In this document: piece by piece, positions 1 through 64,000 of the stretch
How positions within the stretch are numbered: position 1 is the first letter of the stretch
How the letters are laid out: every line of letters starts with the position of its first letter
Source: Heptranchias perlo
Lineage: Eukaryota
DNA: 64,000 bases
NCBI RefSeq assembly: GCF_035084215.1
Contig: NC_090347.1
Coordinates: 25,606,001 to 25,670,000 of the forward strand
Reading direction: 5' to 3'
Made by a program: the position numbers and the translations under genes
The notes under the pieces: generated by a model
What the model saw: the letters and a program-made list of their open reading frames with translations, nothing else
Told to the model about the DNA's origin: nothing
Database searches by the model: none

Positions 1-1366
1 CCCCGATTTCCATCCGAACCTGGCAGAAATCATTGCCTGGCCAACGAGACAGAGTGAAAATTCGGGCGGTCCCGGGATCTTCTGGCCCACGATTCAGTTC
101 CCAACAGGTTTGCCTTGGTGGGGAATCCATCATTGATCCCCCGCTCAGGCCCCTAGTTAAAATATCAGATTGGGCCCCGGTTACTTCATCGGAGCCTGAT
201 CTGCATATTTAAAGAGGACCCCGCTGGTTGGAGCGGATGTCCTTGCTGTGGTCAGATTGGGGTGGGAAAGGAGTGGGAAAGTCCCCCACTCCATTTTAAC
301 TGTGAATTAAAGCTGTAGCCTAGATCTTCTTCAGGAGTGACTAGTGACGCTAAACCTAGAAGAATATCTAGTGCAAAAATCTGAAATTTATGACCCTCAT
401 TAAGAACAGTAAAAGACAGCAACCCTTCCCCAATAGTCCAGCACAGATGAAAGATAGAGCTTAGGGAGGGGGAAGAGGGACAAAAACATTATGTAAGAGA
501 AGGGTGTTTGGGAAATTTTGAAAGTATGGAAGGAGGAATTATTTAGGGAGGAAGTGCAGGGAGCAGGGCCAGAGGGACTGAAGGAATGACCATTAACGTT
601 AGAGCAAAGGACATACCGAGTCAGGAGTAAGCCTGTATCTGACGAACTGTGGATGTACCTGGAGAGATCGCTGAGGTAAAATGGAGTAAAGCCACTGATT
701 GATTTTAAATGAATTTCAAATCAAAGAGATCTTTTTGTGTGCTGCTTTATATTCATGGAAGAATTAATATTTTCATACTTTGAAAAAAATTCCAATACAG
801 TTAGACAACTAAAGTACTGTAAACTTTATGAATTACTAAAGTTTCACAAGTATGCCAGTCAACTGCATTATGTAAGATCATATCTGATTACTTCACTCTT
901 TAGGTAACAATTTCGAAAAGATTTATCATTTTATTTTCTGCCATTTCAGCACTTTAAAATTTGGAACTCTGAGGGAATGTAGTGGTGCTGTTGATAAGGG
1001 CATCAGCATGTATTTCCATAGAATGAAGGGGATCAGGAATCCAACCCCTACACTACATTTCATATCTCAGCCATTACTTCATGGGGCAGCTTCAACTGGC
1101 AGCTGGGAGGAGGAGGAGGAGGAAAGTAAAAGAAATTAAACTGAGATGGTGAGTCTTACCCAGATTGGACAACACCATTGGTCTTAACATTGGTTATCAG
1201 CTGCTGAAGCTGCACAGCTGTGGGCATGAACAGAGAGGCTGCACGCCTTCTTAGGAAAGCAAAGAACATTTCCTTGCTCAAAACAAGTCAGTGGACAGTT
1301 TCACTTTTTCTTTGCTTCCTGAAGATTTCCATTCTTTTATCAGACCATGCAATCAGAGGAGAACAG

Positions 1367-1757
1367 GGGTACGGCAGTGTAGTAATTAAGTTACTGGACT
1401 AGTAATCCATAGGCTGGGAGTAATAGTACAGAGAACGTGAGTTCAAATCCTACCACGGCAGTTTAAGAATTTGAATTTAGTTTTTAAAAAAAAATCTGAA
1501 AATAAAAAGCTGATAAAAAGTGTTGTCATAAAAACCCAACTGGTACACTGGTGTCCTTTACGGGAGAAAATCTGCCTATATTTCTCAAATCCACACAGTT
1601 GACACTGAAGTGACCTAGTAAGCCACTCAGTTGCATATAACTACTACCAGCGGTTCAAGCTGAAGGCCCACCATCACCTTCTCAGGGACAATAGAGATGG
1701 GCAATAAATGCCAGCTTTGCCAGTGATGCCCATATCCTGAGACCGAATATAAAAAAT
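1367..1757 (+). mobile_element. tRNA-headed SINE (family with ttactggactagtaatcc head; 3' tail shared with LINE family B)
   Basis: A/B-box-like head (gagttcaaatcc) and tail ccaccatcaccttctcaggg...gatgggcaataaatgcc...cccatatcc + A-run, matching the 3' end of the LINE at 21108-22847; several copies in window. Confidence 0.8.
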
Positions 1758-3228
1758 TAATTTTGCTTATGTCTAGGTGGTCTGATTACCCTCCGACCCT
1801 ACACCCCCCCACCATATACTTTATCCCATACAGCTACCAATGACATCCTTGGCCAGTCATTGGGAAGTGTGCAAGAGCAGCCTAGTCAGGACTACCATCT
1901 CAATTTCCTTCCCATCCCCTGCACAACTCTTGACACAATCATGATTGTCGCATTCGAAAATGAGTCAAGTAACAATATTCTTATGTTTCCACTAAACTGC
2001 AGTTCGTTGGAAAGATTATAAGAATATTTGTAATACGGCTTTAAATAGGACACAGTCTTAGCTATTTCAAGAGCTGTGTGTCACATGTTCAAAAATTGTG
2101 TCGGGTTAACTGATAGCAATTTTGATTTTCAGAAACACATTTGCTTGGAGCTTCAATTATTAGAGAGGCAAAAATACAATATTTTTGGTTCAAAATTAAA
2201 GGGTTTACTCACATTTAGCATTGCATGTTAAAAATAACTTGAAAAAGGGCAAAGAGAGACAGATGCATTTTTTCAAATGATACACGTGTTTTATAGCAGT
2301 GCACATTCTGCTATGGATGTTTTGTCTGTACTTCTAATCAGGTATTAGTAAGGAACACCTAAATATGTTTTAGCATTTGCATGAAAATATCTGTTTAAAT
2401 ATTGAAAACAAAAGAAATGTGAAGCAGCTTTATTGAACATCTTTATCAACAAATGCCAGATTGAGGGCAAATGTGCTTGACTATTAAAACACCTGCTTAG
2501 TTTCAGATGAATCACTCCAGTTAAAATACAAATGATTCCTGTAAATTATCCATTGCATGTTTGAAATACAGAAAGAGTGTTTCATATTTTAGTTTATAAA
2601 AGCTGGATGTTTTATACCTGATGTTTGCAGTCTTCATATTTAACAAGTTAGTCCTGTGCTAGTCCTAGTCCAAAGCAAGTCCGATGTTTTAAACTTTTTC
2701 ATTGCACAAAGATTTTCATTTGTTCAATGCTGTTCTGGCAAGAACTCTAATTGTAACATTTTACTTTAGGTATATAAAGAACAATTATTTTAATATTAAA
2801 ATGTTTCTCTATCATTCTAAGCTTTAATCCAAATTACATTAAAGTTATCACACCGCCACATTATAGATCAACGGCTTGCATTTTTATAAATCTTTCTAAC
2901 TTAGAAAAATGCCCCAGAGTATTCCACAGAGATGTGAGGAAATCCAACACCAAGCCAAAGAGTGGAGAGTAGGAGGAATGGTCAAGAGCTTGGTTAAAGA
3001 GGTGGGTTTTAGGGAGGGTTGTAAAACAGAAGACAGAAGTGGAGGCAGAGGGGTTTCAGGAGAGAATTCCAAAGACAGATTGAATACATCAGATAACTTT
3101 GGTCTAATATACTTTATAATGGACCTTGATCATTTTCTTTGAATTTGTGCTGAAGAAACACCAGTGTGCGTTAATATACTGCAATTATTAAACATTTGAA
3201 AGATTTCACAGAAAAAGCCATTTCCTAC

Positions 3229-3295
3229 CTGTCTGAACTCCAAAAATCATGAAAAAGAATAGAAACTCAAGAAGGTAAAACATTTGTGCAAACAT
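3229..3295 (-). CDS. Signal-peptide (leader) exon of a probable third Ig-superfamily/B7-like gene (gene A); no further exons seen in the window
   Basis: ATG..ACA G|gtagg, phase-1 donor; translates MFAQMFYLLEFLFFFMIFGVQT; candidate acceptor tgttgacag near 3324; coding length 67 nt, identical to the gene B leader exon. Confidence 0.6.
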
Positions 3296-4171
3296 ACTTA
3301 AAAATATTATTCGCCGTTTACTTCTGTCAACACATTTTGGAAAGCACTGGTATATATCTGTCGAATTTTCCGCTTATGAGTCAGTCCAACCCACGCAACA
3401 GGAACCACTTGTTACAACACATCTCATTAAAAATGCTTGCTGATAAACCATTCCTTACTATCCTATACACTGCTGGTAATAAAAGTTGTGCATAATCATA
3501 TGTATACCAATATACAGCCATGATGTTAAGCTGAAAATTGTGCATTTTGAAATTGTTTGTAAGTCACATTTCCTGCAAACACAGAACTTGACAAAGTGCA
3601 TGAAATTTAGCTTCAAGAATGTAAGGGTTTGACAGCTGTCATAATGCTGACCTGCTCCTTCGAACAAGGCCTGGAAACATGATTTCATACAGGTTGTAAA
3701 ATAGAATTCGAAAAATCAACAAAGGCATACAACAATTTATTCGAACATTCTTGAGTAAATAAAAATATTTAGGGCTAAATTTTCATTTTCACCATCCGCT
3801 GGTAATCTGGTGGAAGAGTTGTAAGATAGTTGTACCAGGCAGGTGGGTTCTACCAATTGTAGAACCTGCCTGATATTTATTCCATTGAAATCAATGGAAA
3901 TATGATTTGCATTAGGTATATACATGCAAAGGTGAATGTTTGACATGTTCAGGAGGATAGAGTGTGCAAGAATAAGCATTTTGCTAGGTGGAAATAGCCA
4001 TTAGGCATCATGAGAGAGTCTTAAAATCAGAAATCATCCAAAAACTTCAATGCTGAATCTAAACTCAAAATGGAGTGGAAGGAGTAGAGTGAAAATTTTA
4101 ACAAAATTATTGAACCATTACCCACCCAAAAGTTAAGTCCCATTAATACTTCAAAACCACAGGCGGTAGTC

Positions 4172-4425
4172 CTACAACTTGCAACAAAGCAAGCGGATGC
4201 TCTGCTCGCGAACAGGAGGCAGCAACAAAGCTGAGGTTCACCAAAAAAAACCACAAACGCACAAAACTGTCATGATAATCATACACATTAATTGTTACTG
4301 AAGGGATTAAAAACCATGGTGAAGTTTAAATGAAAAAAAACAGCATATACAGAAATCGCTGGGAAAGAAGCTCAAAACAGAGAGTACAGAAACAACTGTT
4401 AAGCACAACATCAGTCGGATGCCCA
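4172..4425. repeat. ~255-bp segment, copy 1 of a local duplication (copy 2 at 5803-6065)
   Basis: ctacaacttgcaac...cagtcggatgccca occurs twice with scattered substitutions and short indels. Confidence 0.95.
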
Positions 4426-4968
4426 TGATAGATAAACTTAGAACAATGTAGTTGGAGATTGCTGAGGCAGTTCGAAACTATTAGAAAAACAGGACATGTG
4501 TGAACAAGAAAGAGGAAGATGGTTAATAAGAGGCTGCTTCTGGATTAACACAATATCAGGAAATGGAGAGATATACAGACAGTCAACCATTCCTCATTGA
4601 TGCCTAGCAACAGTGGGTGATCGATCAAAGTGGGACTCACCCCTAACTTGCACACCTGTTCCAACCGGCAAGAACAACATAAAAAGAAGACATCGTGGCC
4701 GGTCCAGCCCTGCAGTCAATGGAGCTCAAAGAAGCTCTGCCTAGAGTAAGGACGTCCAACAAGAAGAAGCTCAAGTGCTACGAGAGCTGATCACTCCTGC
4801 CTTGATGCTGAAATCCTTAATTTAACGTTTTATGTATTGCTTGATGCTTGTGTGAACTGTTAAATCATTAAACTTAACTTTTGATTCACTAAAGTACAGA
4901 ATAGCGTGAGTTGCTTTGGTTGTTTACTGCTCGGGTGCACGAATCATTGGAAAATCAGCTATCCTACA
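4426..4968 (+). repeat. 5' LTR of element 1 (start could instead be the TG at 4447)
   Basis: TG...tcctaCA, TATA-like cataaaaag near 4678, ATTAAA near 4867, PBS 5 nt downstream; no second copy to confirm the 5' boundary. Confidence 0.65.
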
Positions 4969-4973
4969 GATTT

Positions 4974-4991
4974 TAGTGCCCGAACAAGGAC
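4974..4991 (+). promoter_or_regulatory. Primer-binding site, tRNA-Lys type
   Basis: TAGTGCCCGAACAAGGAC matches the tRNA-Lys3 PBS TGGCGCCCGAACAGGGAC at 15/18 positions. Confidence 0.8.
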
Positions 4992-5608
4992 AACCCAACA
5001 TAATCAGACAAAGAACGAGTAGAATATCCTGTCCAGTGATAGAACAGAAACAGGGGGGGGGGTCGATTTTAAGATGGCCGAGCGTGTGCGTTCGTGGCGG
5101 GGCGGGGGGGGGGGGGGACTCCGAAAATTCAGGATTCCTGGGGCGGGTCCAGAGCCCGGCTCCAACCCGCCCACTTCTGGGTTCCCCAATGATGCACTTA
5201 GATGCACACGCTGCCTCCGCATGCAGGACTCCCACTGGCAATTAAAGCCAGCGGGACCCAATTAAACCAATTATTTTGATACTTCAGGTCGTTAGCATAC
5301 CTGATTGGGAGGATATTTTAGGAGGGGTGGGATTTTCATCCAAACTGAGCGTGTTTCCCATACTGGTGGAAACACTCCCAGTTGAAATAGACGTGTTGCA
5401 GCCACCAGCCTATGGGAGCTGCAAAGGTCCATTTGACAGGTGGTGGGGGGACCCTCATCTATTGCAGGAGGCCACTCTGTCACTTTGGACAAAGTTTGAC
5501 CTGCACCACCCTCCTCCTAACACAAGAAATCACCAACTTGGAACCTCAACCCTGGTGTCCAGACACATTTACTTACCTTGCGGACCCCCTCAAACGTACA
5601 TCTTGAGG

Positions 5609-6330
5609 ATGGGGGCCGCCATAGCTGCAGTCATGACCTCCTCGGAGGACGAACAGCATCATCAGCCTCGCCGGCCATGCCGTCCACCTCTGACACGTGG
5701 AGCTCCACAACACAGTGCTGTGACACATCCACCTGCAGAGCAGGAGGGAGGGCAACTGCAGAGAGAGATGTGTCGCAGAAGGCACTACCCTCACCACAGG
5801 GTCTACAACTTGCAACAGAGCAAGCGGGTGCTCTGCTCGCAAACTGGAGGCAGCAACAAAGCTGAGGTTTACCAAAAATAACCACAAATGCACAAAACTG
5901 TCACAATAAATCATACACATTAATTGTTACTGAAGGAATTAAAAACCATGGTGAAATTTAAATGAAAACAAAAAAAAACAGCATATACAGAAATCGGTAG
6001 GAAAGAAGCACAAAACAGAAAGAGTACAGAAACAACTGTTAAGCACAACATCAGTCGGATGCCCAAGACCGAGGCTCAGCTTCCTGGATCTCTCTGAGGA
6101 GCAGTGCACATGGAGGCTCAGAGTCACTCGACATGTAGTCGTGGACATCAGCAGACTCCTTGATGCCGAGCTGCTCCCGGCTGGCCCGAGCACCTTCTTC
6201 TTACCTGTCGCTGTCAAAGTCACCGGTGCCCTCAACAGCTTCTCCTCCGGATCCTTCCAGGGTGCCAGGGGACATCGCCGGTGTCTCTCAGTCGTCTGCA
6301 CAAATGAGATCTGCAAATACACCTACACCC
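5609..6330 (+). pseudogene. Harbinger transposase N-terminal fragment (HARBI1-like), disrupted
   Basis: RRHYPHHRVY|RPRLSFLDLSEEQC...LPVAVKVTGALNSFSSGSFQ...GDIAGVSQSS; broken by the 5803-6065 insert; DDE core missing. Confidence 0.8.
5803..6065. repeat. ~260-bp segment, copy 2, inserted in the Harbinger transposase
   Basis: Splits the reading frame ...gggtctac|agaccgagg...; homologous to 4172-4425. Confidence 0.95.
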
Positions 6331-6535
6331 ACTCTGCAGTGACACAATGGGTGGCATCAGGTGTGGGTCTTCATGGTGATCCTCAGGAAAGGGAATTATT
6401 GCACAAACCAGACAAGATTTGCAAAGATGTGGCAGTCGTGGTGATAACAAATTTTTATGTTTTTTTTGCAAAACAAATGAAAGTAAATCAAAAACATGAC
6501 ATTTTGTCTGACACCCTTGTGCATCCCCTTTGCTC

Positions 6536-8371
6536 TCACAAAACCTTTGCCTTGTGTTTACGGGAACCCCTACGTGGTGCTACCCCAGTGGCTTCAGCAG
6601 AGGTAGTGGCAGGTTGCTTTTGTCCATGCCCTGACCGATGAGATGCTTTGCACGGACGCCCTCTGGGTTTCGATGCCCGTGAGAGCCTCTCCAAAGACTG
6701 CTCCACCTGCACCTGTGCAGGGGCAGACTCGGCCACCTGGAGAGGAGGCAGCATTGCGGGTATTGGTTGAGAGGGGGGCAATGGATGAGACGTGGGAGCG
6801 CTTTGAGTGGCGTCCCCACTTCCATGTCCCCTTTCACCATCATCCCTCTCCTGGCCCAGGCCCACATCACTTCATCCACCCTACTGGACGACAGTTTGGA
6901 AGACTTGTGTGAAGCCTTGGAAGGCCAGTTGTAAGGTATCTGTCAGCCTGTTTAAGGCGCAGAATGTTGCTCACCCTTAATCCGAACGGCTATTGTCAGG
7001 GCCTGAATGGACTCATTGTTGAACCGTGCAGACATTCCCGCACCTATCTGCGACACTACCTCAGAGATGCCTTCACGTCCCTGTGACACTATCTCGGAGA
7101 TACCCTCATGTACCTGTGCCACCGTTCCACCCATGCAGGAGTTAGACTCCTCCATTCTCTGTACGATTGTGGAGAGTGCGCGTGGCAACTGTTCCAGTAC
7201 CTCGGCAATGTGCTGCTGGCCCTCGATGACTCTCCTTTTCAAGGCTGGCCCCCAGGATTCAGCATCTGGGTCCAGCTGAGCAGAGCCTGGACAAGAGTGC
7301 TCCCACTGACACGGACTCTCCATGGCTACCCCTGCCACCAGGGTCTGCTCGTGCTCACATGTGCATGGTGACTCACCATGTGCAAGCCCAGCTAAGTGAG
7401 GACGGGGACCCACCGAAATGTGTGTATCTGCGCTGGTGGATGGCTGGCTCAGATGTGACGATGCCCCCTCAGAGGCCGGCAGGTCCTCTGAGGAATTGCC
7501 CTCTGCAGCCACGGCGGTCGCAGATGGCCCTGCAAGAGAACAGAAAGCAATATTAAGCGTGTGGACAGATGTTGAGGTGCTGCAGATGCCAAGTGATGCT
7601 AAGATCATTCGCTATCATGAGTGCTGAGTGTTAGATTTCTGTCACCAGCCGCTTGTGCGCTCCCAGTCAAGGCATCTGCCACGGACAGGCACTCCAGCTT
7701 GCGGCTTATTTCCATTGCCTGCTGCTTCGTGTCCGTTAGGACCACCTGGTGAGGCAGGCCCCCTCCGGTCCTTGCCCTCTCCCGGGCATTCTGGCATCTC
7801 TTCTCCTATCAAGGCAAAACACAGAGAGGCGTTATTGAGTGCTGGTTGCATAGTAAACCGCTGCATGCATTGGTGTGGGTGGGGGTGAGAGTGAGGGAGA
7901 TGCATGGGAGGGTGTGTGTGAGACATAGCCATGAGATTGTATGAGGATTGGGTTGCGTGGTAGTGTGCGAATGGGAACTGGGGCGGTGAGTAAGTGCAGG
8001 CAAGGTGAGGATGATGGTAGAGTGGATGTGAGGAGTGATGCGAGAGCATTGTGGTGGCAGTGCAGAAGGAGTTGTGTGGTGGTGGAGGTGATGTGGAAGA
8101 CGGAGTGTGGGAGAATGCGTAAGTATACTCACTTTGGCTGACCTGGTTAGCTCATTAAAGCGCTTCCTGCACTGGACCCAGGTTCGGCACACATTGCCGC
8201 TGCTGCTGACCTCCTTGGCCACCTCCAGCCAGGCCTTCTTGGTGGCAGAGCGAGGCCACCTCCTCCCATCAGATGGGAACAGAATTTCCCCCTCCTCTTC
8301 ACCCTATCGAGCAGCACCTGGAGTGAGGAGTCAGAGAACCTTGGAGCAGCCTTGCCTCTGGCCTGCTCCAT
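6536..8371 (-). pseudogene. Harbinger Myb/SANT-like DNA-binding protein gene (multi-exon, frameshifted)
   Basis: MEQARGKAAPRFSDSSLQVLL...AWLEVAKEVSS...RTWVQCRKRFNELTRSAK|gtgagt (first exon 8133-8371); further minus-strand ORF segments at 6952-7608 and 6536-6879. Confidence 0.8.
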
Positions 8372-8664
8372 GCTCCAAAATTGGCTCTTTGCTGCAGGAG
8401 AAGCATTGGAGGACTGCTCCTTTAAATAGGGGGTCCTCCTGCTGACAGACTGTGATGCGGGTGCGCAGTGGCCCACTGCACAGGTCTGGAACGGGAAACC
8501 CGGAAGCACACGTAAGTACCTTCAATTAGGCTGCGATCACGTGCGGAGCACCCCAAATTCACTGGGCGCGTTACCCACGCACCCAGTCGACCCCCCGCTG
8601 CCAACCCGCCTCCCTTCTAATATCGGGCCCAGGGTTTCTGGCTGGGTACTAGCAGGATAATAAA

Positions 8665-10420
8665 ATGGAAGCAGCAATGCGAAAATTTATAGCGAAGAAG
8701 TTACCAAGGAAAGAGGAATGGTACCTGATAGAGAACCATCAAGTAGTCCCCTTCATGGCATACGATGATAGGTGGTTGTGTATGTTGGAAGAACAACCTA
8801 AGCTAAAGGCCATATGGTTACTTGCCCTCTGGAAACAAAAGCATAATGATGAGAAGGAGAGGCAAGAGCTAAAAATGGAGGTAGATATTATAAAAAGGGA
8901 AGCGGAGGGAGTAAAGGAGCAGTTGAAAAAGACGCTCAATAATTGAAAGAGAGGTGGCCAGAATAGTGAAAAACATATCCAAACCCAAGGCTGCTACGTA
9001 GAGTACTTCCAGAGCTAGGCCCTGGTTAAAGAAAGCAATCTTACCATAAATCAGGCAGCCCAGCAAGAGACATTAGAGAAATTCAGAAATGTGGAGAAAC
9101 AAAGGAAGTTCTGAAGGCAGCAATACGGCTGCAGATGAGCACTAAGGGTTCATGGGATTGGGGGTAATATATTATCATGGATTGAGGATTGGTTAATGGA
9201 CAGAAAACAAAGAGTAGGAAATAAGGGGTCATTTTTGGGTTGGCAGGTTGTAACTAGTGGGGTGCCACAGGGATCGGTTCTTGGGCCTCAGCTGTTTATA
9301 GTTATGGAAAAGGACAAAGATAGAACAGGAGTAAAAGTTCTAAAATGAGGAATGGCCAATTTTACTAAGCTGAGAAGTGATTGAGCAAAAATGGACTGGA
9401 AACAGCTACTTGAAGGTAAATCAGTGTCAGAGCTGTGGGAGGCATTCAAGGGGTTCAGAGTAAACTTGTTCCCACAAAGAAAAAGGGTGGGACTGCATGA
9501 CAAGGATGACAAGGAGCATACAGGGTAAGATAAGGCAAAAAGAGGGAAGCTTATGTCAGACACCAAGAGCTCAATACTGCAGAAAGCCTGGAGGAGTATA
9601 AAAAGAGCAGGGGTGAAATTAAAAACGAAATTAGGAAAGCAAAGAGAGGGCATGAAAAAATACTGGCAAGTAAAATCAGGTGGAGCAGGCTCGAGGGGCC
9701 GTATGGCCTACTCCTGCTCCTATTTCTTATGTTCTTATATTCTAATGAATAGAACTGTAGAGGATCAGAAGTACCCCGTTCTCACTGTAAATGTAAAATT
9801 ATTCAATTCGAAAAAGCCCTACAAGTAAAACAAGAAATTATATGCACAATGAAAGAGGATAATAGTGATAGTGAATTAAACGAACAAGATTGGGATGATT
9901 TAGACAGAGAGGTTGCCGAATACAGACACCACGACAACTACCCGCTAGAATATGGGTCCCTCAATGGCAGGAATGGAACAGGATAAATATAATGTTGATG
10001 CCCAGGGTGTCAGTGCAACCGTAGCACAGAGATTTGATGTACCATATATCCCTCAACAAGTACAAGATATGGCTAAAGCAAAACCCAATTTCAATGGAAA
10101 TGGAAATGTGGTTAAATACTTTAAAGACATAGAACAGGCCATGGAGCTTAGTGGACTCGATGATACAGAAAAGATACAATTACCATGATGGACTTTAGAG
10201 TCAGTGGTATTCGGAGCGCTGCCCCAAGATAGGAAGCATGGCCATGAAACGTGACCGCAAATGAAAGAGGCAGTGCTTACTAGGAGATCCTAGTGAGGTC
10301 TTAACAAATTGCAGGCAGGAGCCTAATGAACATCCCTTAGTATATGCCAATCAATTATAGCAGTATTATGAAAGGCTGTATGGGCCAAATCCAGCTCGAA
10401 ACCAGTTGAACCCTAACCCT
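8665..10420 (+). pseudogene. gag: gag remnant of element 1 (coiled-coil N-terminus, capsid-like region), interrupted by CR1
   Basis: MEAAMRKFIAKK...coiled coil; PYIPQQVQDMAKAKPNFNG...GLDDTEK and CRQEPNEHPLVYANQL align with element 2 gag (PFTLSQLNDIAKNVPKFNG...GLDEGE; FKQGDEEHPHAYAECL). Confidence 0.75.
9140..9738 (+). mobile_element. Rearranged CR1 LINE fragments inside gag of element 1
   Basis: RT segment (SGVPQGSVLGP), then an upstream ORF2 segment, then 3' tail ...ctcctgctcctatttcttatgttcttat. Confidence 0.8.
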
Positions 10421-10434
10421 GCGACCATAATCTT

Positions 10435-10970
10435 ACCTCATCAGACATAGTTGAGAGAATGAATCGAATGTTAAAAAGTATGCTAAAGAAGTTGATTGAA
10501 CAATCCTACCAAACATGGGGCCAGTTGTTGCCCTTGGCATTAATGGCCATGTGATCTACTAAGTCAAGTACCGCCAAGGTTTCACCCCATGAGCTAATGA
10601 CAGGGAGAGTGATGAGAACACCTGAACATTTGATGTATCAGGACATGTCTGAATCTCAGAATCAGGTCTTGACCCGGGAATGATATGTTAACAAACTACG
10701 TGACCAACTGCAACAGATAATGATCTTTGCAGCCGCTAATATTGGGCAATCTAAAAAGGCCAATAAGATGTATTTTGACACCAAAGTCAAAGCAGTGGAA
10801 TGGGATGTGGAACAAACAGTCATGGTGAAAACATACCAACAAGCAGGGCCATTCCTGGCTCGTTTTTCTGGACCATATCGCATTGTGGATAAAGCCAGTC
10901 CATCTGTGTACAAAGTAGCTCTGTGAAAGGGAAAATTAAAATGGTTCCATGTCAACCAGTTAAAAAAAGA
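10435..10970 (+). pseudogene. pol: Integrase C-terminal half of element 1
   Basis: IVERMNRMLKSMLKK...WGQLLPLALMA...SPHELMTGR...RFSGPYRIV...WFHVNQLKK (catalytic E and GPY/F motif); several in-frame stops. Confidence 0.9.
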
Positions 10971-11299
10971 GAGTATAAAGGAAATGTACTCGGAGTATTC
11001 GATCAGATGGAGGAAGCAATTCCTCAAGTCTCACTCGTGCTATAGGATGAGGAGGACGACACAATATTATACCCACCTGTGGCAAGTCAGGGAAATACAA
11101 GCCCTGGACAATTAAGGCCGAAGCCAAGGCCTCACCCACCACGGATGGATGTTCGTTCCTTCGTTGTGTGGAGCCTGGATCAAATAAGACCAAGCAAAAG
11201 ATGATCACCACACAGGGGAAACCAGGAATAATGATATAAAAAAAGGTAATAAAATATTAACCAAGAACAGCTACACCCTGTGTGTTTTTCCTTTCACGG

Positions 11300-13280
11300 T
11301 ATTCAATTGATCTGCAGGATGGATCATGTGCAGAATAAAACGAAGATATTTTGGTGGTGGATTTAATGTGTTATGTCTATTATGTGTAATGCATCTACGT
11401 GTAACAGATCTGTGAGAGAAAATAATAGGAACAGATGGGAATGTGTCTTGACTGCCTATACACCTACTTTTCAAAATGGGATCACCTGGGAGATGCCCTT
11501 CGATAACATGGCGGAGAAAGCTCATGTTAAAATACAGGAGGAGAGTGTGCGTTTAATCTGTAAATGTACGAGGAGTGGACCAGCAGTCGTAAATCAGGGA
11601 TGCCTGTGGGACCAAAAGGACCACATCGAATAAATTTGGCTGGGGGACATCAGGGGATACCATATAGAGTAGACGAACCCCAGAAACAAGGAGAGTTGGA
11701 ATCTAGCCTCAACTGGCCACAATTTGGACCTTGACATGAGGGCTGTTATAAGTGTAAGCACGAGTGGGACCAATATAAAGCCAGTGGAAGGGGAGCTGGG
11801 ACAAATGGACTAATGTGTCTGATGATGACCAACAAACAGGAAGAACGAGAGATGGAGAAAAATCTAAATAAGGATTGCCCTATACAAGGAAAGAGTCCCA
11901 CGAGTGGTTTGACTGTCACCCGTACTCATGATACCTTATATAATGATGTAAGATTTGAAATAGTTCCCGTAATATTTGACCTTAGCACGTACACTTGTCC
12001 CAAGGGTTATGTGATCCCATCTATGAAGACCTCTATGCTAACATGATAAGGAAATTAGTCGAGGATTTTATAAGCCAGAACGCGGGGAGGAACCTAGAGG
12101 AACAATGGCCATTCAGTTGCCAAGACCAGCCATGTTAAAGTACACTCTGTTCACCCCTGTAACAGTCATACCCAGTAAAAAGGGTCAACTGAAGAGAGGG
12201 CAAGGTGAATGGGTAGGAATAGGGGCAGCCACAGGCACTGTGGTATGGAACCAATTCGATATAGAATCAATGTGGGAAAACAATGAGGCTATGAGGCAAC
12301 ATATGAAGGGTATCCTATCAAAAATGGCAAATGGGAACCATGATTTGGTAATAGAACAGAAGGAGAGTGTCTCCTCTCTGTCAGAGATGGTAAAAGGAAT
12401 GCAAACTCTTGAACAGAAGATTAATGATATCATTCTGCAATAAGGTAGGGAAATCACCTCTCAAATCGTATCAAAGTCCATAACCTGTGCGATGTATGGA
12501 GGGTTTATGTTAAACCAAATACGAAAAGGATTAAATGACATCGAAAATAACTGGATACCAAACTTTATCACGAAAGAAAACATTGACAAATGGTATCAGG
12601 AGCCCAGAGATGTTAGAGTCAATTATTCTAAGATTCGGAAGTATGGGACTGCTTAGTATGCCAAGTGAAAGTATGGAAACAGAGATACAGGATGGGGATT
12701 ATCACCTGCCATGATATTGTTGCCACACATTGGATGGCAGCAAAAATGGGAAGTCTTTAAGGTTGAGTCCATTGGTACCCTTGAAAAGAAAGTCCATAAA
12801 CAATACGCCGGATATCCCCATAACATTAAGAAACGCGACGGACTCCTGATCCTCCTTGTTTAGCACAATAAGTTAGATCATGGATATGTAGATGTGATAG
12901 TGCTAATCGAGGAGTACCGGCCAGTGGGTTTACCCTCCCCGTCCTGTGCAATTCAACTCCAGAGATGGAATAATCACCAGGAGCAGAGCGCCTGTTTAGA
13001 AAGGAGGAGGTATTGTTTGAGCACCACCAGTAAAAGGTATTAACATGGCAAGAAACAGTGTCCGGTGAGGAATCCTACTTTTTGCTTCACCCTGACAGAG
13101 GGGGATGCAAATGGAAAATCGGGTCATACTCCCTGTTGCTGCCTATAAGATCATGATTGGTGGGAAGTAGTGTATAATGTGGGACAACACCTGTGGACAA
13201 GACTGTTTAGTATGGCTCTGATATGTATGCAATGTATATTGGTGTTATGATAATTTGCTAATGTGTAATGAGATGTCTAA
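11300..13280 (+). pseudogene. env: env remnant of element 1 (F-like class I fusion protein)
   Basis: YNDVRFEIVPVIFDL, QLKR|GQGEWVGIGAATGTVVWN + heptad region, CAMYGGFMLNQIR, YCLSTT..CPVRNPTFC, WWEVV..TM; colinear with element 2 env. Confidence 0.75.
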
Positions 13281-13289
13281 TTCAAAAAC

Positions 13290-13528
13290 ACATTGCTGTG
13301 GGTCTGGAGTCACATAGGCCAGACTTCCTTCTCTAAAGGGCATTAGTGAAGCAGATGGGTTTTTAATAACAATCTGGTTGTTTCATGGCTACCATTACTG
13401 ATACTAGCTTTTTATTCCAGATTTTATTTAATTAATTGACTTTAAATTCCCCAGCTGCTGTGGTGGGTTTTGAACTCATGACTCTGGATTACTAGTCCAG
13501 TAACATAACGACTATGCTACCGTACCCC
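13290..13528 (-). mobile_element. tRNA-headed SINE, partial
   Basis: Reverse complement of the ggggtacggtagcatagt..ttactggactagtaatccagag head. Confidence 0.75.
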
Positions 13529-15839
13529 ATACTGATCTAATTGAATGGCAGAGTATGCTTGAGGGGCTTAAGGGTCTACTCCTGTTCCTAAGTTCCTCTG
13601 ACACTACACAGTTTCTTACTCAATACATTTGTGAACAGTGGTGCTTGCAATTAATTTGTTGATGCAAATGGAGCACTGTTTTCATACACCCTCATGCATT
13701 AGCAAAACAATATTGAATGTTACAAACGTTTACTCTGATGTGGTGTAAATTGTATCTGATGCCAATTCAATGGAAATTCTGCATTTTGCAGCACATTCTG
13801 TTCCAGTAAGTTACCATTCCTGAAAATACCCCCAGCCACATTGCAATTTTATAATAAATGGAAGTATAATAATATTCTGTATTTATTCCACCTTTTTTTT
13901 CCAAATAGAGCAGTTCACTGTGTTAATGTTTAGTTCCATGAAAATACAGTTGTAGTGCACAAAATATCAGCCTGTACACAACCCTCCAGGTGATACAGCA
14001 ACCCCAACGAGGAACGGGAATGCAGTTCCCCAGGCTGGATGGGAGCCGGCACTCGAGCACATGGATTTTTTAACACAAGTTTTAACTCATTCAATAAAAC
14101 AGTCCGTGGAATAAACACAATATCACAAGAGTAAGAACTAGCTCGTTATTGGGGTTTATTTTACTTGTGGGAGAGAACCCTGATTGAACCCGTCCTCATT
14201 GGTCCATGAATTGTGGCTCTTGTGCAGTTATTACATATATTTTCAGTAATATACAAACTTTAAGTACTAGCTTGGCTCAGTTGGTAGCATGCTCATCTCC
14301 AAGTCAGAAAGTTATGAGTTCTATCCCCACAACAGACCATAGTTCACTTTAAGCTTAGTCTCTTGTGAGTTATCAAATCAGTACACTGGTGAAATATGAA
14401 TTGGGTGCTATGGATCCTAATTACATATTCTTTATTTTCCTTGGCTCTCAGTTGGCTCAGTCACCTGGTACATGAAGTCTAAAATGCCAATCAGAATGGA
14501 ATTAAAGATTCATCTTTAATTGCACTACAATCTGGTTATTATTTTCCCATTGTTAACAATAGATGACAGGCCAAGTTGTCTAACTTTGCAATAAAATTCC
14601 TTGTGACAGCTTTGTGCAACGAGCCGATCGTCCATGTCATGACTATTGTACCTCAATTTTCTTCTTCCTCGTTGGTTAATTTGTTTTTGTTTCTTTCCAA
14701 TTGGCAATTTTGAATTTCATTATTTGCCAATCACACTGATTAAGACCCTTCTACTCAGTTTCAGTTTTCTCCCCTCCCACATTCTATCAAAAAGATTCCC
14801 CGCCACCATTCACCTGGTCAGATGACTTTCTTAATTGTTCGGTCTGATGGAATGACCCCCCAAGTAGCTGCCACTGCAACCCTGAGATCAGTTAAAGTAG
14901 CACAGGAGAGGAATTAAATGTAGATACCTTTTCAATCTGCATGGCTCAATAGCACATCACACAGTGCATCAGCCGTATGAGAGCAATAACCCACTCAAAT
15001 TTCACTTTTATAGTTTGTAATGTTATCTGACTGATGAGATTACTGCTTTTACTCACTGGTATCTATTATTCTCAATTATGAGGGCGAATTGCAATCAGTC
15101 ATTTCATTTCTAGACAACACAGGTTCTCCCCCCAGACTTACAGTAAAAATATAGGTAAAATATTCCATGGTAATGTCTGAACAACAACTGTGCCACTTGG
15201 AACACAATAATCAGATGACAGTTTTGCTGTTTATCAGTGAAGGAACGATTCAAATGGAAAACAGAAAAGAAAAATACAGTGAAGAGTCATTACACTGAGG
15301 AGGAGGTCTGTGTGGAAATTTCTCACAATCATTTATAGGAAACAAAAAATGAAAAGCATACTCAAAATTAAAATGTAAGATTTAATATGCCCCGGGGAAC
15401 AGAACAAACACCTCAATTGTTGAACGAAATTGAAGGAAAGCAGAAAGTGAGATGGGCTCTACCATTCTGTTCTGACCTTTAAGATAGCTGTGCTTTTACT
15501 GTTGGAAGGACTTGTTAACTGGTTCCCACATTTTCTTTGGTGGTGGAAGAAGTTCTTATCGATGTGTGAATCAGCTTCCGGTGTCGAAAAACCTTTTATT
15601 TCAGTTGCAGATATTACAGCTTAAGCTCAAAAAAATGAAAATCCATCTAGATTCAGAGAAACACTTCTGATGCAAACAATTTTTCCATAATCTATTCACT
15701 GATAATTCTGCAATAATATCACAAAGGAGGTTAATTCATTGCTGGCCCTTGGTTAAACAGGATTTGCAGCATTCAGCACTGAGGTACTGGGAGTATCTGG
15801 ACAATGGTAAGAAAAAAGTTGTAATTTTAACTTTGAAAT

Positions 15840-16030
15840 GCATGAGCTTGCATTTATATAGTGCCTTTCATGATCTCAGAATGTCTCAAAGCACTTCTTA
15901 GCCATTGAATTACTCCTATAGTGTAGCCACTGTTATTTTATAGGCAAATGTCACAGTTTACACACAGCAAGTTCCTATAAAAAGCAATGAGATAAATTAC
16001 CAGATAATCTATTTTCGTGATTTTGGTTAA
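15840..16030 (-). mobile_element. Deu-domain-type SINE 3' fragment
   Basis: cttgcatttatatagtgcctttcatga...cacacagcaagttcc, homologous to the 44327-44708 copy. Confidence 0.65.
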
Positions 16031-18702
16031 TATCCTTACATTATACAAAACCACCGGAAACAGGTTGGCAGTCAAAGATTACATTCCAATGGTAGAATTT
16101 TGAATCCATGGATTAGTTTAAAACCCTGTAACTCAGTCAGCTGTCCATTATTGTGCAGAACACTGTTCGTAGAAAATATTCAGAAATGAGACAGCTAATT
16201 CTCTATCATAAAGGGCATTAGATAATGGAGCTTTCATTTTGCTGCATCTTTTGAAAATTATTTTGAAACATACACAATAAAACGTATGCATCTTTCAATT
16301 ATGATATGACTAAAGGATGTGATCTGTTTTGTCACATTGTAAAAAACTTGCTATGCAATCAGTTTATTGGCGAACAGCAACTTGCATTTCCGCAGGGGTC
16401 CTCAGGTAAAAGAAATACCTCAGAACATTTAACACAGGGGAGAAGTGAACTCGGAGCAGAAAAGGCAAATTGCTGGAGCACCAGGGAAAAAAATGGGTTT
16501 ACGGATGGTAATAGATGGATTTGACGGAAAATTCAGGAAAACAGGGACACAGTAGCTAATGGTAGAATAGTCTCTGATGATGGAGCAGAGGGAGCAGTGA
16601 ACCAGCATTAAACTGGAATCAGTAAGGGTGAGTATGAACTTGGATACATTGCTCAGATAGAGTGCAGATGGGTTTGATCATTTTACAGCAAATACCATCA
16701 CAAAATTGCATTAGGATTGCAATTGAATATTTTTTTAAAAATCAACTATTGAAAAGTAGAGATTAAAAAAAAAGAGTACTGGAATTTGGAAGTAAAAAGG
16801 GCAATTGCTAGAAATATACGGCAGGTTGGTCAGCATCTGAAAGTGAAAATGGATTCATGTTTTAGGCAGGAACTGGCCAGTTATGATAAAGGGTCTCAGT
16901 TAAAGTGCCAATGTTTCTGTTTGATATGCTAACTGGAATTTCGGAGTGAAGATGAGAAGTTGAAAATCATTCAAAATTGAATATTGAGAGTTTGGGATTA
17001 AACCAAGATCTTTCTGGATTTGTTAGCAGATCAAAGAAAATCATTGCAGTTTGGGGTAAGGAGGAGATGGTCAGCTGTTGTAATTATTGAAAGAGCAGCG
17101 ACTTACCTTCAATCAGCTTGGAGCTCGTGTGTTCATTCTAATCCATTTTTAAAAAATGGTAAACTTGAATCTAAGAGAGAATTGCTCGAGTTATGGTTAA
17201 TTTATCTTCAAGGGTATCTAATCGGAGTCACATTGGGAGCAAACGTAGATGCTGAGCTCTTTGAAAACTGGCTGGGTGCCTAATATTGCAGATATGTTTG
17301 TGAAAGGAAAGTTTTCTTTCAGCAAATGTACTGTGTACAATTGCAATCTATCCTTAAATCGAACATTTCAGAAAGTACCAACTTATGTCAATATTAATGA
17401 TTACAATTATCTTTCAGTTACTGCATTTAGATGGGTGATTGTTTTTTAGAATGTGTAAATATTCTATTGCATTATTTAATCTACATGGTCATGTTCGAGA
17501 TTTGCAATGGACAGGACAGTCTGTGAAATATGTCTGACTGAGGCCAAATGAGGTCACCAGGGTTTCCACTCTTGACTGAAATAAATTACCAGAAATAGAA
17601 CAAAAAAGAAATATATTCTTATGAACTCCACTTGTATCTATTACACAGAACAACAAAGATTGGGGTGTATTTTGTTTTTAGAAAAATTAGCACATTGAAG
17701 TAAGATAATGCTCGAAAAATAAAGCTGGAGCAATAGAATTCACAGCAATATCAGAACCCTCAGTGAGTTGCTGGGTTTCTGCATGCTCCAGCCTATGTGT
17801 ATTAAAAAATATTCCAAGATAATACAACATGGGGTTTGGGTGAAAAGTTTAGGACAGATGTCAGGAAGAACGTCTTATACAAGAGTGCACAACACTTGGA
17901 ATGGTATCCAGGTAGGGTAATGGAGGTGAAAACCCTGGACTCATTCAATGGTCAATCCAATGATATGATGGAGGGAACCTAGATTTTTTAAAATTCTGGG
18001 TCAACGAACGAAATCATTTTCCTTCTCTGTATCATCTTATGATATCGAGGCACTCCAGAATGTGCTTCAATATATCTGTCACCCTCTATTGGTAATCCAT
18101 ATCACTGCATTACCTTGAATCAACAAGCTTTTCATGCAGCTGCTACCCTCTGCCAGCTGTTCATGTTACTGCAGCCACCTCAAAAGTACAGTGATGAGAA
18201 TTTGATTGACTTGCTGTCTTCTGCTGGTCATCTATATTACTATATCTTAGTTTGGGTTATGTACAAAAACACAAGAATTTTTAGGAACAAGCCTTTTTGA
18301 ATCAATCAAAATGTTATCTTTTCGATCCAGGAACACATCTTGTTACCTATTGAACACGTGTTTAGGATTTGCCTAGATATCATTGGTTTCAAGCGTAAAT
18401 TATTCCACAACTCTAATGCACATTAGGCAGAGCTCTCCATTGTGAACAAGTTGCCTGGATCAACTTTGTTAATCTCCTTCATAACCATTGGTGATGCCAC
18501 CTCAAATGCTTCAAAAAGAGATGAAGCTTAACTTTCTTATCCTTTCCTCATGACTTAGAATCCTGATACTGAGACATTTGGTCACTTATTTCAGCAGAGG
18601 AAGAGGGAGCAACAGTGATGACAGAGGGAGTAAGTAGGATGGGAGCTTGAAGCATACATGAAACAGGCAATGAGATGAGGGGACGGTCAGAGGTGGATTC
18701 AT

Positions 18703-18995
18703 TGGGGCACGGTAGTTTTGTGGTTATGGTAGTGTACTAGCAACCCACAGATTGTGAAAATGAATTCAATAAATCTGCTAAATTTGTGGGTTAGCACCAC
18801 AAACAAGATAACAACAAAGCTATCAGATTGTTGTAAAAATACAACTGGCAGGAAGTACCATGTTTACCAGGTCTGGCCAACTTGTGATCCCAGTCCCACA
18901 CTATGCGATTGACTCTTAAGCTACATCAGTTGTCAGGGAAATGAGGGATAGGCAATAAATGCTGTCTTATCCACAACTAGAGATCAAATAGAAAA
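18703..18995 (+). mobile_element. Old copy of the tRNA-headed SINE
   Basis: ggggcacggtag head, cagattgttgtaaaa..caactgg body, gggataggcaataaatgc tail. Confidence 0.6.
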
Positions 18996-19224
18996 AAATG
19001 GAAAATTGTGGCTTCATTTCTGTTAGATGCAATTTATTGTTAACTGTGACTCATATGTAAACCAACAAAAATTAGGGCAAAAGAGGCAGTCAACCTTAAC
19101 AAAAATGATTGAACACCAGAAATCTATCACAAGGTTTTTCAGTGCTACCTTTCAGACAACTCCAAAGTTAAATTCTTTCAGGACACACCTTAAGGGTTCT
19201 TACAAATATGAACTTCTCAGGAGT

Positions 19225-19825
19225 CAAAAGAAGAAGGACATTGTGACTCTGGAGCAGGTGCAGAGAAGTGCAACAAGGATGATCGTGTTTAATTCTGGGC
19301 ACCACACTTTGGGAAGGATGTCAAGGACTTAGAGAGGGTGCAGAGGAGATTTACTAGAATGGTATCAGGATTGAAAGACTTTAGTTACGTGGAGAGACTG
19401 GAGAAACTGGGGTTGTTCTCCTTGGAGCAGAATAGGTTAAAGGGAGATTTGATAGAGGTGTTCAAAATCATAAAGGGTTTTGATAGAGTAATTAAGGAGA
19501 AACTGATTCCAGTGGCAGAAGGGTTGGTAACCAGAGGACACAGATTAAAGGTAACTGGCAAAAGAACCAGAGGTGACATGAGGAAAAAAAAATTATGCGA
19601 TGAGCTGTTATGATCGGGAATGCGCTGCCTGAAGAGGGTGGTGGAAGTAAATTCAGTGATAACTTACAATAGGGAATTGGATAAATGCTTGAAAGGGGAA
19701 AATTTGCAGAGCTATGGGGAAACACCAGGGGAGTGGGACTAATTGGATAGTTCTTTCAAAGAGCTGGGACAGGCATGATGGGCCGAATGATCCTCTTCTG
19801 TGCTGTATCATTTTATGATTCTATG
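19225..19825 (+). mobile_element. CR1 LINE 3' fragment
   Basis: QRRFTRMVSGL...LGLFSLEQ...GDLIEVFKI...TRGH; tail atgattctatga. Confidence 0.9.
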
Positions 19826-19834
19826 AAAGCAGAC

Positions 19835-20252
19835 GGGTACGGTAGTGAAGTGGTTATGTTACTGGACTAGTAATCGAGAGGTCTGGACTAATAATCCAGA
19901 GAAGGTGAGTTCCAATCGCACTATGGTAGTTTGAGAATTTGAATTCAGTTTCAAAATTATCTGATAATATAATGCTGGTACCAGTAAAAATGAAGCTGTT
20001 GGATTGTTGTAAAAACCCAACTGCTTCACTAATGTCCCTTAGGGAACCTGCCATCCTTACTTGGTCTGGCTTATATGTGACTCCAGTCCCACCATAACGT
20101 GGTTGACTTTTAATTGCCCTCCGACCTAGTAAGCCACTCAATTATATCAAACTGCTACAAAGTGGTTCAAAAAGGCGGCCCACCATCACCTTCTCAAGGA
20201 CAATTAGGGATGGGCAATAAATGCCCACATCTCAAACATGAGTTCAAAAAAA
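19835..20252 (+). mobile_element. tRNA-headed SINE, near full length
   Basis: Same head and LINE-B-like tail as 1367-1757. Confidence 0.85.
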
Positions 20253-21930
20253 AGGTAGTGTGTTTGACGTGTTAGGGACAGGAAGAACTAGGAGCCACCA
20301 ATATAAACTGAGGAAGCAGGGACTGTAGGTAATTGGTGTTCACCACCTTGCTAGTTGTTCTATGCCACAGTTCTGTGGAACAGGATTCCTAAGGAGGTAG
20401 TGAACATTGATTACTTAGACTCCTTCAAAAAGGTGATAGATGGGCTTCTGTAAAAAGAGGCGATCTCAGACTATGGAAGGTAAAATTAATCCATTCTGGA
20501 TAATAATTATATCGGGGTTACTTGGTATTTGTTTATATATCGATGATGAGAAAAAAACATCAAAAGCTCACCCCTCTATATCAACTCTCCTTTTGTCCTT
20601 GGGTTTTAGGTTTTCTGGGGGCTGCCTGATTGACCATGAGGGGCCAGAGGGGAATTTTTGACAGAAGATTAGGGGAAAATGAAGCAATGATAGGGGTAAG
20701 CATATGCGCCCAAAGATCTTTTCTCACCCTGAATACATAAACCTAAGCACAAAAACACAAAGCGGCCCTGGTATTAGGTAATTTTCCAATATGTTTTCTG
20801 TATACTACTAGAGTCAGAACATCCCAGGAAAGCTAAAGAATTAAACTATTAAGATATTTTGATCCAAGCTGTATCTTTGTATGTATGTATGTGTGTGAAA
20901 AAACAAATAGCATACAAGAGATTCTAGTTCTTTTGATCTTGTTGAGATGCAGAGGGAGAATTGCACAGCAATTCTGAGGTTGAAAGGGTATCTGACAACA
21001 GGAACACAATAATTTGTCATGACTGCCCAATAAGCACCCGACTGTCAGCACCATGTGTGTGGTTTACTGATTGGAGCATGAGGTGTTTCAGGATTAAGCA
21101 ATGCTACCATGGATACAACAAAGGCTATGGGCCCTGACAACATCCCTGTAGTGCTGAAGACTTGTGCTCCAGAACTAACTGCGCCTCCAGCCAAACTGTT
21201 CCAGTACAGCTACACCACTGGCACCAAACAGACAATGTGGAAAATTGCCCAGGTATGTCCTGTCCACAAAAAGCAGGACAAATCCAATCCGACTAATTAT
21301 CGCCCCATCAGTCTACTCTCAATCATCAGCAAAGCGATGGAAGATGTCATCGGCAGTGCTATCAAGCTGCACTTACTCACCAATAACCTGCTCACCGATG
21401 CTCAGTTTGGATTCCACCTGGACCAATCAGCTCCAGACCTCATTACGGCCTTGGTCCAAACATGGACAAAAGAGCTGAAATCCAGAGGTGAGGTGAGAGT
21501 GACTGCACTTGACATCAAGGCAGCATTTGACAGAGTGTGGCACCAGTGAGCCCTGGTAAAATTGAAGTCAATGGGAATCAGGGGGAAAACTCTCCAGTAG
21601 CTGGAGTCATACCGAGCATAAAGGAAGATGGTAGTGGTTGTTGGAGGCCAATCATCTCAGCCCCAGGACATTGCTACAGGAGTTCCTCAGGGCAGTGTCC
21701 TAGGCCCAAACATCTTGAGCTGCTTCATCAATGACCTTCCCTCCATCATAAGGTCAGAAATGGGGATGTTCGCTGATGATTGCACAGTGTTCAGTTCCAT
21801 TTTCAACCCCTCAGATAATGAAGCAGTCCGTACCCGCATGTAGCAAGACCTGGACAACATCCAGGCTTGGGCTCATAAGTGGCAAGTAACATTTGCGCCA
21901 GACAAGTGCCAGGCAATGACCATCTCCAAC

Positions 21931-22094
21931 ATGTGGAGATGCCGGTGATGGACTGGGGTGGACAAGTGTAATATAAGATATGCGATTTGAGAACCTTTCA
22001 CTCACTCACCTGATGAAGGAGATAATCTCTGAAAGCTTGTGATTTTCAAATAAAACCGTTGGACGATAACCTGGTGTTCTAAGATTCCTTACAT
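21931..22094 (+). mobile_element. Penelope-like element terminal-repeat fragment inserted in the LINE
   Basis: Interrupts the LINE ORF between two ccaaca; contains cacctgatgaaggag..gaaagcttgtgattttcaaataaa..aacctggtgtt. Confidence 0.75.
22006..22042 (+). ncRNA. Minimal type I hammerhead ribozyme (Penelope-associated)
   Basis: tcac-CTGATGA-a-ggag ataat ctct-GAAA-gc-TT-gtga: complete core, stem I tcac/gtga, short stem II, palindromic aagctt in place of stem III. Confidence 0.7.
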
Positions 22095-23021
22095 CACCAA
22101 CAAGAGAGAGAGTCCAACCACTTCCCCTTGACATTCAACGGCATTACCATCACCGAATCCCCCACCATCAACATCCTGGGGGTCACCATTGACCAGAAAC
22201 TTAACTGGACCAGCCACATAAATACTGTGGCTACAAGAACAGGTCAGAGGCTGGGTATTCTGCGGCGAGTGACTCATCTCCTGACTTCCCAGAGCCTTTC
22301 CACAATCTACAAGGCACAAGTCAGGAGAGTGATGGAATACTCTCCACTTGCCTGGATGAGTGCAGCTCCAACAACACTCAAGAAGCTCGACACCATCCAG
22401 GACAAAGCAGGTCGCTTGATTGGCACCCCATCCACCACCCTAAACATTCACTCCCTTCATCACCGGCGCACCGTGGCTGCAATGTGTACCATCCACAGGA
22501 TGCACTGCAGCAACTCGCCAAGGCTTCTTCGACAGCACCTCCCAAACCTGCGACCTCTACTCCCTAGATGGACAAGGGCAGCAGGCACATGGGAACAACA
22601 CCACCTGCACGTTCCCCTCCAAGTCACACACCATCTCAACTTGGAAATATATCGCCGTTCCTTCATCATCGCTGGGTCAAAATTCTGGAACTCCCTTCCT
22701 AACAGCACTGTGGGAGAACCTTCACTAAACGGACTGCAGCGGCTCAAGAAGGCGGCTCACCACCACCTTCTCAAGGGCAATTAGGGATGGGCAATAAATG
22801 CCGACCTCGCCAGCGACGCCCACATCCCATGAACGAATAAAAAAAAAGTTCAAACAATCTGTTGGAAGCACAGGTTCCGACATTGGTAGAGACCCATAAT
22901 CACATGGAAAATTCCTCCGCACCCTCCAAGAAATACGCAAAAAGCAAACTTTAAAGATGAAGGGCTGTTCTCCATTAAGAAAGCATACAGCCCTGAGAAG
23001 ACCACATATTTCTGGTCTCAT

Positions 23022-23258
23022 AAGAACATAAGAATTAGGAGCAGAAGGAGGCCATATGGCCGCTCGAGCCTGCTCTGCCATTCAATACGAGCATGGCTGA
23101 TCTTCGACCTCAACGTCACTTTCCTGCCTGATCCCCATATCCCTTGATTCCCCTAGACTCAATCAATCAACCGACGTACGTCCGTCCGTCCGTCCGTCCC
23201 GTGAATATACCCAAAAGACTCAGCACCCACAGCCTTTTGGGATAGAGAATTCCAAAGC
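23022..23258 (-). mobile_element. CR1 3' end with internal (TCAA)n/(CGTC)n microsatellite
   Basis: aagaacataagaattaggagcag tail; gagaattccaaag; simple repeats near 23159-23200. Confidence 0.8.
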
Positions 23259-25817
23259 TGTCACCATACAAGACAGCTCATATAGATTTTGTGCGAATTT
23301 CTGGAGGATGAAATGAAAGGTTCCATTGAGACGTATACAGTGTTCACTAAATAGAGGGGGCTCCTGTCAGAACTACCCAAGTGTCATAGCCAACAGATAT
23401 TATCAGGTCAAGGTCGACCCAGGTGACAAAGAGAAGACCCATTCATTATATAATGCAAAACATTCAATGTGTGACAAGGCTGAAGCCATTCCCTATCCCA
23501 ATAATTTGATAACCACTTGAGATTTACTCTTGATGTTGACCTTTTCAGAATCCCAGTCATATTACAGATGTTGTAGCAATCTTCCTGGCAACATCAAGTT
23601 ATAAATGCTCCAAGTAATAAAGACAGCAGACATGCTAAACAGTATTTTAGTTTCAGTACACGAACAATCAATACATCAAGTGGGTTTAAAAGATTTGTCC
23701 AGGGCAATGTAATATTGACAGCTACCTGCTCTTATTTTAATTGCCTTTGATTTGAACCTATGAGAAACTATTTTTAGCACAAGCATTTCATGTTACCAAA
23801 TATTTATGCCGTTATCTTCAATTTTTAAAGTCTAAACTAGATTACATTTTTACAGAGTGCTTCTAAGTCAAAACTGTCTTTCAACTATTAACAGTATTTC
23901 AGCCCCATCACCTCGAAACAGCTTTTTCCCCCATTAGGCAAGCAATCATGTTATTAACCAATATACCATTCAGGCAGCTAGCAGACTTCCTGATATTCTG
24001 ATACATGGATTGCTTTTAACACACAACTTGCCAATCAGATAACTCAGTTCTGAGAATAACTCTCATGGTGTCAGACAAGCATCTACAAGTGTTGCAAGTA
24101 TTCCACATATCACAAACGTGAAGACATTTGTATGGAATATAAATGTGTATGACAGAATTCTGCTTCCATCACAAACAAATTAGGATTGTTTTTCAATTAG
24201 TCTCTGAGTTACAATAAAAATCAGTTAAAATCTTCTAACCAAAAAATTATAATAAACAACCTCTTTAATTAATGCTCTTAAATATAACTTAATTGATATT
24301 AATAGACAGCTTTCTGATTTAATATGTTCCCTCTCATTTAAGGAGACGCTTATTCATAATAGAATTAATTATCAATGCAGCATACAAACCTCATTTAAAT
24401 TTAGAAAGGAAACCAATATTAATACTATACATCTAAGATAGAAGTAGGAACTTTAAGGACAATGTCTCAACTGTTTGATGGGCTCCAGGTGCAGGATGCT
24501 CACTACCCACAGCTGCTTGTGCTGATTTAAAAGTTCCACTTCTACTATTAAAAGAATTATCAAGCTTAAAATAAGATTTACTTCACCACAAATTCATTTT
24601 CATACTAGATGAACAACTGTAAGAGTTGGAATACTCTTGACAAATGATTCAATTTCAGCAAAAGAAATCCAGAACTGTGGATGGCTATATTACCATCTTC
24701 AATCCAGCCATCCCATAAACTCCTTCAGACACATGCACAGTTCTTCAGCAGGAATAAGGTTAGGATATTGTGTCCATCGAGCTAACTGCCATTTTTGTTA
24801 ACATAACAGCTCTATCTTTTTGATCCCAATTCCCAAGAAAGCATCTTTCTCCCTTTTAAATACCTTAATTGATGTTGCCTCTGTAGTCTCCCAGCGCAGT
24901 GCGTTCCAACTTCATTCAAAGCAGCTCTTTCATATCCCAGTACTCAAAGTTGACTGTAAAGGCTCTGGCAACAAGACCTAAATCTGAGAATATTTCATGT
25001 ATTATTGTTTTGTTAATTCTGCATCAATTTTATTTTGCGAGCTATCCATGTCAGTCTCCGCTTCAGACTGCAGCTTCAAGGAGTCCTATTATAACCAGCA
25101 ATCCACAGGCTCATCTTGGATCTATGAATTACAGTCTGCAACCAGGCAACAGCAACTCCATTTGTGATCCTAGGCTAACTTCCTCATGACCAAGTCACTT
25201 ACCTGTCCTATCAGTCAGGGGAACCTAAATGTAGGGGAGGGGGAATGGATGATATTTTTAGTAGAACAAAAATAGCTAGATGTGATTGCTGTGCATAAAG
25301 GAGTATTGCACTCATTTATAGGGAATGACATTTATATTGGTTTGGACAGAGGAATGGAATAATTTATTGGATAGTTCAGTAAGATAAGTTTAGGAACTGC
25401 CTAATTGTCATCATTATCACAATCCTTTTATTCTTACCTAGCTTTCTCTCATAGAACATGCTGTAAAATGATTTATTTCCCTTTCTCTCTTTTTGTTTCA
25501 TCCTCACTCTCATTTAGGTGGACAGATATATGATCAACTCCTCTGACATTACCAATCGTGTGTTGCTCTGTGCCATAGTGCAAATCACAGCAATAAAAGA
25601 TTTTATATGTTATACCTTGCTGATTCAAATATTATTACTCATTGGTGCCCTGCTCCTTTAAGTCATGACAACTTAATACAGAAGTTATTGTCAATCATTG
25701 CTTAACGTGAACCTGATAAAGACGTTCCCCTGTCACAGATTCACTATAAATTCTTGTTTATGTAACTCTTCCTTAAACAGGAGGAGGTGTAAAACCGAGG
25801 CCTTGTCCAGCCTGGTA

Positions 25818-26397
25818 GATAAAACACTGGTTAGGCCACAGCTGGAGTACTGTGTGCAGTTCTGGTCGCCACACTACAGGAAGGATGTGATCGCTTTGGA
25901 GAGGGTGCAGAGGAGATTCACCAGGATGTTACCAGGGCTGGAGCGCTTCAGCTATGAAGAGAGACTGGGAAGATTGGGTTTGTTTTCCTTGGAGCAGAGG
26001 AGGCTGAGGGGGGACATGATTGAGGTGTACAAAATTATGAGGGGCACAGATGGGATGGATACTAAGGAGCTTTTTCCCTTCGTTGAGGGTTCTATAACAA
26101 GGGGACATAGATTCAAGGTAAAAGGCGGGAGGTTTAGAGGGGATTTGAGAAAGAACTTTTTCACCCAGAGGGTGGTTGGAGTCTGGAACTCACTGCCTGA
26201 AAGGGTTGTGGAGGCAGGAACCCTCACAACATTCAAGAAGCATTTGGATGAGCACTTGAAATGCCATAGCATACAAGGCTATGGACCAAATGCTGGAATA
26301 TGGGATTAGAGTAGACAGGGCTGATGGCCGGCGTGGACACGATGGGCCGAAGGGCCTCTATCCGTGCTGTATGACTCTATGACTCTATGACTCTATG
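25818..26397 (+). mobile_element. CR1 LINE 3' fragment with an open frame
   Basis: LVRPQLEYCVQFWSPHYRKDVIALERVQRRFTRMLPG...; (ctatgact)n tail. Confidence 0.95.
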
Positions 26398-26399
26398 AG

Positions 26400-26660
26400 A
26401 TGTAAAAGATCTTATGGTATGATTCAAAGAAGAGTAGAGAGATTCTGTGGTGTCCTGGACAGCATTCCCCTGTCAATTAACACCACTGAAAACAAGTCAT
26501 TCATCTCATTTGCTGTTTCTGGGATCTTACTATGCACAATTGGCTACATAATAACATAACGACAATGACTGGTGTTGTGCAAAAGTAATTCATTGGTTGT
26601 GATGCACCTTAGAACACCCTGAAGGATGTGATGAGATGTTATATAAATAAAACTTCTTTC
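26400..26660 (+). mobile_element. Deu-domain-type SINE fragment
   Basis: gatgtaaaagatc..atggtatgattcaaagaagag...tatataaat tail. Confidence 0.65.
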
Positions 26661-26959
26661 TAAACACATTTAAATAACAGAATTTTGTGTATTGAATTTG
26701 ATATTTTGTTTTAATTCCAGCAATGGAAGCTGTTTTCTCACATTGAAGAAAGTCTAAATGTTCCTTTACAAAAAAAAAACACTAGATGGAGTGCAAGCCC
26801 AATTCAGCCATTTCATTAGCTGAAATGAAGTCTATCAATATAAAAGAAAAACAGACAATTTTAGTTCTCAAATGTTAACTTTCCTACTGAAAATAATCTT
26901 TATCGTGTTCTTTCTACAAGTATTTTTGCTTGAAGAGAAAAATTAAGGTTTGCCACCTT

Positions 26960-27440
26960 TTGATACTCCAGGGAGTCTCACTCTGCAACACTGTGGAGTC
27001 ACCGCAGATCCGAAATCGGAATTAGGAGCTGAGTTGAAACAAGTCAGGGCAGTCCCACAGAGCTGGACAATAGAGGAGAGGCACTGGAGGAGGATGGTAT
27101 GGTTGACTGTGTCGAAGACTGCAGAGAGGTCAAGAAGGAAGAATAATGTACCACGGTCGCAGTCACAGACAATGCCAGTTGTAATTTTGGTTAGGGCCAT
27201 TTTGATGCAGTGGAGGGGTGGAATGATTCAAACAGGAAATTTCAGAAATGATGTCCACAGAGCTGGGAGGTGACAATGCTTTCAAAGATCTGGAGAGAAT
27301 AGGGGGGCAGTGTCTTAATTAAAAATAGATTGCTGAAGAGAGGTAAATATTTACAGTGTTTACCAAAATGGGGCAGGCAGGAAGATTGGGTGGACAGGAG
27401 TTTAGTGGGAATGGAGTAAAGCTCTCAGCTGGAATTAATT
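26960..27440 (-). mobile_element. L2-type LINE RT fragment
   Basis: LLDLSAVFDTVNHTILLQCL in ORF 26943-27200. Confidence 0.75.
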
Positions 27441-27590
27441 TGGATAGGGCAGGGGGAGGACATGAGGGAGAAAGTTTGTGCTGAATTAGCTGATGTCAAC
27501 CGGGGTAGGGGTGGGCAGACCACAACTGACCTCAGCACCCCTGCATTATTGTGGTGAGAATTGGCTAAGACTAATGCTGGAAGTGCATAA

Positions 27591-28196
27591 GAGGTAGATT
27601 TTAACCACTGAGCAGTCGACCGGCGGAGTACGCTAGCCATCCACCTGTTCTGCCAGTAAAGAGGATGGAACCATTTTAAGGCACTGGCCCTCATTTAAAT
27701 AGAACCAGTGAGCTGCGGGGCCAAGGGGGTGTCCCGATGCAGCTCACTGGATTTGGACCTGTGTATTATCAGGTGGTCTGGCAGGCAGCAAGGTAAGCCC
27801 TGGAAGGGTATCAATCATGAGGGGCGGGGGGATGCGGAGAGAGAGAAGCTCGGTTTGGCAGCAGCCCAGATTATTTTTGTGCAGCCTAGAAGAGCACTCC
27901 TGCTACTCCTTACCCCACAAAAATTAAAAACGTAACCTTTTTCAGACCTCTTCACCTGTACCGTACGTGCACGCGCATGTGCAAGCTCCAACCAGTTCAG
28001 TCCTAAAATGGTAATCGGGGTCCTATGCACACCATAGGACCCCAATTTTCATCTTAAAGGGGGCCAATTGCCTGTAATAGGCAGACACCTCGACAACCCA
28101 GCGGTAGGCCAAAGCATTGGTGTTAATGTGGCGCTGACTACAAATCCCATTTTGAGGCCATTACAGACCCAGTAACGTCAAGTTAAAATTGGCCCA
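27591..28196. mobile_element. Non-autonomous DNA transposon (Harbinger-like MITE), old
   Basis: Inverted ends ggtagattttaac / gttaaaattggcc; GC-rich non-coding interior similar to the fragment at 1-300. Confidence 0.5.
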
Positions 28197-28413
28197 TATG
28201 TGTCAGGCTTGGTTGTAAAACTGCCCATTGTTAAATAGCCTGCTAACAGCCATTGTCAAGACTGACATATGAATAATAGGGAATGTTGGCAAGTTATCAG
28301 AGATAGATGAACACCCATGGAGCAATAACGCAACAAGGAGTCAATGTCTTCTCGAGAGGAAAGGGTAGAATATATTAAATGGAAAGCTATTAACAACATA
28401 CAAGTGACATTAT

Positions 28414-28860
28414 CATAGAATCATAGTAGAATACAGCACAGGAGGCCATTCGGCCCATCGTGCTTGTGCTGGCTCTTTGATAGAGTCATAGAGTCATAGA
28501 GTTATACAGCACGGATGGAGGCCCTTCGGCCCATCGTGTCCGCGCCGGCCATCAGCCCTGTCTACTCTAATCCCATCCAATTAGTTCCACTCCCCTGCTC
28601 TTTTCCCATAGCCCTGTAAATTTTTTCCCTTCAAGTATTTATCCAATTCCCTTTTGAAAGTCATTATTGAATCTGCTTCTAGCACCCTGTCAGGCAGTGC
28701 ATTCCAAATCATAACTCTCTGCATAAAAAAATAATTCCTCATATCGCTTCTGGTCCTTTTGCCAATCACCTTAAATCTGTGTCCTCTGGTTACCGACCCT
28801 TCTGCCACGAGGAACAGTTTCTCCTTATTTACAATATCAAAACCCTTCATGATTTTGAAC
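28414..28860 (-). mobile_element. CR1 3' part, with a second CR1 tail nested at ~28484-28577; host of element 2
   Basis: FKIMKGFD...TRGHRFKV...; breaks at gattttgaac where the LTR begins; homologous to 56528-56892. Confidence 0.9.
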
Positions 28861-29484
28861 TGTGGAAATGGAAGAAGTAGTGTAAAACTGAAATAAAATG
28901 AAGGAGTCACCATGTGTAAGGGATAGTGGATAAATAATGCAGAGGTTCAGTAATGTTCTGAAACAGAGGGCTCATAGGTAACCTCGTCAGACATGGGTGA
29001 GGTCACTACAGAGGCCAATTAACAAACAATGGGTCAATGAATGAAGTAAGATGGGACAGGTTGTAGAATAGGATAAACTAATCATCAGGGCGCAGGAAAA
29101 GGGAACAAATGTGTAATCAAGGAGATGGGACAGATTATAGTATAGTATAAACCAGGAGGAAAAACCCCAGATAGCAGCGAGAACCTAAGAGCAACACTCA
29201 ACAGCAGGGACCTGGGGACAGAAACCCTACGTAGAGGTTTGGACAGAGATTGACCACCTCGGACCAAATCGGGCAATATCAATATAAGTTGCGAGTCTTA
29301 TATTTTGGAATTGTACTTTAAACTACGAACGGTGTTTGTTAAGCATTTATTAAAGATAAATTTTTGTACGTGAAATCTGTTGCCGGTGTGTTTGTTCAGC
29401 CCAAACTGACATTTGAACCCTAAAAGGAAAGGTTGCTAACCTATTTGTTCGATCTTTCGAACATCTAGTGAAATCGGAGCAACA
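28861..29484 (+). repeat. 5' LTR of element 2 (~624 bp)
   Basis: Begins TG at the CR1 breakpoint, ends CA 2 nt before the PBS; TATAAAA near 29145, ATTAAA near 29349. Confidence 0.75.
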
Positions 29485-29486
29485 AT

Positions 29487-29505
29487 TGGCACCCCCAGAT
29501 GGGAC
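29487..29505 (+). promoter_or_regulatory. Primer-binding site, tRNA-Arg(CCU) type
   Basis: TGGCACCCCCAGATGGGAC is the complement of the tRNA-Arg-CCT 3' end (TGGCACCCCAGATGGGAC) with one extra C. Confidence 0.8.
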
Positions 29506-29564
29506 TTGAGAACTTTGGTTTGGACAAAATATATCACAGTAAGGGGCTGAACAAGCGACAGACA

Positions 29565-29660
29565 GTATCTGTCAGAGTCGGATAAGGAATATCCGTTAGA
29601 GTCGGATAGGGAATATCCGTTAGAGTCGGATAAGGAATATCTGTTAGAGTTGGATAAGGT
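29565..29660 (+). repeat. 4 x 24-bp tandem repeat in the proviral leader
   Basis: (atatccgttagagtcggataagga)x4 with minor variants; unit contains TATCCG-7 nt-CGGATA inverted repeat. Confidence 0.95.
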
Positions 29661-29685
29661 TTTAAAGCAGTAACTATGGTGGAAC

Positions 29686-31377
29686 ATGACACGTCTAAAG
29701 GGGAGACCTCCCAGGATTGGGAAGAACAGTTGAACCAGTTAATGGTAGGAAAATATTAGGACTGGGCGGTGACGATCGCCAGTCCAAATTTCAAAGGAGG
29801 TCAGACCTTCTTTGAGCACAATAATACAAAGGGAAAAATGAAACAAAAAAAATTTAAATATTTTCTGATGGCAGCCTGTTACTCCGAATTAATGAGCGAG
29901 CGAGCATTAACACACAGTCAGGGTCAGACCCAAAACCAATTGCAGTTTGATTTAGACAAGCTCCGGAATCAGGTTAAAAATTTGCAAAAAGAAAATGAGG
30001 AATTTCGTAGTGATAAAAGATTGCACACTCTCCATATGGCCTCTATTATGACTGCAGTCGAAGCAAGTAATCAAAAATTACACCGAATGCAGGAGCAACT
30101 AGATGAGTCCACAAGGGACCGCTGTGCCCTAGAGGAAAAATCAGCCCTCAAGATCATACAACAGTCTCACCAGCGGGAAAAATACGATAAAACGGATCAT
30201 ACCCACTGTCGTCAAGAAATAGAAGTATTAAAGTCACAATTATGCTCACACAGAGGCATAATATGCTCTTTCTCCAACGGAGGCGGAGAGGGTATCGACT
30301 ACTTAAGTCTGGCCGAGACGGCCCAGAACTATGAGAGGGACCGATCAGGAGAAGGGGACTACGGCCCCCCTGACCCGTCATGGTACGATCCCCCGCCACC
30401 CTATTGAAACAATAAAGGTCCTACTGCCCCACAGGATGGGCTTGCTGCCCCAGAGGAGCCGCCACCCCCACTACCCATGAACCCTATGGTCACTGTTCAG
30501 ACACAGGAAAGGATCGACGGTTAAGCAGTAGACGCTGTGCCCAACGGACCCATCAATTATGCCACCCCTTTTACTCTCTCCCAATTGAATGATATTGCCA
30601 AAAACGTACCCAAGTTCAATGGCAAGATTAATTTTGAATTATGGAAGGCCTCTGAGACTCAGGGACTAGATGAGGGAGAGCTGAGGAAACTAGTGACTTT
30701 GTGTTTGGGACCTGTTATATTCGGGGCCATGCCCCAAACCCAGAGAACAGGGCAGGGTACCATAGTTAAAATTGTGGATCGCCATTAAGGAGGTGGCAGG
30801 AGTTAACAGCAAGGATCCCGTTATGGAACTAGCAAACTTTAAACAGGGTGACGAAGAACACCCCCACGCTTATGCGGAATGCTTGTGGGTGATTTTCTGT
30901 AACCTGATGGGAACATTGAACTGCGACAATCTGGATGATGGTCCTCATGCCACCTGGTTTAAGTCCCTCATTTCCCATGCCTCCGATTCCGGTAAAAGGG
31001 CATGTAAGCTCTTCGACCCTACCGACGACACTCATAATGAGGCCTGGATTTTAAGGTGTATGACCAGGGCTTGGCAGGACGATCAAAATCAATCCTCTCT
31101 CCAACCAAAAGATAAAATCCACGCTTTCCGCTCAGGCCCAGATAGAAATGACCCGCCAGCGTGGAGGACTGAGGGATCTCCAAGGTATTCGGTAGCAAAC
31201 CAGGGAGATAGGGGATATGGACCACTAAGGGGACCCTGTTATAACTGCGGAAAGATGGGACATTGGCAAAGGGAGTGTCAGGCGCCAAAAAGTAACCGGT
31301 CTGGCGCTGTGGGATGCTCCGGGCGAATGGCACCCTTCCATGAGCAACCGGCACTCGAGCCCGGGGGCCAACAATGA
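29686..31377 (+). pseudogene. gag: gag of element 2 (coiled coil, PPPY, capsid with MHR-like motif, one CCHC knuckle); start uncertain, stops and frameshifts present
   Basis: ORFs 29769-30407, 30537-30788, 30772-31377; DPPPPY; FKQGDEEHPHAYAECL; CYNCGKMGHWQREC at 31237-31278. Confidence 0.88.
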
Positions 31378-32947
31378 CGGGGTCCAACCTCAGAGGTCGT
31401 GTGCAAGGCAGGATGTGACAATCATGGACGGCCTAGAGTCTCAGGTGTCGTAAGAGGTCGCGATACCACATTTTTATGGGACACAGGCGGATCCAGAACA
31501 TGTCTGGGAAACCAGCACCCTCTCTCGCCCAACGACTTAACTAATCAAGAAATTCTCCTTTGTGGCTTCACCAGTCATGGGCAGACCGCTACAATCACTA
31601 AGCCATTGGAGATTCAATTGGGAAGTTTCAAACTTAAGCATGCCTGCCAGTCAGTGCCACAGATGCAGGCGGAATCGGCAATAATTGGTATTGATTTCAT
31701 GAGAATATATAATTTGGCTTATGACCCAGCAAAGCGATGTATTTGGAGAACGTGCAAAACTTGTTTTGACGGGTTAATACCCACGGGGACGTATGACGCG
31801 TGCGTATGCTGCATGAAAACTTTTACTTTTGTTCCTTCTGCCACAACAGACGACCCGGAAATACAAGATATTTTAATCCAAAACTCAAATGTTTTTGCCA
31901 CCCACAAACACGAGTGTGGCCGGATGGCCGGACCGGTCTCAATCATGGGACCCGAACCCCCGCCCCAGAAGCAGTATAAAATTCCCGTAGAGGCAGAAAA
32001 GGACTTAGACAATAATATTCACAGTCTCTTGAATCAAGGCGTGCTCCGACCCATTGCTTCTACCAATAACTCACCCATTTGGCCTGTTCAAAAACCCGAT
32101 AAGTCCTGGAGAATGACTATAGATTACCGAGCCTTCTGTGGCACCCACTGTTGCCACTGCCCCAGAGACCACTTCAAAACTTTCCCCAACTGCAAAAATC
32201 TTTACTGTCCTGGACATCAGTAATGGATTTTGGTCCATACCCTTAACAAAAGAATGCCAGTACAAATTTGCTTTTACTCACAAGGGACAGCAGTACACTT
32301 GGACCCGGTTGCCTCAAGGTTTCCACAACAGCCGCTCAATATTCTCAAACATACTGGCAAATAGTTTGAAGGGATTTTCCCAGCCCTCAGCACTCGTTCA
32401 GTATGTTGATGATATCCTCCTCCAAACTGACACCATGGAGGAACATAAGGTCCTGTTACAGGAACTATTTAAAACCCTCCACAAGATTGGGGTAAAGGTG
32501 AACCCTAAAAAGGTGCAGATTGCAAAACCCTTTGGGAAAATGGGCTCCTTCCATATGCACCATGTCATGTTGGACGTGGGGGAGGACGATACTGAAGGCC
32601 CAGCCACCGCTGGCCTCCCTGTGCCAAGGGCTCTCGAACCAGCAAACATAAATAGGTCTGGCTCAGACCCAGAAAAGTCGGAGGGGGAAACGGGGTCCAG
32701 CACTGAATTGGGATCTGATCAATTGGGATCCGACTCTGACGATCTGACTGAAGACCTTGCCCAGGGATTACAGAGGTTGTTTTTGGAATCTCCTAGGGTG
32801 GCCCCTCGAACCCCGTCTTTAATCCGACCTGTCAACTGGACTAGAAACCATTCTCTACCCCCGCCCAGTCCAGGACAACCCAAACGATTGCATCGAGCAT
32901 CAGAAAATAAGAGCAGTTGCTACCCTGATCTTTATTTTTCTTTCTAG
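31378..32947 (+). pseudogene. pol: pro-pol of element 2: aspartic protease + reverse transcriptase; RNase H and most of integrase deleted near 32530
   Basis: FLWDTGG (D at 31480), IIGIDFM; NSPIWPVQKPDKSWRMTIDYR, LDISNGFW, LPQGFHNS, YVDD (32402-32413); one frameshift near 32135. Confidence 0.95.
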
Positions 32948-32964
32948 GTAACTGATTATTGCTC

Positions 32965-35110
32965 ATGGAAATCCCAGTAGCCACCCTTCTGGGGTACTGT
33001 GGTCTGGTGTTTGGCTGTATCATCCTCGCTGAGAACTCAGATGTAACTGTTATCGCAGATGGACGGAACAGTCAGAACTGTGCCCAAGACAACAATGCAG
33101 GTTTCCATGCACCTACCAATGGCAACAATGAGTGCAGTTGTAGCAGCCAAGGAAAAACCTGCTATGAGACGGCAACTGAAACTCAACTGAACTTTGTATG
33201 TATTGCTTGTACGGGAAAAGATGTTAAGGCTATAGTATGGATAGCTATGCAGAACACAGGGGACACCCACAGGGTTCTATCGGGGGGCAACTCCTGTTGG
33301 TTCAGAGCATGAGATGAATTGTACTAAGATAGATAAACAACTGTGTTGCAACATAAGCAAGACAAGCACCTCCTTACAGATTATGGTTGGATGTAGCAGC
33401 AATTCAACTGTAAGAAACCTAATCAGTAATCCACGAAAGAGCTTAAAACCAACGTGCTTGTGTAAACACCAAGGAAAGCTAGTGGTTCAGGTGTTACAGA
33501 CACCTACTACCCCCGAGTCAACTACCCCACTCATTGTTCAGACCACCACCCCGATCCCTACGACCCTGGTTCCAGTTTGGGACTGCTCCGAACACGAACC
33601 GGGACCCAAGGGAGGAGTAATATTAAGAAACACGACCAAAATCGTTTCTGATAATATACAATATGAATTAATACCTATAGTACTGAATATAATCGATGTA
33701 CAATTACCTGATTGGTGCCCGGAGGGAACCAAAAGATTGTATCAGGACTTGACTTCGATGTTGCTCAAGGGAGAGATACGAGGGAAGCAGGGAAATGAAA
33801 CAAGGACAGCTAGGAAAAGGAGGAAGAGAGGGTTACTGAATGATGCAGGGACAGTCTATGGAGCAGGAATGGTCACTGTAAATACTCCAGATATAACTAA
33901 TTTGAACTCCAAGATTAAAATCTTAACCCAGCAAGTCAAAACGTTATTGGAGGAACTGTATAATAATCTAAGACAAGAGTCACAGGCAGGACAGGAAAGT
34001 ATAGGGATCCAAACACAACAGGTGAAGGTCTGAGAAGGACATGCACGGACTATTAATCAACTTATTAACACAGCCAAAAAGGCGGCGAACGGAACCCAAC
34101 AACAAACACTGTGCATGACATATGGCAATTGGATGCTGGACCAGCTGAGAGAAAACTTAATGCTGGCAAAATGTGAAGAAGCACCCATTTGGATCAACAA
34201 TACTGAAATCCGGGGTCTGATAAAGCAGAATGTTCCTGCTACTATCAGTGACTGTGAACTACTGAAACTCAGCAGGGTATGGTTCAACGAGGAATGTACG
34301 GGCTCCCGTGGAAGTACTGCTGTAGGGATGGTGATAGGAGTCCCCATGATAGGACACCAGGAAGGAATGCCATTATTGAGGTCCAAACCATAAGCACTAT
34401 ACAAAAAGGAGTGTGGGTGGCCGTGGCAAGAATGAGGCCATATGCTGTGAAGCAGAACGGTACTCTAGTGGGAACTGCATTGGGACAATGTGCCACTACG
34501 GAAAGAACAGTAATATGCCCATACAAAATTTACCCAACCCGCACCGCGCGATGCGGATTTAAGGGAAATACGTCCATGAATTGCTCCTTGATCATGGAGA
34601 ACGCGATTCACAAACCTATCACTCGAAGCGCTTATATGGGTGATGGAACATATTGTTTTACCACCACCGAAGTTAGTTACCGTTATGGGAATAAGGACTG
34701 CCCTATCCAAAACCCAACCTTCTGCACGCACCCCCTGATACCGGTGAGAATAGGAAATGAAGAAATTATCAACATCCAGAGGCATGCAACTGTTAATCTT
34801 AATATGTCAGTAGACCTGAAGAATCGCTTGACAAAATATTTCACAAAAATCGACATCAACATCCAGCTAGAGGAGGAACATATAACGGAAATTAGACATA
34901 AGCTTGATCTTGTTCATAAGATCTACGAAAGGGTGGAAATGAATACCCAGGACATTGACCAAAAGATTAAACAAATCAAAATCAATACTTGGTGGGGCGA
35001 CCTTTGGAATTGGGGCGAAAATGTCAACATACACCCCTGGGTGAGACTCGTGTCCCACCTGATTGTAATTACGATCATGCTGGTGTTGACTTTCATTATT
35101 AGCGAAGTGC
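32965..35110 (+). pseudogene. env: env of element 2: F-like class I fusion glycoprotein with N-terminal Cys-rich and Thr/Pro-rich extension
   Basis: Signal peptide MEIPVATLLGYCGLVFGCIILA, RKRRKR furin site (33812-33829), fusion peptide GLLNDAGTVYGAGMVTVN, heptads, Cys-rich block, WWGDLWNW, TM; lesions near 33310, 34031 and 34370. Confidence 0.85.
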
Positions 35111-35124
35111 CAATGAAGTGCCAA

Positions 35125-36026
35125 TTAATTTTGTCCCAGATTATTGTCTCCAAACTTTTTCCCACCTCAGGGGTGTAACATTTGCAATCCTCAGTCCTCT
35201 GGTGCCACCCCCATATCTAAGAAGAATTGGAAGATTGTGGCTAGAGCCTCTGCAATTTCTACCCTGACTTCCCTCAGGAATCTAGGATGCATCCCATCTG
35301 GACCGGGTGACTTTCTGCTTTGAGTATTGCCAACCTTTTAAGTGCCTCCTCTTTATCTATTTTTATTCTATCCAATATCACTACTACCTCCTCCTTTACT
35401 GTTGCATTGGCAGCATCCTCTTCTCTGGTGAAGACTGATGTGAAGTATTAATTTATTACCTCAGCTACACCCTCTGCCTCCACAAGATCTCCTTTTTTGT
35501 CCCTAATTGGCCCCACCCTTCCTTTGACTATGCTTTTACTATTTATATGTTTATAAAAGGCTTTTGGGTTCTCTTTTATGTTAGCTGTTAATCTATTCTC
35601 GTACTCTCTCTTTGCCCCTCTTATTTCCTTTTTTAGATCTCCTCTGTTCTTAGCTTGGTTCTCTACTGTATAACAAAGCTTAAATTTGTCATAAGCCTCC
35701 TTTTTCTGTTTCATTTTAATCTCTATATCTTTAATCATCCAGGGAGCTCTAACTTTGGCTGCCTTTCCTTTCCCTCTCATGGGAATGTGTTTACTCTGTA
35801 CCCAAACCATCTACTCCTTGAAGGCCTCCCATTGTTCAATTACTGTTTTGCCTACCAATTTTTGATTCCAATCCACCTGGGCAAGATCCATTTTTAACTC
35901 ACTGAAATTAGCCCTCCTCCAGTTAAGTATTTTTAGGCTTGATTCTTCCCTGTCCTTTTCCATAACTGTTCTAAATCTAATGATATTCTGATCACTGTTC
36001 CCCAAATGGTCCCCCACTGAAACATG
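35125..36026 (-). mobile_element. CR1 ORF2 segment, probably the upstream part of the CR1 split by element 2
   Basis: HLGNSDQNIIRF, NPKAFYKHINSK, SPGPDGMHPR; homologous to ~57850-58815. Confidence 0.9.
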
Positions 36027-37581
36027 CATTATGTATGAAATTAGCCATCCAAGTGTCTGTACTAAGCTTCAAAACACACATCTGCATGAGCTAGAACTGA
36101 GTTTATGGAATTTTTATTTGACTAGCTCTGAATAATTAATCTCCTCTTCAGGAGCATCTGGAAAGCACTAATAGGATACAAATTTCGGGTTTGTTATCTC
36201 ATCTTACCTTGTAATTGTATAAACGCTCCTAACGTACGGATATCCAGCACCAGACTGGCCTGTTGCATAGGCAAGGAGGAATGTGTTAAACAATCTCACT
36301 GTTAAGGATCATTACTTACAACACTCCTTGGGCTCAATGGCACCATGAGAATGGTATCAGGGTCCAATAGGCTACACCTGATTCATTGTACCTCATTATG
36401 ATACAGTTATGTGACCATCAAAGTTAGCTTATATTAAGACTAAGACTGGGCTCAGACTCCTGCGTGCTTTTAATGGAGCTTTAACTTAAATCAGAGACCC
36501 TGTTATTTCACAAATCTGTTAGTGTTAAGGTTTGGCTAGATATTCTTATACAGCATTTGCTATTTGCTGAAAGGAGGCAGATACATCTATTGCATGAAAA
36601 ATAGTCTAGAATTTTAGCAAATGAAAAAAGCAGATGAAACAAGAGAACAATGTGTATTAAGCTTTACAAGGTACACCACCTTTGCACATAATCTATTTGT
36701 ACAAAACAGGGATAAAGTAAAAAATCATTGATGCTTTTATAAAATGTATTTATATATGTTATTCACCAAAAAATTATACCCAGATCTCAGTCAAATCAGA
36801 TTCTACAATAAAATTATATAATTATTCATTTGTATCAAATGGCTCCAACTATATTGCAGGACAAAGTAGAAAATCAATTTTACAGTCGATACTAATGTGT
36901 AAATATAACTGTTCCTTTGCGCAATTTTGAAAAGATCTTCTCTCTACTTCAGTTTTCCAACACAGCCTCCAGAAACCACACTTCCTCTTTTACTGAGTGA
37001 GAAGTATAGTCCAGCACACAAATTTCTTCACAATATTTCTGTAATCAAACAACAGGAAGTATATTTTCAAAGTATAACTGGGCCTTAGTTTTTCTTCCCC
37101 TTTTACAATGTGTTGTGATGTCGCACACTGATTAATTTACTGTCCCAGCTGTGAAATAATGATCTCCTTGAATGACACCAGTCAAGTGTGCAGCCTTCTG
37201 TAAGGGGACCCATAGCGCTAGTAGACAATCAAAATGTGCCAATGTTTCTTTGCAGACAAAACAAATAGTGAAGAGTTCAGCACAGTGCAATTGGTCAATC
37301 AGGATTACTGTCCTAGCCAGTAACTGCATCAAAAAAATTAGTTGTGGTTTCCAGTTACTCATTGGAGAGAAAAGTGACAGCTTGAAATAATCTGTGTGGT
37401 GTAAATTCAGCTTTCATTATTTGCATTATAAAAAAGGACATGGCTGGGCTGTACATTTGAAGCATCATGTCGCACAATGTTCTTAAAATAGTCCATGACA
37501 TTATTGCTGACGTCAGTGCTTTCTTCAGAAATAGAAATAAGAATTACTCATTTCAATGGCTATTAACCATCAGCCTCCTGA

Positions 37582-37598
37582 TCACTTGGCACTGCAAC
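37582..37598 (-). CDS. Gene B putative last coding exon (GCSAK* if phase 1)
   Basis: Acceptor ttttttcttttaacag|G, closing a 78-nt intron from the donor at 37676; AT-rich UTR-like sequence follows. Confidence 0.55.
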
Positions 37599-40500
37599 CT
37601 GTTAAAAGAAAAAAGGAAATTATGAGAACAATGCCAAAAGTCCTTAAAAAAAATAAGCTAGCATTTGAAATCATACCTAGAATCATAGAATCATAGAATC
37701 ATAGAAGTTTACAACATGGAAACAGGCCCTTCGGCCCAACATGTCCATGTCGCCCAGTTTATACCACTACGCTAGTCCCAATTGCCTGCACTTGGCCCAT
37801 ATCCGTCCATACCCATCTTACCCATGTAACTGTCCAAATGCTTTTTAAAAGACAAAATTGTACCCGCCTCTACTACTGCCTCTGGCAGCTCGTTCCAGAC
37901 ACTCACCACCCTTTGAGTGAAAAAATTGCCCCTCTGGACCCTTTTGTATCTCTCCCCTCTCACCTTAAATCTATGCCCCCTCGTTATTTTATAGACTTCT
38001 ATAAGATCACCCCTAAACCTCCTACTCTCCAGGGAAAAAAGTCTCAGTCTATCTAACCTCTCCCTGTAAGTCAAACCATCAAGTCCCGGTAGCATCCTAG
38101 TAAATCTTTTCTGCACTCTTTCTAGTTTAATGATATCCTTTCTATAATAGGGTGATCAGAACTGTACACAGTATTCCAAGTGTGGCCTTACTATTGTCTT
38201 GTAAAACTTCAACAAGACATCCCAACTCCTGTATTCAATGTTCCGACCAATGAAACCAAGCATGCTGAATGCCTTCTTCACCACCCTATCCACCTGTGAC
38301 TCCACTTTCAAGGAGCTATGAACCTGTACTCATAGATCTCTTTGTTCTATAACTCTCCCCAACGCCCTACCATTAACGGAGTAGGTCCTGGCCCGATTCG
38401 ATCTACCAAAATGCATCACCTCACATTTATCTAAATTAAACTCCATCTGCCATTCATCGGCCCACTGGCCCAATTTATCAAGATCCCGTTGCAATCCTAG
38501 ATAACCTTCTTCACTGTCCACAATGCCACCAATCTTGGTGTCATCTGCAAACTTACTAACCATGCCTCCTAAATTCTCATCCAAATCATTAATATAAATA
38601 ACAAATAACAGCGGACCCAGCACCGATCCCTGAGGCACACCGCTGGTCACAGGCCTCCAGTTTGAAAAACAACCCTCTACAACCACCCTCTGTCTTCTGT
38701 CGTCAATCCAATTTTGTATCCAATTGACTACCTCACCTTGGGTCCCGTGAGATTTAACCTTATGTAACAACCTACCATGCGGTACCTTGTCAAAGGCTTT
38801 GCTAAAGTCCATGTAGACCACATCTATCTTCTTGGTTACTACATTTGGGTATCTGGATCCTCTCCTAACTGTTGAAGAAAAAGCAAAAAAAAAAATCATT
38901 ATTTCTGGTACACAAAATTTGATTTGAAATAACATTTTTGGCTGTGAAAATTTGCAGTTGCTTATTTTTTCTAGTTCCAAAACTCCTAATCGTGTATAAG
39001 AAAGACAATACTTTCTGTACAAATGTGATAATATTGACACTTATAAACAATGCCTATATTTGCCCTAATTAACAGTCCAATAATTTCTTTTACTCCTTTG
39101 TCCAACCATAGAAATGAGATCCAGACTAAGTGTAATCACTCCTCCCATATATAACATTTCATTCCTTCTATTTGAGTAGGAGGGTATGGCAATGTAGCGG
39201 TTATGTAGCTGAACTGGTAATCCAGAGAACATGAGTTCAAATCCCACCATCGCAGTTTGAAAATTTGAATTCAGTTTTTTTAAAAAGCTAGTACCAGTAA
39301 AAAAGGTACCAAGAACCATTGTCATAAAAGCCCAACTGGTTCACTAATGTCTTTTCGGGAAGGAAACCTGCGATCCTTGTGACTCCAATCCCATGCCAAT
39401 ATGGCTGACTCTTAATTGCCCTCTGAATTAGCATAGCAAGCCACTCAGTTGTATCAAACTACAAAGGAGAAGGCCCACCACCACCTTCTCAGGGCAACTA
39501 GGGTTGGGCAATAAATGCCGGCTTTGCCAATGATACCCCACATCCCGAGAATGAATTTTTACAAAGTTCCAGTTCCTTCTTAAGAAATGTTTCCTTCCTC
39601 CCTTTCCCCCATTTGCCTTTCCCTGTACCAAACACCATAACTGGGCTTGGAGCACCACAGATTATTTATTCCCACACCTCTCCCAATGCTGCTCTACGGC
39701 TGGATATGGCTCAGTAGAAAGTGCACCAGAGCAGGTCACCATGTCTCACACCTGATGCTTTTCTTCCTTCTCTTGGTGGGGGTGGGATGGGGGAGGAAAA
39801 GCATGGCTTGTATTGGTACATTATCTAGCCCCTCTTCACCCAAATACTTTATCCAACTACTGCATAAGGAAATCTGAAGACTGTAACCAATTCGGCACCA
39901 TTCAGAGCTTTGGACTCCTCAAGATTTCACTTAAGCAAACTATTTGTTTCCTGCTCAGTGAGATAAGGGTACTTGACATCCACTGGTTCAGCCAAAAGCT
40001 TATCTAAATCACACAACTCTGGGAAGCGAATTAGAATGAGAGACAGAATATGAAGCCGTTCAGAGTGCTTCAGATTCTGCTGCATCATTCTTTTTGGAAA
40101 GCCTTGGAACTTGCATAGTTGGCATATGATATGGTTAAGCTGAATTATCAGGTTGCCAGATTATGGGCTGTATTCAAAAAAAAAAGCTAACCAAAAGTAT
40201 TTTAAAACATAAGATTACGTCACAATTCATGTAACAAAGACTCAAAAGTTTCAAAAGAAATCAGACACATTTACATAACCATCGTACCTGGATACCATCT
40301 TCTCTTGAATCGCAAAACCGCCAAGATGACTATTCCAGATAAAAGTGCTCCAACAATGACAAAAACTGCTGTGAGAACTTTATTCTTTTTCCCTTCACTT
40401 TGGGGATCATGATTAGGTAGATCCAAGACTGGAACGGAAAATTAAAATTAATTAATTGTAAATTCCAGCTTCAACCTTTGTGTGCATAAAAATGTCATTT

Positions 40501-43103
40501 ATTTCTACTCTTTTATGACTATATTAATTAGCAATAGATATACTGAAGTTCAAGCAACACTGTAAGGACAAGGACAGTTAAATAAGAAGGCCCACAACCT
40601 TCTCAGGGCAAATAGCCATGGGTATTAAATATGGCCTTGTAGCATTGCCCACATCTTGAGAACAAATAAAAACAAAATAAATTCTTTAAACAGCCATTTT
40701 CTGAGATTTAAAAAAATAAATACCATGAACTTACTTTGAAAATCTTTCTGCACCTCATTAAACCCCTGTTCCACATTCCACACAGCACAGGTATAACTGC
40801 CTTCCAGGTCGCTTTCCATTACTTCGATTTGAAGCATGCTGGTGATCTTGAACAGCCCCTCTGTGGTTCTTATACTACTAGTTTTAGACTTGGATGTGAG
40901 ATTACTCATTCCATTGACAAACCAGTGAATCTGAGCCAGTGGGTATCCAGTTGTTACACAACTGAGGTTTGTTGTTCTCATTGTTCTTGTGAGATTTGGA
41001 AATAAGGTCACTTTTGGCAAACTGTACGGAGCTAAAAAAAAATGATTGCACTGTTATTAATGTAATGAGAGAAAGAGCTGTAGAAAAATAGAGGGGCAGC
41101 TTTTATACTTTCTCCCCCACCCAGCAAAAAATAACAACCATTCTTGGTAAATAATAAATCCCAGACTTATGACATTAGTTTGGTTGAATTTAGGTTACCT
41201 TAGGTTTGGGCTGTGATAGAGGAAAACATTTAGTGGTACCAATTTGTCACTTTGAGTTAATTTCTGAAAACCTGAATTTGACACTTTTCGGGAAGCTTCA
41301 GATTCTGGTCCACCTTTCTTTTTATCATTTTTGTCTAATTTAGAAAATAGCTTGTACATACATCTTGCATATTTTGTACGAATGTTTGGTTCCTCTAGCA
41401 ATCCAGTGATGGATTTGCACTGATGTTAATGTTTATTTAGTCTGGATAGTTTCATAGAATCATAGAAAGGTTACGGCATGAAAGGAGGCCATTTGGCCCA
41501 TTGAGTCCTCACCGGCTCTATGCAAGAGCAATCCAGCTTGTTCCACACCCCCGTCCTTTCCCTATAGCCCTGCAAATGTTTTCCTTTCAAGTACTTATCC
41601 AGTTCCCTTTTGAAGGCCATGATTGAATCTGTCTCCACCACCCCCTCGGGCTGTGCACTCCAGATCCTAACCACTCGCTGTGTAAAAAAAGTTTTTCCTC
41701 ATGTCACCTTTGGTTCCTTTGCCAATCACCTTAAGGTAAGAAATGAAGCAGGATTTTCGAAACCCCAAAATCTACCATAATTTAATCTGGAACAGTCTAA
41801 CGCCCATGTTATCTAACACACTGTTTCAATGTTTTAACAACACTTAAAATGGAGAATAAGAAATTGCTTTCTTAAACTGTAATGCCTGGAGTAACAGTAA
41901 TTCATAAAAAAAATATACTGTGGAGATCCCTCTCCACAGCACTGTATAGCAGCATACAAAATCATGTTATTGAAAGGGAGTTTATCACTTTTCTTTAATG
42001 TTGCTGCTGATTGAAAATAGATATAAGTATTAGCTTGACTCAGTTAGGACCAATCCCACTTCTGAGTCAGAAAGCTGTCCCACTATGCACTTGAGTACAT
42101 CAACTTGCCTGGCACTTCAATACTGTACTGAGGGAGCATGCATTGTTGAAAATGTCATCTTTCAGATGAGACATTAAATTGAGACCCCCAGCTACCTGCT
42201 CAGGTGGACAGAAAAGATCTCGTGGCACTATTCAAAGATGAGCAGAGTGTTCTCCAGGTGTCCTGGCCAACATTTGTTGTTCAACCAACACCACCAAAAT
42301 CAGATGAACTGATCAATCATTTAGTCGTTTGCTCTTTGTGGAATTTTGCCATATGCAAGTTGGCTGGTGAGTTTGCTCAAATAACAACAGTGGCTGCACA
42401 TCAAAGCAATCCCCATCTGTAATATGTTTTGGGATGTTCAGAGGACATGAAAGTTGCTATTTAAATGCACGATCATTCTTTCTTTCCTCTCTAAACATGA
42501 CTCTCATTATAACATGCTGTTTGCATAACTAACATGTCAAGCTTTTTAGGATTAAAATAATACTGGAATTTGTTGCCAATTAGAGGCAATCAATATTTTA
42601 CAAGGAAAAATAGCACAGAAAGTATACTTTAACCCACCTTTAACCATCAGTGTGATGTCTTGATTATCGTAACCAACATCAGTTTCCAAATAATAGTTAT
42701 ATGTCCCAATATCTGACACTTGTGTTTTCTGGATTACCAGTGATATATCTTTTGAATCTTGTTGAAGTAATTTAACTCGACCATTAGAACTTTTGTTTGA
42801 GTTAAACATAAGTGTTTCTTCTCCATATTTTTTCAGTTGAATGTAATCAATTGTTCCCTCCTCTTTTGATTTGATTCTGCATGGTAGTTTAGTGTCTTCA
42901 TTAAAAATTCCTGTCACTGAATGTTCACAGTCCAAACTCATAAACCCTGAAAAACAATCATTTTCATTAATTTATATTATCTCAATGACAATCGGTAATG
43001 AATGAGCTACATACTGAGAAGCACTCCAGTACTTACTTTGTGCAGAGGGTGTGCTTGTGCATAAAATGACATAAAGAAGACTTATTGAACGGTGTGAACC
43101 CAT
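37582..43103 (-). CDS. B7-family type I membrane protein, PD-L1/PD-L2-like (gene B): join(43103-43037, 42946-42638, 41031-40735, 40428-40288, 38868-38824, 37598-37582) in the pre-insertion model
   Basis: All junctions GT-AG and phase 1; leader-IgV-IgC-TM-short cytoplasmic layout; IgC motifs APYS.P, CxxxGYPLA.I.W, RTTEGLFKITSML, YTCAVWN. Confidence 0.85.
37680..38823 (-). mobile_element. 5'-truncated CR1 LINE inserted in sense orientation at the exon/donor boundary of gene B
   Basis: DVVYMDFSKAFD..PQGSVLGP..FADD; (ctatgatt)n tail; TAG on both sides (38824-38826, 37677-37679). Confidence 0.95.
38824..38868 (-). CDS. Gene B cytoplasmic exon (VRRGSRYPNVVTKKI)
   Basis: Acceptor tttttgctttttcttcaacag|TT; in phase with the TM exon; runs directly into CR1. 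Confidence 0.75.
39182..39560 (+). mobile_element. tRNA-headed SINE
   Basis: Same family as 1367-1757. Confidence 0.85.
40288..40428 (-). CDS. Gene B stalk/transmembrane exon
   Basis: LDLPNHDPQSEGKKNKVLTAVFVIVGALLSGIVILAVLRFKRRWYP; ccag| and |gtacg; 141 nt. Confidence 0.9.
40735..41031 (-). CDS. Gene B IgC exon
   Basis: APYSLPKV...LSCVTTGYPLAQIHW...YTCAVWN; 297 nt, tag| and |gtaagt. Confidence 0.95.
41453..41733 (-). mobile_element. CR1 3' end (intronic)
   Basis: catagaatcatagaaagg tail; FKRELDKYLKGK. Confidence 0.9.
42030..42488 (+). mobile_element. Deu-domain-type SINE (SacSINE1-like)
   Basis: tRNA-like head, gtcatctttcagatgagacattaaa..caggtggac..aaagatc core, gctatttaaatgca tail. Confidence 0.75.
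42638..42946 (-). CDS. Gene B IgV-like exon (non-canonical)
   Basis: LPC, GRVKL, DISLVIQKTQVSDIGTY, ITLMVK; 309 nt, tcag| and |gtgggt. Confidence 0.92.
43037..43103 (-). CDS. Gene B signal-peptide exon (exon begins at 43121)
   Basis: gaaATGG context with an in-frame upstream stop; MGSHRSISLLYVILCTSTPSAQ A|gtaagt; 90-nt intron to IgV. Confidence 0.85.
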
Positions 43104-44326
43104 TTCCAGAATTCAATTTATCTGCTGATTTAAGGACAATACAGAAAAATCATTAAAACTCAGGGATCTAATCAAACCTGATTTCACTTTTCTTGTGAGT
43201 TGAGTTTTGTCAGGAATTTCAAAGAGCAACATATCACTGAACTAAAAATCACATAAGATACGTTTGCATTGCTAGAAATTTTTGAATAATCAGAATTATT
43301 TTACGTGTTACTGTTAAAAATAACAAGTACATTTTATAGTGTTTTCCTACAATTCTCTCAGCAAGAACACCAGAATCTGTGAACTGACAACAATATACAA
43401 TGAAAACTGCAATAACTCCATATTTCATTTTTTATTAGTACTTCTTATTTCCTTTTTCACTTCTCCTCTGTACTTTCTATATTCAGCCTGGTTCTCACTT
43501 GTATTATCAACCTGTCATCTGTCATCTGTCATACGCCTCTTTTTTCTGCATCATTTTACGCTCGATCTCTTTTGCCATCCAGGGAGCTCTGGCCTTGGTT
43601 ACCCTACATGATCTAAATTGACGGAAAATTGTAGTTTTTAACCATATCCCACATAAATGAATCTTCCCTGATTCAAAGCTTTAAATAAAATAATGAAGGA
43701 TCAGTTGCTACTGCCACAGAATTACCTGCCTGTTCAACATAAATTCAACAAATTGGCTGCTGCTCTCCTTAAAATGGCCAAATGATCTGTTTACAAAACA
43801 GCATTTAAAATATAATCTGATGCTTCTGCCAATCCTCTATGTTAATGGCGTCCTGCTTTTAGGTTCATTTGTTAATGAAAGAATTTTCATTTATGCAGCA
43901 CTTGATTACATTTCTATCACAATGAATGACCTTTGAGCTGTAGTTACTGTTGTGTAGGCAAATACAGTAGCCAAAATTGCACACGGTGCTGCAAATAGAT
44001 GAATGGCCAGTTCATTTGTCTTTGATGGAGGAGATCAGGAGAATTCCCCGATCTTCTTCAAGTACAGTAATGCTAGGGGATCTTTTATATCTACCTGAAC
44101 CAGTAGAGAGGGATCTGTTTAATGTCTAAGAGGACAGCACCTCTGACAATGCACCACTTCCTCAGTACTGCATTGAATCAGCAGTCCAGATTACGTGTTC
44201 ATAGTCTGGAGTGGGGATGTTACCACACTTCTGACTTACAGGCAAAAGTATTTCCTCCTGAGGAGAGCTGACAGTAAAACAATGTTAATCAATGCTGTCA
44301 TGTATCAGCTGAAAACCAGAAGCTAA

Positions 44327-44708
44327 GAAAGAAAGATTTCCATTTATATAGCACCTTCCACGACCTCTGAATGTCCAAAAGCACTTTACAGCCAATAAAG
44401 TACTTTTGAAGTGTTGGCACTATTGTAATGTAGGAAACATGGCAGCCAATTTGCACACAGCAAGGTCCCACAAACAGCAATGTGATAACGACCAGATAAT
44501 CTGTTTTTTTAGTGATATTGGTTGAGGGATGAATTTTGGCCAAGACACCGGGGAGAACTCTGCTCTTCTTCGAAATAGTGCCATGAGATCTTTTATGTCC
44601 ACTTGAGGGAGCAGACGGGGTCTCGGTTTAATGTCTCATCCGAAAGACCACACGTCCGTCAGTGCAGCACTCCCTCAGTACTGGACTGGAGTGTCGGCCT
44701 AGATTTTG
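44327..44708 (-). mobile_element. Deu-domain-type SINE (SacSINE1-like); an older copy lies at ~43880-44270
   Basis: Well-preserved core cggatgagacattaaaccgaga..gtggacataaaagatc..atggcactatttcgaagaagagcag. Confidence 0.85.
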
Positions 44709-46147
44709 TGAAGCTCACCTAAAATTGGGCCTCGGACTTCATCAACATATTGCCGGTGAGCTGCCAATCGGGCATCTAGAGACAGCTCGTCAATTCCACG
44801 AGGACAAAGTTGGGCCGGCTGCCTCCTCAGCAGTGGCCCTCAGATAGGACCTGGATGATGGGGGGGAGTGGGGGGAAGAGGGGATTAGGAGGGATGGGGG
44901 AGGTGATTAGAGGGGAGGGGGGCTATCGAGAAGGAGGGATGGGGGCAATGGGAAGGAAGGGTGAACCAGACTTATGTTCCGTGCTGTAACTTTATTGCAA
45001 TAAAGTTACAGCACATTGCAATCATATTATATATGAGTGGCATCACTCTTTTGGGTAAGTTTTGAAGCACTGCGACAGAACACATGATGCAATTATGGGG
45101 CAGAAATTGCTCGGAGCACCGAACCAACAGGGCAAATCCACTTTAAGGAAACAAGCATCAGACCAACTGCGATTGGCTCTTAGTTACACGTCTTCATGAA
45201 AAGAACACTACATTGATAACCACCTCACGTTAGAGATCTGGAATATTGGTAGCAGTAAGAGGTATTATAGTACCCGTCATTAATTTCCCACTCACATCAT
45301 TACTGAGTGGGGTAAGGCTCAGCTGTTCACCCAAATGCATAAATGCAATGGGACTCACCAGGCTCTGACTACCAGTGACATTTTCAACTGCAGAATAAAG
45401 CTGTTGGGATCATCTGCTCTCTTCTGTCATTAAAATTGAAAAGCTATTCTATCGAATACCTGAAGTATTTTTTCTTACGTTTAAAACTTATGGTTTAAAA
45501 CTGGGGACATCTATAGTCCGGGTGATGCTTGGTGCTAATGATGCAGGGCTACAATGATCCCACACTGCACGACAAAGCCATGGCAGCAGTTCAGCACATC
45601 TTAAGTCATTGAGGAGGCCAATGTCCACATTGCGCCAACACAAGAAGTAACTGGGGCATAAATATGTTGCTGTATCTGGCAGGAGCAACAATACAGATTC
45701 CGATGTAACCACTGCACTTCAATGAATTGTACTGAAGTGATTTTTTTTAGCATTCCACCTTGCAGTAGGAGTCATTTGACAGACCAGCAGTGAGATCCCT
45801 GGCTGCTTTTTCTCCTTTCTAGTTCCAGGAATACTGAGGCTAATTGTACTGAAAACTTTAAAACCGTTTACTGCATTTATTTCTGATAAACAAATACTTC
45901 TGTCTCCCCCCCCCACCCCGCCATCCCTTTGCCTTTCCTCAATTATTTCGCCAGGGGCAAGAGTCAGTTGCTGCTTGCAAACAGCCGGGCTTTTTAACCG
46001 TCAGCATTGAAAATAAAGTTAAGATAATTGAAACCTTTCGTATATTGCAGTGAAAGTAACCGCATGTCAGATGCTTATTTGTTTGAATTACTATTTTCAT
46101 GCCCAAAGTTTTGGGGCTCATTTATCTCTGATTTTAATCTAGCAACC

Positions 46148-46456
46148 NNNNNNNNNNNNNNNNNNNNNNNNNNNNNNNNNNNNNNNNNNNNNNNNNNNNN
46201 NNNNNNNNNNNNNNNNNNNNNNNNNNNNNNNNNNNNNNNNNNNNNNNNNNNNNNNNNNNNNNNNNNNNNNNNNNNNNNNNNNNNNNNNNNNNNNNNNNNN
46301 NNNNNNNNNNNNNNNNNNNNNNNNNNNNNNNNNNNNNNNNNNNNNNNNNNNNNNNNNNNNNNNNNNNNNNNNNNNNNNNNNNNNNNNNNNNNNNNNNNNN
46401 NNNNNNNNNNNNNNNNNNNNNNNNNNNNNNNNNNNNNNNNNNNNNNNNNNNNNNNN
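46148..46456. other. Assembly gap (309 N)
   Basis: Run of N. Confidence 1.
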
Positions 46457-46549
46457 GTAACATTACTCTAAGTTTTCGAGTGTCAGACTGCACCTTTGTT
46501 CCAACCAAAATGCGGAGACCCAACCAGCTAAACACGAAAAGGGAGTTCA

Positions 46550-47170
46550 AACTGACCCAGGAAATGCCACCATTGAAAATCCGAGGCCTGGACAATTGTT
46601 ACGGATGACGCTGGGATCTCAGCACAGTTGAAGCCAAGCGCTGGGGTCCGTGGAGAGCGAGTGAGGCTGTCGGCTCGATCCACTGTCCAGTCTGGGAAAG
46701 CTGCAACCTTCAGTAACCTCGATACAGACAGTGAGACAAGGGTCGCCTGTTGCTCCTCCACTATCTCTCTTCACATCTGTGGTGTTGAACATGAACAGCT
46801 GGCTCGCCCGCTTTCCCCTCTCTTCCTTGTCTTTAAACTTTCTGTTTCGACATGAATGGGTAGCGGCCGAGTTGGCAAAGAGTTTCGATCGAAAAAAAAC
46901 CCAAATGTTTTCCAAGCTGTCAACGAACTTTCCCCACTGTTGGTGAAGTTGCAGTTAATGGACAGTTAATCCTAAACCTCCTTCTGAATGATCCAGGAAG
47001 TGCGAGGAATTGGTTACATTTTGACGTTCACTGCAGGAAAAACTGAAAGCAACGACGTGGGAAATAACCTAGCTTTGTGCAATATCAAAAGTCCCAATTG
47101 TTCAGTGGAGGAAAGCTCCAGTACCCTTTCTTTCCTGAGTGACTATTCAGTCGTACTTTCCCTTTATTAC
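46550..47170 (-). promoter_or_regulatory. Candidate promoter / non-coding first exon of gene B with NF-kB, IRF and ETS motifs
   Basis: Unique, CpG-enriched; kB-like 46925-46935 and 47153-47162, IRF-like ggaaaaactgaaagc 47036-47050, ETS caggaagtg near 46994; donor-like tgg|gtcagt near 46556. Confidence 0.45.
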
Positions 47171-47390
47171 CCTGTCTGGGAGTGATTCCAGAAATGCTTT
47201 CCAAAGAAGCTCTTCCGAATTATTTTTTTAAAATTATGTTTTATGCATTCAAATCCCTGTCCTATTAAGTCGACTACTTTAAACTAATATTCTGGGTTTA
47301 CCATATCTCAACCATTTACACACATGCCAAGCAGAAACATTTTGATTTAGTGTTTAATTCACTGTCGCTTCTGCTCCTGGAATGCCCACC

Positions 47391-48472
47391 TTTTTTTTAT
47401 TCGTTCATGGGATGCGGGCGTCGCTGGCAAGGCCGGCATTTATTGCCCATCCCTAATTGCCCTTGAGAAGGTGGTGGTGAGCCGCCTTCTTGAACCGCTG
47501 CAGTCCGTGTGGTGAAGATTCTCCCACAGTGCTGTTAGGAAGGGAGTACCAGGATTTTGACCCAGCGACGATGAAGGAACGGTGATATATTTCTAAGTTG
47601 GGATGGTGTGTGACTTGGAGGGGAACGTGCAGGTGGTGTTGTTCCCATGTGCCTGCTGCCCTTGTCCTTCTAGGTGGTAGAGGTCGCGGGTTTGGGAGGT
47701 GCTGTCGAAGAAGCCTTGGCAAGTTGCTGCAGTGCATCCTGTGGATGGTACACACTGCAGCCACTGTGCGCTGGTGGTGAAGGGAGTGAATGTTTAGGGT
47801 GGTGGATGGGGTGCCAATCAAACGGGCTGCTTTGTCCTGGATGGTGTCGAGCTCCTTGAGTGTTGTTGGAGCTGCACTCATCCAGGCAAGTGGAAAGTAT
47901 TCCATCACACTCCTGACTTGTGCCTTGTAGATGGTGGAAAGCTTTGGGGAGTCAGGAGGTGAGTCACTCGCCGCAGAATACCCAGCCTCTGACCTGCTCT
48001 TGTAGCCACAGTATTTATGTGGCTGGTCCAGTTAAGTTTCTGGTCAATGGTGACCCCCAGGATGTTGATGGTGGGGGATTCAGCGATGGTAATGCCGTTG
48101 AATGTCAAGGAGAGGTGGTTAGACCCTCTCTTGTTGGAGATGTTCATTGCCTGGCACTTGTCTGGCATGAATGTTACTTACCACTTATCACCCCAAGCCT
48201 GGATGTTGTCCAGGTCTTGCTGCATGCAGGCTCGGACTGCTTCATTATTTGAGGGGTTGTGAATGGAACTGAACACTGTGCAATCATCAGCGAACATCCC
48301 CATTTCTGACCTTATGATGGAGGGAAGGTCATTAATAAAGCAGCTGAAGATGGTTGGGCCTAGGACACTGCCCTGAGGAACTCCTGCAGCAATGTCCTGG
48401 GGCTGAGATGATTGGCCTCCAACAACCACTACCATCTTCCTTTGTGCTCGGTATGACTCCAGCCACTGGAGT
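47391..48472 (-). mobile_element. LINE family B 3' fragment
   Basis: Highly similar to ~21600-22847 but without the Penelope insert; PQGSVLGP, MFADD. Confidence 0.92.
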
Positions 48473-48499
48473 TCTGCTCTTCTCCCCGATGGGATTTCT

Positions 48500-49222
48500 G
48501 TTTGTCTCTTTTACCTTGTTCACCTTCATTGCTTTCTGTTTCCCCTCTCGTGTTTGATCAGGTTTCTTCTAAAACTCCCTTTCACAGCCACATCTCTTTC
48601 TTCAGCAACTGCCTTCAGCTCCGACTTATTCCAAGTGGATTCCAATTTAAATTCCATGTTTCATGTTTCAGATCCACCCATGATTATAGATAGCTCCATG
48701 ATAATCAACGTTCCCCGAACCACTGCTCTCGCTACTTCCTGAGATCCAGGATCAACGCCATGCGCTGTTGTATGCACACTCTCGACCTCTCTCTTTCGTT
48801 TAGGAACTTTACAACCTTCCTGACTCAACATTGATTTCAATAACTTCACATCATAACCATTGCTCCCATTTTTTTTGGTCAGCTAGTGCTGGTAATGGTT
48901 CTGCTGCTGCCATTTACAGCTACTCCTGAACAATCTTTTGTTTCTTTACTTGTCCCATTATCACCTTCCTTGTGTTGCACCATCATCCTTTTTGTCATTT
49001 AATCACTCGTGCCCTCTACCCTATCACAGACCTTCCCTTTTGTTCTTTCCTCCCCCCCTCCCTCCCCTCCTTTCCCTCGGTCTGTACTTGCTCAAAAACT
49101 TTAACTCTTTTAACATCTTTCAGTTCTGATAAAAGGTCTTCGAACTGAAATGATAATTCTGTTTCTTTCTCCACAGATGCTGCCCGACTTGCTGAGCTTC
49201 TCCAGTATTTTCTGTTTTTATT
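48500..49222 (+). mobile_element. Penelope-like element fragments with a degenerate hammerhead-like terminal motif
   Basis: ORF-like HSHISFFSNCLQLRLIPSGFQ; ttctgataaaaggtcttcgaactgaaa..ctccacagatgctgcc terminal motif. Confidence 0.6.
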
Positions 49223-50780
49223 CCCTTTCATAAAACTATATTGACTCTGCCTAATCATATTATGATTTTCTAAGTGCCCTGTTATCATTTCCTTAATAAT
49301 GGATTCCAGCATTTTCCCAACGATTGATGTCAGGCTAACTGGTCTGTAGTTCCCTGTTTTCTCTCCCTCCCTTCTTGAAAAGCAGGGTTACATTTGCTAC
49401 CTTCCAGTCCACTGGGACTGTTCCAGAATCTAGAGAATTTTGGAAGATCACAACCAATGCATCCACTATCTCTGCAGCCACCTCTTTTAGGACTCTCGAA
49501 TGTAGGCCATTAGGTCCAGGTGATTTGTTGGCTTTTAGTCCCATTAATTTGTTCAGTACTTTTCCTCTAGTGATATTAATTGTGTTAAGTTCCTCACTCT
49601 CATTTAGGCCTTGGTTCCCCATTATTTTTGGCATGCTTTTTGTGTCTTCTATTGTGAAGACAGATACAAAATATTTCTTTAACACATCTGCCATTTCCTG
49701 ATTGCCCATAATTTTTCCTGTCTCAGCCTCTAAGGGATCAACATTTACTTTTGGTATTCTCTTCCTTTTTACATACTTGTAGAAGCTCTTACAATCTGTT
49801 ACTATATTTCTTGCCAGTTTACTTTCATATTCTATCTTCTCCCTTTTTATCAATTTTTTGATTGTCCTTTGTTGGTTTCTAAAACTCTCCCAATCCCCAG
49901 TCTTATTACTCTTCTTGGCAACATTATAGGCCTCTTCTTTCAATCTAATACTCTCCTTAACTTCTTTAGTTAGCCATGCGTGGATCACTTTTCCTGTGGA
50001 GTTTTTATTTCTCAATGGAATGTATATTTGTTGAGAATATTGAAATATTTCTTTAAATGTTTGCCTTTGCTTTTCAACTGTCAAACCCTTTAATTTAATT
50101 TCCCAATCTGCCTATGACAACTCTCCCCTCATACCTGTGTAAGTTTAAGGCTTTATTTAAGTATAAGATTCTGGTTTCTGACGTAAGTATGTTACTTTCA
50201 AACTCAATGTGAAATTCTATCATATTATGATCACTCTTCACCAGAGGTTCTTTTACTGTGAGATTACAAATTAACCCTATCTCATTACATAATACAAAAT
50301 CTAAAATAGCCTGTTCCCTGGTTGGTTTCACGATGTATTACTCTAGGAAACAGTCTCAAATGCGTTCCATGAACTCGTCTTCCAAACCTTTGCCAATTTG
50401 ATTTGCCCAGTCTATATGCAGATTAAAATCCCCCATGATTACTGTATTACTTATGCTACAAGCTCCTTTTATTTCATGATTAATACTCTGTCCAACAGTA
50501 TAGCTACTATTAGGGGGCCTATAATCTACTCCCACCAGTGTTTTCTGCCCCTTGTTATTTCTTATTTCCAACCATACTGATTCTACTTCCTGATCCTCCG
50601 AGCCAAGATCCTTTCTCACTACTGTCCTTCTGTCATCCTTTATTATTAGGGCTACACCCCATCCTTTTCCATTCTGCCATTCTTTTCTAAATGTCATGTA
50701 CCATGGACTATTTAGTTCCCAACCTTGGTCATTTTCCAACCATGTCTCTGTAATGGCTATTAGGTCAAACCCATTTGTCT
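49223..50780 (-). mobile_element. CR1 ORF2 fragment (APE endonuclease to RT start)
   Basis: YRPPNS, IMGDFN, KSDHNMIEF, KSPGPNGLHSR. Confidence 0.92.
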
Positions 50781-51334
50781 CTGTGCAATTAATTCATCTA
50801 TCTTATCAAATAAACAGAGGAAGAACTGAAAAGGAGGGTGAATTAGAGTGGGTGATTTCAATGCTAAATCAGATACAGAAAGAGAAGTAAAGAAAGAGAC
50901 AGAAAGGAAAAATAAGAATTTTTAAAAAAAATTAAATTTGACATTTTTAAAATCTCCAACAACAATTCACTACCTGAAGGAATGAGACTCCACATTTTTA
51001 ATTGTTCATTTTCTGGGCAAGAGAGGTTGATTAGCAGTCATTAATAATTATCGCATCATTAAAAGAATACCTACGCCATTAATTACTGGACTTACTGGTG
51101 AGTTTAATGGGCAATCAATGCGCAAATGCAGCAACTTCATAAAATTTATGGAGAGGTTAAGAGTGAGATGCCATTTTCATGAAGTTAACGGCGGAGCAAA
51201 TCGTCCGGCAACTTTTGGTGATTCGCAATTCATGGGGTATCTCATCCTCGCCATCAGTTGCTGGCCAACTTGCGCAATAACAGCTTGTGTCATTCACACA
51301 CCATTATTTTTACAACAAATTCTGACCCCATATG

Positions 51335-53791
51335 TTTTAGAACTGACAAGGGAATAGGCCATACCAGATTCAGTGATAATGAACCAGAATTAATTTTAAC
51401 AATCAGATGGTAAGGGAGCATCTTGCGAGTAATTACCATAATATGATTGAATTTGATATTAGATTTGAGAGGGAAAAGGGAGAGTCACAAACCAAGGCAG
51501 ACTTCAAAGGGATGAGAAATAAATTGATCACAGTAAACTGGGCTGAGCTATTAATGGGTAAACATACAGAAAAACAGTGGGAAGTATTCAAAGCAGTATT
51601 TGGTATGATACAAAATCAGTACATAGCCCTAAAAGGCAAAAGCTCCAATTGTGTAGTTAAACAACCATGGTTAACAAATGAAGTAAGAGAAGAATCAAGC
51701 TAAAGGAAAGGGTTTACACAAATGCAAAGAAAAGTGCAAATCCAATGGACTGGGAGAGCTACAAAAAGCAACAGAGGGATACAAAGAAAGGAATTAAGTG
51801 TTGCAAAAGGGGAACATGAAAAAAAAACTTGTAAGGGATATCAAAGCTAACAGCAAAAAATGTTTTTTTATAAATATGTTGAGAGAGTGGTAAAGGGAAA
51901 TGTGGGCCCATTAAAGATGGAAGCAGGCGAGACTATATTGGATAATAAGGAAATAAAATACATCTTAAATTAATACTTTGCATCCATTTTCACAGTGGAG
52001 GAAGAGGACAAAATACCAGCGGTACAAGGGAACATAAAAGTAAGTCAAGGGGAGGCACTTAATGGATTTAAGACAAGTAAAGAAATGGTAACGGAGAAAA
52101 TAATGGGACTTAAGAAAGACAAATCTTCAGGACCTGATGGTTTCCACACATGGATATTAATAGGTGAGGAAATTGCAAATGCATCCGTCACAATTTTCCA
52201 AAGGTCTCTAGATTCAGGAATTGTGCCTTTGGATTGGAAAATTGCAAATGTCACTCCATTATTTAAGAAGGGAGGGAGGGAGAAACCAAGTAACTACAGA
52301 CCTTTCAGTTTAACATCAATTGTGGTGAAGTTCCTGGAATCTATCATCAGAGACAGAGGCCCCGATATTAGCGGGGAGGCAGGATGGCAGCGGGGGGGGG
52401 GGGGGGGGGAGGGGTGCGGGAGGGGGGCGATTGGGCACCTGGCAAACCCGCATGAACCAAACTTACTGTTTCCGAGCGATCGCACGTTGATTGATAGTGG
52501 TTAACGTCCTCTCCGGGTATGGCGTCCGGCAGCGAGCCTGAAAGACAGGCTGGCTGCTGTCAGGTGCAGGGCAAGAAAAAGAGAGAGCCAGGCGTCATCT
52601 GGCACTGGAACGGAAGACCGGGGCGGGGAGGGGGAGAATGGAAGATCCGGCACTGGACTGGAAGACTGGGGGGTGGGGGGTGGGGAGAGGGGAAGATTGG
52701 GGGGGAAGGGGAAGATCGGGGGGAGAGAGGGGAAGATCGGAAGGAGGGGGGAGAATCGGGGGAGGAGAGGGGGAAGATCAGGGGGACATTGGGAGGGTGA
52801 AGAGGGGGACATCGGGAGGGTGAAGAGGAGGATATTGGGGGGTAGATCAGGAGGGTGAAGAGGGAGTCATCAGAACGGGAGACATCAGACATCAGAGCAG
52901 GTTTTAAAGGTAGGTGCATTTAGTGTTTTCACTTCCTTCCATGGCTTTTTACTTAATTTATTTAGTTTCTTGTTCCTTGATCCGACCCTACACGCCTCAT
53001 TTCACCAGGCGTGAATCAGAAGCGGTGGGCAAGCCGCCGAGGTAAGTTAAAAATCATTTTAATCACTTAATCTGTCACAGGTAAAGTGCCTTAAATACCT
53101 CAATGAGGTACATTTGGCTCTTTAACTGTCATCCCGCCAGCTTTAATTGCTGGCAGGACTTCCGTTTCTGAGTCGCCCGCGTGCACACAGGTGGGTCCCT
53201 GGGAAACTCGGAAGTTGGCGGGTTGGAACCGGCTTCCGAACCCGAACTGGATTTCCGCGATTATCGGAGCCCCCCCACGCCCTACGCACCCGTGTTTACC
53301 TCCTAAAATCACCCACGGAGTGATTGAACACTTAGACAAGTATCAGTTGATCAAAGCGAGGCAGCCTGAATTTGTGAAGAGTAGAGCATGGCTGAATAAT
53401 TTAGTTGAATTTTTTGAGGAGGTCACTGACATGGTGGATAGGGGAGTGTCTATGGAGGTTGTGTATACGGACTTCCAGAAGGTATTTGATGGTTCCACAC
53501 AAGAGAATATTAACAAAAATGAGAGAGCACAGAATTGGAGGCAACTTTGTATCATAGGTTGATAATTGGTTGGGAGATAGGAGACAGAATGTAGGGATGA
53601 AGGGAATGGGATATGATTGACAGGACATGACATGTGATGTTTCCCAGGGATCCATACTGGGGCCTCAGCTTTTCACCATATATATCAATGACTTGGATGA
53701 AGAAATTGTGAACTGTATATTCAAGTTTGCAGATGACACGAAATTAGGAGGTTGCATGGATGGAAACAGGAAGTTACAAAGGGACATAGAC
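51335..53791 (+). mobile_element. CR1 ORF2 fragment, split by a MITE
   Basis: SGPDGFH, NYRPFSLTS, ESIIRD|...|VIEHLDK, QGSILGP, FADD. Confidence 0.88.
52357..53315. mobile_element. Non-autonomous Harbinger (MITE) with G-rich low-complexity interior
   Basis: Left end ggc(c)ccgatattagcggggaggcaggatggcagcggggg matches the reverse complement of the right end of the 5054-8629 element; right end ctaaaatcaccc; flanks CAG/CGG. Confidence 0.8.
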
Positions 53792-53794
53792 AGG

Positions 53795-54010
53795 ACATTC
53801 TCCTCAAATGCTGCCTTACTCTCCTTTTCTCCATCCTCACCTGTTCCTCCTCCTTCTCGGTAATGGCATACAAAGGTGTGCCCATATAGAATGCCAAACC
53901 TGCTCCTGTGAAGCCCTCACTTTGGGTAGGGGGCGGGGGAAGGATCAAAATCTCAAAGTAGTACCGCACTCCACAGATATTCAGAACAAATCCAAGGCTG
54001 TCTAGACCGA
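53795..54010 (-). mobile_element. L2-type LINE fragment
   Basis: Endonuclease-region remnant adjoining the truncated CR1; recognised by pattern only. Confidence 0.35.
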
Positions 54011-54784
54011 ATTAAAAAGAAAATCGCTCCAAAAAGGTTGCTCCGAGCTGCAGTAATCACTACTTAAACTTTCAGCACTTCCACCAGTCTCAGCCGATCC
54101 TGGGGACAGCTGTGCCTTATATTTTTCACTCTAACTTACCTTTAATGTATTGAGAGTGTAAAATGAGGACATTCTGAGCTGCAGCGTCAGTAATTCTCAC
54201 ACTATATATTAATTAAATGGCTGGGGGTTCAATGGATCGATTGTTGGATGAACCAAAAAGCATGGAATTGAATTTGGGTTGGAAAACTGCAGAAACCACT
54301 TTCACCGCAATTTGCTGGCCATATAAAGTACTTACTCTGACTTTGTACTAAAGACCTGCTGAAAATGGTGTGGGATTTTGGGGTCATTTTATTTTATGAA
54401 TCATTACATTTTCTTTAGTCATCAAAACTCCACTACATTTCCAAGAAATGTGAGCATACAAATGACCGGGAAGTCAATTTTTATTAACTTTAGCTGCAGT
54501 TGTGTCTTGATGATATGCTTCTTTGATTCCAAGTTACTTTCTCAGTTGCTTTCATACATTGAATTGAACTGGTCAATTTATTCTCCTTCAGACTGCCAGC
54601 TCTTTCCCTGCTCTGTCTCCTCCATGGTGCTTTCTCTTCATTTACCCTCTGTCTTTCTCACAGTTCAGTCTTCAGTCCATTCCATCCATCAATTGGCAGA
54701 AAATTATGACACAGTCTAACCAGCTGACTAAATGGTGATTTATTGACACTGTTAAATTTAGCCAGAAATCTGTCCACAGAGATA

Positions 54785-55198
54785 AAGAAAGACTTTCACA
54801 ACTTCAGGACGTCCCAAAGCGCTTTACAATCAATGAACTACTTTTGAAGTGTAGTCACTGTTGTAATGTATGAAATGTGGCAGCCAATTTGCACACAGCA
54901 AGTTCCCACAAACAGCAATGTAACAATGACCAGATAATCTAGTTTTTTTGGTGGTGTTGGTTGAAGGTTAAGTGTTGGAGAGGATACGGGAAAAACTCCC
55001 CTGCTCTTCTTCGAAATAGTGCCATGGGATCTTTTACGTCCACCTGAGAAGGCAGACTGGGCCTTGGTTTAATGTCTCTTCCAAAAGACAGCACCTCCAG
55101 CAGTGCAGCACTCCCTCTGTACTGCATTGGAGTATCAGCCTGGATATTGTGCTCAAAAATTCTGGAGTGGGAGGCAAGTGTGCTACCAACTAAGCCAC
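54785..55198 (-). mobile_element. Deu-domain-type SINE (SacSINE1-like)
   Basis: Homologous to 44327-44708. Confidence 0.85.
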
Positions 55199-55451
55199 CG
55201 TTGATATTCCAATGTTTTGATGTCCATTGTTTTGATGATTTTAACTAGTAAGGAATCTTACAACACCAGGTTGATGATTTTAACTGGTAAGATATATTCA
55301 TACACCTTTTCGGAACAAGAGAATTTCTATTAAGTATTTTGGATGGCAGAGCATGATATGACACATATTTCTCATTGAGATTAGATTTGGTGGTAAATTC
55401 AGTGTTAAGATCATGTAAGGTCGTGTCACTTCTATACCATCCAGGCCTTCT

Positions 55452-55468
55452 TCATTCTGGGTCACCTA
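55452..55468 (-). CDS. Possible terminal coding exon of gene C (VGDPE* if joined directly to the TM exon)
   Basis: ttttttttccag|tag|g NAGNAG acceptor in unique DNA downstream of the TM exon; frame uncertain. Confidence 0.25.
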
Positions 55469-56231
55469 CTGGAAAAAAAACTCATTAATAAAAGGTAAAG
55501 TAGCACTTCTTATTTCAGATTGTAAAATATAGTCTTAAAAAATTACATACCAATTAATGTTGTTGTTGATTTGTATCGTGCCCGTACGTATGCTTTTGAT
55601 TTAAAATGAAAATGAAAGTATTAGCATTCAAGTAACTTTTACATTAGCATTCATTTGCATTCATAAAATCTCATGTTGAACAACTTTCTTTTAATTCTTC
55701 TTTCTGGTTGTTACATCACATCATGAATAAGACGCTTATGCTTGATTTTCCGTGTTCTTTTGTGCTGATTCTGGCAGATTGCGCTGATAAAACAGTGCAA
55801 TCAAGAGGGAACTCTACCCCACTATATTATTGTTAGGAAGTGAACAGTCTACAATGTTAGAGCTCCAAATACAGTATTATTTTATAGGGTGGTTATCAAG
55901 CTATTGAAGTTTTTAGCTTAATGACAAAACTGTGCTTTGAAAAATAAAATTATGGACACTGAAAAATCAGTTCCTTGTAGTCCCAAGCTTAGTAAGATAA
56001 GTTGGTACATTTGAAGGAGAACCCTTGATGGCCCAATGCAACATCCAACCCAGAATGAAGTTACGTAGACCAGATGGTCCCATGTGCTGGTTTGCATTAA
56101 ATCAGCTGATCTCAGCCAGAGTAGAAACTGGGGACATTACAATTAGACTCAGTGTCTTTCATCAAAGGAGGGCAAAAATCAATCAATATTCCATCTGCTG
56201 ATTCCTATTCACTGACTTCAATTGGAATATC

Positions 56232-59200
56232 CTCTCCAACATCAAGACCGCCTATTTCCACCTCTGTAATATTGCCTGTCTCTGCCCCGCATCAGCCCAT
56301 CTGCTGCTGAAACCCTCATCCGTGATTTTATTACCTACAGACTCGAATATTCCAACGCCCTCCTGACCAGACTCCCATCTTCCACCCTCCATAAACTTGA
56401 GCTCATCCAAAACTCTGCTGCTTGTATTCTAACTAGTACCAAGTGCCATACACCCATCACTCCTGTGCTCGCTCACCTACATTGGCTCCCGGTCCACCAA
56501 GGCCTCAAATTAAAATTCTCATCCTTGTAGAATCATAGAAAGGTTACAGCACGGAAGGAGGCCATTCGGCCCATCGAGTCCGTGCCGGCTCTATGCAAAA
56601 GCAATCCAGCTAGTCCCACTTCCCCGTCCTAGCCCCGTAGCCCTGGAAATTTTTTTCCCTTCAAGTACTTATCCAGTTCCCTTTTGAAAGCCATGATTGA
56701 ATCTGCCTCCACCATACCCTCGGGCAGTCCATTCCAGATCCTAACCACTCACTGTGTAAAAAAGTTTTTCCTCATGTCACCTTTGGTTCTTTTGCCAATC
56801 ACCTTAAATCTATGTCCTCTGTTTCTTGACCCTTCCACAAATGGGAACAGTTTCTCTCTATCTACTCTGTCTAGACCCTGCATGATTTTGAATACCTCTT
56901 ATTCAAATCTCCTGGCAACCTTCTCTGTTCCAAGGAGAACAACCCCAGCTTCTCCAGTCTATCCACGTAACTAAAGTCCCTCATCCCTGGAATCATTCTA
57001 GTAATCTCTTCTGCACCCTCTCTAAGGCCTTCACATCGTTCCTGAAGTGCCCAGAACTGGACACAATACTCCAGTTGTGGCTGAACCAGTGTTTTTTAAA
57101 GGCTCATCATAACTTCCATGTTTTTGCACTCTATGCTTCTATTTATAAAGCCCAGGATCCCATATGCTTTTTGAACCCCTTTCTCAACCTGCCCTGCCAC
57201 CTTCAATGATTTGTGCAGATATGCCCCCAGATCTCTTTGTTCCTGCATGCCTTTTAGAATTGTGCCTTTCAGTTTATATTGCCTCTCCTCGTTCTTCCTA
57301 CCAAAATATATCACTTCGCATTTTTCTGCGATAAATTTCGTCTGCCATGTGTCTGCTCATTCCACCAGCCTGTCTATATCCTCTTGAAGTCTATCATTAT
57401 CCTCCTCACTGTTCACTGGACTTTGAAGTTTTGTGTTGTCTGCAAATTTAGAAATTATGCGTTGTACACCCAAATCCAAGTCATTAATATATATCAAGAA
57501 AAGTAGTGGTCCAATATCGACCCCTGGGGAAAACCCTTTATACCTCCCTCCAGTCTGTAAAATAACCATTCACAACTATTCTCTGTTTCCATTGACTTAG
57601 CCAGTTTTGTATCCATGCTGCCATTGCCCCTTTTATTCCATGGGCTTCAACGTTTATGACAAGCCTATTATGTGGCACTTTATCAAATGCCTTTTGAAAG
57701 TCCACATAAACCACATCAACTGCAGTGCCCTCAGCTACCCTCTCTGTTACCTCATTAAAAAATTCTATCAAGTTAGTTAAACACGATTTGCCTTTAACAA
57801 ATCTATGCTGGCTTTCCTTAATTAATCCACACTTGTCCAAGTGACTACTAATTTTGTCTCGGATTATCGTTTCTAAAAGTTTCCCCACCACCGAGGTTAA
57901 ACTGATTGGCCTACAGTTGCCGGGTTTATCCTTACAACCCTTTCTGAACAAGGGTGTAACATTTGCAATTCTCCAGTCCTCTGGCACCACCCCCATATCT
58001 AAGGATGATTGGAAGATTATGGCCAGTACCTCCACAATTTCCACCCTTAATTCCCTCAGCAACCTAGGATGCATCCCATCCGGACCGGGTGACTTATCTA
58101 CGTTAAGTACAGCCAGCCTTTCTAGTACCTCCTCTTTATCAATTTTTAGCCCATCCAGTATCTCAACTACCTCTTCCTTTACTGAGACTCTGACAGCATC
58201 TTCTTCCTTGGAAAAGACAGATGCGAATTACTCATTTAGTACCTCAGCCATGCCTTCTGCCTCCATGAGTAGATCTCCTTTTTGGTCCCTAATCTGCCCC
58301 ACCCCTCCTCTTATTACCCATTTACTGTTTAGATGTCTATAGAAGTCTTTTGGATTCCCTTTTATGTTGGCCACCTGTCTATTCTCATACTCTCTCTTTG
58401 CCCCTCTTATTTCCTTTTTCACTTCCCCTCTGAACTTTCTATATTTAGCCTGGTTCTCACTTATCAACCTGACATCTGTCATACGCCCCTTTTTTCTGCT
58501 TCATCTTACTCTCTATCTCTTTTATCACCCAGGGAGCTCTGGCTTTAGTTGCCCTACCTTTCTCCCTCGTAGGAATGTACCCAGACTGCATCTGACCCAT
58601 CTCTTTAAAGACCGCCCATTGTTCAATTACGGTTTTTTGCCTGCTAATCTTTGATTCCAATTTACCCAGGCCAGATCTGTTCTCATCCCACTGAAATTGG
58701 CCCTACCTCCAATTGAGTACTTTTATTTTAGAATGGTCCTTATCCTTTTCCGTAGATATTCTAAACCTTATGATACTATGATCGCTGTTCACTAAATGTT
58801 CCCCCACTGACACTTGCTCCACTTGGCCCGCCTCATTCCCCAGAACCAGATTCAGCAATGCCTCCTTCCTCGTTGGGCCGGAAATGTACTGGTCAAGAAA
58901 GTTCTCATTAACACACTTCAAAAATTCCTCCCCCTCTTTGCCCGTTACTATCCCAGTCTATATTAGGATAGTTGAAGTCCCCCATTCTACTCTATGGCTG
59001 TTGCACTTCTCTGCAATTTCCCTGCAGATTTGCTCCTCTACATCCTTCCCACTCGTTGGTGGCCTACAGAATACAACCCCCAGTAGTGTAGTAGTGTAAA
59101 GGCACCTCTATTGTTTCTTAACTCTAACCAAATAGATTCTGCCCTTGACCCCTCCAGGACATCCTCTCTCTCCAGCCCTGCAATATTCTCCTTAATCAAT

Positions 59201-60634
59201 ATCACCACCCCCCCCCTCCTTTCTTTCCTTCCTTATCTTTCCTGAACACCTTGTATCCAGGAATATTTAGCACCCAATCCTGCCCTTTTTTGAGCCAGGT
59301 CTCCGTTATTGCCATGACATCATATTCTTATGTGGCTAATTGCACCAGCAGCTCACCAACCTTACTTACCATGCTTTGTGTGTTTACACAAATGCACTGT
59401 AAACCTATCTTAGACCTTCTTGTACTCTCTTTTAGTCTGATCCCACCTAATAGAGTACTATTTTTTACTCTAGTGCTATCTTTGTTCCTCCTTTCCAATG
59501 CTACATTCTGGTGCCCATCCCCCTGCCAAATTAGTTTAAACCCTCCTCCACAGCACTCCCCGCGAGGACATTGGTCCCAGCTCTGTTGAGGTGCAACCCG
59601 TCTGGCCTGTACAGGTCCCACCTCCCTCAGAATTGGTCCCAATGTCCCAGGAATCTAAAGCCCTCCCTCCTGCAGCATCTCTCCAGCCACGCATTCATCT
59701 GCTCTCTCCTCCTATTTCTATACTCACTAGCGTGTGGCACCGGGAGTAATCCGGAGATTACTACCTTTGAGGTCCTGCTTGTTAATCACTTTACTAACTC
59801 CTTAAAATCTGCCTGCAGGACCTCATCCCTCTTTCTACCTATGTTGTTGGTACCAACATGGACCATGACCTCTGGCTGTTCACCCTCCCCCTCCAGAATG
59901 TTCTGCAGCCGTTGAGTGATATCCTTGACCCTGGCACTGGGGAGGCAACATACCATCCTGGAATCACATCTGTTCCCCTAACTATAGAATCCCCTATCAC
60001 TATCGCTCTCCTTCCTTCCTGTACACATGGTGCTGTGGACTTGTCTCTGGCTGCACTCCCCAGAGGAACCCTCTCTTCAACTAGTATTCAGAACTGAATA
60101 CTGGTTAGAGAGTGAGATGCCCTCAGGGGACTCCTGCACTACCTGCCTAGTCCTCCTTGTCTGTCTGGTGGTCACCCAGTCCCTCTCTGCCTGCACTTTC
60201 TTAAGCTGTGGGGTGACCACCTCCTGAAATGTGCTATCCACAAAACTCTCAGTCTCACGGATGCACTGCAGTGACGCCAGCTGCTGCTCAAGCTCCAAAT
60301 CCCGGAGCTCGAGCTTCTCCAGCTGACAACACTTCCTGCGCCTGTGGTTGTCCAGGACACGAGATTCTAGCCTCTTGTGCATCCCCAATTTTCATCGCTT
60401 CACCACTGGTAGCTATGCCTTCAGCTGCCTCAGCCCTAAACTCTGGAATTCCCTCCATAAACCTTGCTGCCAATCCACTTCGCTCCTCCTTTAAGGCAAT
60501 CCTTAAAACCTACCTCTTTGACCTAGCTTTTGGTCACCTGTCCTAATGTCTCCTTCTTTAGCTCAGTGGTAATTTTCATCTGAAGCACCATGGGACGTTT
60601 TTCTATGTTAAAGGTGCAATATAAATGCAAGTTG
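56232..60634 (+). mobile_element. L2-type LINE 3' region (56232-56527 and ~60365-60634) split by a CR1
   Basis: LELIQNSAA...LHWLPV segment; ctctggaattccctcc..aaaacctacctctttgac..tataaatgcaagttg tail. Confidence 0.8.
56528..60360 (-). mobile_element. Long CR1 LINE (ORF1 remnant + endonuclease/RT), multiply frameshifted
   Basis: ORF1 CRKC..LQLLELR-like remnant, GEHLVNSDH, MHPRLLREL, VDFQKAFDKVPH, KFAD; tagaatcatagaa tail. Confidence 0.93.
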
Positions 60635-60953
60635 TCATTTTTGTTGTTGTTCGAAAGTGCGTGTGTGTTGACATTGGGAGAAGACAGGACTGAGCTCAGC
60701 TATGATCATCTTCATTGTCATATAGCCTGATCATGCTTACTGTCTAGGCTCATACATGAAGAGTGATCACTTGGACAAGGTATGGAGGGTGGTGCGATTT
60801 TATGCCAACAAGAGTCAGAGAGGGGGAAGAGAAAATGGTGGCAGAGGATGGGGTGGAACTTTAATGCAGCATTGGAGAAGCAAAACAAAATCTTGTAAAG
60901 CTCTTATGAAACAACAGTTCTGCCTTTTTCCTTTATCAGAATTAATATTATAC

Positions 60954-61097
60954 CTTGAGGTATTCGACTTTTCCAGTACAGAAGTGCCAAAAGCGCCAAA
61001 AGAACTATGAAGCCCAAAGGTAAAATGACACGAACAACTGCTGTGATTCTTTGTTTTGGTTGCTGATAGATTTCACTATTTTTAGAACAACTTAATC
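60954..61097 (-). CDS. Gene C stalk/transmembrane exon
   Basis: LSCSKNSEIYQQPKQRITAVVRVILPLGFIVLLALLALLYWKSRIPQ; 144 nt, ttcag| and |gtata, phase 1. Confidence 0.85.
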
Positions 61098-62904
61098 CTG
61101 AAATGACAAATTGAGATATTTCACTACAATTTACATCATGCACCCCCAAACTTTAATTCAAACAATTTTTTTGTGGAAGGCACCACATTATATTAATTCA
61201 TGAGTTCACAATGTCATGGGCCAACTGAATTGTGTGCAAGCCTCAGCATACTTTGAATTGAAACTTCCTTCAGATGATTCGTTGTTGTTGGCCAAATTGG
61301 CAGATGTGGCACTTAATGGATGTGATGTACTTAGCCGTAAGAACCAAGAAAACATTGACAGGGATTCAACTCTGGATCAGACTTCAACAACGTCACCAGC
61401 TGGCAACAAAGCTTACCCAGTGGAGGTCTGGGCTTGTTGACAGGAATGTAATGAGGAGCAGAAATTATACAAACTTTAACAATTTAAATATGATTTCAAA
61501 TTTAGAAAAAATACTTGCAATCTAAATCATTCCATGCATGTCCATAGCTTAATAATCAATGAAAAATTAAATTATATAATTGAGGTAACAATAAATTAGA
61601 GCACTTAAATATGTTGACGGTTCATATTGGGCTTTATTTGGGGACAAAGCAAAGCTGAGTGGCATAGTAGATGTTGGGTTCGATATTGCCATTAGATTAC
61701 AAATATAACTTTAAAAGATGAGTGAGTACCCTCTTGTAATCTAATGGCACATGGGAACCACATGACCATTACTTTAAACTGATCCCCAAACTCCCATTCA
61801 GCAGCTGTGAACTTCCTGGCTTTTTTCCCAGCCCAACCAGAAACTCTTCTCTGACCCAGCCCCAGGATAGGAGCCGACACATTGTCCTCCCTTGACATCT
61901 CCAGCCTTCAACTTCCAGAGCTGCCTTCCCCACACATGTCCACACCAGATCGATTGCCACTGGACCACCCATTTTCCTGGCCTTACTGCTGAGTCTCATT
62001 TTCTCAACCTCAATTCTGGACTTCCCATTGTCCAGCTTCTAGGGAGATGCTTTATTTGCCATCTGGAGTGTCTCAGAAATTTGAATTTTGTGTTGCTCAA
62101 GATGAAAGCTGTTGGTGTTCGGGAATAGAACGTCATTCAATTTTCTGCATGCAATGTCAGAGTTGGCACTCCCTCATCAGATACAGAAGAGATTTGTTCC
62201 AAGGCAACATGCTCTCTGCTCCACCTCAGTAAAATATCGTAACTTAAACCTCAGGAGTTCATTCCTTATAATACCGGCTGATAGCCATGTTTCCCACAGC
62301 AGCTAATCTTATAGCTCACTTAAAAAATAACAGCAAATGCTAATTTAAAGAGAGTCTATCTTATGACAATTATGAGCTGCTGCCAATCTATAAACTAGCA
62401 ACTTGAATTTACCTCAGGATCTCCCTATCTTGAATTAGCCACTCAAGATGTACCTGTCTACAGGCCTTGAAGGGACAGGCAATGTTAAAGAAAGCTCCTC
62501 CTTATGCGTTAAATGGAATAATGCTCCTGTCCTTATAAAACTCTGCCTTACTGAAAGCAATGTCATGTGGGAATCCAACAGTACAGTTCAGGATCATAGG
62601 TCAACAATCTCACTGGTACAATCTAATTCTGATGCTTCCCTTCATGCTTCACCGAGATTTTCAGCCTATCATCCCAGCCCAGTTGTGGAATTATTTTCTA
62701 CACCATGCCCAAGTATGCTTTATTTTTCTACTGGTGAAGCTGACCATCTGGCGTGAGTTCTTGAGTCAGAATCACTTGTAGTGACATTTCCAATAACTAA
62801 CCGCAGGCCATATATTTTATCCTCTGTGTGAAACCAGCCAGTGGTACAACTAAATCATGGAAAAACTTGCATTTCAATCAGAAGTAATTAAAACCAAAAC
62901 TTAC

Positions 62905-63159
62905 TTGCATATTTACATGTAATTTCAATGCATACAGAGCAATTATATTTTACGGAACACCATTCTCCAACTACTGGAATGTAACCAGTAATGTTGTACA
63001 GGTTATCTTCTGTATGCGTTATGGTAGAATTAGCAGTCAGGTCGGTTCCATTTTCATTCTGCCAGCGAAGATGTGCGAGCGGATATCCAAGTGCAGCACA
63101 AACAAGAACTTTTTCTCCACCTTGGTCCTTTTCGGTTATTTGTGGCACAGTATATGGAG
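62905..63159 (-). CDS. Gene C IgC exon, B7-family PD-L-like paralog; IgV and leader expected beyond the window end
   Basis: APYTVPQI...LVCAALGYPLAHLRW...EDNLYNITGYI...YNCSV; 255 nt, ttcag| and |gtaagt. Confidence 0.9.
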
Positions 63160-64000
63160 CTGAAAAGCATGTTTTACAAGTTTCATCTTGTGACCGAAAA
63201 TCGAGTGAGTGCAGCTGAATCAAATTTGACAAACACCGATCCTTACAGTAGCATCACAAACACTATTTTCCCAATGTTTTTATTCGGACTGCTTGCCATT
63301 ACTCACTGCATCATTCAAGTCTGAAGTTTTATTATTTGTCCAAATGAACCAAAAGAGCACTGCCAACTAAAAACAGCACTGTGCGATTTTAGATGATTTA
63401 TTTCAATTACTTTTCCGCCTCTCTACTAAAAGCAGTGACTAATGCTAGAGCATGGTGATATGTATGCCAACAGCCCTCCATTACCTCAGCCCAGCCATTC
63501 TTCATGTGTGAATCCCGAAAGTAAGTGGTGGTAGGAGCTTCAACCACAGGGACCTTAAAGCCAAGCTCAATCTTGCCTTCATCCAATGTCCACACACGCA
63601 CACTTCCAGAATGCATCATTAGACAGCAATCAGGAATAGGAACTCCAGCTGATTGTACCCTGGGGACATTACAGCCAACTCTAGAAGTGCATGGTTACCT
63701 ACGATGTATCTTCACAAGTACTTAACTTCCCCCATATGTCCCAATGCCCCTAGGGACTTAGGACTGTACTGGTCCAGAAAGGACCATGATTACAAATAGC
63801 ACCTTTACTGATGTGATTATATTACAAACTCTTTAGTTTTCATCTTAAATGTCTGATCTGAAATATTGCTATCTCTTGCATTCTTCTGTTGAAAGAAAAT
63901 AGACTTTCTTTACGTACCTTTAATCAGAAGCTCTACATCCGCTAAATCATAGCCACTTGACTGACAATCTAAGAAAATCTGATATTTCCCTTCGTCTGAA

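Follow-up and report, generated by a model that had tools for sequence, protein, structure and literature searches.

A window of 64,000 nucleotides contains two retroelements that differ in their LTRs and primer sites, which raises the question of whether both stem from one group of viruses with an F-like envelope protein (Env), and of where such a group stands among retroviruses. The initial annotation regarded the first of them as a second, highly diverged member of the group of element 2, the other retroelement, with the group itself left unplaced.

Structure of the Lys-primer provirus

The span 4293-13290 contains a single decayed provirus, hereafter the Lys provirus, with the order 5' LTR, primer-binding site (PBS) of the tRNA-Lys(UUU) type, gag, deletion, integrase tail and broken env. 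All its coding parts are broken, the region from protease to mid-integrase is deleted, and the element is collinear with other genomic copies (L097, L100, L101, L103 and L107, at 67-86%). Its start, earlier set at 4426, is corrected to about 4293, because homology with L097 and L101 begins at 4296-4297; from there it reaches 4968, the end of the 5' LTR (TG...CA, forward strand, 4293-4968). This is the sole full LTR; the 3' LTR is missing and dating by an LTR pair is impossible for this copy. The LTR has at least 43 matches in genome G000 (among the best 40 of 402 candidates scored), and in L097 and L100 an LTR of the same type also follows env on its 3' side. The decayed PBS follows on the forward strand at 4974-4991, matching the 3' end of host tRNA-Lys(TTT) plus CCA at 15/18 positions, and it is the sole place in the window, on either strand, that reaches at least 14/18; a Lys rather than an Arg primer is thereby upheld.

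The leader is interrupted at 5054-8629 by a DNA transposon on the reverse strand with a CAG target duplication, which we take to be Harbinger-like from its Myb gene and the 3-base duplication. The Myb/SANT gene remnant lies at 7809-8300 (PF13873, E 3.3e-5). The genome holds 22554 candidates for this transposon, with best copies at 87-93%, and L101 has an empty site. Self-comparison of the window revealed inside the transposon, at 5803-6068 on the forward strand, a 91% duplicate of 4172-4428, which consists of host flank and the first 136 bases of the LTR. It is missing from other copies of the transposon, whose matches break at query 768/1027. The readings of this repeat as a second LTR or as transposon sequence were discarded in favour of a local duplication spanning the junction of host and LTR.

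The N-terminal part of gag, with stops (8665-9145, forward strand), shows 84-86% DNA identity to L097 and L101 and is followed at 9146-9741 by LINE fragments, presumably CR1-like, that are missing in L097 and L101 and match other repeats of the window. The broken capsid region (9742-10425, forward strand; 74-82% to L097, L101 and L107) ends at the deletion junction, where those three copies continue into pro-RT; the deletion at 10425 took the zinc knuckle, protease, RT, RNase H and most of the integrase core. Beyond it lies the C-terminal half of integrase (10426-11000, forward strand; PF22938, E 4.9e-6, at the cut-off, and PF24626, E 7.4e-6) with its GPY/F motif at 10867-10887, SGPYRIV starting at 10867. 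The env remnant (11319-13283, forward strand), predicted to encode an F-type class I fusion protein, is disrupted by stops and frameshifts and has lost an internal piece near 13150. Its frame 12042-13283 has 11 stops, five of them within the last 12 codons, and the product is 34% identical over about 300 aa to an open Env of a relative, P0003.

Could these pieces be unrelated insertions that fell into proviral order by chance? Foreign DNA makes up about 4.2 kb of the 8.9-kb span and parts the LTR, the two halves of gag and the remainder from each other. Nevertheless, L101 runs without a break across the two insertion points, and single elements (L097, L100 and L107) unite gag or integrase, env and this same LTR, or collinear parts, so that chance assembly is hardly credible and the collinear copies show one element. 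The transposon and LINE pieces entered after the provirus.

Kinship with element 2 and diversity of the group

Element 2 (28861-35180, forward strand), the comparator, belongs to a younger family and comprises an LTR (28861-29484), a tRNA-Arg primer site (29487-29505; gapped score 16 to host tRNA-Arg(CCG)), gag-pro-RT, a deletion from RT to the end of integrase, and a broken env. The eight Env motifs that had been quoted for the two elements are all present in the window, as are QLKR (12186) and the GPY motif. In the Lys provirus VRFEIVPVIFDL lies at 11948, CAMYGGFMLNQIR at 12486, CPVRNPTFC at 13059 and WWEVV at 13158, with counterparts in element 2 at 33656, 34112, 34699 and 34990. The proposed relationship of Gag and Env holds well beyond chance, since none of 300 shuffles reached the real score in any of the comparisons. 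The capsid aligns with element 2 at z 18.2 (30% over 100 aa, E 1e-7) and a second capsid piece at z 6.0, the gag N-terminus at z 4.8, env against the two element-2 env frames at z 11.2 and 11.9, and the 5' piece of env at z 5.6. A profile of 32 Env proteins, built from sequences other than these two elements, scores iE 3.7e-59 on the Lys provirus env and 1e-52 and 5e-51 on element 2.

The two elements are also distinct families, as had been proposed. Their LTRs are not similar (137/200 shuffles scored as well as the real pair), and the Lys provirus keeps the GPY/F half of integrase that is absent from element 2. This integrase tail is 37-41% identical to three copies of element 2's family and sits on its own branch in the integrase phylogeny, and the RTs of relatives of the Lys provirus are 48-55% identical to those of element 2's family. 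LTR pairs reach 89.5% and 94.0% identity in the LTR lineage of the Lys provirus versus 96.6-99.1% in the family of element 2.

The expectation that the group is diverse and abundant was confirmed by at least 109 env matches (among the best 101 of 2225 candidates scored) and by RT, for which all 150 scored candidates match (best 150 of 2603). At least five lineages belong to it, and Lys, Arg and Asn primers occur among them. A Lys-type site follows the LTR in 4/30 LTR loci, the Lys provirus included, and an Arg-type site in 0/30; at L061 the tRNA-Lys site is complete (18/18). A scan of 17 loci with seven tRNA types found no primer site for the env-keeper family and several other loci. Primer switching between ERV families is ordinary, according to the available text of PMC1224870.

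The cleavage site had been read as QLKR decayed from RLKR. Loss of a basic site through decay after integration fits the data, as R-X-K/R-R is present in 13/35 env loci read at this position and the Lys provirus has no intact basic motif, but the particular ancestor RLKR was seen in 0/35 of them.

Env fold and placement among retroviruses

Env of the Lys provirus family is predicted to fold like the paramyxo/pneumovirus F protein and foamy Env. The fold was modelled on P0003, the relative 34% identical to the env of the Lys provirus, and its predicted structure agrees with the earlier proposal of an F-like Env. In a PDB fold search with the P0003 model the rows listed were paramyxo/pneumovirus F throughout (best E 3.3e-7), foamy Env at rank 4 being the one exception. 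The core model (pLDDT 70.8) matches hPIV1 F at E 6.3e-12 and TM 0.47, and the full model (pLDDT 59.6) gives TM-scores of 0.26-0.53; in a wide VIA search with the full model, plain coiled coils score level with F proteins (Z 9.0-9.6). Sequence searches gave little. Pfam Fusion_gly (PF00523) had no hit in the window frames, in P0003 or in any of 43 relatives, the Env alignment profile had no match in the PDB, and Pfam and PDB sequence searches with Env yielded no F or Env family match, the weak Pfam scores being GP41 (E 0.085 and 0.0066) and Baculo_F (E 0.0011, in 1/43 relatives). A protein search with the Lys provirus env, its breaks read as X, matched 0/917 candidates, and the named Env relatives come only from sharks and frogs. 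In the ESM Atlas, one unnamed cluster at 0.82 was seen for Env, at most a lead.

The stretch holds a single decayed provirus with an internal deletion, likely a shark ERV of the kind of snakehead retrovirus (SnRV; clade Huo, class III side). The Retroviridae order LTR-PBS-gag-pol-env is found, with pol completed only by relatives, and the placement rests on those relatives because the Lys provirus has no RT. Further retroviral traits are a tether with a second RNase H in element 2's family and an LPQG-type RT in relatives of the Lys provirus. The group is likely SnRV-like, and not a lokiretrovirus, because RTs of relatives have the retroviral LPQG and YVDD motifs, in some cases decayed, and lie closest to SnRV by hand count. 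In this count, made on L096 of element 2's family against the alignment shown in the PMC7947760 supplement and covering three of the references in it, identity was about 100/194 (~52%) to SnRV, 78/193 to Loki-Lca and 80/193 to SFV. In the databases, frog and coelacanth elements have the nearest RTs (52-56%). Viral contigs gave no RT relative (0/43 candidate stretches), so the trees hold no named reference RT; in such a tree these families group with frog and coelacanth at support 91/72, unstarred, and at 91/94 with one further row. The likeness to SnRV and clade Huo (as outlined in PMC6001957) lies in RT, Gag and hosts, and may extend to the gag-pro junction. A single zinc knuckle is seen, with one PF00098 stretch each in element 2 and L096 and a matching stretch in L103 of the Lys provirus LTR lineage, and an in-frame TGA separates gag and pro in 4/4 copies of element 2's family. 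SnRV has one zinc finger (stated in PMC1224870) and uses stop readthrough (stated in PMC13517186), there of a TAG versus the TGA of element 2's family; the primers differ too, being Lys(UUU) in the Lys provirus and Arg and Asn in sister families. The main ERVs of the coelacanth are SnRV-like by the account in PMC4977317, and an SnRV-like ERV is described from a cartilaginous fish, CmiERV lineage I of Callorhinchus, in the text available of PMC4422223. The group is therefore most likely a known kind of ERV rather than an unplaced one. The literature searched held no report of an F-type fold for the Env of SnRV or SnRV-like elements.

An extension of the lokiretrovirus lineage to cartilaginous fish would account for the F-like Env, the basic R-X-K-R cleavage site in relatives and the tether with RNase H, all traits given for lokiretroviruses in the available text of PMC7947760. 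Element 2's family indeed has a tether and a second RNase H (PF17917/PF17919, then PF00075) and an H2C2 integrase, and the closest Pol matches bear NYNRIN-like labels. This extension is nonetheless quite improbable. The Loki RTs shown read CPFG or TPFG, not LPQG, their hand-counted identity is lower than that of SnRV, and no smc gene was noted in the shark elements. Loki-Str Env matches PF00523 (E 2.2e-7) in the text at hand of PMC7947760, whereas none of the 43 relatives does; in what that source presents, its screen was positive in 0/3 orectolobiform genomes and lokiretroviruses are unreported from the cartilaginous fish screened.

A foamy-like endogenous virus (clade Tu) is scarcely more probable, although the best PDB sequence matches of both RT and integrase are foamy, with no SnRV entry seen among those matches, and foamy Env ranks fourth in the fold search and the YVDD motif is found. 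Foamy Env (PDB 8rm1; as described in PMC11468914) is likewise a retroviral Env with the paramyxo/pneumovirus F fold, predicted in the shark Env. The shark group differs in its zinc-knuckle Gag, its putative readthrough pol, with gag and pro joined by an in-frame stop in element 2's family, and its Env, which is about 760 aa long and shows no detectable similarity in sequence. According to the passages at hand of PMC1224870, spumaviruses lack a zinc finger and splice pro separately, and the RT motif LDISNGFWSI matches SnRV, not foamy GFWAHPI. A deep, unnamed lineage of sharks, frogs and coelacanth, only sister to SnRV and defined by its F-type Env, would suit the restriction of named Env relatives to sharks and frogs and an RT identity to SnRV of only about 52%. 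It is as improbable as the lokiretrovirus extension: SnRV-like ERVs of such hosts have already been described as a broad clade (in the parts available of PMC6001957 and PMC4422223), and the F-type fold marks off no lineage because walleye epsilonretrovirus Env and foamy Env match the Env model too.

The parent virus of the Lys provirus would have used tRNA-Lys(UUU) as its primer for reverse transcription, expressed Env from a spliced RNA and gained entry into cells through a class I fusogen, cleaved by furin and of the same build as paramyxo/pneumovirus F and foamy Env. Element 2 would stem from another and more recent invasion, by a related virus with a tRNA-Arg primer. The Lys provirus is now inactive, and that it lies close to element 2 is probably due to the group's high copy number.

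An open env outside the window

A related provirus retains an open env of about 759 codons (G000:C6:50325194-50327470; open frame of 780 aa), while its pol has eight stops and several frame changes; four paralogues have 7-13 breaks each. Private synonymous and nonsynonymous changes number 36/24 in this env versus 131/258 in the four paralogues (Fisher p 1.5e-4). The G000:C6 env thus appears to be under purifying selection, part of which may date from viral replication. In a comparison at the protein level, proteins 85-91% identical to it occur in Scyliorhinus torazame, Heterodontus francisci and Chiloscyllium punctatum, which represent three shark orders (XP_072333160.1, XP_067889054.1 and GCC29952.1 are the related shark proteins). 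Contigs of one study, from runs presumed to be RNA, span this frame, with two of them ending at the splice acceptor that precedes the ATG. A look-up of RNA records for the open env came back empty, which speaks neither for nor against its transcription.

We somewhat favour the view that an F-type env was captured from the SnRV-like group before the horn, carpet and ground shark orders split and was kept as a spliced, expressed host gene, for cell fusion or receptor-blocking defence. The Lys provirus would then be a dead member of the group that was its source. Wang and Han reportedly gave, in 2020, a figure of 177 co-option events. Captured envs such as syncytins, percomORF/Percom-env and the Sebastes env clades show a like pattern, an env that stays open while the provirus around it decays and whose near-identical proteins recur in several orders of hosts, as set out in the available text of PMC12813294; the G000:C6 env differs in its shark host and predicted F-type fold. 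The survey in that source, as far as its text describes, used syncytin and percomORF TM sequences as queries. No account of a captured shark env was found in the literature searched, though one may exist elsewhere.

Taken alone, the Lys provirus matters little, being a fossil of a known kind of ERV, and differences in primer tRNA between families are common. In sharks and frogs, SnRV-like ERVs seem to encode an F-fold Env, which would make them a further retroviral branch with such a protein beside foamy viruses and lokiretroviruses. This bears on whether the F-type fusogen is the ancestral retroviral Env, for which the text available of PMC7947760 leaves the scenarios open. If the capture is real, the G000:C6 env would be a very ancient one with the paramyxovirus-F/foamy fold in place of the gamma-type Env of syncytins, and envs of this type could escape TM-based env screens. 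Many shark species are live-bearing. Provided that synteny and expression hold, the G000:C6 env would be a candidate syncytin-like or antiviral gene in sharks.

Structure and decay of the window provirus

The window (C26:25606001-25670000 of the 3.25-Gb host genome, G000) carries a plus-strand provirus whose LTR (TG...CA) spans about 4293-4968. The host is taken to be a shark, since the named proteins nearest to a member of the family are from sharks. The initial annotation had placed the start of the element at 4426, which has to be moved upstream, as alignment with two other copies (L097 and L101) begins at 4296-4297. The primer site (4974-4991) comes next, and a 3.6-kb transposon (5054-8629), bearing a Myb/SANT domain (PF13873, E 3.3e-5) and a CAG duplication, interrupts the leader; L101 has the empty site. 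From the Myb gene and the 3-base duplication we take this transposon to be Harbinger-like; its candidates in the genome number 22554. Within it, 266 bases (5803-6068) duplicate the host/LTR junction at 4172-4428, 1.6 kb downstream of the original and with a short word common at the left junction, likely the product of a local template switch. A different provirus, L102, holds a Harbinger-like element (6696-8716) at the same leader position (window 5051-5054/8629-8632), and L106 has another Myb-bearing insertion nearby. The LTRs of L102 and the window are only 69% identical and the transposons 77-84%, against about 90% for typical transposon copies; the two probably inserted independently at a favoured near-palindromic site.

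Gag starts at 8665, is interrupted by LINE pieces (9146-9741) and resumes through capsid to 10425, where it abuts the second half of integrase, whereas L097, L101 and L107 run on into protease and reverse transcriptase (RT). The integrase tail has its GPY motif at 10867 (PF22938, E 4.9e-6), and env (about 11319-13283) is broken by frameshifts and stops and has lost about 190 bases still present in L097. Beyond 13290 homology ceases; the 3' LTR that follows env in L097 and L100 is absent. Each proviral segment aligns in order with other copies (67-88% identity), and the segments thus constitute one element.

Before the fusion peptide, env reads QLKR, earlier proposed to be a CpG-decayed RLKR. 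The motif R-X-K/R-R occurs at 13 of the 35 env loci read, among them the nearest that can be read (69% identity), two of the 13 being the same place and two more resembling one duplicated copy. A basic cleavage motif was likely lost after integration, and depletion of CpG is general (observed/expected 0.35-0.49), but the proposed ancestral form RLKR is unsupported, being seen at 0 of the 35 loci.

Judged from this anatomy and general retrovirology, the parent would have been a retrovirus with an envelope and with tRNA-Lys(UUU) as primer. Its Env was presumably made from spliced RNA, the likely ATG at 11319 being preceded by an AG, and cleaved at a basic site, exposing the fusion peptide. The copy would have lost most of pol before or after germline integration, and after it would have lost the 3' LTR, acquired two insertions and decayed. 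Adjoining this provirus and element 2, Ig V-set and C-set exons (PF07686, PF08205, PF22705) lie on the minus strand at 40625-41053, 42552-42971 and 62888-63253, which we take to resemble a B7/butyrophilin-type gene cluster.

Related families and retroviral placement

The proposed Gag and Env kinship with element 2, the provirus of a younger family at 28861-35180, was borne out by single-frame protein comparison (X at stops, 300 shuffles each), with z 18 for capsid and 11-12 for env, scores reached by 0/300 shuffles; the gag N-terminus is weaker but significant (z 4.8, 0/300 as high). A profile of 32 Env proteins, including neither element, recovers the window env at iE 3.7e-59 and that of element 2 at 1e-52 and 5e-51. 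The LTRs are unrelated, as had been stated (137/200 shuffles score equally well), and the claimed primer difference holds against host tRNA genes located in the genome: tRNA-Lys(UUU) for the window provirus (15/18, unique in the window) and tRNA-Arg(CCG) for element 2. Among 30 LTR loci of the window provirus family, Lys sites number 4 and Arg 0, and among 30 of the element 2 family Arg 9 and Lys 0, loci lacking a scored site being 3' LTRs, solo LTRs or decayed below threshold. A third family (L162, L164, L175; e.g. C2:53641000-53650600), with many copies and long open pol frames, is primed by tRNA-Asn; its RT is 58-67% identical to the element 2 family and its env belongs, as a distant member, to the same Env group. 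The primer site of L170 is Arg-like. Separately, dozens of tandem matches to the tRNA-Arg 3'-end pattern with short irregular spacing (C1605:471009-518863) are possibly a tRNA-derived satellite, and a tandem run at L062:1501-1918 opens with an exact Lys primer-site match and comprises overlapping tRNA-like units according to ARAGORN.

An integrase-tail tree (quick method, 22 rows, those aligning over 100 residues or fewer left out) sets five host lineages apart. LTR pairs are 89.5% and 94.0% identical in the window provirus lineage versus 96.6-99.1% in three element-2-family copies, indicating that the former family is older. At least 109 env matches (101 scored of 2225 candidates) and at least 150 RT matches (150/150 scored, of 2603 candidates) were obtained, which are lower bounds rather than copy numbers. 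Two env matches of identical score, L037 and L038 (C24:38.24 and 38.40 Mb), lie 156 kb apart, likely a segmental or assembly duplicate.

The element 2 family has one zinc knuckle, an in-frame TGA between gag and pro (4/4 copies) and full pol, with RT, tether, second RNase H and H2C2 integrase; its RT is 48-55% identical to that of the window provirus family. The group's RTs carry LPQG/YVDD or decayed forms of these motifs, as in retroviruses proper, whereas the lokiretrovirus RTs shown in a published supplement have CPFG or TPFG (PMC7947760). By hand count against three references only, the RT of L096 (element 2 family) is about 52% identical to snakehead retrovirus (SnRV), 40% to Loki-Lca and 41% to the foamy virus SFV. 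The nearest database Pol proteins are from frog and coelacanth (52-56%). An RT tree of 34 rows has no named reference virus and keeps database rows only where more than 150 residues align; in it the shark families branch separately within an unstarred clade that these proteins share. Earlier reports describe SnRV-like elements in elephant shark (PMC4422223) and put all major vertebrate lineages within range of the SnRV-like clade Huo (PMC6001957). An SnRV-like endogenous retrovirus is the likely reading; counting against it, a sequence search of solved structures returned foamy virus as top matches for RT and integrase. Overall, the original observation is real and its outline correct, but the window provirus is a dead copy of an already known kind of endogenous retrovirus.

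Predicted envelope fold

Sequence profiles tying the group's Env to the fusion protein (F) of paramyxo- and pneumoviruses were not found. As fold proxy, a full model (pLDDT 59.6) and a core model (pLDDT 70.8) were made of P0003, a natural open Env from L039 (34% identical to the window env over about 300 aa, z 106). The full model matches paramyxo/pneumovirus F in all listed PDB rows except rank 4, a foamy Env (best E 3.3e-7, TM 0.26/0.41). A wide VIA search with it aligned about 280 residues to hMPV and RSV F (Z 9.0-9.6), with short coiled coils equal in Z. The core model matches baculovirus F, hPIV1 F (E 6.3e-12, TM 0.47), walleye and foamy Envs, and lispivirus glycoproteins (TM up to 0.53). 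The label "F-Env" is therefore fair for the predicted fold, but the fold also occurs in foamy viruses (PMC11468914) and defines no new group.

Annotations of Pelodytes, Xenopus tropicalis, Mantella (16 members), Bombina and Mustelus list long Envs of this group (P0006, P0007/P0049, the P0011 and P0033 clusters and P0012) as uncharacterized genes, which suggests that the group was recently active in frogs.

An open env conserved among sharks

A decayed provirus at L093 contains an open env of about 759 codons on the minus strand (C6:50325194-50327470, L093:2195-4471). Full-length matches occur in Heterodontus francisci (91%), Scyliorhinus torazame (87%) and Chiloscyllium punctatum (85%), the next best database match being 31%. 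Many paralogous pieces at 83-92% exist in the host genome; the four best contain 7-13 stops or frameshifts each versus none in the C6 env, and private synonymous/nonsynonymous changes are 36/24 in the latter against 131/258 in the four (p 1.5e-4). Part of this synonymous excess may stem from viral replication, which would leave unexplained an intact env beside a pol with 8 stops and several frame changes. Instead of one capture, the matches in other sharks could also derive from closely related viruses that infected each separately, but this seems rather improbable. X1, a run guessed to be RNA, has contigs that match most of the frame at about 95% and show no gaps there. X1 and X3 contigs, from one study and both runs only guessed to be RNA, end at L093 4475 and 4473, where an AG immediately precedes the ATG, and leave 80 and 68 bases unaligned, which hints at spliced env RNA.

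No earlier description of this env was found in the literature searched, which excluded the main co-option survey. It is probably a captured env of predicted F type that three shark orders have conserved, and the interest of the window provirus comes mainly from having led to it.

What the first reader, a model, noticed from the sequence alone, without database searches (positions are those of the whole stretch)
37676..38868. CR1 LINE inserted exactly at a splice donor fuses an RT core in frame to the tail of a B7/PD-L-like receptor
Removing 37677-38823 restores ...AAGAAGATAG|gtatga, a 45-nt exon plus donor and a 78-nt intron. With the insertion (TAG on both sides) the exon reads VRRGSRYPNVVTKKI-DVVYMDFSKAFD...PQGSVLGP...FADD...QRDL*: 164 LINE-derived codons in frame, ended by a TGA (38330-38332) where CR1 normally has Gly. 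The donor survives behind the LINE tail. Possible outcomes: a chimeric immune ligand with an RT-derived cytoplasmic domain, an NMD target (stop ~650 nt before the last junction), exon skipping, or a polymorphic null allele.
Basis: partly seen in the sequence, partly recalled or inferred. Interest (0 to 1): 0.8.

Follow-up and report, generated by a model that had tools for sequence, protein, structure and literature searches.

The report
LINE fragment spliced into shark B7-tail
A LINE retrotransposon sits at the end of a small tail exon of a shark B7-family immune gene, and the RNA splices out of it after 54 or 64 bases, so the predicted protein gains an 18-21 residue retrotransposon peptide, likely a tolerated accident, instead of the long reverse-transcriptase fusion first proposed.

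Summary
The insertion is real, but its boundary and its outcome differ from the finding. A 5'-truncated, sense CR1 copy spans 38839-37677, not 38823-37677. Sixteen bases of the proposed '45-nt host exon' (VTKKI) are LINE, hidden by an 18-nt internal deletion. The host exon part is 27-30 nt. The open frame to TGA 38332-38330 exists in DNA (169 LINE codons). RNA contigs of all 4 runs laid (one sample) use the 38868 acceptor. Two of them show splicing out at family-native cryptic donors to the last exon: 38786 (X5) and 38776 (X8). No 37677>37598 join, exon skip or empty allele was listed. NCBI's automatic models encode exactly these two forms (310 and 307 aa). The predicted tail therefore gains 18 or 21 RT residues and the stop lies in the last exon, so NMD is not expected. 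The 38786 form keeps the conserved PSDQEADG end. The host is an elasmobranch B7-like gene, not the PD-L1 or B7-H3 orthologue. This is a known kind of event (exon elongation to a 5' splice site inside a transposon) and shows no sign of selection. A gained tyrosine motif (YMDF) is a low-odds lead.

The parts
46557..47096 (-). Exon 1 (5' untranslated) of the B7-like gene
   Evidence: RNA contig pieces and joint 43124-46557 in 4 of 4 runs
43037..43124 (-). Exon 2, ATG at 43103, signal-peptide region
42638..42946 (-). IgV exon
   Evidence: Pfam V-set E 2.6e-8; joints
40735..41031 (-). IgC exon
   Evidence: Pfam Ig_3, CD80-like C2-set; 100% identical to P0001
40288..40428 (-). Transmembrane exon, phase-1 donor
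38840..38868 (-). Host part of the small cytoplasmic exon (27-30 nt; VRRGSRYPN(V)); acceptor at 38868 used
   Evidence: joint 38868-40288 in 4 of 4 runs; single copy; homologue tails VRRES...
37677..38839 (-). 5'-truncated sense CR1 LINE copy, 1163 nt, 13 differences in 1122 sites from the majority of 29 siblings; 18-nt deletion after 38822, 60-nt deletion at 37988; stops at 38332-38330 and 38158-38156
38786..38839 (-). LINE part exonised in the 310-aa form: 54 nt, VTKKIDVVYMDFSKAFDK; donor AAG|GTACCG
   Evidence: X5 loose end maps to 38788-38801; P0014, P0013
38776..38839 (-). LINE part exonised in the 307-aa form: 64 nt, ...FDKVPH; donor ATG|GTAGGT
   Evidence: X8 joint 37596-38774 (cut +2), CT..AC; P0001
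38330..38332 (-). Private TGA ending the 169-codon LINE frame; intronic in both forms seen
37678..37706 (-). Octamer tail (TTCTATGA)x3 + TTCTA, behind a 3' hairpin
37599..37676 (-). Original 78-nt intron with the displaced donor GTATGA; the first bases (TATGATT) match the LINE tail unit
   Evidence: sequence; no RNA contig over 37602-37692 in X7
36000..37598 (-). Last exon: VAVPSDQEADG* (stop 37565-37563) or GCSAK* (stop 37584-37582), then 3' UTR; a second AG at 37592 is not seen used; the far end was not defined

Best explanation
A 5'-truncated sense CR1 LINE lies between the last bases of a 27-30 nt cytoplasmic exon and that exon's likely original donor, and the RNA splices from two donors native to the LINE (38786, 38776) to the last exon, so the predicted protein carries 18 or 21 RT residues in its tail, likely as a tolerated, fixed accident. 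Steps: (1) shown: position, family, truncation and both deletions. (2) inferred: target-primed insertion, probably helped by the TATGATT match between the donor and the LINE's octamer tail. (3) inferred: the old donor, pushed 1.16 kb away, loses to nearer donors of similar consensus match that 28 and 27 of 29 siblings also carry. (4) shown in contigs of one sample: both joins, with stops in the last exon. (5) inferred: translation, no NMD, and little effect because this tail is poorly constrained. The 38786 form keeps the frame of the conserved C-terminal PSDQEADG.
For: Joint 40288>38868 in 4 of 4 runs, with the contig running 73-77 nt on into the LINE. X8 joint 38776>37598. X5 loose end = 38801-38788, giving 38786>37598. 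X6 and X7 contigs begin at 37600, which fits an AG-ending upstream partner such as AAG|. In-silico joins equal P0014 and P0001 letter for letter; 5 of 6 NCBI accessions use 38786. Donor 9-mers are unchanged from the family in 28/29 and 27/29 siblings. None of 28 homologues carries the peptide; alignment shows a 21-residue insert in P0014. 9 of 15 parsed shark tails are 18 aa, the length a 27-nt exon plus the 37591 acceptor would give. Tails run from 8 to 20 aa across 23 parsed homologues. The tandem paralogue has the same plan: 42-nt exon, GTATGT donor, 82-85 nt intron.
Against: All RNA comes from one sample and one study, as contigs, and the runs' RNA label is a guess (spliced GT-AG joins support it). 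Contigs drop rare forms and give no isoform ratios. Only 2 of 4 runs show a downstream join directly, and 271 loose ends and 3934 pieces were not shown. NCBI models probably rest on the same data, so they are not independent. No empty site was seen in DNA: the pre-insertion exon length, 27 or 30 nt, and the original status of the GTATGA donor are inferred. No protein-level evidence.
Confidence: 0.85

Rival explanations
1. One reading: the exon runs through the whole LINE to the old donor at 37677 and gives a 450-aa protein with a partial RT tail, or an NMD substrate, as the main product.
For: The frame is open for 169 LINE codons. The old donor TAG|GTATGA scores 6 of 9 against the donor consensus, as good as the cryptic ones (5 and 6). 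The X6 and X7 contigs starting at 37600 would also fit TAG|. NMD would hide such RNA.
Against: No 37677>37598 joint is listed in 4 runs nor in X7 relaid. The gene is well covered and the joins seen use the near donors. No such protein appears in the 3-member cluster or in searches of 170-543 and 171-2000 aa. The two substitutions in the extra codons are both non-synonymous, followed by a private stop. The RT match lacks the first 69 profile positions. It remains possible as a minor, degraded form (my estimate 0.25).
Confidence: 0.04
2. The peptide has been co-opted: YMDF adds a second tyrosine motif 12 residues behind a host SRYPNV that fits the ITIM consensus, giving the protein new sorting or reverse-signalling behaviour, as with the gag-like tail of human B7-H6.
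For: Both forms hold YPNV and YMDF. SRYPNV fits (S/I/V/L)xYxx(I/V/L) as defined in PMC12151841. The 18-nt deletion, found in only 6 genomic copies against 10,892 intact ones, shortens the Y-to-Y spacing from 18 to 12. 0 substitutions in the 64 exonised nt. The 38786 form is in frame.
Against: 105 of 640 18-aa windows of a sibling ORF hold a YxxPhi motif. 0 of 64 is uninformative (about 0.7 expected at 1.16%). The donors are unimproved family sequence. The same deletion recurs in 5 unrelated copies. None of the 23 parsed homologue tails has such a motif in the part this exon encodes; the motifs found lie upstream, next to the membrane. The tail tolerates truncation in other sharks.
Confidence: 0.08
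3. Exon skipping or a polymorphic null allele: the insertion segregates or inactivates the exon.
For: Skipping would give a clean 276-aa product. Only one individual was examined.
Against: No skip joint and no empty-site joint in 4 runs, while contigs carry alternative letters at 4 sites in the 3' UTR, so a second haplotype appears to be expressed. 1.16% divergence corresponds to roughly 10^7 generations at the epaulette-shark rate, far longer than a neutral polymorphism is expected to last (inference).
Confidence: 0.03

Closest known systems
Transposon exonisation by exon elongation to an alternative 5' splice site inside the element (Sela et al. 2007, PMC2394776; Sela et al. 2010, PMC2911107; passages read)
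   Same: Acceptor from the host, donor from the element; CR1 is the main source of exonisations in chicken.
   Different: Here the element sits exactly at the donor, so no LINE-free form was seen. Those papers find 3.1-5.7% of transposon exons constitutive and 12.2% of those in-frame in coding sequence. The peptide is read in the ORF2 frame.
Human B7-H6 (NCR3LG1), whose intracytoplasmic domain is homologous to GAG polyprotein and holds ITIM, SH2 and SH3 motifs (PMC2715080, passages)
   Same: A B7-family IgV-IgC membrane protein with a retroelement-derived tail containing tyrosine motifs.
   Different: A gag-like domain there; 18-21 residues of a non-LTR RT here, in a different B7 gene, with no function shown.
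NCBI automatic models XP_067860320-325, 'CD276 antigen' isoforms X1-X3 of Heptranchias perlo
   Same: Identical proteins to the two forms derived here.
   Different: The names shown do not mention the LINE origin of the tail. The CD276 label does not mark orthology, since a closer B7-H3 match lies on C41.
Shark PD-L1 (PMC12151841, section 12 and supplement passages)
   Same: IgV-IgC-TM-short tail; PD-L1 and PD-L2 structures are hit at E 1e-10 to 7e-9.
   Different: The PD-L1 orthologue is L002 on C4, between PLGRKT-family and RIC1 matches; it is 34% identical to this IgC exon.

Membership tests
CR1 LINE | ORF2 with a reverse-transcriptase domain | tested here: met
   RVT_1 E 7.4e-25, partial
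CR1 LINE | 3' octamer microsatellite (PMC4316615) | tested here: met
   (TTCTATGA)x3, also at the ends of most siblings
CR1 LINE | 3' UTR hairpin | tested here: inconclusive
   long hairpin, -28.2 kcal/mol, z -2.1, 7 of 200 shuffles as good; covariation not tested
CR1 LINE | 5' truncation, high copy number | tested here: met
   starts mid-ORF2 at 38839; 10,892 exact 35-mer matches
CR1 LINE | RT phylogeny within the CR1 clade rather than L2 | not tested
   no reference LINE library on hand; the clade name rests on the tail and on recalled motifs (FADD, C-terminal RGDLIEVYK)
Exonisation by elongation to a TE-internal 5' splice site | Spliced RNA joining a host acceptor to a donor inside the element | tested here: met
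   (one sample)
Exonisation by elongation to a TE-internal 5' splice site | Orthologous empty site in DNA | tested here: inconclusive
   3 other-organism runs laid on the downstream flank; none reached the junction; 0 of 28 homologous proteins carry the peptide
Domesticated (exapted) TE peptide | Purifying selection or function of the peptide | tested here: inconclusive
   0 changes in 64 nt against about 0.7 expected; donors unchanged
B7 family | IgV + IgC + TM + short tail; closest solved relatives are B7 proteins | tested here: met
B7 family | Binds a CD28-family or other immune receptor | not testable with these tools
   no binding data
PD-L1 orthologue | Located between PLGRKT and RIC1 (synteny recalled); best match to published shark PD-L1 | tested here: not met
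   those genes and the PD-L1-like exon L002 are on C4, the window is on C26
CD276 (B7-H3) orthologue | Best genomic match to B7-H3 | tested here: not met
   by eye, L003 on C41 is much closer to the B7-H3 IgC shown than this gene is; no tree built

The most novel reading that the evidence does not exclude
A CR1 reverse-transcriptase fragment has become a constitutive part of a shark B7 ligand's tail and supplies a working tyrosine motif. With the host SRYPNV it forms a tandem YxxV-x8-YxxF pair whose spacing was set by the 18-nt deletion. This would be a second, independent capture of a retroelement peptide as a signalling tail in the B7 family, after B7-H6.
Probability: 0.08. Interest if true: 0.7.

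Novelty: new member of a known kind. Interest (0 to 1): 0.33.

Why it matters
It is a clean case of a gene absorbing an insertion at a splice donor: donors the LINE already carried rescue splicing and leave a short RT peptide in every form seen. Nearly all sampled copies of a family with more than 10,000 members carry these donors, so similar tails may be common in this genome's gene models. If the peptide's tyrosine motif works, it would parallel B7-H6 and show retroelements recruited twice for B7 tails. On present evidence it is more likely a neutral passenger in a weakly constrained tail.

Tried and rejected
Empty site in relatives: runs X9, X12 and X13 were laid on 36900-37692 at 80% likeness. 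X9 gave nothing. X12 gave one 44-nt piece. X13 gave a probable orthologous 3' UTR contig (36935-37074, 37380-37413) that does not align at the junction. No conclusion. An empty paralogue in the genome: both flanks are single-copy. TSD length as arbiter of 27 versus 30 nt: 19 of 29 siblings end within their loci and give crude candidates of 0-5 nt (11 with 2 nt or more, 8 with none), so it does not decide. Constraint on the 169 codons: 2 changes in 489 sites upstream of the stop against 11 in 633 downstream, but siblings show the same tilt (0.67% versus 1.10%), were picked by similarity, and both changes are non-synonymous; rejected. The 'siblings sharing gap' lines were a script error; redid them (18-nt gap shared by L037 only; 60-nt gap by 4, partly by 1 more). 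A source lineage for the 18-nt deletion: the 5 other exact copies share none of the 60-nt deletion and at most 1 of 12 private bases; rejected. X7 relaid showed no loose end at 37600, so donor ratios stay unknown. Naming the B7 subfamily: atlas search and literature gave no clear orthologue; Flajnik 2012 was not held. Five of 28 homologue tails were not parsed by my pattern. No structure or complex was predicted, as a short tail insert would not be informative. The scan's earlier findings had nothing by place or words.

Full report
Host gene. The minus strand carries a spliced gene: exons 47096-46557, 43124-43037, 42946-42638 (IgV), 41031-40735 (IgC), 40428-40288 (transmembrane), a small exon from 38868 and a last exon from 37598. 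Its IgC exon is 100% identical to P0001, which NCBI labels 'CD276 antigen isoform X2 [Heptranchias perlo]'; relatives occur in sharks and rays. Closest solved structures are B7-H3, PD-L1 and PD-L2. It is neither orthologue. An exon nearly identical to published shark PD-L1 (supplement passage of PMC12151841) lies on C4 between PLGRKT-family and RIC1 matches, and a B7-H3-like exon lies on C41. The window gene belongs to a tandem elasmobranch B7-like cluster on C26 that I could not name further.

The frame from 38868 is open to TGA 38332-38330, with 164 codons counted from D. All 29 siblings have G at 38332. The stop is 653 nt from 37677, and GTATGA plus a 78-nt intron follow the tail. The element has a partial RT domain, an octamer tail and a 3' hairpin, as described for CR1 in PMC4316615 (passages).

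The boundary is wrong. Siblings read ...FFEGVTKKIDEGCAVDVVYMDF. The window reads YPNVVTKKIDVVYMDF, so GTAACCAAGAAGATAG (38839-38824) is LINE, and 18 nt between two TAGATG repeats are missing. The intact 35-mer occurs 10,892 times in the genome, the deleted 31-mer 6 times, control 0. The other 5 continue into LINE upstream and do not share this copy's other marks, so the deletion recurs. The insertion is 38839-37677 and the host exon part is 27 nt (ending ...AAATG) or 30 nt (if TAG is a duplication). Family TSDs look short and blurred, so sequence alone cannot choose. Homologue tails favour 27: 9 of 15 parsed shark tails have 18 residues, the length that 27 nt plus the acceptor at 37591 would give. 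A ray isoform pair diverges after 'NQM', one ending 'V*' (P0030, P0051), which fits read-through of a GTN-stop donor such as GTATGA (inference; no DNA seen). The tandem paralogue has a 42-nt exon, a GTATGT donor and an 82-85 nt intron. So 'inserted at the donor' stands, with the 5' end 16 nt further up. The donor's TATGATT matches the LINE tail unit, which may have guided priming (inference from target-primed reverse transcription, recalled).

What is spliced. Four runs of one sample were laid. All 4 join 40288>38868, and the contig runs 73-77 nt on across the host-LINE junction, so the junction is no assembly artefact. X8 joins 38776>37598. X5 has 14 loose letters that map to 38801-38788, i.e. 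38786>37598. X6 and X7 start at 37600 without naming a partner. No joint 37677>37598, 40288>37598 or empty-site join is listed. Limits: contigs drop rare forms, give no ratios, and the tables were cut. Joining the exons in silico gives proteins identical to P0014 (310 aa, donor 38786; 4 accessions, plus P0013) and P0001 (307 aa, donor 38776; 1 accession). No 450-aa form turned up in two homologue searches or the 3-member cluster. Both stops lie in the last exon. The tail becomes VRRGSRYPNV-VTKKIDVVYMDFSKAFDK-VAVPSDQEADG or ...KVPH-GCSAK. The first keeps the end seen in other sharks (PSDQQADV, SSDRGADV). None of 28 homologues carries the peptide.

Mechanism and selection. Both donors are family-native (28/29 and 27/29 siblings) and match the donor consensus about as well as the displaced one (5 and 6 versus 6 of 9; crude score). 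The copy differs from the sibling majority at 13 of 1122 sites (1.16%; siblings 0.36-3.5%, chosen by similarity). At 7e-10 per generation (PMC10587355, passages) that is about 1.7e7 generations, a rough upper figure since the rate excludes repeats and some changes may come from the source element. With alternative 3' UTR letters at 4 sites and no empty-site join, the insertion is likely on both haplotypes and fixed. The exonised 64 nt have no private change, which is uninformative. The further codons carry two non-synonymous changes and a stop. Homologue tails range from 8 to 20 residues. A tolerated passenger is the best reading (0.85).

Most novel reading. Both forms hold SRYPNV, which fits the ITIM consensus quoted in PMC12151841, and the LINE-derived YMDF, a YxxPhi sorting motif (motif class recalled), 12 residues apart. 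Human B7-H6 has a gag-homologous tail with such motifs (PMC2715080, passages). But 105 of 640 windows of a sibling ORF hold a YxxPhi and nothing shows selection: 0.08.

Known or new. Exon elongation to a donor inside a transposon is described, and constitutive in-frame coding cases are the minority (PMC2394776, PMC2911107; passages). The two proteins are already in NCBI's automatic annotation. I found no paper on this insertion in searches for shark/CR1/LINE/exonization/genome (2 listed), CR1/exonization/LINE/splice (20 of 36 listed), species/genome (15 of 20 listed) and shark B7 terms; these were read as listings only. Passages of PMC13262535, PMC9659126 and PMC8303610 added nothing used here. 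Of PMC12151841 I saw the abstract, passages, section 12 and supplement passages, not the whole alignment file. Verdict: new member of a known kind, interest 0.33.

Noticed in passing
window 63253-55430 and L004:1-353 (- strand): Tandem B7-like paralogue (P0047, P0048, NCBI 'CD276 antigen-like'), 24% identical, same exon plan with a NAGNAG acceptor (LIG/LIVG-DPE). It found no homologue outside this species in one search.
   Followed up: partly
window 42638-42946; alignment A1: The family's IgV lacks the usual F-strand cysteine (YxYxL; F-strand Cys recalled as canonical) and has invariant C29 and C45 in 14 of 14 rows; an atypical disulfide is possible.
   Followed up: no
window about 29760-35175 (+ strand): Broken provirus-like element: zinc knuckle, retroviral protease (below cut-off) and RT matches in separate open frames, followed by long frames without Pfam match. 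Described only.
   Followed up: partly
window about 5900-8450: Myb/SANT-like frame at 8303-7812 in a GC-richer stretch, likely a Harbinger-type DNA transposon (recalled association).
   Followed up: no
L020 (G000:C40:10080384-10084242): An independent CR1 copy is 5'-truncated at the same base (GTAACC) as the window copy but keeps the 18 nt.
   Followed up: no
P0038 residues 1-47: A ray homologue's annotated N-terminus matches CR1 C-terminal sequence in the window: a second LINE piece in a gene model of this family, perhaps an annotation artefact.
   Followed up: no
window 37591-37598: Two acceptors 7 nt apart; homologue tails fit the inner one (37591), RNA contigs run unbroken through it and use 37598.
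   Followed up: partly
G000:C4:128.18-129.92 Mb (L002, L040-L042): PD-L1 exon lies 1.47 Mb from the PLGRKT-family match and 0.27 Mb from RIC1.
   Followed up: partly
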